Shown here: one piece after another, positions 1 through 39,826 of the stretch
Layout: every line of letters begins with the position of its first letter
How positions within the stretch are numbered: the first letter of the stretch is position 1
Virus record (IMG/VR): IMGVR_UViG_3300020045_011686
Span: 1-39,826 of that record
Length of the DNA stretch: 39,826 nt
Strand: one strand, 5' to 3'
Source: a virus
Lineage: Duplodnaviria > Caudoviricetes
Made by a program: the position numbers and the translations under genes
Notes under the pieces: model-generated
The model's input: the letters and a program-made list of their open reading frames with translations, nothing else
The model's database searches: none
What the model was told of the DNA's origin: nothing

Positions 1-11
1 AAACAAAAAAT

Positions 12-449
12 ATGAAAAAAACTATTGCAACGCTGAACTTGACGCGGAATAAGACGAATACTTATCCCACGTTAAAATGCGCGGCGGAAGTTGAAAAGTT
101 TATAGCGCAACATAGCACGGATAAAACGGCACAAAGCACCCGATGGCATCTGTACGATGGCAACGGCGCGGAGTTTTACACGTTATCCGAAGAATTGAAC
201 GCAAAGCTCATGCAATATGACGGAGTGTTTAATGATATCGGTGCGCCGCTTATGCGCGGGAATAACGCAAACGTGGCACTGCTACGATTATCGGGTACAT
301 CGCGCGGCGTGAAGTTGAACACAACGGAATTGCTGGGTTATGAAGAAGTCAAGCAATATGCCGAACGCATCGCGGACGTTGTAAAACGTCTATACAGAGA
401 TTACATCGGAAAAACCGCATTAAAAGCCGTTATCCAATTCGACATATGA
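12..449 (+). CDS. hypothetical protein, first gene of amidoligase operon
   Basis: 145-aa ORF; ATGA overlap with the next gene indicates translational coupling; no recognised family. Confidence 0.75.
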   Translation: MKKTIATLNLTRNKTNTYPTLKCAAEVEKFIAQHSTDKTAQSTRWHLYDGNGAEFYTLSEELNAKLMQYDGVFNDIGAPLMRGNNANVALLRLSGTSRGVKLNTTELLGYEEVKQYAERIADVVKRLYRDYIGKTALKAVIQFDI

Positions 450-1204
450 CGTTCGGCTTTGAACTTGAAGGCGCGTTTGCCCAATTACAAAAACCGAAGT
501 GGAAGGGAAGGTTAAAGTATGACGGAAGCGTGGACGAAAGCGAAGCGCGAAAACTGCTTGAACGCGAAGGCGTGATAGCTACGGGGCAATCGGAATACGA
601 GAGCCCTGTATTTAATTCCAAAAAAGAATTATTACAGGACTTACGGACGTTTATTGACGGCGTGACGTTTTCAACCGATTTAGATTCGTGCGGATTACAT
701 CTGCATATCGGGGAAACGGGGAGACGTATAAAAAGATTACGCAATGCGATGATGAGCTTGCGTTTTCAACACGATGCACACGCCTACTTAAAAAACCGAT
801 GCGGATGTCAACACGAACGGCTTACGGGCGAACAAGCGCACTGGTGCAGATTGCCAAAAACGTCATGGGACTTGATAGGTAACGCGCACGATGAATATAA
901 ATATCAATTTATGCGTTTTCATCCGCAAGGGACGTTGGAGTTTCGCGGATTCGCGCCATGCGAACATCGGAACGTAAACGTGGCAATGTTTATTGACTAT
1001 GTGATGGACTATATCAACGGCGCGTCATCGGAAGTTGTGAAAGCGAACGCGGAAACCGTGAAGGAAACCATGAACATCGGGGGGGAACTAACAACAAAAC
1101 TTCCAAACGGCTGGCAAGTTACACGTCAGGGGACATATTACAGATTGACGAGCCCACACGAACGCCTCACATCGGCGGAAATTAGACGCGTATTCCACAA
1201 TTGA
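446..1204 (+). CDS. putative amidoligase (COOH-NH2 ligase, Amidoligase_2-like)
   Basis: Motifs in family order: TFGFELEG, YDGSV, EYESPV, SCGLHLHIG, KYQFM, GTLEFR. Confidence 0.85.
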   Translation: MTFGFELEGAFAQLQKPKWKGRLKYDGSVDESEARKLLEREGVIATGQSEYESPVFNSKKELLQDLRTFIDGVTFSTDLDSCGLHLHIGETGRRIKRLRNAMMSLRFQHDAHAYLKNRCGCQHERLTGEQAHWCRLPKTSWDLIGNAHDEYKYQFMRFHPQGTLEFRGFAPCEHRNVNVAMFIDYVMDYINGASSEVVKANAETVKETMNIGGELTTKLPNGWQVTRQGTYYRLTSPHERLTSAEIRRVFHN

Positions 1205-1205
1205 T

Positions 1206-2000
1206 ATGTGTTACATCATGGCAGTTAAGACAATAGGAAACGCCGCGCCGTTAGAAAAGACCATCAAAGAGGCGGCATGGGACAAGGTGTTCTCTAACCC
1301 CGATGGATTCTGTATCGGAAAAACGCGGACGCTGGATAAAACCGAAGCGAAAAACGCGCTGATAAACGCGCCGCTTGATGGGCTTATGCTCCATTGGCGT
1401 TTTGCTACGGCAGGAAATAAGAGCGTTGAAAACGTCCACGGATGGGAAATGAACGGATGGCGGTTTATCCATAACGGACACGCCGCGCACTATTACAGCG
1501 AAGGGACGGCGGTGAAACCGTACGATGGGAAAAACTATGGCTATCCAAACACTCACTGGGGGCGTGAGAAGTGGTGGAAAGAAGAAGAACGCAAAGAAAT
1601 AAAAAGCGATAGCGATTCGCTACGTTTTTTCAGACGTTACGTTTCACTAGTGAAACCAAACGACACGCCGAAGCGCATTGCGTCCATCATTGAGCAGTTA
1701 TGCGATGAGAAATACTTTCAAGGGCGAGCTATTCTTTACCATGAGGCGAAGGATAGGGCGTACTTTATCGGGGACTTTCAAACGTACACGTTGAACGATT
1801 CCGCTATCATGTTCACGTCCGCAACAACGGACTTCAAGGGCGAGAAGGGAAACGTCCACGGCTTGCCGTTTACGAATAGCCCGAAAGTCAAGCGCATCGA
1901 AATAGACGGCATCGGATACATCAACGGATGGAGTAAGCCGAATTGGCGATATATCAAGGTCAAGGATTCCAAACGCCTCTCGGCTTATGGAAATTACTGA
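1206..2000 (+). CDS. class II (Ntn) glutamine amidotransferase
   Basis: N-terminal MC (catalytic Cys2), NPDGF, HWRFATAG, NVHG, FIHNG, SDSDS motifs; adjacent to amidoligase. Confidence 0.85.
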   Translation: MCYIMAVKTIGNAAPLEKTIKEAAWDKVFSNPDGFCIGKTRTLDKTEAKNALINAPLDGLMLHWRFATAGNKSVENVHGWEMNGWRFIHNGHAAHYYSEGTAVKPYDGKNYGYPNTHWGREKWWKEEERKEIKSDSDSLRFFRRYVSLVKPNDTPKRIASIIEQLCDEKYFQGRAILYHEAKDRAYFIGDFQTYTLNDSAIMFTSATTDFKGEKGNVHGLPFTNSPKVKRIEIDGIGYINGWSKPNWRYIKVKDSKRLSAYGNY

Positions 2001-2543
2001 TTACACGCGGCTTACGCTGGGGGAATTGCTGACGCATAAACTATCCGCCATACGCCGCGCCGCCATGTCTATCTTGAAAACGCTACAACGCGCCGAACAT
2101 TGCCCCGTATGCGATGAATACAACGGGAAGCACTCGGACGATGCTTGCGAACCGTATCACGAATAACCTCTAACCATCTCCGCGCTCACACGCGGACAAC
2201 ACTAGAGCGACATTTGCTAGGAATGTCGCTTTTTTGTTACCAAAAAACGCCGTTCCTTGGTACTTGCGGTCAATATAGACGTGCGGTGTACGCTATGCGT
2301 AGCATTCCGCGAAAACGTATCAACGTGATACGAAAAACGAAACGGGGCGGACGCATTCACGCCAAAACCTGGCAGATTGCGGACACAATTCCACACTTTT
2401 CAATTTGCATAAGCCCCGCGCAAAACGTACAGACTCGGGAGCGAAGCGGACGAAATCGGGCGGAACGAACGAAACACGAACCGAGGCAAAAGGATTTCGC
2501 GCCAAACTTCAAAACTCCGAGCATTGATATACAAACGAGAAAC

Positions 2544-2552
2544 TTATCCACA
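2544..2552 (+). promoter_or_regulatory. DnaA box TTATCCACA
   Basis: Perfect consensus 9-mer, intergenic, 21 nt upstream of a -35 element. Confidence 0.6.
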
Positions 2553-2573
2553 AGCAAACAACCCCCGAAGGGG

Positions 2574-2602
2574 TTGCATGCTTTCTGTTTCCAGAATACC
2601 AT
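2574..2602 (+). promoter_or_regulatory. sigma70-type promoter
   Basis: TTGCAT (2574-2579), 17-nt spacer, TACCAT (2597-2602); the -35 lies in the 3' arm of hairpin CAACCCC-CGAA-GGGGTTG (2559-2576). Confidence 0.55.
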
Positions 2603-2609
2603 TTTTATA

Positions 2610-2935
2610 GCGAGTAAAAATGTTGGTTATATATTAACATTTCCACTCGCCGCGTCAATAGCGCGGTTTTCTATTAAAGACAACGCTTTTCGACGGTCTT
2701 TTCAGGACATGACCGTAAAAACTGTTCTGCCACAGTTGTGTTCTCGTTATAGAGCCCGCTCTGTCCAACCTGACAACGGGCGACTTCACGAGAACATAAC
2801 TGAAAGTAAACACCGAACCCGTCAGACAAAAATTCATTTCATGAAGGAGGGAATGACTGCCGAGGGAACGTGTTTCGAATCGCTTCACGTTTTAATTCGT
2901 ATGCTCCCTGAAGGAGATAGAGGTAAAACTTACCA
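2610..2935 (+). ncRNA. candidate structured RNA / long 5' leader
   Basis: Series of stems: 2610-2615/2645-2650, 2649-2655/2661-2667 (+U tract), 2693-2698/2711-2716, 15-bp 2733-2747/2788-2802 with inner GCCCG/CGGGC and TGTC/GACA; G-U pairs fit the + strand. Confidence 0.5.
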
Positions 2936-2937
2936 TT

Positions 2938-3261
2938 ATGATAAAATACGGTTCGCTGAGAAACTATAAGAAACATCTTCGAGCAACAAAGGATTTTCAC
3001 AATCCGTCCGAACAAAAATTCAAAAAACTCCTTGAGGAGAGGGGGATAAATTATATACGTTCTGGCTATCCCGATTTTATAATACTTGACGCGGGGGGTA
3101 ATATTTTTGGTTTCGTTGAGGTTAAGCCGAACAAAAAATCACGCCTTCGATACAATCAGCAACGTTTCGCAAGTTTTTGTGCCGAACACAACATACCATT
3201 CCTTATGTGGGTAGACGGTGAAGAGCTACCAGTGTGGGCATCGAAAAGAATTTGTGGGTAA
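2938..3261 (+). CDS. VRR-NUC / PD-(D/E)xK nuclease
   Basis: SEQKF...SGYPDFIIL...FVEVK...LRYNQQRF pattern. Confidence 0.8.
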   Translation: MIKYGSLRNYKKHLRATKDFHNPSEQKFKKLLEERGINYIRSGYPDFIILDAGGNIFGFVEVKPNKKSRLRYNQQRFASFCAEHNIPFLMWVDGEELPVWASKRICG

Positions 3262-3287
3262 TGGGTCAGGCGCACAATCTCTAAAGC

Positions 3288-3339
3288 TGTGGATAACTTT
3301 AGATAACCTATTGACAATTGTATTGAATGGGTATAAGAT
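3288..3339 (+). promoter_or_regulatory. DnaA box plus strong sigma70 early promoter
   Basis: TGTGGATAA (3288-3296), then TTGACA (3311-3316), 17 nt, TAAGAT (3334-3339). Confidence 0.75.
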
Positions 3340-3364
3340 GGCGATATATTAAAAGGTCGTCATT

Positions 3365-3508
3365 AAAATGTGGTGGTTTAACAAAGGCAGGACGGCTATG
3401 CCAACAATGCCTCGGAGCGAACTTAAATCCGCGTTGTACTGATAAACCGCAACGCACGAAGGTTTCTCATATTTCCTTCGTAGTCCGAAAGACGGTGTGC
3501 CACGTTTT
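3365..3508 (+). ncRNA. candidate multi-stem leader RNA
   Basis: Closing stem AAAATGTGGT/GCCACGTTTT (2 G-U) enclosing AGGCA/TGCCT, GCGTTGT/GCAACGC, ACGAAGG/CCTTCGT and GTC/GAC hairpins. Confidence 0.5.
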
Positions 3509-3517
3509 CAAACTTAT

Positions 3518-3694
3518 ATGGATGAAATAAAAATCGAACAAGTTATCGAAGGCGATATCGACGAGATATTACTCAAGCGTATACACCTTGAGGATTTAGA
3601 AGATGACCACGATTGTCGTACCCCGCAAGGAGATGGATGCGCGGGTTGTGAAGAGATTCTCAAATTACGAGAAGAACTAGGACAACTGTTATGA
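3518..3694 (+). CDS. small acidic protein with HxC...CxxC metal-binding motif
   Basis: ATG at 3518 right after the leader; HDC...CAGC. Confidence 0.65.
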   Translation: MDEIKIEQVIEGDIDEILLKRIHLEDLEDDHDCRTPQGDGCAGCEEILKLREELGQLL

Positions 3695-3807
3695 GTGACC
3701 CGTCAGATGTAGTGATGTTCGTGCTCGCGTTCGCTTTGGGGCTCTCATTGGTTTTTATGTCGGCGGCACTTGCCTTGTATACGTTTAACGTAGGTTGTGT
3801 AACTTAA
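3691..3807 (+). CDS. 38-aa membrane microprotein (not in ORF track)
   Basis: MSDPSDVVMFVLAFALGLSLVFMSAALALYTFNVGCVT; ATGA overlap with the upstream gene; one hydrophobic helix. Confidence 0.6.
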   Translation: MSDPSDVVMFVLAFALGLSLVFMSAALALYTFNVGCVT

Positions 3808-3815
3808 TTAAAAGC

Positions 3816-4025
3816 ATGGAAGGAGTAAAAATATATACCGACGAAGAAATAAACGAAAAACAGTCGATGAAGGCGCATCTTCGTATCCCGACAAGAGAAC
3901 AGTACGCCTATATCGAAATCGAAGTCGAAGGAACTGTCGAAGAAATTATCAGCACGTATCTCAAGGCAACCGATACATACAAAACAAAGTCGGTTGAATG
4001 GGAACAAAATAAGCCACCCTTTTAG
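3816..4025 (+). CDS. hypothetical protein
   Basis: ORF tiling the early operon; ends KPPF. Confidence 0.65.
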   Translation: MEGVKIYTDEEINEKQSMKAHLRIPTREQYAYIEIEVEGTVEEIISTYLKATDTYKTKSVEWEQNKPPF

Positions 4026-4028
4026 GTT

Positions 4029-4325
4029 ATGAAAATCATCGTAAAGCCAAACGTATCCGTTGAGTTTTTCCCCGAAAATGTATTGGAGTGGGAATATACT
4101 CTTTCGTCATTCTACGCGCGTGCGAATCGTGTAGAAGGTGAGGAAGTTACTCGAAAACATAAACCCCGCAAGAAACACACGTTCAAGAAAGCGTGCGGAA
4201 TCTGCGGGAAAGAATACAAAGGACTTACTGGAGTAAAGGTTCACAATCTTCGTATTCACGATAAGAAGTATTGGAGTCGAGCCGATAAAAAAGTAACTGC
4301 ATATGACAAAGTACAAAGTATATGA
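4029..4325 (+). CDS. C2H2 zinc-finger protein
   Basis: CGICGKEYKGLTGVKVHNLRIH preceded by a basic patch. Confidence 0.7.
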   Translation: MKIIVKPNVSVEFFPENVLEWEYTLSSFYARANRVEGEEVTRKHKPRKKHTFKKACGICGKEYKGLTGVKVHNLRIHDKKYWSRADKKVTAYDKVQSI

Positions 4326-4728
4326 GGTTGAGGAGCGTTCAACTCCCACAGGGAAAGAATTAAAAAAGTGCGTCCTTCAAGGCGAGGGACTAAAATACCC
4401 CGACAAGAACGTCACCGTATGGGAAGATTTCCCAAACTACCGTGGCGTGGTTGTGGGCGCGACCATTGAAGGCGAGATGCAAAAAACTCCCTCGAAATCA
4501 ATCAACCCACGTTCGGGACAACCGTATGTGAACAAAACACTTGTATCGGCGAGTGCGAGCGTACCTACAATACCCCCTCAGACGCAAAAAACGCCCCAAA
4601 ACGGGGCGGCAACGAAGGAAGATATACGTTTCCTCTACGATTACATAAAAGCCGAGTTTGAGGACTTAAAACAGCTCGTTGGGAAAGAGGCAGAAATTGA
4701 AATGCCAGACTTCGACGTAGCTCCTTAA
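4303..4728 (+). CDS. putative single-stranded DNA-binding protein (OB-fold-like)
   Basis: Beta-rich N-terminal ~85 aa, P/Q/T linker, acidic tail EIEMPDFDVAP; function is inferred. Confidence 0.45.
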   Translation: MTKYKVYEVEERSTPTGKELKKCVLQGEGLKYPDKNVTVWEDFPNYRGVVVGATIEGEMQKTPSKSINPRSGQPYVNKTLVSASASVPTIPPQTQKTPQNGAATKEDIRFLYDYIKAEFEDLKQLVGKEAEIEMPDFDVAP

Positions 4729-4731
4729 CTT

Positions 4732-4812
4732 ATGGAAAACGTGCTCAAAACCTACATCGCACGCAACCCCGACGGAAGTATATTACAAGTTATTGAGAAG
4801 CCAATATATTGA
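4732..4812 (+). CDS. 26-aa microprotein
   Basis: MENVLKTYIARNPDGSILQVIEKPIY exactly fills the gap between neighbours. Confidence 0.4.
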   Translation: MENVLKTYIARNPDGSILQVIEKPIY

Positions 4813-4813
4813 T

Positions 4814-5170
4814 ATGACCACACTCGATAATTGCCCCTATTGTCGTATAGACATACCACTAGAAAAATACGACAGGAAGTCATTCCAGTGGCATCTGAAT
4901 GGACATGGAGAAGAAACTATAACCACACCAGAATGGGAGAAACGCTTACGAGAACTGCTTGGCGAACACAACGACTTATTATTCAATGATAAGCGCAAGT
5001 TAGTTTGTTCTTGTGGCGCGATAGAACAGCTTTTTTCAGAGGCCATAACAGCCGCCCGCGAAGAGGAACTGGAGCGGATTGTGGGTGCGATACAAAAGGC
5101 AGAACCAAGAACACCAAAGTGGTTAGAGAAAGTTTTTTCCGACCTCACCTCTGCTCAAGCGGAAACGTAA
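4814..5170 (+). CDS. hypothetical Zn-binding protein
   Basis: ATG 4814; CPYC...HLNGH and CSCG motifs. Confidence 0.65.
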   Translation: MTTLDNCPYCRIDIPLEKYDRKSFQWHLNGHGEETITTPEWEKRLRELLGEHNDLLFNDKRKLVCSCGAIEQLFSEAITAAREEELERIVGAIQKAEPRTPKWLEKVFSDLTSAQAET

Positions 5171-5230
5171 TACTAGTTAGCTCGCCCACCACACTACCCA
5201 TTAACCAGAGAGGAGATAATAAATAAAGAT

Positions 5231-5356
5231 ATGGAAGAAGAAACAGGAATACATAAAGAAAATTGTCCCCACTGTTTAGGTCAGAGGTGTGAGTGTTTAT
5301 GTAAAGTATGTCGTCCCGATTTAATAGAGCCCCCCAGAAATAACATTACCCATTAA
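5231..5356 (+). CDS. 41-aa Cys-rich microprotein (not in ORF track)
   Basis: MEEETGIHKENCPHCLGQRCECLCKVCRPDLIEPPRNNITH; lies between two repeat copies, stop supplied by the repeat. Confidence 0.6.
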   Translation: MEEETGIHKENCPHCLGQRCECLCKVCRPDLIEPPRNNITH

Positions 5357-5367
5357 CCATAGAAAGT

Positions 5368-5700
5368 ATGAACGATAAAATTATAGAGTCGTTTCGTATC
5401 AGACTTATTGAGTTGGATGATTGTAATACACACATGAACAACATCCACGAGCCAATCAAGGGCGACATCTATTTTGACGGCGTAGAGATGGAAGCCTTTC
5501 TCCTCTCAGCCCTCTCTGAAGCCCGTCAATCAGCGTTAGAGGAGTGTAAGGGGGTTGTGGAGGGGAAGATGGACACGCTACTTGCACAAGCAGAAGGGCC
5601 GATGGACGATGAAACGTATGCACTAAAAATAAGGGCTATTTGTCGCAACCAAGCCCTCTCTGACACCCTCAAAGCAATCCGCGCACTTATGACCCATTAA
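5368..5700 (+). CDS. hypothetical protein
   Basis: 110-aa ORF; stop codon lies inside the repeat. Confidence 0.7.
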   Translation: MNDKIIESFRIRLIELDDCNTHMNNIHEPIKGDIYFDGVEMEAFLLSALSEARQSALEECKGVVEGKMDTLLAQAEGPMDDETYALKIRAICRNQALSDTLKAIRALMTH

Positions 5701-5714
5701 CCATAGAAAAGAGT

Positions 5715-6155
5715 ATGACAACGTATCAGCCAAGATGTAGCTACTGTAATAAGTTTGTGCCTTATGGCGCGGACTACTACGTCCCGTACGGCTGTGCAAA
5801 CCCCGAAGCACCCGAACCATATGACCCCAGTTTTCTGTGCAAGAAACACGCCGACGAAGTGTATAGAGAGTTTAAGAAAAGCTTTAGAAACGGGGATAGG
5901 AGTGGTGATTGGACGAAATCAGAGGCAGAAATGAGAGCCGCGAAGGAGTGCGGGCTTGCGTGGGTTGGTTCTAATGGAGTAGGGATACTTGGAGACAAAA
6001 ACGGAAACTGGAAGGAGGCACATCAATACATCAGTACAATCGAGTACGACAGGTTGAAAGCACTCCCTTACTGGGGATATTGTAAAAACTGTGGCGCAGA
6101 GAATAAAAGCGGCGCATGTTCAAAATCATGCACGCTAACCCCCCATTACCTCTAA
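5715..6155 (+). CDS. Cys-rich Zn-binding hypothetical protein
   Basis: CSYC...LCKKH and CKNC...CSKSC motifs. Confidence 0.7.
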   Translation: MTTYQPRCSYCNKFVPYGADYYVPYGCANPEAPEPYDPSFLCKKHADEVYREFKKSFRNGDRSGDWTKSEAEMRAAKECGLAWVGSNGVGILGDKNGNWKEAHQYISTIEYDRLKALPYWGYCKNCGAENKSGACSKSCTLTPHYL

Positions 6156-6165
6156 GTAATATGGT

Positions 6166-6363
6166 ATGAAGAAAACGAATAAGTGGCAGGTATACGCTCG
6201 ATTCGGCAGAGACATGAGAAGTATGGAGCGCGGTTGGAAAAGAGTTGATTTCGCTGTGCTCCGAATACACACAACACCAGACGAGGGAGCAATGTTACAT
6301 AAAAAGCAATATCACGGATTTTGGATAAAGTTTGTGATTTGGTTTCCGATAGACCGAGCATGA
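6166..6363 (+). CDS. hypothetical protein
   Basis: 65-aa ORF in operon context. Confidence 0.55.
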   Translation: MKKTNKWQVYARFGRDMRSMERGWKRVDFAVLRIHTTPDEGAMLHKKQYHGFWIKFVIWFPIDRA

Positions 6364-6551
6364 TTATCCATTGGTTAAAAGAGAGATGAAAGATATAAAA
6401 GTACTCAAACGAAAGAGAGTGGAAAGAAGTAGATATAAACAAACTGAACACTTTTGTTGATATTCACGAAAAGATATCAACAAACATCCTGTTAATGGCT
6501 AAGGGGCAGGTTCCAAATCTCTTTCCCGCGAGAAATGGGTAAAAAATGGAC

Positions 6552-6718
6552 AGCGGACTGACTGTGGTTTTAATCCACTACCTTCCGCTTAAAAACGTTC
6601 ACGCGCAAGCGAGTGGGGACTGGCAGGGGTCGTTGCGCCCCACAGGATGGGAACACAACAAACATCGGAGAATCTTAAAGTAAGGTACTCACGTAGCCAA
6701 CGATGTGACCCCTGTCAG
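6552..6718 (+). ncRNA. candidate structured RNA upstream of HNH gene
   Basis: AGCGGA/TCCGCT hairpin, CGC-GCAA-GCG (GNRA loop), 13-bp CTGGCAGGGGTCG/TGACCCCTGTCAG with 2 G-U, inner CATCG/CGATG. Confidence 0.5.
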
Positions 6719-6753
6719 ATTATGATTAGAGGAAGTGAGTAATTAACAAGGAA

Positions 6754-7065
6754 ATGAAAAAGAACCGCAAAGGAACAAAACTCGCAGAGTGGCAACGACG
6801 CGCGAAAGATGGTGGTGAGTGTAACGAGTGTAAGTCTTACGTGAAAATCTTGAACGTAGACCACATCATCCCTTGCCATATTTTAGAGGCGTTTGACGAT
6901 GACGGAAGTTTAACGCGCGAGTGGGAGGAGAACTTCCAACTCGTGTGTATGCCTTGTAATAGATTCAAGAACGCTCGTCTTGACCGCAAGAACCGAAAAA
7001 CAATCCCATTACTGGAAAAGTTCGTTAGGCATATTGCTTACGCTTCAGGTATTAACATAGTATAA
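6754..7065 (+). CDS. HNH endonuclease
   Basis: CNEC...VDHIIP...NFQLVCMPCNRFK. Confidence 0.85.
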   Translation: MKKNRKGTKLAEWQRRAKDGGECNECKSYVKILNVDHIIPCHILEAFDDDGSLTREWEENFQLVCMPCNRFKNARLDRKNRKTIPLLEKFVRHIAYASGINIV

Positions 7066-7073
7066 GTAGGTAT

Positions 7074-7247
7074 ATGAGTAAACCAAAAAACTGGCGCGAA
7101 GGACAATTTATTTTTAACTTCTTGGAGTGGTTGGCGGTTGCGAAGAACTATCCAGTAAACCAGTCATCTCGTATGGCAGACCCATTCCACATTTCTGATG
7201 AAGGATGGAATGCGCTTCTCGACGAATGGATAAAAAGTATAGAATAG
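7074..7247 (+). CDS. 57-aa hypothetical protein (not in ORF track)
   Basis: MSKPKNWREGQFIFNFLEWL...DPFHISDEGW...; fills the gap between HNH and peptidase. Confidence 0.65.
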   Translation: MSKPKNWREGQFIFNFLEWLAVAKNYPVNQSSRMADPFHISDEGWNALLDEWIKSIE

Positions 7248-7251
7248 AATT

Positions 7252-8298
7252 ATGCTATTCAATAAGTTTAATTCGGGAGCAAACATTGACACACGCTCCA
7301 ATACCGAGAAACTCAAGGATTATACCCTTGAGGAGATTGTTGCGTCAGCAAGCCCCGTTGAGTGGGCTCCGAAGATGCGGAGCGATTGGAGAAAGTTTCC
7401 TATCACTGAACAAAATGGTAGTGGAAGTTGTGTCGCGCAATCTCTTGCGAAGCAACTCGGTATCATGTACTGGCTTGAGAACAATGAGTTTGTCCCGTTC
7501 TCTGCAACACATATTTACCAACGCAGAGCCAACAAACCCCAGAGTGGAATGGGAGGAGTAAATGCGTTGGATATTGCAAGACAAGGGGTGACGCTTGAAG
7601 GACTCGTGCGTTCGGATAATATGACTGACGTACAAATGGACTCGGTAAAAATCCCTGAATATAAAAACAAAGTGGGAGAGATATTCAAAATCAGTAACTA
7701 CATCACCCTCCCCATAAAAGATATTGAGACAGTAGCATCGGTTATCCAGACAACGGGCAAGGGCGTGATGGTGTGGTTTTACTGGAAAACAGACGAGTGG
7801 ACGGAAATGCCTACTGTAAAATACTCTGACCTTGATATCACCGCGCCCACCACTGCACGGCATTCGGTGACTGCGGTTGATTTCTCGCTTGAAAACGGAG
7901 AAAAATCGCTCATCGTTGACGATAGTTGGGGTAGTAAGTACGCCTTTAACGGACAACGTATTATCACTGAGTCGTTTTTCAAGGAACGGAATTTTTTCGC
8001 CGCGTATCCAATGAATTTCACATTTGATACGGTTGATAAACCGCATTATACATTCACAAAGTCTCTCTCGTTTGGCATGGACGACCCCGATGTGGTGGGG
8101 CTCCAAAATATCCTCAAATACGAGGCGTTATTCCCGTCTAACGCCTCTTCCACGGGGTACTACGGAGCAATAACAGCAAAAGGGACACTGGAGTTTCAGA
8201 AAAGATACGGCGTTGCTCTCGAACCAGAGCTTTCCCTACTTCAAGGGAGACTCGTCGGGCCGAAAACGTTGGCAAAACTGAACGAGTTATACGGGTGA
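7252..8298 (+). CDS. papain-like (C1) cysteine peptidase with C-terminal peptidoglycan-binding domain; candidate lysin
   Basis: QNGSGSCVAQS (catalytic Cys), HSVTAV (His), DDSWG; C-terminal GMDDPDVVGLQ...TGYYGAIT...FQKRYG...VGPKT. Confidence 0.8.
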   Translation: MLFNKFNSGANIDTRSNTEKLKDYTLEEIVASASPVEWAPKMRSDWRKFPITEQNGSGSCVAQSLAKQLGIMYWLENNEFVPFSATHIYQRRANKPQSGMGGVNALDIARQGVTLEGLVRSDNMTDVQMDSVKIPEYKNKVGEIFKISNYITLPIKDIETVASVIQTTGKGVMVWFYWKTDEWTEMPTVKYSDLDITAPTTARHSVTAVDFSLENGEKSLIVDDSWGSKYAFNGQRIITESFFKERNFFAAYPMNFTFDTVDKPHYTFTKSLSFGMDDPDVVGLQNILKYEALFPSNASSTGYYGAITAKGTLEFQKRYGVALEPELSLLQGRLVGPKTLAKLNELYG

Positions 8299-8369
8299 GT
8301 CATCCACAGGCGTAAGGACACTATGTCCTTTATGTTGACGTATGATTGTCTCATGAGTCCTTTAGGAGC

Positions 8370-8831
8370 ATGAAGATACGCATACGCTTATCAGACCGCA
8401 TTTTCTCGTGGTACATACGTTCGCGTGACCTTTGGACGTGCCTCAACTGTGGAAAACGCTACCCCGAGGGAGCCCAAGGTCTACAAAATTCTCACTTTTA
8501 CGGCAGGGCGAACGAGGCAACGAGATTCGAACCACTGAATTGTGATGCACTCTGTTTTTACTGCCACCAACGGTTTGAATCCAACCCCAACAATTTCCGA
8601 GATTGGAAGTATGAACAACTCGGCCCAGAAAAATACACGATGCTCGTGGTTCAATCTAACACCTACAAAAAACGCGATGACGCACTAGACGAACTCTACG
8701 CACTTGAACTGCTCAAGGAACTCAAAGGCCGAGACCCATCAGTGACCATACCAATATGGGCGAAGACAAAGATTTTGAAGAAGGAGAGTGGAACGACGAA
8801 GAAGATTGGGACGAAGAAACGGAGTAAATAG
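8370..8831 (+). CDS. NinG/Rap-like recombination endonuclease
   Basis: FSWYIRSRD, CLNCG, SHFYGR, TRFEPLNCDALCFYCH. Confidence 0.8.
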   Translation: MKIRIRLSDRIFSWYIRSRDLWTCLNCGKRYPEGAQGLQNSHFYGRANEATRFEPLNCDALCFYCHQRFESNPNNFRDWKYEQLGPEKYTMLVVQSNTYKKRDDALDELYALELLKELKGRDPSVTIPIWAKTKILKKESGTTKKIGTKKRSK

Positions 8832-8844
8832 TATGACGTGACAC

Positions 8845-9552
8845 ATGACCGCCCGGCGTGGTGCTCGCGGCACCAGAATTTTATTGTTCGATATTGAGAC
8901 AACGCCCATTGAGGCCTACGTGTGGGGACTGTACGAACAGAATGTTATCCGCGTCAAACATGAGTGGAGAATACTCTCATTTGCATACAAGTGGCTCGGA
9001 GAGAAGAAGATTTACTTCATCCGCGCCCCACATAACGATGCACATTTAGTAAAGGAATTGTGGAAACTTTTTGATGAAGCAGACATGCTCGTCGCTCATA
9101 ACGGAAACCGCTTCGATTTTAAGAAAGTTTGCTCTCGGTTCATCTCATATGGTTTAACGTCGCCATCTCCATACAAAACCGTTGATACGCGACTGGTCTC
9201 ACGAAGATACTTCGGGTTCAACTCAAACAAGCTCGATGACCTTGGTGAGTATCTCGGGGTGGGAAGGAAGGTGAAGCACGAGGGATTTGATTTGTGGCTT
9301 CGATGTTTGAGCGGAGATGAAAGGGCATGGAAAACAATGGAGAAGTACAATAAACAAGACGTTGCTCTATTGGAAAAGATTTACCTCAAAATGCGTCCGT
9401 ATATGGTCACATATCACAAACTTGTGTTTGATGGGACGTGCCAACATTGTGGTTCTACCGATGTGTATTTCCGTGGAACGTGTAGAACAAGAACACGTGT
9501 CGGTAGACGTTTTCAATGTAAAAAGTGTGGCGTGTGGGGGAGTAAGTATTGA
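8845..9552 (+). CDS. DEDD/RNase H-like 3'-5' exonuclease with C-terminal Zn ribbon
   Basis: FDIET, VAHNGNRFD, YNKQDV; CQHCGS...CKKCG. Confidence 0.85.
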   Translation: MTARRGARGTRILLFDIETTPIEAYVWGLYEQNVIRVKHEWRILSFAYKWLGEKKIYFIRAPHNDAHLVKELWKLFDEADMLVAHNGNRFDFKKVCSRFISYGLTSPSPYKTVDTRLVSRRYFGFNSNKLDDLGEYLGVGRKVKHEGFDLWLRCLSGDERAWKTMEKYNKQDVALLEKIYLKMRPYMVTYHKLVFDGTCQHCGSTDVYFRGTCRTRTRVGRRFQCKKCGVWGSKY

Positions 9553-9553
9553 T

Positions 9554-9688
9554 ATGCGGTTACTCTTTCCAACGATTCTTATTGTTCTCGATGTCGGAGC
9601 CGCTGTTGTGTATGGATTTTATGGGGACTGGAGAATGTTTACGTATTGGATGGCGGCTGCAGTTTTAAGTATTTCTATCAGCTACTAA
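9554..9688 (+). CDS. small membrane protein (2 TM)
   Basis: MRLLFPTILIVLDVGAAVVYG...YWMAAAVLSISISY. Confidence 0.65.
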   Translation: MRLLFPTILIVLDVGAAVVYGFYGDWRMFTYWMAAAVLSISISY

Positions 9689-9719
9689 ATAAAGGCAGGG
9701 GCGAACCTCTGCTTATTTT
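9687..9719. terminator. bidirectional intrinsic terminator
   Basis: AAATAA-AGGCAGGGG-CGAA-CCTCTGCTT-ATTTT between convergent genes. Confidence 0.75.
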
Positions 9720-9783
9720 CATACCCACACCGCTGTCGCGTGGTAGATTGATTCGCCATAGTAGATGTAGATGAGTAGTAGAA

Positions 9784-9867
9784 TCATCTCCATATCCTCA
9801 CGGCGAAATAGGCGAGCAACATCGCTCCCGCACCCATCCAAATCAGTGTGGCAATGAACAGTGTCAT
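9784..9867 (-). CDS. 27-aa membrane peptide
   Basis: MTLFIATLIWMGAGAMLLAYFAVRIWR; AAGGAGG upstream; ATGA overlap. Confidence 0.55.
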   Translation of the reverse strand: MTLFIATLIWMGAGAMLLAYFAVRIWR

Positions 9868-10172
9868 GGCTTGCCTCCTTGAATGAGCGTGAAGCGGTGT
9901 CGCTTTTCAGCGAGTAACGCTTCCTCTTTCCAACGTGCTCTCGTATACAGTCGTCGGATGTAGTCGGGGTCAAAGCCCAGCGTTTTGCAGGTGTCATTGA
10001 ACGAACCCGTGCCGTCGCTGTCGTTCTCCACCCACGCTTGCGCGATAGGTGAAAGATGACGCTTGACTCTCCCCAACGCACATTCGATGTAGTCGGTGAA
10101 TCGAATTGCCGCCAGTCGTTCTTCTCCGGAGAGTTCGACGGCGACATGACTTAGTTGTACCAGTCCGCCCAT
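9864..10172 (-). CDS. hypothetical protein
   Basis: ATG 10172 with GGAGG SD; SFNDTCKTLGFDPDYIR helical motif; ends FTLIQGGKP. Confidence 0.65.
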   Translation of the reverse strand: MGGLVQLSHVAVELSGEERLAAIRFTDYIECALGRVKRHLSPIAQAWVENDSDGTGSFNDTCKTLGFDPDYIRRLYTRARWKEEALLAEKRHRFTLIQGGKP

Positions 10173-10291
10173 CGCTTCCTCCATACGCCGCGACAAATGC
10201 CCGCAAGTTCGAACCACGCCACCGCCCCAAATCCGAGGATAAGGAGGATGGCGAGTTCAACGGTTGTTTTCGCTTGTTGTACCAGTTTCAC
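10151..10291 (-). CDS. 46-aa membrane protein
   Basis: GTG start with AGGAGG SD; one TM helix followed by basic/Trp tail. Confidence 0.55.
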   Translation of the reverse strand: MKLVQQAKTTVELAILLILGFGAVAWFELAGICRGVWRKRWADWYN

Positions 10292-10299
10292 GTTTCCTC

Positions 10300-10494
10300 C
10301 TATTGGATGATGTCTCCGTCCATGATGCGACATTGCGCCGCCGCATCGAGCAAGTTGATGTTCTGCGCGGCTTCCGCTCCGCATTCACACATCCCATCAA
10401 TGATGAGAAGGTAATCGGAACGAAACAGCACACGCTTGGTTGGGAGTTCTTTTCCGCACTTGGGACACGCCAGTGCAAATTCGTGGTAGAGCAT
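10300..10494 (-). CDS. Zn-ribbon protein
   Basis: CPKCG...CECG; AAGGAGG SD upstream. Confidence 0.7.
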   Translation of the reverse strand: MLYHEFALACPKCGKELPTKRVLFRSDYLLIIDGMCECGAEAAQNINLLDAAAQCRIMDGDIIQ

Positions 10495-10517
10495 GACGAT
10501 GTACCTCCTTCACTGTA

Positions 10518-10583
10518 ATCATACCACCTTATCCACAACTTCATGTGTATAACACTTGACTTTATCAATAGGAGGTATATACT
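10518..10583. promoter_or_regulatory. divergent promoter region with two inverted DnaA boxes
   Basis: TTATCCACA 10529-10537 and TGTGTATAA 10544-10552; rightward TTGACT (10556-10561), 16 nt, TATACT (10578-10583); leftward extended -10 TGGTATGAT (10518-10526). Confidence 0.6.
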
Positions 10584-10589
10584 AGCGGT

Positions 10590-10754
10590 ATGCCAAAAGG
10601 ACAATTTAAGAGGAGAAGTCTTTATCCTGTTCCTCGTATGCTCTACATCACGAAAGAACTGGATGAGAATTTAAGAAAAGCCGCGCAACAAGAAGACCGT
10701 TCCGTGTCATGGATTATGCGCGACGCATTTACCAAATATCTTCGAGCCCGATGA
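10590..10754 (+). CDS. ribbon-helix-helix (CopG/Arc-like) regulator (not in ORF track)
   Basis: MPKGQFKRRSLYPVPRMLYITKELDENLRKAAQQEDRSVSWIMRDAFTKYLRAR; beta-helix-RSVS-helix pattern; ATGA overlap with next gene. Confidence 0.75.
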   Translation: MPKGQFKRRSLYPVPRMLYITKELDENLRKAAQQEDRSVSWIMRDAFTKYLRAR

Positions 10755-11053
10755 CCGCAATCATGGTCGGGGATAAGTTAGTGGGGCTTTATGACGAAGA
10801 AAAGCACGTGTTTTCCAAGTTCGTAAAACGGTCAATGCACTTCATGATAAAGCATGATGGGTGGGGGGTTGACAAGTCGGTACTCAACCGTCTTGCGGCG
10901 GATAACGCAACGATTCGTATTGAGGAACAGGAGGCAAGAGAAGCGTTTATTGTGTCAGCGAATGAATGGAAGAACACTGGAATCGAAGAAGATTTCGGAT
11001 ATGGGGTTCAAGTATTTTTACCCGAATCAAAAATGGCGAAAGGGAAGTTATGA
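10751..11053 (+). CDS. hypothetical protein
   Basis: ATG 10751; coupled at both ends by ATGA overlaps. Confidence 0.7.
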   Translation: MTAIMVGDKLVGLYDEEKHVFSKFVKRSMHFMIKHDGWGVDKSVLNRLAADNATIRIEEQEAREAFIVSANEWKNTGIEEDFGYGVQVFLPESKMAKGKL

Positions 11054-12279
11054 CCATCGGCATACTCACAACTTTTTACGACCTAAATCCAGCGTACTCG
11101 CTCTGCTCGGTTGTCCGAGACCAACTTATCGCTGGTGTAAAACACGGACACAAGATGGTGTTGTTTGTTCTTCCGTCGTTTAAGGATACGGACATGGTTC
11201 CTGATGGGGTAGAGATACGCAAGATTGTCCCGCAGTATATTTTAGAACCATACAAAGAATTAAACTTCCCATCCGATTGGGAAAAACAGCGAGATGAGTG
11301 TGCGAAACTTTTCGTTCAGAACATGCAAGACATTGATGTACTATTCGCTCACGACATTTTCTTCATCGACACCTACCTTCCGTATAATCTTGCAATGCGT
11401 GAAGCGTTGCCGAAGTTGAGATGTAAGGTACTGGCGTGGACGCACTCTGCTCCATCATCACGTCCTCTGCTTGAAAACAACCCTCATGCGAGTCGCTACA
11501 CCATTCCCGAGGACAGGTTTAATCTTGTCTACCTCAACAACGATAAGGCGAATGATTTGGCAGAAATGTATGGCACGTGGCTTGACCGTGTTCATGTCGT
11601 CAATAACCCAAGAGACCCGAGAAGTTTTTGGAATCTTCACCCATTGGTCAAACGTATTCTCGGCGAGAATGATGTTTTGTCGGCAGATATTATATCGGTC
11701 TACCCGCTCTCCACTCCTCGTATGGTATCTGGAAAGGGACTGGATAAAGCAATTCGTATCCATGCGAAGTTAAAAGAGCTTGGGTATACGACACGATTTA
11801 TCGTGGCGAACGCCCACGCCAACGCAGAGAGAGAGAAACAATCTATCGCAACTCTACTTACCCAAGCAAAACAGTGGGGGCTTGATGAAAAAGAAGTTAT
11901 CTTCACCTCCCTACTTGGGCAAGAATACGAACAAGGAATCCCCTATACCGCAGTATCCGACCTGTTCCGCCTATCGAATATATTCATCTTCCCTACTATT
12001 TCAGAGAACTGTTCGCTCATCATGCTTGAAGCAATGATGTCGGGGAACCTCATGGTGATGAATAAAAAGGTACGTTCATTCCTCGAGTTCTGCGGAGGAC
12101 AAGCACTTTATATGGAGTTTGATTCCCGCACAGAAGATTCGTATTACCTCGACCTTGCGAAGATTATTGCCGCGCAATTTCTCAAGATGAAACCATTACA
12201 AGTAAAACGCATGGCGTTCCAAAAGTATAATTATGATGCAATTTGGAATGACCAGATTGAACCACTGTTATATGAATAA
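11050..12279 (+). CDS. glycosyltransferase family 4 (GT-B)
   Basis: RMVSGKGLDKAI, IFIFPTISENCSLIMLEAM (E-x7-E), C-terminal YNYDAI. Confidence 0.85.
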   Translation: MTIGILTTFYDLNPAYSLCSVVRDQLIAGVKHGHKMVLFVLPSFKDTDMVPDGVEIRKIVPQYILEPYKELNFPSDWEKQRDECAKLFVQNMQDIDVLFAHDIFFIDTYLPYNLAMREALPKLRCKVLAWTHSAPSSRPLLENNPHASRYTIPEDRFNLVYLNNDKANDLAEMYGTWLDRVHVVNNPRDPRSFWNLHPLVKRILGENDVLSADIISVYPLSTPRMVSGKGLDKAIRIHAKLKELGYTTRFIVANAHANAEREKQSIATLLTQAKQWGLDEKEVIFTSLLGQEYEQGIPYTAVSDLFRLSNIFIFPTISENCSLIMLEAMMSGNLMVMNKKVRSFLEFCGGQALYMEFDSRTEDSYYLDLAKIIAAQFLKMKPLQVKRMAFQKYNYDAIWNDQIEPLLYE

Positions 12280-12451
12280 AGGAGAAACAGACAAAGATGA
12301 GATGCGTGAGAGATGGTTTTGCCCTATTCATGAATACGGTAAATTTGAATATGCACCAAGCCCATTTGGGCCGAACGACGCTCAACCGTTTTGTAGTGCC
12401 TGCGACTTATCCACGTTAGTTTGGGGAACACCCGCGCATATAAAGTTGTGA
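12272..12451 (+). CDS. small Zn-binding protein
   Basis: CPIH...CSAC. Confidence 0.55.
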   Translation: MNKGETDKDEMRERWFCPIHEYGKFEYAPSPFGPNDAQPFCSACDLSTLVWGTPAHIKL

Positions 12452-12810
12452 AAAAATTATTCACTAATGATGTTTGTATGTTTTGGAACAAAAATAAACA
12501 AGTCCACGCCCCCGTCACAGAACACGACGAACGCGTCAAATGCGGTGAATGTAAACATTGGATTGATAAATCTGATGCACAGTTCGTCGATGTTTACCCG
12601 TTCTACGAATCCACTAACGAACTCGATTGCGCATATTACTGCCCGATGCACAAAAAGCCATTTGATGCTATACGATGGCGATACTGCCCTATTCCCGGTA
12701 AGAAAGCAGGAGAACGAGTCGTAACAAAGTACTTCAAAACAATCCCCGAACATCAGGTAGAGGTCACGGAGAAGGGTAGAGAAATAAAACGAAAACGTAA
12801 CTTACCATGA
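12448..12810 (+). CDS. hypothetical Zn-binding protein
   Basis: CGECK...YCPMH; start uncertain (GTG 12448 or ATG 12478). Confidence 0.6.
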   Translation: MKKLFTNDVCMFWNKNKQVHAPVTEHDERVKCGECKHWIDKSDAQFVDVYPFYESTNELDCAYYCPMHKKPFDAIRWRYCPIPGKKAGERVVTKYFKTIPEHQVEVTEKGREIKRKRNLP

Positions 12811-13580
12811 ATAAACCATCAATCGGCGTATTGGGTCATGGGTTCATTGGCAAGGTTATCAGTGAATGGTATGCGGACGGAGGATATACGGTACATCCAT
12901 TCGACATCAATGGAGACTATGACTTAAAAGCCACGCTGAATAGCGACATCGTTTTTGTTGCCATCAACGCGAAAGACAACTTCGCGAGCGTTGAGAATCG
13001 TAATATCTTGAGTGAATACTTCAAGCACATTCCCGACAACACGCTCGTTATTATTAAATCCACCGTTGTACCCGGCACAACAGACTACCTTGACGAAGTG
13101 TTCCCTAAGTTGCCCTTCTGCTACAACCCCGAATTTCTCACCGAGATGACTGCGTTTGAAGATTTCAACAGTCCCGACATACAGATTCTTGGGCTTCCAC
13201 ATCGTTCACTTGAATTCGCCGGTGCGATATTTGACCTGTTACCCGACGCACCAGTAAAACGTATCGTCTCTCCTCGCGACGCTGAAACAATCAAACACGC
13301 AACCAACTCGTATTACGCGATGAAACTCATCTTCTTCAACGAATTGTATGATGCTTCGTCTACGTTGGGATGTGATTACGAAACGGTGAAAGAAGTTCTA
13401 TCCAAGAATCAATGGATTGGTGACTCGCATAATGTTGTCTTCCACAAGGGTTATAGGGGATTTGGCGATACGAAAGTCTCGAAGTGTATCCCGAAAGACA
13501 CCACCGCCTTCGCCAAACTCACTGGTTCAGAGTTACTCAGTACAACGCTAAAAGTAAACGAACGCATTTACAGAAAATGA
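12807..13580 (+). CDS. UDP-glucose/GDP-mannose 6-dehydrogenase family (short form)
   Basis: GHGFIG, IKSTVVPGTT, YNPEFL, KHATN, GFG...KCIPKD (catalytic Cys); C-terminal UDP-binding domain absent. Confidence 0.85.
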   Translation: MNKPSIGVLGHGFIGKVISEWYADGGYTVHPFDINGDYDLKATLNSDIVFVAINAKDNFASVENRNILSEYFKHIPDNTLVIIKSTVVPGTTDYLDEVFPKLPFCYNPEFLTEMTAFEDFNSPDIQILGLPHRSLEFAGAIFDLLPDAPVKRIVSPRDAETIKHATNSYYAMKLIFFNELYDASSTLGCDYETVKEVLSKNQWIGDSHNVVFHKGYRGFGDTKVSKCIPKDTTAFAKLTGSELLSTTLKVNERIYRK

Positions 13581-13702
13581 ACAAGCAACGCACTCATGAA
13601 TTAAAAGCGTTGTTCCTCGAACATGCAAGGGAACGAAACGTGCCAGCAGAACGCATGAAGTATTATTGGCGTAGATTTAAGAAAGCATGGAAACAGCGGT
13701 AA
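13577..13702 (+). CDS. 41-aa basic microprotein
   Basis: MNKQRTHELKALF...; ATGA overlap. Confidence 0.5.
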   Translation: MNKQRTHELKALFLEHARERNVPAERMKYYWRRFKKAWKQR

Positions 13703-14535
13703 AACATTGTGAAGTATGTGGAGTGGAAATCCCGAGTGATTTCCAGAACCTCCTCTGTATGGAGTGTTATGTCAAACAAGCGAACAAAGACTCGGTGTTT
13801 GTTGAGCCCGTACAAGGTAGTGGAATCACCGACCCCGAATATAGAGAACGCGAGGAGGTTGAAGAACTTGACCTCGTATCACGATGTCATGGGAGGTTTA
13901 AGGATGCGGGCTTGGTAATGCCTGCACCGCAGAGAAAAGCATACGAGGCGGTGAAAGACTATATGCGAAACGAATGCATCACCAAACACGTCCAGTATCC
14001 GAAGTTTATATGGAAACCCACGGTCATCGACATCGGAAGTGGATTGGGTATCGGTTCAAACATTCTCTCTCAAGAAGCAGATTATGTTTTGGGGGTAGAT
14101 AAGAATGCAGAGAATGTATCCTACGCTTCGCAGATGTTCACGCGCCAGAAAAATAATGTCTATTGGGCTCCGCAGGTTGATTTTATGGTGTCGGATGTCT
14201 ACACGGATACACGAGAGTTTATGAAATTTGACTTTGTGACTGCGTTTGAAATCATTGAACACTTAAAAGATTGGGAGAAGCTCTGTGTGTTCATCAAGAA
14301 AGTGGTAAAACCTACCGCAGTCATTTTCATTTCAAGCCCAAACAGAAACGCATGGAAAGGAACCGAGCGAGAGAAAACGCCTCTTAACGAGCACCACGTA
14401 CGCGAGTGGAGCGCAAATGAGTTCAAAGATTGTATGTCGAAATACTTCTCAAGCGTTGAGTTGCTTGATTACGAACTGAACCCTGTCGGTGATGTGACAC
14501 AAGTAACCCCTGTGGTGATACGATGCCGCCCTTAA
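13687..14535 (+). CDS. class I SAM-dependent methyltransferase with N-terminal Zn finger
   Basis: CEVCG...CMEC; VIDIGSGLG, GVDKN, FDFVTAFEIIEHL, ISSPN, HHVREW. Confidence 0.85.
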   Translation: METAVKHCEVCGVEIPSDFQNLLCMECYVKQANKDSVFVEPVQGSGITDPEYREREEVEELDLVSRCHGRFKDAGLVMPAPQRKAYEAVKDYMRNECITKHVQYPKFIWKPTVIDIGSGLGIGSNILSQEADYVLGVDKNAENVSYASQMFTRQKNNVYWAPQVDFMVSDVYTDTREFMKFDFVTAFEIIEHLKDWEKLCVFIKKVVKPTAVIFISSPNRNAWKGTEREKTPLNEHHVREWSANEFKDCMSKYFSSVELLDYELNPVGDVTQVTPVVIRCRP

Positions 14536-16565
14536 TATCGGTGGTACTGAGCGCAAGGAACGAATGGCCGCACATTGCGTTCACCATTCATTCAATCTTA
14601 AACGCGCTTGAAACAGACTACACGCCAGACCAATACGAGCTAATTATTGTCGATAATTGCTCAAACGACTGGAAAGAGAAACGTGGTGATGGCGGGACGG
14701 TGGATTTTCTCTCATCGCGAGGGATGTTTCATAACGGAGTTCTTCGAGTGATGAAATACCCTGTCGCTTCAAATGTTGGAGCAAGAAATTATGGAGCGAA
14801 GTTCGCGCGAGGGAAATATCTATTCTTCTCTGACGCCCACATGTCCTATGGGCTTGGGACGTTCAAACGCTGGATAGAAACGATTGATGAATCGGGTGGG
14901 ATTGTTCATCCTGCGGTGGCGTGGATGGGCTCGTATCCTCCGCAGAAAGGATATCAGTACAGTTGGAAACTTGGAGAAGAATTCAAGGGTTGTGTTGATG
15001 AAGAAACCGAGATTCTTACCCGGGAAGGTTGGAAGAAGTGGTATGAAGTATCGATGGAGACTGAATTCGCGACAGTGAATAGAATGAACGAACGGCACGT
15101 CGAATTCCAAAAACCACGAGATTTGCTCATAAAAGATTATGAGGGTGATATGGTGCATATCACACATCGAAGTTACGACGCACTCCTCACGCCCAATCAT
15201 CGAGTATTATATCAACCACAAGAACTTCACAGGCGACATGATACGGAGTGGAAAGTGAAGTTCGCTGAAAACGTAAGCGGGAACGAGTTCCTTCCACTAA
15301 TAGGAAATGGTATTGAGAACTCGGTTTCCATACTGCGTGATGAAATGGTTGAACTTGTAGGATGGATAGTAACTGAAGGATGTTTCGATAAAGATACCAT
15401 CACCATCACACAGTTCCACCAAGAGAAAAGAGCGCACATAGAATCGTTGTTGCGTCGACTGGATATATCGTACTGTATTCACGGTAAGAAACGCGATTTT
15501 AAGATTCACCAACGGGATTCGAGAAAAATTAAATCGCTGTTACCCGTAAAGGAGTTGACGCTTAGTTTTCTGTATAAATGTAGTCGCTCGCAACTTGAAT
15601 TATTACATAAAGTACTTATCGACGGCGATGGGACGCGTAGTAAAACGGCGGAACACTTCATACAAGTAAATAAAAACACCGTTGACGCTTTTCAGATACT
15701 ATGTGTACTAACCGGTAAAGCGAGTAGAACGACGATACGAGAATTCACACCCGAGATGCAACACTACGGTAAGAAACAAATAAGTGTTGTTTCGGTAAAA
15801 AAAACTGAATATGTTAGTGGATTTCGTGTAGAACGGGAGAAGTACTCTGGAAAGATTTGGTGTCCAGACCTCAAGAATGGAACTATTTTCATCAGAAGGA
15901 AGGGACACGTTATGCTTACTGGAAACACGTGGACGAATTACTCTCTTTCAACAACAGACTGGTTTTATGTCGGTGGGATGGGACACTGTTCTCTCGGAAT
16001 GCTTCGGCAACAATTTCTTGATTATCTCGGATATATCGAGAACCGTTGTTATGGTGGTGGGGAGATGTACCTTGATACTTTGTGGTGGATGATGGGGTCA
16101 TGTGCCGTGACGGAACCACGGATTAACGCATACCATCTTTCTGCGGGGCGAGGATATGCGTACTTTCATGATGACTATGTGCATAACGTGTTTACCTGTT
16201 CATTGGCGTTGGGAGCGGATTGGTGGGCGGAAAGAACTTATATCAACTACCTCCGTAAGGGAAACGAACAACGCTTACAGGAACTGTGGAAAGAGGCACA
16301 ACAAACTGCCAAGACACAACGGAAGTTCGTTGAGGAACATCGTATCATGACGTTTAATGAGTTGATTGTGAACAAACCATGGGATGTAAAAAACATCGAG
16401 AAGTTCGGTAAAAAGAACTCAGGTATGTTGGTTTTCCACCCAACGTGGTTGAAAGAGATTGAGAAGTGTCAACGAGCGCAGGCGGTATACGACGCTTCAC
16501 CCACCCAGAAAGAACTGGCGAAGTTCATCGAAGAAAACCTCTCGCAGAACGTATATCGGAAGTAA
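14523..16565 (+). CDS. glycosyltransferase family 2 containing an intein
   Basis: ISVVLSARNE, IIVDNCS, ARNYGA, FSDAH (DxH), YGGGE; interrupted by an intein. Confidence 0.85.
   Translation: MPPLISVVLSARNEWPHIAFTIHSILNALETDYTPDQYELIIVDNCSNDWKEKRGDGGTVDFLSSRGMFHNGVLRVMKYPVASNVGARNYGAKFARGKYLFFSDAHMSYGLGTFKRWIETIDESGGIVHPAVAWMGSYPPQKGYQYSWKLGEEFKGCVDEETEILTREGWKKWYEVSMETEFATVNRMNERHVEFQKPRDLLIKDYEGDMVHITHRSYDALLTPNHRVLYQPQELHRRHDTEWKVKFAENVSGNEFLPLIGNGIENSVSILRDEMVELVGWIVTEGCFDKDTITITQFHQEKRAHIESLLRRLDISYCIHGKKRDFKIHQRDSRKIKSLLPVKELTLSFLYKCSRSQLELLHKVLIDGDGTRSKTAEHFIQVNKNTVDAFQILCVLTGKASRTTIREFTPEMQHYGKKQISVVSVKKTEYVSGFRVEREKYSGKIWCPDLKNGTIFIRRKGHVMLTGNTWTNYSLSTTDWFYVGGMGHCSLGMLRQQFLDYLGYIENRCYGGGEMYLDTLWWMMGSCAVTEPRINAYHLSAGRGYAYFHDDYVHNVFTCSLALGADWWAERTYINYLRKGNEQRLQELWKEAQQTAKTQRKFVEEHRIMTFNELIVNKPWDVKNIEKFGKKNSGMLVFHPTWLKEIEKCQRAQAVYDASPTQKELAKFIEENLSQNVYRK
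14991..15926 (+). mobile_element. intein with LAGLIDADG homing endonuclease (312 aa)
   Basis: G|CVDEETEILTREGW start, block B LLTPNH, LVGWIVTEG and LIDGDG motifs, end IWCPDLKNG...LTGN|T. Confidence 0.9.
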
Positions 16566-16596
16566 CACAAAACCCCCGCAGGGGGGGGGCTGTGTT
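16564..16596. terminator. hairpin at convergence of the two genome arms
   Basis: AACACA..CCCCC-GCAG-GGGGG..TGTGTT between the GT2 stop and the muramidase stop. Confidence 0.55.
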
Positions 16597-16606
16597 CACT
16601 TGACCA

Positions 16607-17014
16607 CTACAACAGTTTAAGTTTCTTGCTGCAATTCGTCCAGTGACGCAAGGCATCCTTATCTTCCTCAATCATACGGTATGCAAGGTAGCGTTGAAAC
16701 TCCCCGTCCATGAGGAAGTTTTCCCACTCCGCTTCCTCTGCGTTGGGTAAAAGGTCATACCTATCAACGAAGTGGCGGAATGTACCCTTCTTGAATTGCA
16801 AAATCGAATATGAAGGACTTCCACCATCATCCCAGTTGATAGCAGTAGGGTCTCCACCAGACTCACAAATTGCCAGTTTATTGACCACTTCCACGATAGA
16901 AGTGTTAGGCATTGGGTATGGTGGGATTTCTTCGATTTGGGCTGTTTTTATTGTTTGAGGGGTGAATAATAGTGTAAGTGAGAGAGCGATATTGACTACT
17001 TGGTGGATATACAT
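16607..17014 (-). CDS. lysozyme-like/transglycosylase with N-terminal signal or anchor; candidate endolysin
   Basis: Hydrophobic N-terminus; LAICESGG (catalytic Glu), SILQFKKGTF, HWTNC. Confidence 0.75.
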   Translation of the reverse strand: MYIHQVVNIALSLTLLFTPQTIKTAQIEEIPPYPMPNTSIVEVVNKLAICESGGDPTAINWDDGGSPSYSILQFKKGTFRHFVDRYDLLPNAEEAEWENFLMDGEFQRYLAYRMIEEDKDALRHWTNCSKKLKLL

Positions 17015-17030
17015 GAGATATATTAACCAA

Positions 17031-17056
17031 TAAGAAAACCCCGTCGAACGGGGCTT
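17031..17056 (-). terminator. intrinsic terminator
   Basis: Minus strand AAGCCCCGT-TCG-ACGGGGTTTTCTTA. Confidence 0.7.
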
Positions 17057-17061
17057 CCCTT

Positions 17062-17107
17062 AACATATCACACTTTTTTTTGATTTTCAACTTGTGAGTG
17101 TGGATAT
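17062..17107 (-). promoter_or_regulatory. sigma70-type promoter with upstream DnaA-like box
   Basis: ATATCCACA (1 mismatch, 17099-17107), TTGAAA (17085-17090), 17 nt, TATGTT (17062-17067) with TG extension. Confidence 0.5.
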
Positions 17108-17301
17108 CAGCGTTTTCTGCTTACAGACTTAGCGAACTTGTCAACCGTGCCAACGGTTACCGACACTCCGAGGATAGTGGAGATGAGTGTCACGATGTTT
17201 TCCGAGACAATACCTTCACTCCCCAAGTACACCGTCACCGCCATTATCACCACCTGCCAAAACCTCACGCTCGATAAGATGTTTCGCACTTTTTCTAACA
17301 T
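17107..17301 (-). CDS. putative holin (2 TM)
   Basis: SVRFWQVVIMAVTVYLG and IVTLISTILGVSVTV helices, basic tail; next to muramidase. Confidence 0.65.
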   Translation of the reverse strand: MLEKVRNILSSVRFWQVVIMAVTVYLGSEGIVSENIVTLISTILGVSVTVGTVDKFAKSVSRKR

Positions 17302-17458
17302 GGTTTTTATAGTACCCATTCATGCGTTCGACCTTTCGTTCGTGGCGACAAGAAAGACACCACGGTGATTGGATGGATTTGTATGTTTCGCCACAGCGTT
17401 CACAGGTCTTTGTGTGTCCGATGATGGCGTATCCGCGAACGGTTCGATTGCGCGTCAT
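17216..17458 (-). CDS. small Zn-finger protein
   Basis: CERCG...WCLSC; ATGA overlap upstream, 3' end overlaps holin. Confidence 0.5.
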   Translation of the reverse strand: MTRNRTVRGYAIIGHTKTCERCGETYKSIQSPWCLSCRHERKVERMNGYYKNHVRKSAKHLIEREVLAGGDNGGDGVLGE

Positions 17459-17700
17459 AGTATTCGTTGTAATAAGTTTACCACAAGACCAACCAATGTC
17501 ATGACCATTAACCATGAAATGCGGTCAATCTTCGCATTCATCTTCTCTTGGTAGATTAGCAGCGCGTCTTTTGCGTCATCAAGAGATTGTTGGATATGCA
17601 CAAGATGGTTGGTTTTGATTTCACGCACCTGTTCCTCGAGTGTTGAAAGACGCTGTTCGACTGTGAGTTTGTATGATGTTTCTCCGTTGGCGGTTTCCAT
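17455..17700 (-). CDS. XhlA-like coiled-coil membrane protein (lysis cassette)
   Basis: EQRLSTLEEQ...NHLVHI coiled coil plus C-terminal TM helix. Confidence 0.65.
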   Translation of the reverse strand: METANGETSYKLTVEQRLSTLEEQVREIKTNHLVHIQQSLDDAKDALLIYQEKMNAKIDRISWLMVMTLVGLVVNLLQRIL

Positions 17701-17701
17701 G

Positions 17702-20700
17702 TTATATGGATGGTATCTCAATAACGGGGATATTAAACTCAGGGATTTCGATTGATGGGATTTCATTACGCGTTTCCTTTTCCTCTTTCTTCGCGCGTCC
17801 AAACCACCAGTAGAAGAGTTTACCACCAATAGGAATGTCGCGTATCGTTCTGAGTCTTGCCACGGACGCATCTTCGTCTTGGTCGATGAACACATCCTTA
17901 AAGTCTTTCGATATATCGTCAGCGAGTTGTGTCGGCGGAAGTATCTGCTCGGCAGCAGTCCTACCAATCCCCTCTTTCCCGATTTGAGATATCGTATAGC
18001 GACTAAATCCCGTTGCTTTCGCGAAACTCTCAATCAGACGGTCATTCCATTTCGTCTCTTTCCCCGTAAGGAAATCTTTCAGTTCATCTGCCGTTGCATT
18101 GAATAGCATCAGCATTGCGCTCAACTTCATAAGATTTTTCACGCCTTCGACGCGAGTTTCTTTATTCTTCATGAGTTGGAATGACTCGCGCCTATACACG
18201 TCCCACACCTTAATCATATATGTTTTGAGTGCATAGAAAACCCGTCCGTTCGGAGCTTCAAGATATTTAAGTGGAACTTCCGATAACGCAACGGGTTGAA
18301 AGTCAAGAAGTTCGTTAAATAGAAGGTACTTTACGTTTTCCGTAGTTCTGTTGTTCCGTAGGTCAGATACAACGCCAATCGCGTCCTCTCCGAATATGGG
18401 TTTTAAGCGTTCGATGAGTCCTTGCGGAGTACGCGTTGCTTCATCTTGAAGGGAACGAAGCGTACCATTGAGAAATGATTCCTTGCCAAGTTGGTCGGTT
18501 CTATCGAGCCCAGACCAACGGAATGTTCGATTAACAAAATCAGCAAGCGACCCCTTATCCGAAAACTCAGAAGCGATGTGAGTAATCCCAATATCATCAC
18601 GAGTGATTCCTCTTCCGATGATGGCATCTCCTACCCCCGGTAACCCCTTGAGTCCTGCGCGATAGAACGTAAACGCAAGGTCGCCTAACTGCGTAAGCGC
18701 GTTGAGGGGAGAACTCATAACCGTGATGTACCCGACATTCTTTACCGCACCCAACCACGGTGCCATTTGCGCTCCCGAAAACCGTACTTTGAGAATCCTC
18801 GATAACTCTAGTTGTTGTTCGGATGTGAGTTCCCCAGCAACGATAAGGTTGTTCACATACGCACCGATGACATCATCAAGCGCAGCATTTGGTTCAAGGT
18901 TTGTAAGGTCGAGGTGTTTCCCGAAGAACTTTCTCGATTCGATGAGGTTGTTTGTACCCTCAATGTACCTGAACATGGCATCTACGGAATTTTCATAAAA
19001 CTGGTTGAGTTCGGGAGTTACAACATCAATAAGGCGTGATTTTAGTGAACCTGTCTTCGAAAGCGTCACGTTCTGACTACGGAACCCACGCATAAGCGTG
19101 TTGATGATGTTCACTTTTTCGGTGTCGGCGAGTGGGCGACCGAGCTTTGCACTTGCTTCACGGAACGCTTTTTCTATGACTCCATCGCGGTCGTTTCGAG
19201 AAAAGTACTCGAGAACTCCACGGACACTACCTTTATCGTTCTTAAACGCACGGGGGAAGTAGTTGTTGAGGTAATCTACTTTGAGCTCGACTTCGTTTGC
19301 TCTGCGATATATATCGTCAAGCATCTTCCGCGTCTCACGGAGCTCGACACCAAAGCCATGTTTGTCGGCGATTTCAAGAACGTCATCAATGAATCCGTTT
19401 TTCATCGCAACGTCGAGTTTCATGAAGTCGTCCACTGGGACTTTACTCAGTTTCGTTGCGAGCGTTTGTGCAACCTTTACATCGGCAAGAGTTTTCATTC
19501 TTACATCAAACTCGAACTTCCGAACAGCGTACTTCAATGTTGGGTCGATATTCGCAAGACGCGTTGAGATAACTCCAAGTAGGTCTTCTCCGCCCTGCTT
19601 TATGGAATCTGCTGCGTTTCTCGCCTTTGAAAGGATGCGTTCACGTGTGCTTGGTTGCGTGCTAGTGAAACGCTCATAGAATTTCTGGTCTGCTTTTGTT
19701 GCAAGCGTCTTAGGAGCGTCCGAGAAAAGCCCTTCACTACGCTTGAAATCGAGTCGTTTGGATAATTCTTTGATAACGGCATCGAGTTGTGTTTCATCCA
19801 TTTGACGAATCGGTACCGTAAACTCAAGTTGCTTTTTTACGTCGCGAATCGCGGTGCTACTAAACTCTCCCATCTTCCGTAGGAAACCGATTTTGCTTCT
19901 CAATGAAGATAAGTGTTTCGACTGCTCGACAAGTGCATTGAACGCATTTATTCGCTGGGAAGCGAACTCAATAGCTTCCTCAAGTTTCCCCGGCGTATTT
20001 GCATTTCGAACAGTACGAAGGAAGATACCGCGTTCATCCATTGGAAGGTTTTCAGTAATGAATTGAATCGTTTCGTCTTGAAGGTCATATACTTGTTTTT
20101 TCGCAAGCGTTGTTCCTTCACGGTAGCCACGAGCAATGTTCTTGATTTTCTCCTTTAAGAGGGTAGTTTCCGCTTTCAGAATCCTCGTTGGTGCTGGTAC
20201 GGAAAGTATCTCGCGACCAACACGGTCAATGTTACCACCACTTGCAGTAACAAGGTCATGAAACTTCCCGGGGGTAAGCCCAAGTTCTTCGATTTGTTGC
20301 AATGTTTTTGCCGACAATGAACGCACTGGGGAATCAGCTTGTTTTAGTGCCGTCGAGATACTATCTATAAACTGTTCTTTTGTGAGTCCACGACCCGTAA
20401 TACCTTCTGCTACGCGACGTAGTTCGTTTGGAAGCGGCGTTGGCGTTGCGGTTTTTTTAGGAACAGAGAAACTTGGTACCGCACTGAGGGCTTTCCCATC
20501 TTTGAGTGCAAGGTCAACAAGTTTTACAACCTCGTCTGGTTTGTTGACGTCCTTCAGGGTTCGCGCAAGACCGTCAACCGCATCATCGCTTCCGCGAACG
20601 ACCGTTTGCAGGGTCTTTTTTATTGCAATCTCGTCGCCTGTTTTCGCGATTGTGTCCCCGATTTCTTTCAGTGCGGTTTCCAACGTCTTTTTCTTTCCGG

Positions 20701-21163
20701 GGAGTCCCGGTATAACGTCGAGGGCACCAATGAAAACACCCAACGGGATAGAAAACCTACTCGTTGTTTCCTTTGAAATGCCAATCTTGTTCAGTATCGG
20801 AGCGAATTCTTCGCCTATAGTACGAAAACTGAACGGTTTATCGGTTCCATAAACCGCTTTCCCTATTTTTCCCTGTGGAACGAACTCTGCGCCAAAACTT
20901 CCTTTCGTTGCGGCCGCGAATGTTGCCCCAAAAGAACGCGCCGTGCCTTGCGCGATTTCTTTTCCTGCGCCACGCAGTCCCTCAAGAATAGTTGTCGCTG
21001 TGGGTTTCGCTGCAACAGAACGCGCCTGTCTTTCGGTAAGTGCGGCTTCACGTCTAAACGTAGCGATGCGTTTCCCTGTTACTGCTTCGGGAGTCCCGGG
21101 TAACACCAACTTTGATTGCGGTCTTTTTAACCCACTCTGTTGTCCGGGGAGTACCAACGCCAT
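17702..21163 (-). CDS. large internal virion / DNA-ejection-like protein
   Basis: 1153 aa, helical, NYFPR motif; last large gene of a podovirus-like morphogenesis operon; function inferred from position. Confidence 0.6.
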   Translation of the reverse strand: MALVLPGQQSGLKRPQSKLVLPGTPEAVTGKRIATFRREAALTERQARSVAAKPTATTILEGLRGAGKEIAQGTARSFGATFAAATKGSFGAEFVPQGKIGKAVYGTDKPFSFRTIGEEFAPILNKIGISKETTSRFSIPLGVFIGALDVIPGLPGKKKTLETALKEIGDTIAKTGDEIAIKKTLQTVVRGSDDAVDGLARTLKDVNKPDEVVKLVDLALKDGKALSAVPSFSVPKKTATPTPLPNELRRVAEGITGRGLTKEQFIDSISTALKQADSPVRSLSAKTLQQIEELGLTPGKFHDLVTASGGNIDRVGREILSVPAPTRILKAETTLLKEKIKNIARGYREGTTLAKKQVYDLQDETIQFITENLPMDERGIFLRTVRNANTPGKLEEAIEFASQRINAFNALVEQSKHLSSLRSKIGFLRKMGEFSSTAIRDVKKQLEFTVPIRQMDETQLDAVIKELSKRLDFKRSEGLFSDAPKTLATKADQKFYERFTSTQPSTRERILSKARNAADSIKQGGEDLLGVISTRLANIDPTLKYAVRKFEFDVRMKTLADVKVAQTLATKLSKVPVDDFMKLDVAMKNGFIDDVLEIADKHGFGVELRETRKMLDDIYRRANEVELKVDYLNNYFPRAFKNDKGSVRGVLEYFSRNDRDGVIEKAFREASAKLGRPLADTEKVNIINTLMRGFRSQNVTLSKTGSLKSRLIDVVTPELNQFYENSVDAMFRYIEGTNNLIESRKFFGKHLDLTNLEPNAALDDVIGAYVNNLIVAGELTSEQQLELSRILKVRFSGAQMAPWLGAVKNVGYITVMSSPLNALTQLGDLAFTFYRAGLKGLPGVGDAIIGRGITRDDIGITHIASEFSDKGSLADFVNRTFRWSGLDRTDQLGKESFLNGTLRSLQDEATRTPQGLIERLKPIFGEDAIGVVSDLRNNRTTENVKYLLFNELLDFQPVALSEVPLKYLEAPNGRVFYALKTYMIKVWDVYRRESFQLMKNKETRVEGVKNLMKLSAMLMLFNATADELKDFLTGKETKWNDRLIESFAKATGFSRYTISQIGKEGIGRTAAEQILPPTQLADDISKDFKDVFIDQDEDASVARLRTIRDIPIGGKLFYWWFGRAKKEEKETRNEIPSIEIPEFNIPVIEIPSI

Positions 21164-21164
21164 A

Positions 21165-22700
21165 CTACTTTGCGGTATTCTTCTTCGCTTCGAGAGCTTC
21201 GTCGGCAGTAACAGTATCTATGTACGACTCAAGTTCAGCTATCTGTTCTGCGGTAAGTGTTACAGTACGTCCACCTATTTTCAGTACCCCTCCCGTTGAA
21301 CGAATCAGTTTCTTCGCTGCCTCCTGTGCAGTTTTAAGCTCGGAGCCACGAGACGATAGAAGTTTTTTATCAAAAACCTGTCCAACAAGGACTTTTGCGG
21401 TTTCAGTTGCCTGAGCTTGTGTTAAACCAATTGTGTCTAGCACTGAGTCTATTTCCCCTGTTTGGAGGTTTGTGTTTTCCATAGCGGCAACCCGTAACTC
21501 GGCTCGTGTTGCATTTGGATTCAGTTCCATTAACTCTCGAACGTAATTGAACTCACTCCCACGACCAGTCCCGTAAAGTTGCTCAAACCTTGCTTCCGCA
21601 CGTGCAGATGTTTCCTCTGCAAGTTGTGTTCTCCGTTCAGCTCGCTCCGCAGATTCGATAGCACGTTCTTCTGTTCTTATCGCACGCTCTTCACGCAATA
21701 CCGACTGCTTTTCGGAAGACTCAAATCGTTTCTCTGACAACTCTTGTGTACGGAGTGCGCGTTCCTCACGCTGTGCTTCGAGCGTTGGCACTAACTTATT
21801 CCCCACAACCGCAAGTCCAACTTTATTTAATTGGTCAATCGCTTCTTTCTGATTCGCTTTTGCACTCTTCACCACGTCGGCAACGTCGTTGATGATGCGT
21901 TCCCGAAGGTCGAGGTCTGCGTCAAGAATCTTTGAAGCAAGTTCTCTATCCACTCCAAGTTTCGACATTGCCAGTTCATCAGCTAATGCTTTGACCTGTG
22001 TTGAACGAATACCTGACATACCAAGCCCACGTTGTCCGAGACTGTTTTCCAACGATGTTTTTTCTGAAGAGTACCTCTGTTCAAGTTCCTGTTTCTTTGC
22101 TTCTGCGGCAGCTTCGTCGGTAAGTCCACGGAGGTCGAGGCGTTCTTGGAATATCTTAAATTGCGGTGAGTTAAACACACTCTGAATCAATTCATCTTCC
22201 GATGGTGCGGCGGGGATACCGAAGTTCTCTAACGAGAAGGATTGTGTTGGTGTTTCAGCTAATGTTTCAGTTTTCTGTGGAAGGTCTGCGATATCTATAT
22301 TCTGTGGAATATCCGCAAGGTCGGTGTTCCCGTATCCTTTATCAGAAAGTTGCCCGAGCGAAGATTGAACTTGCAGAGCGGACTCTTTTATTTTATTGAG
22401 TTGGTCTTGAAATGCTTGAAAATTTGGTTGAGGAATCGACGAAGTGGTTTTCGCGGCATTCATTACGTTTGTTGCGGGTGCTGGTGTCTGCGTCAATGGT
22501 AACGGGTTATTATATTGCGTTCCTGTGTTGGTTGCGACAGCGTTTTTTAACGCGCGGTTTTGTTCAACGCTGTCGTTAAAAACTCCAAGCCGACTATCAA
22601 GTCCAAGGTCTTTATAGAGTGTTCGCTTGCTTGAAGGTTGGTATCCCTTCGAAGCAAGGAAGTCATTGACTTGTTGGATTGATGGAATCGTAATTGCCAT
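21165..22700 (-). CDS. internal virion / ejection-like protein
   Basis: Coiled-coil rich, RGLGMSG motif, position after tail genes. Confidence 0.55.
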   Translation of the reverse strand: MAITIPSIQQVNDFLASKGYQPSSKRTLYKDLGLDSRLGVFNDSVEQNRALKNAVATNTGTQYNNPLPLTQTPAPATNVMNAAKTTSSIPQPNFQAFQDQLNKIKESALQVQSSLGQLSDKGYGNTDLADIPQNIDIADLPQKTETLAETPTQSFSLENFGIPAAPSEDELIQSVFNSPQFKIFQERLDLRGLTDEAAAEAKKQELEQRYSSEKTSLENSLGQRGLGMSGIRSTQVKALADELAMSKLGVDRELASKILDADLDLRERIINDVADVVKSAKANQKEAIDQLNKVGLAVVGNKLVPTLEAQREERALRTQELSEKRFESSEKQSVLREERAIRTEERAIESAERAERRTQLAEETSARAEARFEQLYGTGRGSEFNYVRELMELNPNATRAELRVAAMENTNLQTGEIDSVLDTIGLTQAQATETAKVLVGQVFDKKLLSSRGSELKTAQEAAKKLIRSTGGVLKIGGRTVTLTAEQIAELESYIDTVTADEALEAKKNTAK

Positions 22701-22701
22701 A

Positions 22702-23307
22702 TTAAATGAGTTCAACAATAAATTGACGTATAGAAAGTGTATTTCCTGCGGTCGCGGCCGACCACGTTCCTGTTGCTTTTATCTGTTGCATGGTTGTCGT
22801 ATCAAGTGTTTGGGTTCCCGTTGAACCTGAATCCTTGTTGACATTATTGATTGTAGCATGTACGAAGGACTCTGCGGTACCAGAGGTACCCACAGCCGAT
22901 ATAATCATCGTCCACTGCATGTACCATGGTTGGTTGGTTACCGCCCCAGCAGTTGACGCAATGGTATGGTATGTGGTGTCCGTAGAGCCATTCTTGGACA
23001 TTTCGAGTTTGATGGATATAGTGTCAGAACCATTAGAATTTGAGTACACCCCCGCCATGGTGACCCGAATAGCCCTATCCTTGATAAAGATTTGATTAAA
23101 GCGCAAATTTTGCGTCTTGAGGGTGGTTTCATTGGTGGTAACGCCTATTGAAACGACTGCCGCATCATTAACGATGTTCACCTCCCCCGTAATCTGACGG
23201 TCTTTGATGTTAGTGAAATCAACCGCCAACCCACGCGAGGCAAGGCGGTCTTCGGTCACCACATTGGTCGCTGCGGGGTATTTTTCTTGGTTATCTTGTG
23301 ATGTCAT
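22702..23307 (-). CDS. virion structural protein (beta-rich)
   Basis: 201 aa, beta-sandwich-like composition, tail region. Confidence 0.55.
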   Translation of the reverse strand: MTSQDNQEKYPAATNVVTEDRLASRGLAVDFTNIKDRQITGEVNIVNDAAVVSIGVTTNETTLKTQNLRFNQIFIKDRAIRVTMAGVYSNSNGSDTISIKLEMSKNGSTDTTYHTIASTAGAVTNQPWYMQWTMIISAVGTSGTAESFVHATINNVNKDSGSTGTQTLDTTTMQQIKATGTWSAATAGNTLSIRQFIVELI

Positions 23308-25039
23308 CTTTTCGTCCAGTTTTTATTCCATCAATAATAAACCCATTGAAGATAGGAATGTGGTGGCGTTCGGTGTTTGAAACGCGAAACCCAATACGAA
23401 ACCACTTGTCGTAAGGTAGTTTAAGATAGTCGTTCGTAACACTATTGACCCCAAGTGTTCGATAGTCTGAGATACCCTGTTCGTCCTCGATACGATACTC
23501 AACGTTCCAATGCCCTCGTTCGGCAAACACCCTCACTCCAGAGGCGGATTTAATGAGATGCGGAGAACCTATACTATACAAAGGAGTTTCGATAAACGCG
23601 GATACGGGAGTTCCTGTATTGTCGGAGATTCGTGTAAGCACATCTTCACCTCGTGTTACCGCGTCATTGTCGATATACTTGTTTGAGAATAGTCGGTAGA
23701 GTTTTCCTGCGCTATCGCCCCATAGAACATTTTCAACGGAGAGGACGTTGTTTACATTCCCTTGTGTGTTCGCGAGCGCGTTCCCCGAAAATGCCATACG
23801 CGTTGAGGTAAAACTCTTCATATTGGTAAGCCCCTCGTATGTCGTCCAGTTTTTTAACTTTGTATCGTATACAAGCACCACCCCGTTACGTGATGTGGGG
23901 CTCGTAATGTTCCCGATAAAGAGCAAGTACTGTCCTTCGTATTGTGCGCTGTATGTATTCACTACCACGCGTTCCACGAAGGTATCGTAATTCGGCACAA
24001 AATTATCGATATAGTCTTTTACGGGGTCGGAAATACGTACCCACTCGGAACCCGAACCCACGAACACTCCTGCGGGGCAGAACGTGTATAGTAAACCCCC
24101 AATTTCCTGAACAACAAAGTGGTTGTACGCCCCGACCTCCGAAGAAAGTTCCTGCATTGAGGAGATATTATATGAGAATGTTCGATTCAACTTGAATATA
24201 AAGAGTGTTTCTTTGTATTCTTTTAATCCAGTAATCTCACCTCCTTCCGCACTTTCCACATCGAAGAAGTTTGATACGTCCCAACTTGTAGAGTCACCGA
24301 GGTCAGAGAACGAAACACGTACTGGAGAACCGTTCCGTGCTGCGGCACCATCTGAACCACCTGAACCCGCAACGTAAATACGGTCTTTATAGTTTGTTGC
24401 AAATATTCCAGCGGGTGCATCATCGTCAGAAACGGCAGTAAAGGAAGTCCCGTCCCATGTATGAGAACCTGCACGACCATTGACGAAAATCTTATTGTTT
24501 ATCATTGCTGAGTAAAACCCTGAACGGTAATCCCCGCCAGAAAGCGTGACATTTACGAGCTGATTTACTCCCGTTGTTGCGGTGTGTGCCGAGGTAATAC
24601 CCGTAACTCCTGTAAACGTTGTTGCCCCTTTTCCTGTGTATGTAATCACATCTCCGTCAATTTCAATGGTTCCACTTGAAGCGAATGCAGAGGTATCTTC
24701 AACAGTAATGGTGGTGTCTCCAACTGCGACGGCGGCATCAAGTTGTGTACCAACAATGTTATAAATATCCCCAGTGGAGACATCAGTACGAACAAGCCAT
24801 TGCCAACGCGTGTAACCTGAACCTAAATTGTTTATCCCGAATGCCGGAGAGGCACCAATAGTCCCCGCCAACGTGTTTCCAAACTGTTGCCAACCCCGTA
24901 TTTTCTTCACCCGTCCCTGCTCATCGATGTTCACATTTACCGCATCGGAGAGCATGTTTTCCTTTTTCAGGAGGTCGGGAATATCCCGACGTACTCCGCC
25001 AGAGAAATCAAGCACCGCGAACGTATCTGACTGTGGCAT
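23291..25039 (-). CDS. tail nozzle / stabilisation protein (P22 gp10-, T7 gp12-like)
   Basis: N-terminal DFSGG...AVNVNIDEQGRVKKIRG; propeller-like YKDRIYV, VSFSD, GEITGL repeats; follows adaptor. Confidence 0.65.
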   Translation of the reverse strand: MPQSDTFAVLDFSGGVRRDIPDLLKKENMLSDAVNVNIDEQGRVKKIRGWQQFGNTLAGTIGASPAFGINNLGSGYTRWQWLVRTDVSTGDIYNIVGTQLDAAVAVGDTTITVEDTSAFASSGTIEIDGDVITYTGKGATTFTGVTGITSAHTATTGVNQLVNVTLSGGDYRSGFYSAMINNKIFVNGRAGSHTWDGTSFTAVSDDDAPAGIFATNYKDRIYVAGSGGSDGAAARNGSPVRVSFSDLGDSTSWDVSNFFDVESAEGGEITGLKEYKETLFIFKLNRTFSYNISSMQELSSEVGAYNHFVVQEIGGLLYTFCPAGVFVGSGSEWVRISDPVKDYIDNFVPNYDTFVERVVVNTYSAQYEGQYLLFIGNITSPTSRNGVVLVYDTKLKNWTTYEGLTNMKSFTSTRMAFSGNALANTQGNVNNVLSVENVLWGDSAGKLYRLFSNKYIDNDAVTRGEDVLTRISDNTGTPVSAFIETPLYSIGSPHLIKSASGVRVFAERGHWNVEYRIEDEQGISDYRTLGVNSVTNDYLKLPYDKWFRIGFRVSNTERHHIPIFNGFIIDGIKTGRKDDITR

Positions 25040-26475
25040 TACCCTATCGATTTAGGAAACTGGTTTGGGTCGACAAACGGAAGGAGCGTATCTCCGATGA
25101 CTTCACGCGCGTCCTTCACCCTCCCAAATTGTGACGTTTGTTTCAAGGCGTACTTCTCTTTGAGTTCCTTGAGTCCGCGTTCAAATCGGCTCTCAAGAGA
25201 GGTGAGAAGTTCTGACTTATTCACAAGTGGTGCAAGGTCGATTGACGCCCGTAAAGCCAGCACGTCGGGTTCGGGAATTGATGTACGCGCTTGAGTTTCC
25301 AATATATCCGTTGGTTCAACGTGTCCTGAATATACGATATCCCTCTCGGTAACTGTTGCTCCGTCCGAGTGTGTGGCAGCGGTTGTCCCCTCTTGCCCAC
25401 GAAGACATCCTGTAAATGTGGTTGAGGTGGAACCTGTGGCATAAATGACCTCTGAGTCAACGATGAATCGGTAGTAATCTCCACGATTGAATGAGGAGGT
25501 AGCCGCGACAGTGATGGTAGTAGCGGTTGTTGAACTTATCGCCGCACCCAAGGTGGTGGTAGAAGCGGAAGATGTAGGACGCGGCCAGACAAGCATTTGG
25601 TTGTTGAAGATAACCGCATGCGTGGGGTCTGCGGAGGTTTGGTCGGTATCCCAATGAGCGAGTTTCCACCAACTCCAGTTCTTCATTATGAGTGGCTGGG
25701 TATCAAATACTACGTTATGAATTTTCTGCACCGTTGATGGAATATCATACGCAAACTGGTTGGCAACGGAAGAGAAACTTCTCTCTACCTCATAGAATGA
25801 CCAGAAGGTTTGGTGTGCAATATCGCGTTGCCCGTCATTTAAGGCATCGTCAATCATCTTGTCGGTGAGTTTGCGGTCATCCAGTTCATCAAGCAATCTC
25901 CGAACCTTTCTTCGCAGCATGAACAGGGTGCGTGGGTCACGAGAAGAGCCCTGACCCGATTCCTCATAATTGACCCCATCAGAGTACGAGGAGAATGTTC
26001 CTGTGGTTTGGTTGTTAAATCGTACAAACCCATACCCTGTACTGTTGGTTACGTCTTCGTATCGTGTAAACAGGTCGTCGGGTTGGATTCGGTTGGTTGC
26101 AAGAACCGATACTCCCGAGGTGGAGTCGGTGGAATTGCGTGAGAACTCCACACGGTTGAAATCAAGGCGGTAAATTGGGGTACCGATAGGATGGTCAAAA
26201 CGACACCCAAAAGCAGAACCCTCGCGGTCAACTACAATCGCCGTCGCCGATGAAACCGCGGCATTTACTTGCATAATTTCCGTAGTGTCCTCACCGAAGT
26301 TTCCTATGAGCATATAGTCATTGTCTGCCCATACGTCAGAAGAGGTTCCAGCAGGAGCCAAATCAGAGGATGCAACAGTAAGCGTCGTTGATGAACCGCC
26401 AGCGGTTACGGCGGCGGTGAGAAACGTCCGTTCGCGGTCTTCGATAAGGGCTCCATTGTATACTTTGAGCAACAT
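25039..26475 (-). CDS. head-tail adaptor-like protein with extra beta domains
   Basis: TLFMLRRKVRRLLDE...IDDALNDGQRDI...YDIP adaptor-like segment; ATG 26475. Confidence 0.6.
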   Translation of the reverse strand: MLLKVYNGALIEDRERTFLTAAVTAGGSSTTLTVASSDLAPAGTSSDVWADNDYMLIGNFGEDTTEIMQVNAAVSSATAIVVDREGSAFGCRFDHPIGTPIYRLDFNRVEFSRNSTDSTSGVSVLATNRIQPDDLFTRYEDVTNSTGYGFVRFNNQTTGTFSSYSDGVNYEESGQGSSRDPRTLFMLRRKVRRLLDELDDRKLTDKMIDDALNDGQRDIAHQTFWSFYEVERSFSSVANQFAYDIPSTVQKIHNVVFDTQPLIMKNWSWWKLAHWDTDQTSADPTHAVIFNNQMLVWPRPTSSASTTTLGAAISSTTATTITVAATSSFNRGDYYRFIVDSEVIYATGSTSTTFTGCLRGQEGTTAATHSDGATVTERDIVYSGHVEPTDILETQARTSIPEPDVLALRASIDLAPLVNKSELLTSLESRFERGLKELKEKYALKQTSQFGRVKDAREVIGDTLLPFVDPNQFPKSIG

Positions 26476-26482
26476 GAATTTA

Positions 26483-29400
26483 TTATAACCTAGTTGTTTG
26501 TTTAATCTCAATAATGGGGTTAATGCGGTGTATTTCGAGGATGGGTATTCGGGGGGTAATTTCAAGAACTGGGGTCATCTGAGGCGGTGCGGTAGTGGTG
26601 GATGAGGTTGAAGATGAGGTGCTTGAGGTTGTGGAAGTCGAACTTGACGTACTCGTCGACGACGAGGTGGAGGAAGTTGAACTCGAAGTTGATGTCGACG
26701 AAGAAGTCGAAGAGCTGGTACTTGAGGAGGAAGATGTAGATGAGGTCGAAGACGTTGTACTGCTTGATGAAGTTGTGCTTGATGTAGATGACGAGGTTGA
26801 TGTACTCGAGGACGTCGAACTTGTCGTGCTCGAGGTGGACGATGAAGTGTTGCTTGTCGTTGACGACGATGAGGAAGAGGTGCTTGATGTTGTTGAAGAG
26901 GTAGATGACGAGCTCGAGGTTGACGTTGAACTTGACGACAAACTCGTAGTTGTTGATGAGGTCGACGTACTACTCGATGAAGACGATGTACTGCTCGACG
27001 TAGAAGACGATATTGATGAAGTTGAGCTTGAAGTCGAAGAAGAAGTTGATGACGAAGTTGAGGAGGTAGAACTAGACGTTGATGATGAAGTTGATGTACT
27101 TGTGGATGTTGAAGACGAGGTACTACTTGAGGTTGAACTACTCGTCGAAGTAGAGGTGCTGGTACTACTACTTGACGTAGAAGAACTTGTGCTCGTTGAA
27201 GTCGATGACGAAGAACTTGAGGACGTAGAAGTAGACGTGCTCGTAGAAGTTGAGGTTGAGCTAGAGGTTGTGTTCGTCGATGTTGTACTTGAAGAACTTG
27301 ATGACGATGAAGTGCTGGTAGAGGTTGATGTGGATGTAGAGGTGCTCGTCGATGTACTCGATGAGGTTGAAGTACTGCTTGAGCTTGTTGAAGACGATGT
27401 ACTGCTCGATGTCGATGTGCTGGTGCTCGTTGATGAAGAAGTGCTTGAAGACGACGTTGTTCCACCACCAGCGGTTGTCGTTGAAGACGAACTCGAAGAA
27501 CTCGAACTTGATGTTGATGTCGAGGTGGACGTTGACGTTGAGGTCGTTGTTCCTGCGTTTATTGTCCATCCGCTCCCAGCAGTTGCGGTCGATTGATTGT
27601 CGGTACTATTAAATGCGTACCAAGTGCTTGCTGGTGTGGCTACGGAATGTTGAATATTAAGATAGTACGCATATACCACTCCGCCTCCCGCTTTCGTGAG
27701 CGCGTGTGTAGCGGTGGTGTTAGAACCTATTGAGATAAGGTTCCCCGAACTCCCTGATACCGTCCATGTGGTTATAGTTTGAGTCGTCCCTGCGGTGAAG
27801 GCTATGGTATGCGCGGCAGTTCCTGTGTCTTTAAACTCACTGAATGTGTTCGAGCCAGTGATAGTATTTGTTGCGGTTGACGCATCACGAGCAAACCAGA
27901 CGACATTATATGTTGTTGCGCTGTTGCCCGCGAATGTAATTGCGGTATTCGATGTATTGGTAAACTTAATTGTTCCTGTGTTGGCGGTTAGCGTCCCTGC
28001 TGTTTTATTCCATGCTGTTCCTGTGCCAGTGAGCGTAACTATGGAACTCCCCATAGTAAGCGTTCCAAATCCGAGAATAAATGACGCGCTTGTGATGCTA
28101 TTGTTTTGTGTATTGAGTATTCCGGAAGAAATCTGTATAAGATTAGTGCTTGTTAGGGCATCTTGCATGGTCAGTGTGTTGCCCGCAGCTTTCTGGATAT
28201 ATAGTTGAACGGTAAACGAAACGCCTGCCGTGGTAAGTGTTCCGTTGCCCCGATGTTCAATGAGAAATGCTGCTGTCCCCGTCATCGTCATGCCAGTTTC
28301 CAGTGTGAGCGAACCAAATATACGTCGCGTTCCCGTTCCGAGCGCAAACGTCGGGCTGTTTAACACCCCCGTACAGTCAATGGACGCGGCGACAAGGTGT
28401 TGATTTACCGTAATAGTGCGACTCCCCGATGTTATCGAATATTGGTCGATAACCACTGTATCGTGACAAAGAGGAACCGTCGCTCCTGTTGAGCCATTCG
28501 ATGTAGCAGACCAACTTGAAGTTGCATTCCAGTTTCCCCCCGAAGTCGCCATCCAATAACGTGTTACTGGTGTCGTAAACGTAATACCAGAATTCCCTCC
28601 CGCATTCCCAACGGAAGCCCCTGAAAGGGTTATGCCCGAAATGGTTATGTCCTGCCAATCGGTATTATCAGCATTGGTGACGGCATTGGTGACAGAAAAT
28701 GTACGCGTACCCGTGTACGCATTAGAATATAGATATAGACGATTGGTAATGGAATTCCCCGATGGCGCGAATGTGGTAATAGTTTGATTTCCAGAAAACG
28801 TCATCGCCCCGAGCGAGCCTGTTGATGTTATGGTGAGTGAAGCAAACGTGTTCGCACCAGTCATGCTTCCCGCTGCCGTCAGGTTGGTTATCTGAACATC
28901 GTTATAGGAAAGACCACCGCCCGCGAATGACGGTTGTGCGCCATTCAATATAATGGTGGCCGACGCGCCACTCCACGTGAGGTTTGATGTCGTAGCGAAC
29001 GACCACCCTGAAGTCGCTGACTGACAGTACAAAGTTGCAGCACCGAGAGTGAGCGAACGGGTGTTTGAGTTATTACTGTTCCACGTTCCCGCGTATACGG
29101 TTTGTCCATTCACGTCAAGCGTTCCCTTTGTGAGGGTAATGGTGTTTGCAGTAGAACCCGCACCTGTTCCCCATGCACCCGTCAACTGCCAATTTCCGTT
29201 CGATGTAGCATTGAATGTTGCGTTGCCAGTCACTTTACCTGCAAAATCGACGGTTTGTGTCGTTGATGAGGTCGATACGAAGTTAATTGCCGATGACGTA
29301 GAACTTCCTGCGTTGTAGGTCATTCCTGAAACGAATTTCAGTGCGACATTTGATGCGCCCGCAGTAGCGTCACCGATAGTCAGTGTTACCGAAGCGCTAT

Positions 29401-29626
29401 GCGTAATGGTATTTGTGTACCCCGTGAAGTTTATCGAACGGCAAACGGGTGAGCCGTTAATAGTACAGTTTGACGCACCAGTCCCTACGCCATCGAAAAA
29501 TACGTCATCTGCGGCCGTAGGCACCGCAGCATTGTCTTGGGTATTCGAAGCAGTACCCCAGTTGGTGTTTCCTGTGGCGTCCCAGTTTGCGGATGAGCCG
29601 CCTGCAACCCAATAGCGTGCCGCCAA
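26483..29626 (-). CDS. beta-helix adhesin/tailspike-like protein with ~320-aa Ser/Thr tract
   Basis: Likely TTG start 29626 (MAARYWVAGG); two RYW...NW...VP..DDV units; T/G/N-rich beta repeats; S/T tract ~26590-27550; C-terminal PVLEITPRIPILEI. Confidence 0.75.
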   Translation of the reverse strand: MAARYWVAGGSSANWDATGNTNWGTASNTQDNAAVPTAADDVFFDGVGTGASNCTINGSPVCRSINFTGYTNTITHSASVTLTIGDATAGASNVALKFVSGMTYNAGSSTSSAINFVSTSSTTQTVDFAGKVTGNATFNATSNGNWQLTGAWGTGAGSTANTITLTKGTLDVNGQTVYAGTWNSNNSNTRSLTLGAATLYCQSATSGWSFATTSNLTWSGASATIILNGAQPSFAGGGLSYNDVQITNLTAAGSMTGANTFASLTITSTGSLGAMTFSGNQTITTFAPSGNSITNRLYLYSNAYTGTRTFSVTNAVTNADNTDWQDITISGITLSGASVGNAGGNSGITFTTPVTRYWMATSGGNWNATSSWSATSNGSTGATVPLCHDTVVIDQYSITSGSRTITVNQHLVAASIDCTGVLNSPTFALGTGTRRIFGSLTLETGMTMTGTAAFLIEHRGNGTLTTAGVSFTVQLYIQKAAGNTLTMQDALTSTNLIQISSGILNTQNNSITSASFILGFGTLTMGSSIVTLTGTGTAWNKTAGTLTANTGTIKFTNTSNTAITFAGNSATTYNVVWFARDASTATNTITGSNTFSEFKDTGTAAHTIAFTAGTTQTITTWTVSGSSGNLISIGSNTTATHALTKAGGGVVYAYYLNIQHSVATPASTWYAFNSTDNQSTATAGSGWTINAGTTTSTSTSTSTSTSSSSSSSSSSTTTAGGGTTSSSSTSSSTSTSTSTSSSTSSSTSSSSTSTSSSTSTSTSTSTSTSTSTSSSSSSSSTTSTNTTSSSTSTSTSTSTSTSSSSSSSTSTSTSSSTSSSSTSTSTSTSSSTSSSTSSSTSTSTSTSSSTSSSTSSTSSSTSSSTSSSTSSISSSTSSSTSSSSSSTSTSSTTTSLSSSSTSTSSSSSTSSTTSSTSSSSSSTTSNTSSSTSSTTSSTSSSTSTSSSTSSTTSSSSTTSSTSSTSSSSSTSSSTSSSTSTSSSTSSTSSSTSTSSSTSTTSSTSSSTSSTTTAPPQMTPVLEITPRIPILEIHRINPIIEIKQTTRL

Positions 29627-29627
29627 C

Positions 29628-29909
29628 TTAGTGTAGTTGAGCCTGTAATTCCGCTTTCTCTTGCGTGAGTTCTGCCACCATGCGTTCTTTTTCGGCGATA
29701 AGTATTTCAATCTCCTCTTTTGTTGGGACGGGTTTGGGTGGAGGATTTTCCACAAAAGCAACCCAGTCGTTTACCCTCTTTTGTTTCAGCGCATCGATGT
29801 CTTTTTGTTGTAGTTTCGCGTACTCTGCTTCAGTGAAGTAGAGCGTGTCGCGGTATTCACCATGAGAAGTTTGTTCGGTGAATTGAAGTTGTATGCGGAT
29901 GGTGTCCAT
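29628..29909 (-). CDS. small protein with C-terminal coiled coil
   Basis: 93 aa, packed between the two large S/T genes; possible chaperone. Confidence 0.7.
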   Translation of the reverse strand: MDTIRIQLQFTEQTSHGEYRDTLYFTEAEYAKLQQKDIDALKQKRVNDWVAFVENPPPKPVPTKEEIEILIAEKERMVAELTQEKAELQAQLH

Positions 29910-29912
29910 AGA

Positions 29913-31388
29913 TTAAGATTTAACGACTTCTAATATTGGTATTCTAGCGCGAATTTCAAGTTCGGGGATGATAAAGGGATGTCCCGTTGTGGTGGAAGAG
30001 GTTGAACTACTGCTGGAACTTGTCGATGTACTTGTTGAGGTGGTAGTGGTACTTGAGCTTGTTGAGGAGCTTGTGGAGGTCGTTGACGTACTCGTCGATG
30101 TGGAACTTGAGGTGCTTGTACTCGTTGAGGTTGAAGAAGATGTAGAGGTTGAAGTTGATGACGATGTAGATGATGAGGTTGACGATGAGGTCGACGATGA
30201 AGAAAGCGATGTTGTTGTGCTGGTTGATGTTGATGATGAAGACGACGTTGATGTCGAAGAAGAGGTGGTGCTTGAAGTTGACGAGGAGGTGCTTGTTGAG
30301 GTCGAGGTAGATGAACTACTTGAACTTGTCGATGAGGACGTCGTTGAACTGGTTGATGACGATGTAGATGATGAGGTTGACGATGAGGTCGACGATGAAG
30401 TAGAGGTTGATGTACTCGTGGAAGTACTCGTCGATGTGGAAGTCGAAGTTGTGGTTGTTGCTGCGGCATGAGTAACAACTAATTTAGGGTCAGTGGTAGT
30501 TCCTGCGGTGTCTGCGGATACTCCGTCAGCGTTACAGCTCGTGTTCGCCGCCCACGTGGGTTCGGTGTTACTTGCGTCACCAGAGATTCGATATCCGAAC
30601 TTCGTAATACCCGTTTTGGATATATTTGAAATCCCCGTGGCATTGAGCGTGAAATCGTTATACGCAACCGTGCTCCACGCGGAGACGGCGATGTTGTTCG
30701 CCTGTGCGGTTGTTCCCATTTGGTCATAATCTGCCGAAGCAAGCGCGGTGTTTGACGCTGGGGTCGTCGTGACCATAACAACAGACTGAGAAAAATTGTC
30801 TGCCGTTGCCGCTCCGTAAATAGAGTACACAGCAGCTGATATTGTGTCGGTGTCGGGGAGTGATGAGGTATCGAACAATGTGAACCCTCGCGCCATTTGG
30901 TTCCAATGTCCGCTTGTCGCGTTGGTGGAAATACTTACGTTCAACGCCGTGCCCGTATCTGAGGCCGCCGTCCCGTCCGCAGCGTCATGGATATCTGACC
31001 ATATTTGGTCGACACTTGTTCTCCATACATATCCGTCCACTGATGTACTTTCGGGACTGGGGTCAGGATAAAAGGTTGAATCGGTATTAAGAAAAAGAGG
31101 CACTCTTGCCGGTGAAATCATTGCGCCTCTTCCACGTATCAGATTCGCTCGTTTCATCCACCACGCCAACCACCCATAATCAATGGGGTAGAGATACCAC
31201 TCATCCTTGAGAATCATCCATCCGTTTCCGAATTGTCCATCGGTTATCTCTCCAAGGTCTCTCCACGAACCATCCGTAGACTTATAGTGAATGGGTTTGA
31301 CGTGAAACTCCGTGTCAATTTGCCCATCAGCGCGTAGCCATGACTTTGAGTTGTACGTTCGTTTACTGGTGAGTTCAAACAATCTCAT
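29913..31388 (-). CDS. DNRLRE/CBM96-like domain protein with ~155-aa Ser/Thr tract
   Basis: RGFTLFDTSSLPDTDTISAAVYSIY motif; S/T tract ~29987-30459; C-terminal PELEIRARIPILEV. Confidence 0.7.
   Translation of the reverse strand: MRLFELTSKRTYNSKSWLRADGQIDTEFHVKPIHYKSTDGSWRDLGEITDGQFGNGWMILKDEWYLYPIDYGWLAWWMKRANLIRGRGAMISPARVPLFLNTDSTFYPDPSPESTSVDGYVWRTSVDQIWSDIHDAADGTAASDTGTALNVSISTNATSGHWNQMARGFTLFDTSSLPDTDTISAAVYSIYGAATADNFSQSVVMVTTTPASNTALASADYDQMGTTAQANNIAVSAWSTVAYNDFTLNATGISNISKTGITKFGYRISGDASNTEPTWAANTSCNADGVSADTAGTTTDPKLVVTHAAATTTTSTSTSTSTSTSTSTSTSSSTSSSTSSSTSSSTSSTTSSSTSSSSSSTSTSTSTSSSTSSTTSSSTSTSSSSSTSTSTTTSLSSSSTSSSTSSSTSSSTSTSTSSSTSTSTSTSSSTSTSTSTTSTSSSTSSSTTTTSTSTSTSSSSSSTSSTTTGHPFIIPELEIRARIPILEVVKS
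30154..30400. repeat. 49-bp exact direct repeat in S/T tract
   Basis: 30154-30202 is identical to 30352-30400. Confidence 0.85.
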
Positions 31389-31861
31389 CGGATGAGTATG
31401 ATTCCCGGTAATCGTTGCGCCCACCAAGACTGCGGTTGAACGGTTTTGTGATATGGCGGTTCAGGTTTTGAGCAAATCCTTGCATATATACATTTTCCCA
31501 CACGTTGCATCTCTTGGAAAACTTGGTCTATCTCACTTTCATCAAGATGTTCAAAAAAGTCTGTTGAAACAACCACATCAAATGACTTGTCGGGGAATGG
31601 TAAATTACTTGCTGATACAATGATTGTTCGTTCTTTCGCAACCGATAACTCCATTACATCGGCAGAGATATCGGTACCCCACGCATCCATTCCACGGTCA
31701 TTTAATGCCCTTACCAAATATCCCAACCCGCACCCCACGTCGAGTACCTTTGAACCAACGGGGATACGACAAATAACTCGCATTGCGAGGTCTCCGCGTG
31801 ATTCGTATTTCACGCGTTTTTTGTGGTATTTCTTATCGTATAAATTCTTGGTGCGTACCAT
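31385..31861 (-). CDS. class I SAM-dependent methyltransferase
   Basis: VLDVGCGLG, GTDIS, LPFPDKSFDVVVSTDFFEHL. Confidence 0.85.
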   Translation of the reverse strand: MVRTKNLYDKKYHKKRVKYESRGDLAMRVICRIPVGSKVLDVGCGLGYLVRALNDRGMDAWGTDISADVMELSVAKERTIIVSASNLPFPDKSFDVVVSTDFFEHLDESEIDQVFQEMQRVGKCIYARICSKPEPPYHKTVQPQSWWAQRLPGIILIR

Positions 31862-32531
31862 CGCGAAGTGTTCGTTGAACGGTAATCGGTGCCTTGAAAT
31901 CGTACCCCTTGCGAAGTCCAATATCTTTTGCCATGTCTCGTGGTGTAACCACCATGAAGTATCCTTTTGAAATAAATTTGTCGTTAAACTTCGAGCCCGC
32001 GATGCGGTGATAAATAAACTCCCCAATATCGTAGAAATCTTTTCGTCTCACTACGAAACAATTTGACCCTGCACGAGTATTTAGACGATACCGTTCACCG
32101 TCAATTTCAAGAGACCCTATATCGTATCGTTTTGCCATCACGCCGGGGTATTGAATGGGGGTTACAAGATATTTTCTATCGGGGAACTTTTCAAAAACCT
32201 TCAAACACTTTTCGAGCCAACCCGATTCGCACACAATGTCGTTATCAACGAACGCGATATATTCTCCCTTCGCCTGTGAAACTCCTTGGTTTCTCGCATG
32301 GGCGAAGTGCATATTTCTTGCATTGCGTATGTAACATTGTATTTCCCCGCCCTGCGTCTTCTCTAAAAAATAGGCACTATCGGCAAGATTCTCCCCGTTA
32401 TCGACCACGATAACCTCTTGACGACCATGTAGTGTACTTAAAAGCGATTCAAGTGATTCTCGAGCGAGTTTGCTTCGTTCTTCGTTCATCGCCCAATGTA
32501 CAAAAACCACCGATACCATCTTCTCTTCCAT
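31833..32531 (-). CDS. glycosyltransferase family 2
   Basis: VSVVFVHW, VIVVDNG, FAHARNQG, AFVDND (DxD). Confidence 0.9.
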   Translation of the reverse strand: MEEKMVSVVFVHWAMNEERSKLARESLESLLSTLHGRQEVIVVDNGENLADSAYFLEKTQGGEIQCYIRNARNMHFAHARNQGVSQAKGEYIAFVDNDIVCESGWLEKCLKVFEKFPDRKYLVTPIQYPGVMAKRYDIGSLEIDGERYRLNTRAGSNCFVVRRKDFYDIGEFIYHRIAGSKFNDKFISKGYFMVVTPRDMAKDIGLRKGYDFKAPITVQRTLRDGTHQEFIR

Positions 32532-32542
32532 GTTGATATGAT

Positions 32543-32577
32543 ACAACACCCGCGTCACAAGGAAACGCGGGTGTTGT
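32543..32577. other. perfect 13-bp inverted repeat
   Basis: ACAACACCCGCGT-9nt-ACGCGGGTGTTGT, intergenic, no U tract on the sense strand. Confidence 0.8.
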
Positions 32578-32583
32578 GAACAA

Positions 32584-32847
32584 CTATGCAGTTGTTGTTG
32601 ACGATGTACTGCTTGATGTCGAAGATGAGGTCGATGTCGAACTCGAAGTCGAGGTCGAAGTGGAAGTACTGCTACTCGAAGAACTGGTGCTCGATGAAGA
32701 GGAAGTACTTGAACTTGTCGACGACGTTGAGCTAGATGTGCTCGAGGAACTTGACGTACTCGAGGACGTAGACGTACTCGTCGAGGTCGATGTGGTCGTG
32801 AAGGTGAAGTTGGTGTTCGTAAGTGCGGTGAGTATAAATTCAGACAT
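32584..32847 (-). CDS. 87-aa Ser/Thr microprotein
   Basis: MSEFILTALTNTNFTF followed by ~70 consecutive S/T residues and a terminal Ala. Confidence 0.7.
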   Translation of the reverse strand: MSEFILTALTNTNFTFTTTSTSTSTSTSSSTSSSSSTSSSTSSTSSSTSSSSSTSSSSSSTSTSTSTSSSTSTSSSTSSSTSSTTTA

Positions 32848-32848
32848 A

Positions 32849-33199
32849 TTATGAGAATTCAACTAATGCAATACGGGTTGACGAAGCGGTGCTTCCTGCC
32901 TTCCTCACGCCCAGACCAAATACAGCGACGCTATCCCCAATGGGCAGTATATGGATTGAATTTGCGGGGATAACCGTGTGGTCTCCCGCGCTGTCGGTGG
33001 GGGTTGTAAACGTCCCATCGGCATTTTTGTTTACGAACTGGAGTGCGAGTGCCATCGGGCCTTTCACCTGAAGTTGGAGCCAAATGCGTCCACTTTGTGG
33101 TGAAGACCCGACGGACAGTTGCACCCATGTCGAGTTGTTTACCTGTTGCACACCAGCGGTTGCCGCGTGTGCGATACTATTTCCGTATAATCCTGACAT
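32849..33199 (-). CDS. virion-associated beta-rich protein
   Basis: 116 aa in head gene block. Confidence 0.6.
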   Translation of the reverse strand: MSGLYGNSIAHAATAGVQQVNNSTWVQLSVGSSPQSGRIWLQLQVKGPMALALQFVNKNADGTFTTPTDSAGDHTVIPANSIHILPIGDSVAVFGLGVRKAGSTASSTRIALVEFS

Positions 33200-33242
33200 G
33201 TGTTTGGGCGTTGCGATTTCTCAGAACGTCCGATACTAAGGG

Positions 33243-33650
33243 TTAAGACTTAGATTCAACTTTTTCTTGCTTCGTAACGAAGTCGTCGTACTCTCTAATA
33301 TCCCCGATGATTCCCTTGAATGGATACGACCCGATGGTGTACTCAACAAGGGTTTTGTCTCCGAGAATCTTATAGAGTTGCATACGAAGAAGTGGGGTAT
33401 CGTGTGTTTGACTTTGCGCCAAAACGATATTGACTCGTGAGTTTGGATTGTCCAAATCCTTTTTCGGTGCTTTTGACAACAACTCACTATCAACCATTTT
33501 CATCGCAAGGTGTTTTGCAATATGCAATCCAACGTGTTTTGAAAATGTGCGACGCTCCCCCGCCTTCAACGTATATGGTTCTCCGTTGTACTTCTGTACG
33601 AAGTCTTCTTTCGTGGGGTTTTGTAATTCCACAATATCTAACTCTGCCAT
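33243..33650 (-). CDS. hypothetical protein
   Basis: ATG 33650; NPTKEDF...YNGEPY...HIAKHLA. Confidence 0.7.
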   Translation of the reverse strand: MAELDIVELQNPTKEDFVQKYNGEPYTLKAGERRTFSKHVGLHIAKHLAMKMVDSELLSKAPKKDLDNPNSRVNIVLAQSQTHDTPLLRMQLYKILGDKTLVEYTIGSYPFKGIIGDIREYDDFVTKQEKVESKS

Positions 33651-33693
33651 GAATATAGTCCTAGTTTGATTATTTCTCTGAGTTAATTTTTGG

Positions 33694-34425
33694 TCAGTCG
33701 ATGGTGAGAAACACCGCGCCGTTTTCAGTCGTTGCAACGCCAGTTGCCGCGTACCCAACAGGGGCTTGCGCTTCCGTTGAAGCATTTGTGGCAACTTCGA
33801 CTGCTCCTGCGGTTCCGTTTGACGCAACCACAAGGGCTCCGACTGTTAGCGCACCATCAGCGAGAGGTGCGGAAATTCCGCGCGTTTGAATCCACCCGTA
33901 CTGAGCTGCGGTAATGTCATTCACCGCTACACCAACAACACATCCTGATGCGGTTGTCGGGTTTTGAATAACACCACTGTATGGGCTTGCCACAAGGTCT
34001 ACCTGTGAGGAAGACGATAGGGCTACCTGAATGGGGTCTTCGAGTTGGAAGGTGCATACTGCGCCAGTTGCAGCGGGGTGAGACTTGATTCGATACACCT
34101 CACCACGTCCCGTTCCTGCTTCGCCAGTGGGGATAAGATACCCTCCTGCGTATTGGTTTGCAGTCACGGTTACGGTGTCAGTGGTTGTTACGGATGTCGC
34201 TCCAACCGCAGCAGCCGCAACAATGCGGCTTTGATTGCCTGTTGCTTCCGCTGGGGACTGAAGAAGGTTTCCTGTAACGAGTGCCGAAGCTCCTGCCAAG
34301 ACGTAACGAAACGCACGTCCATCAGGAGTTACTAACTTTGTACCAAGTACCTGTGATGGTGTTGCCTCATCCAAAACGGGAGGGACACCAGCAAAGATTT
34401 GGGTTTCACCTGTGTATGTAGACAT
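33694..34425 (-). CDS. capsid decoration / cement-like protein
   Basis: Directly after capsid; LGT...DGRAFRYV, VGVAV...YGWIQTRG; Ala/Gly/Val/Thr-rich. Confidence 0.65.
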   Translation of the reverse strand: MSTYTGETQIFAGVPPVLDEATPSQVLGTKLVTPDGRAFRYVLAGASALVTGNLLQSPAEATGNQSRIVAAAAVGATSVTTTDTVTVTANQYAGGYLIPTGEAGTGRGEVYRIKSHPAATGAVCTFQLEDPIQVALSSSSQVDLVASPYSGVIQNPTTASGCVVGVAVNDITAAQYGWIQTRGISAPLADGALTVGALVVASNGTAGAVEVATNASTEAQAPVGYAATGVATTENGAVFLTID

Positions 34426-34427
34426 AA

Positions 34428-35438
34428 CTATGAAGTTACCGCAGTTCTACGCGCCATTGTGCGAGGCGAATCGCCGACTAACTGTCCTGCCCAGTAGAGG
34501 TGTCCTACGAGAGCATTTTGGTTTGTTGATTTCTTGAATCCGCTCCACGCGAATCCTTCTTTCGTTGCTTCTACCAAGTCGGCTGGGTAGTCGAGTTCGT
34601 AGAGAAAGAGGTGTTTCATGTTAAGCGTCCAAATGTTCCCCGACGTACACATCTCATCAGCCACAACAGGGATTCCACGGTAGTAAAACGAGTTTGCTCC
34701 ATGGTTCAGTCGAATTCCTTCGGTTCCGCCTGTCGGTGAACCCGTTGGAAGTGACTGGTTGTAGTTAATGTTCAGTGATGTCGGAGTTACGAGCCGTTCC
34801 ACAATCGAGAAAACAGTTGGCGTTGTCACGATTAAAGTCGGCGCATCGTTACCACGCTGTGCTGCATCATAGTCAGCCGCAAGGTTTGAAAAACCAAGCG
34901 CACCGCCCTGTGCATTACGCGTAGCACGAAGATTTGTGTACGTGTTTCGAGAAAGACCCTGATATGTGACCACATCAGTCGCGTCATCAACATGGTAGTT
35001 GAGTCCCGCGATGTCTTTGTTCGCATTGCCAGTTCCGTCGAGGTAGGCATCGGCACCAAGCTTTTCAGCAAGGTTACGAGAGATGTCTTCGAACTCCGTG
35101 GCAATGATGTTGAGATAGGCCTCTGGGCCCTTGTTTACGGCGAGCTGAATCCCACTGAATACTGCCTGAATGGTGTATTCCGATGGGTCGATAGTGAACT
35201 GTTGACGAACATTCTCTTGGTTCGTCGGAAGAGTGTCAAATCCCGAGAAGGACTGTGCACCCGTTCGGTTCGCTACCGTTGTGGAAATCGCCAGTCGTGT
35301 ACCACCCGTCCAAGGACGAGCAGAACCACGAAGTTGATTCCACAGTACGTTGCCGGTGAAAACGTTATCCACACATTTAGGAAAGAACTGATTCCTTGTC
35401 GTTGTGGTAACAAAATTTCCTAATTGAATTCCGGGCAT
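34428..35438 (-). CDS. major capsid protein
   Basis: 336 aa after scaffold; YLDGTG...IAGL, PTLIVTT, FYYRGIPVVADE patterns typical of HK97-fold capsids. Confidence 0.85.
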   Translation of the reverse strand: MPGIQLGNFVTTTTRNQFFPKCVDNVFTGNVLWNQLRGSARPWTGGTRLAISTTVANRTGAQSFSGFDTLPTNQENVRQQFTIDPSEYTIQAVFSGIQLAVNKGPEAYLNIIATEFEDISRNLAEKLGADAYLDGTGNANKDIAGLNYHVDDATDVVTYQGLSRNTYTNLRATRNAQGGALGFSNLAADYDAAQRGNDAPTLIVTTPTVFSIVERLVTPTSLNINYNQSLPTGSPTGGTEGIRLNHGANSFYYRGIPVVADEMCTSGNIWTLNMKHLFLYELDYPADLVEATKEGFAWSGFKKSTNQNALVGHLYWAGQLVGDSPRTMARRTAVTS

Positions 35439-35470
35439 AAGTTGTTACTAGCGGTTAATACCGCCCGTGG

Positions 35471-36070
35471 CTACTCGCCACCTTGCTCCTTGTACTTTGC
35501 TACGGCTTCCCGTGCAAGTTGATACATTGATTTTCCTTTAGTGTCAACGAATTCAGCTTTTTTACTTACGGTGCTCCGTGTTCCAGTAGGAGCGGACGGT
35601 TTCGGTTTTTTCTGAGTACCGTACTCCTTGAGGATTGAAACTGCGGCACGCGGAGTAACTTTGAACTTCGAGCAAACATCTAAAATTTGCTCTTCGGTGT
35701 ACGTATCGGATTCTTCAAGAATCTCGTCGAGTTCTCCTTCGAACTCTTTTGTGATACGCGTTTCCTCCGCTTTCTTCTGTGCTTCGATTTCTTGAGAAGT
35801 TTCGAGAATGAGTTTTTTGATATACTCCTTCGCTTCCTTCTCTTTACCCCCTTCGGCTTTTTCCTGAGAACCTCCCTTGAGTTTTTCAAGTTCGCCTTTT
35901 AGCGTGGCGAGTTCTTGTTCTTTCGCGGTAAGTTTCTCGCGGTACTTCGCCTTTTGGATAGCATACGAAGATTTTGGTTTCTCTTCTTCGCCACCCTTCT
36001 CTTCATTTTCTTCAGGAGTTTTGTCTCCTTCGATGATTTGGTCATCGGCCTGCTCGTTTTCTACAAACAT
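35471..36070 (-). CDS. scaffolding-like protein
   Basis: Highly charged E/K coiled coil between portal and capsid; ATG 36070. Confidence 0.7.
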   Translation of the reverse strand: MFVENEQADDQIIEGDKTPEENEEKGGEEEKPKSSYAIQKAKYREKLTAKEQELATLKGELEKLKGGSQEKAEGGKEKEAKEYIKKLILETSQEIEAQKKAEETRITKEFEGELDEILEESDTYTEEQILDVCSKFKVTPRAAVSILKEYGTQKKPKPSAPTGTRSTVSKKAEFVDTKGKSMYQLAREAVAKYKEQGGE

Positions 36071-36179
36071 AGCGTTTTCATTTTTGGACAGCTTTTGTGC
36101 TGATTTACTTAATAATTCATTTTTTGAATGGTGTTTTGTCACCAGTTGACTACATAGTACCACTTCGCACTGTCAAACA

Positions 36180-36263
36180 CTATTTCATCATATGCTTTTT
36201 CGCGGCCATCGCCATCTCCATCATCTTCTTTTTGTTACGCTTTTTCTTCTTATCCTCCATCAT
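36180..36263 (-). CDS. 27-aa Lys/Met-rich peptide (not in ORF track)
   Basis: MMEDKKKKRNKKKMMEMAMAAKKHMMK; ATGA overlap with portal stop. Confidence 0.5.
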   Translation of the reverse strand: MMEDKKKKRNKKKMMEMAMAAKKHMMK

Positions 36264-38041
36264 AAAACTTCTTTTGTTGTACCGGTAATTGGGGCGGTTC
36301 CTCCAACGTTCATTTCCGTGCGTTGCATTGAGTTGAGCGGAGTTTCCACGCCCCTCTCGGCCTTTGGAGCTCCTACGGTAGCGTTCGGAGAACCCGCAGA
36401 CACTTTCGCTGAAATCTCAGCGAGTTTTGCCTGTACTTCCATGGTGAGTTGACCTTGTTTCCATGCTAAGAGACGTTCCACGGTCTTTTCGGGGTTTGGA
36501 TAACCCAACTTCTCCAATAAGGTTACAGGGTCTACTGCACCCAACTGCCATAACTGAATTGACTGGTTGGCGATTTGAAGGTCGTCCATCTGTGGGCTCT
36601 TGCCATTTCGCACATCGATTTCAATGTAATCTTCAACATCATCGCGGTTGAGGTTGATGAACTCAACGGTTCCTTCTTCGCCCAATATCTTAATAACATG
36701 GTACTCCTCGTAGAACATCTTAATGAGTTGCACCAACCCATTCGCAAGACGGTTCATTCCACGATTCATGACACGGTTTAACGTATCAATACGGGTGAAG
36801 TCCTGTTGTCTTGAGATGATGTCTTGTCCAAGTGTCTTTGAATCCGCCGTTCCTCGAGTTGAGGAGTGCGTTCCCATGACGTTATCAAACACCATTTCAG
36901 AGTGTTGAAGATTTGCAAAGTGGGAGTTGGGAAGTGGAACGCCCGCCTCTCTGCGTAGTTTGTTTTCCGAAGCCACTCCCTTACCCATAATGACGAGACC
37001 GGGTTCAGAGGTGATGTTTTGCGCTTCCTCTTGGCTCATTGCGTCGGAATCAAGCAAGACCTGTCCGTTCCCCATGCGAACGAGGTTGTTTACAATCTGT
37101 CGCTTTTGAGTGTTGATGTCGTCTTGAATGGGAATAGCAATCTCTGTGAGCGAAGTGTCCCCAATGGGCGACTTGGAAATTCTGAAGTTTGTGAAGAAGA
37201 CGTAAGGGTCGGTGGGACGGTCGAGGTGGTTGTGGAACACTAAGTCCTTTTTTACGCGCGTATCTTTTATTCCCTGTCTGGTAACGTATTCCTCCGTATA
37301 CTCTTTTTCTTCGCCCTCAAAATCGTAATACGGATTGGCTTCTTTTTTCAGTAAACGGTTGTTTGCGAAAAACGCACATATCTCCGAAGTCCACACCTCG
37401 TATACCCGAGCAGTTTTCTTGTACGCTCCGCGTTGAGCGGTGTCGATTTTCGATTCCGTGTAGGTGAGATTGTCTTTTTCTCCGGGGAAATACTTTTCAA
37501 CTTCCTCTCGGGTCATTTCCAAAATCTCCATCTTGTACGGAAGGTCATGTGGGTCGAGGCGAAGTTTCGGAATCATGATGAGGCGCGGGTCAATGACCTT
37601 CACATCAATGTCATCCTTGTCGGTATTCCAATACCACTTCATCACACCGAATCGTAAGACAATGAGGTCTCTCACCACATCCTCTTTCTTGCGTTGCATT
37701 TCTAGTTCCGACCACTTCTTTTTCAAAACCTTCATCAACTTCTCCGCGCGTTTTACGGAAGTCCCTGATTCAGAACCCGGGGTGACTAAGAAGTCATCTG
37801 ATGCGGCAGTGACCATTGGGACGAGCGTTTCCGTTGTCTCGAAGATACGGTTGATAACCGTATCTGAATTATGCGCGGGAATTTGGTCTTTGTCGGTTTG
37901 ATTTCCTAAATAATACTCTTCAGAAACTTTCTGTTTCTTGAGCAACTCATCGTGATAACTCTGCGACTCTTTCAACCATTCGCTAAAAATCTGGACAAGT
38001 TCATCGTCCGTTGCTCCTAAATCAAATGTGTACTCGCTCAT
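36260..38041 (-). CDS. portal protein
   Basis: ~590 aa directly downstream of terminase; YYLGNQ, INRIF, FGVMK, IDPR, PIQDDIN podoviral-portal-like pattern. Confidence 0.85.
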   Translation of the reverse strand: MSEYTFDLGATDDELVQIFSEWLKESQSYHDELLKKQKVSEEYYLGNQTDKDQIPAHNSDTVINRIFETTETLVPMVTAASDDFLVTPGSESGTSVKRAEKLMKVLKKKWSELEMQRKKEDVVRDLIVLRFGVMKWYWNTDKDDIDVKVIDPRLIMIPKLRLDPHDLPYKMEILEMTREEVEKYFPGEKDNLTYTESKIDTAQRGAYKKTARVYEVWTSEICAFFANNRLLKKEANPYYDFEGEEKEYTEEYVTRQGIKDTRVKKDLVFHNHLDRPTDPYVFFTNFRISKSPIGDTSLTEIAIPIQDDINTQKRQIVNNLVRMGNGQVLLDSDAMSQEEAQNITSEPGLVIMGKGVASENKLRREAGVPLPNSHFANLQHSEMVFDNVMGTHSSTRGTADSKTLGQDIISRQQDFTRIDTLNRVMNRGMNRLANGLVQLIKMFYEEYHVIKILGEEGTVEFINLNRDDVEDYIEIDVRNGKSPQMDDLQIANQSIQLWQLGAVDPVTLLEKLGYPNPEKTVERLLAWKQGQLTMEVQAKLAEISAKVSAGSPNATVGAPKAERGVETPLNSMQRTEMNVGGTAPITGTTKEVL

Positions 38042-39531
38042 AATGTTTTCCAACTCCGCTCAAGTTGCAGGTCGGGTTTGAGATTATTCAAATAAATTTT
38101 CCCGTTGATAATACGATACCCTTTCTCTATTGTATCCCCATCTCTCCGTTCTCTCAAAACACCCCCCTGTACGGGAGCGGAATCCCAGAACGAAAGAAGG
38201 AGTGAAATAATACGGTCATCGTGGAACCCCTGCTTCGCTCCCATGCCCTTGCTATTCGCCTCATCCGAGTGCACAAATGACTTAAACTGTTCAACGGTTT
38301 TCCTTGAATACACTTTAGGGTCTTTGAGTCGTAATAAATCCTGAAAGTGTGACACGAGAAGGGGTTTGGTTTGTCGGGTCGTTCTCCAACCCAGCTTTTT
38401 CATGCGTTTCATGGTTGTTCTGTCCATCTCCTCTCTCTGGTAGATGATGATGTCGTTTTCGTCCCTTAATTTGTTCACAAACGCCATTCCCATGGAGTTC
38501 ATTTCAGGGATAACGAGGGGTTTGGTGTTTTTGTCCGAATATAACCTTGTAATATACGCGGTTTTTTCCGCAGCGACATCGGGGATGATGTATCCTTCAA
38601 GCACCGCGCACTCCTCGAGGGTATCAATATCAGTCACCGTAATAACGGTTGAGTCCTTCTTCTTCATTCCATCGGTCGGAGACCCTTCTCCCCCCTCGGC
38701 GATATCCACACCGACCTGATAACGATGCTTTGGAATGAATTCACGGTAGATTTCCCATCCTTCATGGATACGAATAGGGTCTTTTGCGTAATTCCCTAAA
38801 CGTTGGATATATTCAGGGGCGAAGACGGTGTTGGTTGAGAGTAAATCAATATCCCATATCCCATACACATACTGTTTTTTGTAACTTTCGGGGTATTTTA
38901 AGAGGTCTTCGATGTATTCTTTCGGTAAATTCTTTTCGTTCTCAAGCGTGGAACATTCAATCACTTCATATTCAGGTTTGGGATTCTGCTTAAACTCCGC
39001 AAACAACCACGTTAAGGCAGGGTTACAGGTTAAAAATATCCTTCGGTCTCCTTCCGCGACCACGTTTCTGCGAAGCCGACCCCTGAGTCCCATCACGACC
39101 GCCTGTGAAATATCTTCCGCTTGGTCAATAAACGCCGCCCCCAAGTTAAGAGAACGGATTTCTGATTCCGCAATCGTATCCAAGTGTCTAAAAATGATTT
39201 CCGACCCATTGTGAAATATGACCCTCCCTTCCGCTTTCAGATAATCCTTTATCAGCGCATCGGGACAGACGGTAAAGAATTCCTTGAGGAGTGTGTCTCT
39301 CAGTTCAGGGTAGGTTTTCCGACCCATTAAAATATAATTCCCTGCGTATTTCAGCGAGAGGTCGATTGCCTTGAGGGTTAAAATCAGCGACTTCCCCGCC
39401 CCATACCCTCCTGAAAATAGAACGAACTTCTTCTTCGACTCCCAGAACTTCTCTTGGGAAGGAGTTAAGAACCACTCCCCATAGCATTCACCTGTGGATA
39501 AGTCCTCGAAGGCAACCCTAAACTCGTTCAT
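38038..39531 (-). CDS. terL: terminase large subunit
   Basis: Walker A GGYGAGKS, Walker B AAFIDQAE, LTCNP, nuclease VGVDIAEG and HDD. Confidence 0.93.
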   Translation of the reverse strand: MNEFRVAFEDLSTGECYGEWFLTPSQEKFWESKKKFVLFSGGYGAGKSLILTLKAIDLSLKYAGNYILMGRKTYPELRDTLLKEFFTVCPDALIKDYLKAEGRVIFHNGSEIIFRHLDTIAESEIRSLNLGAAFIDQAEDISQAVVMGLRGRLRRNVVAEGDRRIFLTCNPALTWLFAEFKQNPKPEYEVIECSTLENEKNLPKEYIEDLLKYPESYKKQYVYGIWDIDLLSTNTVFAPEYIQRLGNYAKDPIRIHEGWEIYREFIPKHRYQVGVDIAEGGEGSPTDGMKKKDSTVITVTDIDTLEECAVLEGYIIPDVAAEKTAYITRLYSDKNTKPLVIPEMNSMGMAFVNKLRDENDIIIYQREEMDRTTMKRMKKLGWRTTRQTKPLLVSHFQDLLRLKDPKVYSRKTVEQFKSFVHSDEANSKGMGAKQGFHDDRIISLLLSFWDSAPVQGGVLRERRDGDTIEKGYRIINGKIYLNNLKPDLQLERSWKTL

Positions 39532-39800
39532 AGGTACCTCCCACGGGTTCTCCAATCGCTCTGTTTTGAAGCGTCCCAGTTCTTCTTTTCTTCACTCTGC
39601 TTCCACTCATCCTTCGCCATGCGTTCCTTCTTCTCCAATGCCTCCTTGTTGGCTTTTACCTTCCCTCCCCACACTCTATCAAAATCCTTCTGCCCGGGTT
39701 GTAATATATCAAATTTGTGTTGTTCTTGGAGTTTGGCTAAATGCTTCCGTCCTTCAGACGATTTCACCAACTCGTTTACGGAAACAGGCATGTCACTCAT
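39528..39800 (-). CDS. hypothetical protein upstream of terL
   Basis: 90 aa, ATGA overlap with terL; no recognisable TerS motif. Confidence 0.65.
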   Translation of the reverse strand: MSDMPVSVNELVKSSEGRKHLAKLQEQHKFDILQPGQKDFDRVWGGKVKANKEALEKKERMAKDEWKQSEEKKNWDASKQSDWRTRGRYL

Positions 39801-39826
39801 ATATATACAGTAACACAGATTTACTA

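Follow-up and report, generated by a model that had tools for sequence, protein, structure and literature searches.

Ser/Thr tracts and glycosyltransferases of an environmental phage: likely mucin-type O-glycosylation of the virion

The window analysed in this study (the whole stretch of 39,826 nucleotides, positions 1 to 39,826 of the virus record IMGVR_UViG_3300020045_011686) likely encodes a mucin-type O-glycosylation of the virion, kin to the virion glycosylation already known. In our proposal, which we regard as probable, the phage encodes soluble enzymes that O-glycosylate the Ser/Thr tracts of the proteins making up its particle, resulting in a mucin-like sugar brush on the virion. We infer the glycosylation steps from the tracts, enzyme families, gene order, co-occurrence and folds that were observed. 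Tracts paired with enzymes recur in dozens of diverse phages, so a self-made virion coat of this kind is likely in these viruses.

Results

Ser/Thr tracts

The original prediction assigned near-pure Ser/Thr tracts to three genes. The tracts are real, with lengths of 70, 158 and 320 residues, and the three genes lie on the minus strand, with the major capsid gene (34428-35438) on one side and the adaptor gene (25039-26475) on the other.

32799-32590, minus strand: tract 1, 70 residues (46 Ser, 24 Thr)
30458-29985, minus strand: tract 2, 158 residues (96 Ser, 61 Thr, 1 Leu)
27550-26591, minus strand: tract 3, 320 residues (206 Ser, 106 Thr, 8 other)

The tracts had also been described as mixed in codons and not a simple DNA repeat, and this description holds. 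All ten Ser/Thr codons are present in each tract (codon entropy 3.1-3.2 of 3.32 bits), and AGY codons account for 22-33% of the Ser codons. The longest internal DNA repeats of tracts 1, 2 and 3 were 11, 49 and 21 nt, whereas the means of synonymous shuffles were 11, 15 and 16 nt. The 49-nt repeat suggests one recent internal duplication in tract 2; the 21-nt repeat of tract 3 is borderline. DNA shared among the three tracts was not above the shuffle level, and TRF detected degenerate arrays only (63-80% matches). Across the examined loci, window included, there were 127 distinct tracts of like kind, and the tracts of the window are therefore not an assembly artefact. A DNA-repeat artefact as their origin was ruled out by the codon mix, the shuffles, TRF and these 127 tracts.

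In the window and its relatives, tract length ranged from 24 to 822 residues, and Ser and Thr made up 95.5% of the tract residues, nearly every other residue being excluded. Shadow ORFs that overlap the long tract in other frames or on the other strand (333 and 297 aa) were rejected, since the Ser/Thr frame alone is continuous with conserved domains. The likely starts, set from gene overlaps, are 32847 (ATG), 32531, 31861, 31388 and 29626 (TTG); the start at 31388 forms an ATGA overlap with the methyltransferase stop. Most gene starts have no Shine-Dalgarno motif.

Tract proteins and their neighbours

32849..35438, minus strand: capsid-side block, immediately upstream of the bristle gene; comprises the capsid gene, the decoration-like gene and two small genes
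34428-35438, minus strand: major capsid gene (phrog_9953, E 1e-41)
33694-34425, minus strand: decoration-like gene (phrog_122 head decoration, E 0.004)
32584..32847, minus strand: bristle protein, 87 aa; 16-aa leader and 70-aa Ser/Thr tail; predicted glycan acceptor
29913..31388, minus strand: 491-aa protein; beta-sandwich head, 158-aa tract (30458-29985), C-terminal tag (29984-29916)
29628..29909, minus strand: partner gene, 93 aa, preceding the large head gene
26483..29626, minus strand: 1047-aa protein; 692-aa beta-solenoid head, 320-aa tract (27550-26591), C-terminal tag (26590-26486)
25039..26475, minus strand: head-tail adaptor (PF24175 SU10_adaptor, E 2e-10); candidate dock for the C-terminal tag

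Relatives conserve the gene order of the capsid-side block (capsid, decoration-like, two small genes, bristle), and many have the same leader-plus-tail bristle gene at the corresponding position. The capsid protein of the window has no tract. In the structure model of the 491-aa protein (pLDDT 86.7), the beta-sandwich matched PDB entries 8wab (Z 16.6, rmsd 3.6, 171 aligned) and 7vbo (Z 14.5), and the modelled head thus appears to resemble carbohydrate-binding modules. The head of the 1047-aa protein was modelled as all beta (pLDDT 90.1); it matched 'parallel beta-helix' proteins of uncultured phages in BFVD (E 5e-25, TM 0.81) and nothing in the PDB at E<=0.001. Searches with small decoration-like domains and with a domain of 224 aa gave no match. 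The 93-aa partner, homologues of which adjoin head-domain genes in G084 and G133, is possibly a chaperone. Head homologues were tract-less in 119/120 and 117/120 cases, which indicates that the stalk is dispensable.

The C-terminal tags of the 491-aa and 1047-aa proteins can be aligned with each other and contain a 9-residue repeat. Complex prediction of tag and adaptor gave a score of 0.35, the best control being 0.01, with contacts agreeing by at least 71% between runs and a partner pLDDT of at least 41. In calibration, this mark was reached by 116/157 solved and 2/215 mismatched pairs, and at a score of 0.60 or below by 18/157 solved pairs and both mismatches. The prediction weakly supports docking of the tag on the adaptor.

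Enzymes beside the tracts and in the distant cluster

A GT2 glycosyltransferase and a methyltransferase had been placed between tracts 1 and 2, correctly so (PF00535, PF08241). The suggested participation of the cluster at 11050-16565 is likewise borne out, because relatives hold the corresponding genes inside the particle operon. In total, the window contains three glycosyltransferases.

31833..32531, minus strand: GT2 glycosyltransferase of a phage subfamily (PF00535, E 1e-20)
31385..31861, minus strand: class I SAM methyltransferase (PF08241, E 2e-17)
11050..12279, plus strand: GT4 (GT-B) glycosyltransferase (PF00534, E 1.5e-5); candidate priming or core enzyme
12807..13580, plus strand: short UDP-glucose/GDP-mannose dehydrogenase-like protein (PF03721, PF00984); predicted sugar-donor supply
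13687..14535, plus strand: second SAM methyltransferase, in relatives usually directly behind the GT4
14523..16565, plus strand: polypeptide GalNAc-transferase-like (GT27-like) enzyme with an intein-like insert at about aa 157-468

The best PDB matches of the GT2 were heparosan and chondroitin synthases and GalT1, and from its sequence this flanked enzyme is likely chain-extending rather than a primer. The methyltransferase family of 31385..31861 was found in 5/5 Ser/Thr-type records versus 6/36 controls, and sugar O-methylation is its predicted function. The dehydrogenase-like gene lies within the operon cassette in relatives.

In the GT27-like enzyme, DAH and YGGGE-type motifs are conserved, which we take to be the DxH and Gal/GalNAc-T-like motifs. 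Against the PDB it matched GalNAc-transferases over 230-260 positions (E 5e-7 to 1e-5), a similarity that appears distant. It has no TM segment, and the Pfam scan found no lectin family in it. A homologue lacking the intein is found at L263:15041-16267. The GT4 family tracks the Ser/Thr tracts and is absent from the tract-less head-domain records in the DNA examined. A PDB sequence search with the GT4 alone gave zero matches; its profile reached generic GT4 chains only (E 0.003), with no detectable closeness to GtfA, and no match was found among 50,697 INPHARED phage records. The MAG contigs carrying the GT4 bear four unrelated labels. Since the intein-split enzyme resembles polypeptide GalNAc-transferases, priming is more likely to be the work of this enzyme or of the GT4 than of the flanked GT2. 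The GT27-like enzyme, absent or weak in six distant Ser/Thr records that retain the GT4, would be the leading candidate in this phage: homology speaks for it and universal co-occurrence for the GT4, and we lean somewhat towards the former.

Co-occurrence of tracts and glycosyltransferases

Co-occurrence of tract and glycosylation genes within head-tail operons, a check set beforehand, was found from both directions. In the forward direction, IMG/VR head-domain records (14 tract-bearing, 136 tract-less) were scored for at least two GT2 matches, which were present in 10/14 and 11/136, respectively. Among records at least 50% complete, the counts were 9/10 versus 6/77 (Fisher p 9e-8). The GT2 search covered 150 of the 158 head-domain records, those left out being eight small ones, and how often tracts occur in phages lacking glycosyltransferases is gauged from these 150 records alone. 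L015, L017, L114 and L146 (shadow frames or a short Thr/Pro linker) were counted as tract-less, as were L161 (second tract-like match), L202 and L244. A coding tract was found in 0/36 of the tract-less records read whole. The forward counts are from unbiased tables; the 2x2 table including glycosyltransferase-rich fragments is biased.

In the reverse direction, a tract was found within 10 kb at 11/12 loci of the GT2 subfamily, and elsewhere in the record at the twelfth. Tracts were present at 68/80 viral GT4 loci (56/66 clusters at 95% and 8/9 at 50% identity), and all 12 misses were fragments, 7-40% complete. On metagenome contigs, which were mostly short and of which only the flanks were read, a tract was seen at 22/80 GT4 loci and at 9/21 over 10 kb. 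Single-protein locus searches gave one relative apiece. Three tract records (G052, G133 and G027; 32-40% complete) have no GT2. The pairing crosses at least three capsid/portal types. The head-domain tree held only two independent pairs on well-supported branches (p 0.5), so that this test has no power to exclude shared descent formally.

Tracts and cassettes of the relatives

Five Ser/Pro-tract phages (G024, G033, G036, G045 and G053) have in common a separate cassette that no other record contains and that encodes a GalNAc-transferase-like enzyme of its own (E 1.5e-8). Tract chemistry, Ser/Thr versus Ser/Pro, matches the cassette type. The tract carriers in relatives include a tail-tube protein, minor and distal tail proteins, a tail hub and lectin-type domains; in G169 the tract is on the tail-tube C-terminus. 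Patescibacteria (P0184, P0451) and Omnitrophota (P0004) are among the source names. Whole sugar pathways are inserted between capsid and tail genes in relatives, with epimerases, GMD, an amidotransferase and deacetylases in the cassettes.

The original prediction read the tracts as stalks for adhesin heads or as a shield. The adhesin stalk fits part of the family only. Since in 72/127 cases the tract ends the protein as a free C-terminal tail, a shield or brush is the better fit.

Discussion

Alternative explanations

The tracts could be unmodified flexible linkers or entropic bristles, merely co-inherited with a cassette that glycosylates other particle sites such as capsid or tail termini. 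G062 (CheckV 100%) has Ser/Pro tracts and zero glycosyltransferases, glycosyltransferase-rich tract-less records occur (the above 11/136), and the tree test is powerless. This explanation is nevertheless unlikely: the tracts, at 95.5% Ser/Thr, are unlike ordinary linkers, their chemistry pairs with the cassette type, the pairing crosses capsid lineages, and both cassettes encode an enzyme like peptide Ser/Thr GalNAc-transferases.

Somewhat less likely still, the tract proteins are glycosylated outside the virion, as decoys or glue released by lysis or displayed on the host surface. This would agree with the weak tag-adaptor prediction and with the three tract proteins of the window, which matched no known virion family. 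Their genes, however, sit between capsid and adaptor, and the tracts of relatives are on the tail tube and tail proteins. No signal-like segment was found, membrane segments were found in 0/124 tract proteins, and no hydrophobic N-terminus was found in the three of the window.

We consider it very improbable that the enzymes serve to alter the surface of the host, for serotype conversion or superinfection exclusion, and that the tracts are unrelated. Although the cassettes, with the enzymes listed above, resemble O-antigen/capsule clusters and a weak GtrB-like PHROG match was obtained (E 0.006), 0/104 cassette proteins have a membrane (TM-like) segment, no flippase or polymerase is named in the cassettes save for one partial Polysacc_synt_C match, and the pairing with tracts would be left unexplained. 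Hypermodification of phage DNA by the glycosyltransferases, for which the accessible part of a preprint offers a precedent in glycosyltransferase and methyltransferase clusters of other phages (bioRxiv 10.1101/2023.12.21.572611), hardly comes into question, given a thymidylate-synthase-family gene in 0/24 records (the control was found in 10/14), the cassette in the morphogenesis operon of relatives and the peptide-transferase homology of the GT27-like enzyme. A search for Tet_JBP (TET/5mYOX dioxygenase) gave 0/24 records, with the positive control also undetected.

A possible course of virion glycosylation

For the mucin-like brush, we envisage the following course. Late in infection, the GT27-like enzyme (after intein splicing) or the GT4 would put the first sugar on Ser/Thr in the cytoplasm. 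The GT2 would lengthen the glycan, modified nucleotide sugars would come from the dehydrogenase, and the sugars would be O-methylated by the two methyltransferases. The short leader would attach the 87-aa bristle to the capsid, and the tag with the 9-residue repeat would attach the two large proteins near the neck. The glycosylated tracts would keep the carbohydrate-binding-type head and the beta-solenoid head, which may bind host glycans, at a distance from the short-tailed particle. The coat might shield the particle against proteases, sorption to minerals or non-host surfaces and decoys, or mimic host surface sugars.

A broader hypothesis, to which we give an even chance, is that many environmental phages share a portable self-encoded glycocalyx module: appendable tracts or bristles, a neck-docking tag on stalked adhesins, a soluble prokaryote-side relative of GalNAc-transferases, strain-variable sugar pathways and chemistry-matched enzymes. 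The result would be an antigenically variable coat like bacterial O-antigen.

Our literature search, largely outside subscription papers, found no account of Ser/Thr-tract virion proteins paired with phage glycosyltransferases. If our proposal is true, virion glycosylation would be widespread among small environmental phages and no mycobacteriophage oddity, with dedicated mucin-like acceptors and with sugar pathways taking up as much as a quarter of a 40-kb genome. Such clusters are routinely annotated as host-surface or DNA-modification genes. Glycoengineering would gain peptide O-glycosyltransferases that are small, soluble and free of a lectin domain, and these would also bear on the origin of mucin-type glycosylation. 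Because the proposal names both a substrate (the 87-aa peptide) and candidate enzymes, it can be put directly to an in vitro test.

Comparison with known systems

The cassettes differ from DNA-hypermodifying clusters in the absence of a thymidylate-synthase homologue (24/24 records) and from Gtr-type serotype-conversion cassettes in the absence of a membrane-embedded flippase and transferase (0/104 TM-like). The head of the 491-aa protein has the fold of chondroitin-sulfate- and alginate-binding CBMs (8wab, 7vbo), but at 9-16% identity only. We take this fold family to be CBM96/DNRLRE. As in eukaryotic polypeptide GalNAc-transferases (CAZy GT27) and mucins, there is a catalytic domain with DxH and Gal/GalNAc-T-like motifs and there are dense S/T(/P) acceptors. 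Unlike GT27, the phage enzyme has no membrane anchor or ricin-type lectin domain, and the similarity, taken over both phage cassettes, is distant (E 1e-5 to 1e-8).

Bacterial serine-rich repeat proteins (SRRPs), as described in the accessible part of PMC6973325, comprise a binding domain, a long Ser/Thr-rich region and a short C-terminal anchor, and are O-glycosylated in the cytoplasm by neighbouring enzymes including a GT4. Both large proteins of the window are similarly built of a binding-type head, a long Ser/Thr region and a short C-terminal tag. Unlike SRRPs with GtfA/GtfB, the system is viral and would be freed by lysis, and its GT4 has no detectable closeness to GtfA. As to an SRRP-type long signal peptide or accessory Sec (SecA2/Y2), no Sec family was found among the 49 ORFs of the window, and the three tract proteins have no LPxTG wall anchor.

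The mycobacteriophages Che8, Corndog and Myrna glycosylate their own structural proteins with their own glycosyltransferases (Freeman et al. 2023, PMID 37329881, via PMC12363180 and PMC12619734). In the accessible parts of the latter two sources, the glycans are on the C-termini of capsid and tail tube and have a shielding role. So far as these parts go, the window is alike in its phage-encoded glycosyltransferases, three in number, and G169 in the tract on its tail-tube C-terminus. The mycobacteriophage acceptor is the C-terminus of the capsid and tube subunits themselves, whereas here the acceptors would be dedicated tracts. Compared with the mycobacteriophages as described there, the present phages are distinguished by stand-alone bristle genes, by a common C-terminal tag, by an enzyme resembling GalNAc-transferases and by a morphogenesis operon that takes in whole sugar pathways.

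Ser/Thr tracts in the morphogenesis operon

The virus record is linear (39,826 bases; CheckV 90%). Its minus-strand operon runs through terminase, P22-like portal, major capsid, a decoration-like gene, two small genes, the tract and enzyme block, an SU10-type adaptor and more tail genes, an order consistent with a short-tailed phage. The genes of interest are as follows.

26483-29626 (-): large protein, 1047 aa, tract 3
29913-31388 (-): middle protein, 491 aa, tract 2
31385-31861 (-): methyltransferase
31833-32531 (-): GT2 glycosyltransferase
32584-32847 (-): bristle gene, 87 aa, tract 1
11050-12279 (+): GT4 glycosyltransferase
14523-16565 (+): GalNAc-transferase-like (GT27-like) enzyme

As the original prediction stated, three near-pure Ser/Thr tracts lie in this operon. 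They measure 70, 158 and 320 codons (Ser/Thr share 97-100%), and the gene order places the GT2 and the methyltransferase between tracts 1 and 2. Mixed codons rather than a simple DNA repeat had also been proposed, and this was borne out. All ten Ser/Thr codons were used nearly evenly, including the AGY serine codons, which are unreachable from TCN via one change. An internal DNA repeat clearly exceeded synonymous shuffles in the middle tract only (49 nt, shuffle maximum 23), and comparison between the three tracts showed no excess of common DNA. Protein-level selection is the simplest reading.

Other features of the window were recorded. An inverted repeat (32540-32573), where the terminator scan made no call, separates the bristle gene from the GT2 and could lower transcription into the enzyme genes. 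Two genes are lysis candidates: 7252-8298 encodes a papain-like peptidase whose C-terminal part has an endolysin-like match, and 16607-17014 a small lysozyme-like protein that begins with a hydrophobic stretch. The Shine-Dalgarno motif was absent at most of 25 gene starts inspected, which hints weakly at a host from a group like Patescibacteria or Bacteroidota.

Putative acceptor proteins

The bristle gene product consists of a 16-residue leader followed by the Ser/Thr tail. The head of the middle protein is predicted to be a beta-sandwich akin to modules that bind chondroitin sulfate and alginate (171 positions aligned to 8wab at Z 16.6 and rmsd 3.6; the next row, unrelated, had Z 8.4), the first 100 residues being barely covered by the comparison. 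That of the large protein is modelled confidently as an all-beta solenoid and matched uncultured phage proteins only. Both head families are large (733 and at least 1686 hits) and the tract is optional in them, being present in 3/120 and 1/120 of the listed homologues at the same place behind the domain.

Both large proteins are closed by a C-terminal tag with a 9-residue repeat, which is conserved across differing heads and genomes. Its pattern occurred 18 times in the fetched DNA, 14 times immediately after an S/T tract and four times in short frames of non-coding look. The predicted complex of tag and adaptor scored 0.35 against 0.01 for the best control; at least 71% of contacts recurred between runs, and the partner pLDDT was 41 or more. 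Of 157 solved pairs 116 passed the mark used for such predictions, as did 2 of 215 mismatched pairs; with scores of 0.60 or below, it was passed by 18 of the solved pairs and both mismatches. The model gives weak support to docking of the tag on the head-tail adaptor. Because the tag accompanies the tract, recruitment of the enzymes is another possible role for it.

The fetched loci, window included, held 127 distinct S/T tracts with a median length of 67 aa and a maximum of 822 aa, 72 at the protein end, 37 followed by a tag of 10-45 aa and 18 internal. The carriers include a tail-tube protein (PF18906, E 5e-6; phrog_290), distal and minor tail proteins, a tail hub, proteins with LamG and F5/8 lectin-type domains, and small proteins immediately after the capsid gene. 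A family of 65-80 aa domains with S/T tails (L265:2429-2800 in one relative locus and some 35 genes like it, which frequently occur as two or three copies) sits right behind Phage_capsid_4-type capsid genes and had no match in Pfam, PHROG or PDB. One record (G052; loci L054, L175) has poly-serine tails on DUF2460, tail-hub proteins and further genes; no glycosyltransferase was seen in this 40% complete record.

Co-occurrence of tracts and enzymes

In many relatives, the GT4, methyltransferase, dehydrogenase, GT2 and an intein-free form of the 14523-16565 enzyme make up one cassette between bristle and stalk genes, with variable epimerases, GDP-mannose dehydratase, amidotransferase, deacetylases, FkbM and C-methyltransferases. 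The putative glycosylation system extends beyond the tract/GT2/methyltransferase block, and the window's own version of it is minimal and split. A second cassette is common to five Ser/Pro-tract phages (G024, G033, G036, G045, G053) and absent from all other records. It contains two GT2-fold enzymes, one of them GalNAc-transferase-like, an unnamed 225-250 aa protein and methyltransferase-like genes. Examples in relative loci are as follows.

L047:117-4264: Ser/Pro cassette
L055:1558-6609: Ser/Pro cassette
L168:5693-11602: Ser/Pro cassette

Co-occurrence of S/T tracts with GT2 and methyltransferase had been proposed as a check, and it was found from both directions. Starting from the heads, two alignments gave 158 viral loci, and GT2 matches were sought over the full length of 150 records. 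Coding tracts were present in 14 (5 Ser/Thr, 8 Ser/Pro, 1 poly-Ser); of the tract-less records, 36 were read whole (zero coding tracts) and the other 100 were judged from up to 10 kb per side. Two or more GT2 matches occurred in 10/14 tract-bearing and 11/136 tract-less records, in 9/10 and 6/77 at completeness of at least 50% (p 9e-8), and in 8/9 and 4/38 at 80%. Methyltransf_11 and GT4 matches were present in 5/5 S/T records, against 6/36 and 5/36 near-complete controls; among the head-domain records, the window's GT4 family was found in those five only. Tract-bearing rows were scattered over the head-domain tree (10 changes), which is poorly resolved; its starred branches provided no more than 2 independent pairs (p 0.5).

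Starting from the enzymes, a search with the GT2 subfamily returned 12 loci, of which 11 are distinct; 11 of the 12 have a tract within 10 kb, and the twelfth has three elsewhere in its record. The GT4 family gave 80 viral loci; 52 had flanking tracts, 83 in total and every one on the GT4 strand. A tract was present somewhere in the record for 68/80, the 12 misses being 7-40% complete and one of them showing a shorter tract at a lower threshold. By identity cluster, the pairing was 56/66 (95%), 36/40 (70%) and 8/9 (50%), and it was seen with the window's capsid type, Phage_capsid_4-type capsids, and HK97-like-portal or tail-tube records. On metagenome contigs, mostly short and represented by flanks only, 22/80 GT4 loci had a tract. 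Six genome contigs matched the GT4, four in full or nearly so; tracts were on the two longest of these four, accompanied on one contig by portal and capsid genes and on the other by tail and lysis genes. The longest contigs among 120 listed homologues were all below 48 kb, which fits a phage-specific family; INPHARED phages gave no match.

Candidate priming enzymes

The 14523-16565 family conserves a DxH and a YGGGE-type motif. An intein-free homologue matched only GalNAc-transferases in PDB (E 5e-4), and the family profile aligned with these enzymes across 230-260 positions (E 5e-7 to 1e-5); generic GT2s scored similarly, but over the first 130 positions only. The main Ser/Pro-cassette enzyme also matched GalNAc-transferases (E 1.5e-8) and is related to this family (97.5%), whereas the best matches of the GT2 between tracts 1 and 2 were chain-extending enzymes. 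All 11 close S/T records that were read whole and have a completeness of 64% or more contain the GT27-like enzyme, but in 6 distant records, which retain the GT4, it gave a weak match or none. The GT4 is thus the constant partner of the tracts and the GT27-like enzyme the better candidate primer by homology, and either could prime.

Inserts were observed in several genes. In the window, an intein-like insert with a weak LAGLIDADG match (14991-15926) adjoins the substrate-side motif of the GalNAc-transferase-like gene and is missing from most aligned relatives. Major capsid genes of relatives are cut in two by an intron-like inserted ORF (L161:3058-5006, L268:2558-4510, L261:5540-7312), and a relative's terminase large subunit is broken by an intein-like insert (L001:1130-3433), with an opposite-strand HNH-like ORF.

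Interpretation and alternatives

The glycosylated-stalk reading first proposed is supported, by tract-enzyme co-occurrence from both directions, and extended. We consider it likely that the phage O-glycosylates the Ser/Thr tracts of its own particle proteins by its own soluble enzymes, with a mucin-like brush as the predicted result. It was foreseen that S/T proteins lacking any glycosyltransferase, or the reverse, would speak against this. The pairing holds at 68 of the 80 GT4 loci, but one siphovirus record rated complete (G062) keeps Ser/Pro tracts (L064:1-1377, L178:2-2152), and neither a scan of 34 ORFs nor searches of the whole record turned up a glycosyltransferase. This phage may rely on its host for the enzyme, or its tracts may stay unmodified. 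That the tracts are in general bare linkers beside a cassette of other purpose is unlikely, since the match of tract chemistry to cassette type would then be unexplained. Conversion of the host surface, with the tracts unrelated, is very improbable; membrane-like segments were found in 0/104 cassette proteins (and 0/124 tract proteins). Phage enzymes that glycosylate DNA are described (bioRxiv 10.1101/2023.12.21.572611), yet such a role is scarcely credible here, as no hydroxymethyl-base source was found: thymidylate-synthase homologues were detected in 0/24 records, against 10/14 for the positive control. A Tet_JBP search likewise gave 0/24, its control being silent too.

Comparison with known systems

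Mycobacteriophages glycosylate the C-termini of capsid and tail-tube proteins with enzymes that they encode themselves (Freeman et al. 2023, as cited in PMC12363180 and PMC12619734; also mentioned in PMC12582341). Passages of PMC12801897 and PMC10866085 describe no comparable tracts. The window contributes the tract-tracking GT4 family, the split between Ser/Thr and Ser/Pro cassettes, bristle genes with nothing but a leader before the tail, and the C-terminal tag. Compared with SRRP adhesins (features from PMC6973325) and mucins, the window's system would work alike, yet it is a member of neither. It would be best filed as a form of phage virion glycosylation.
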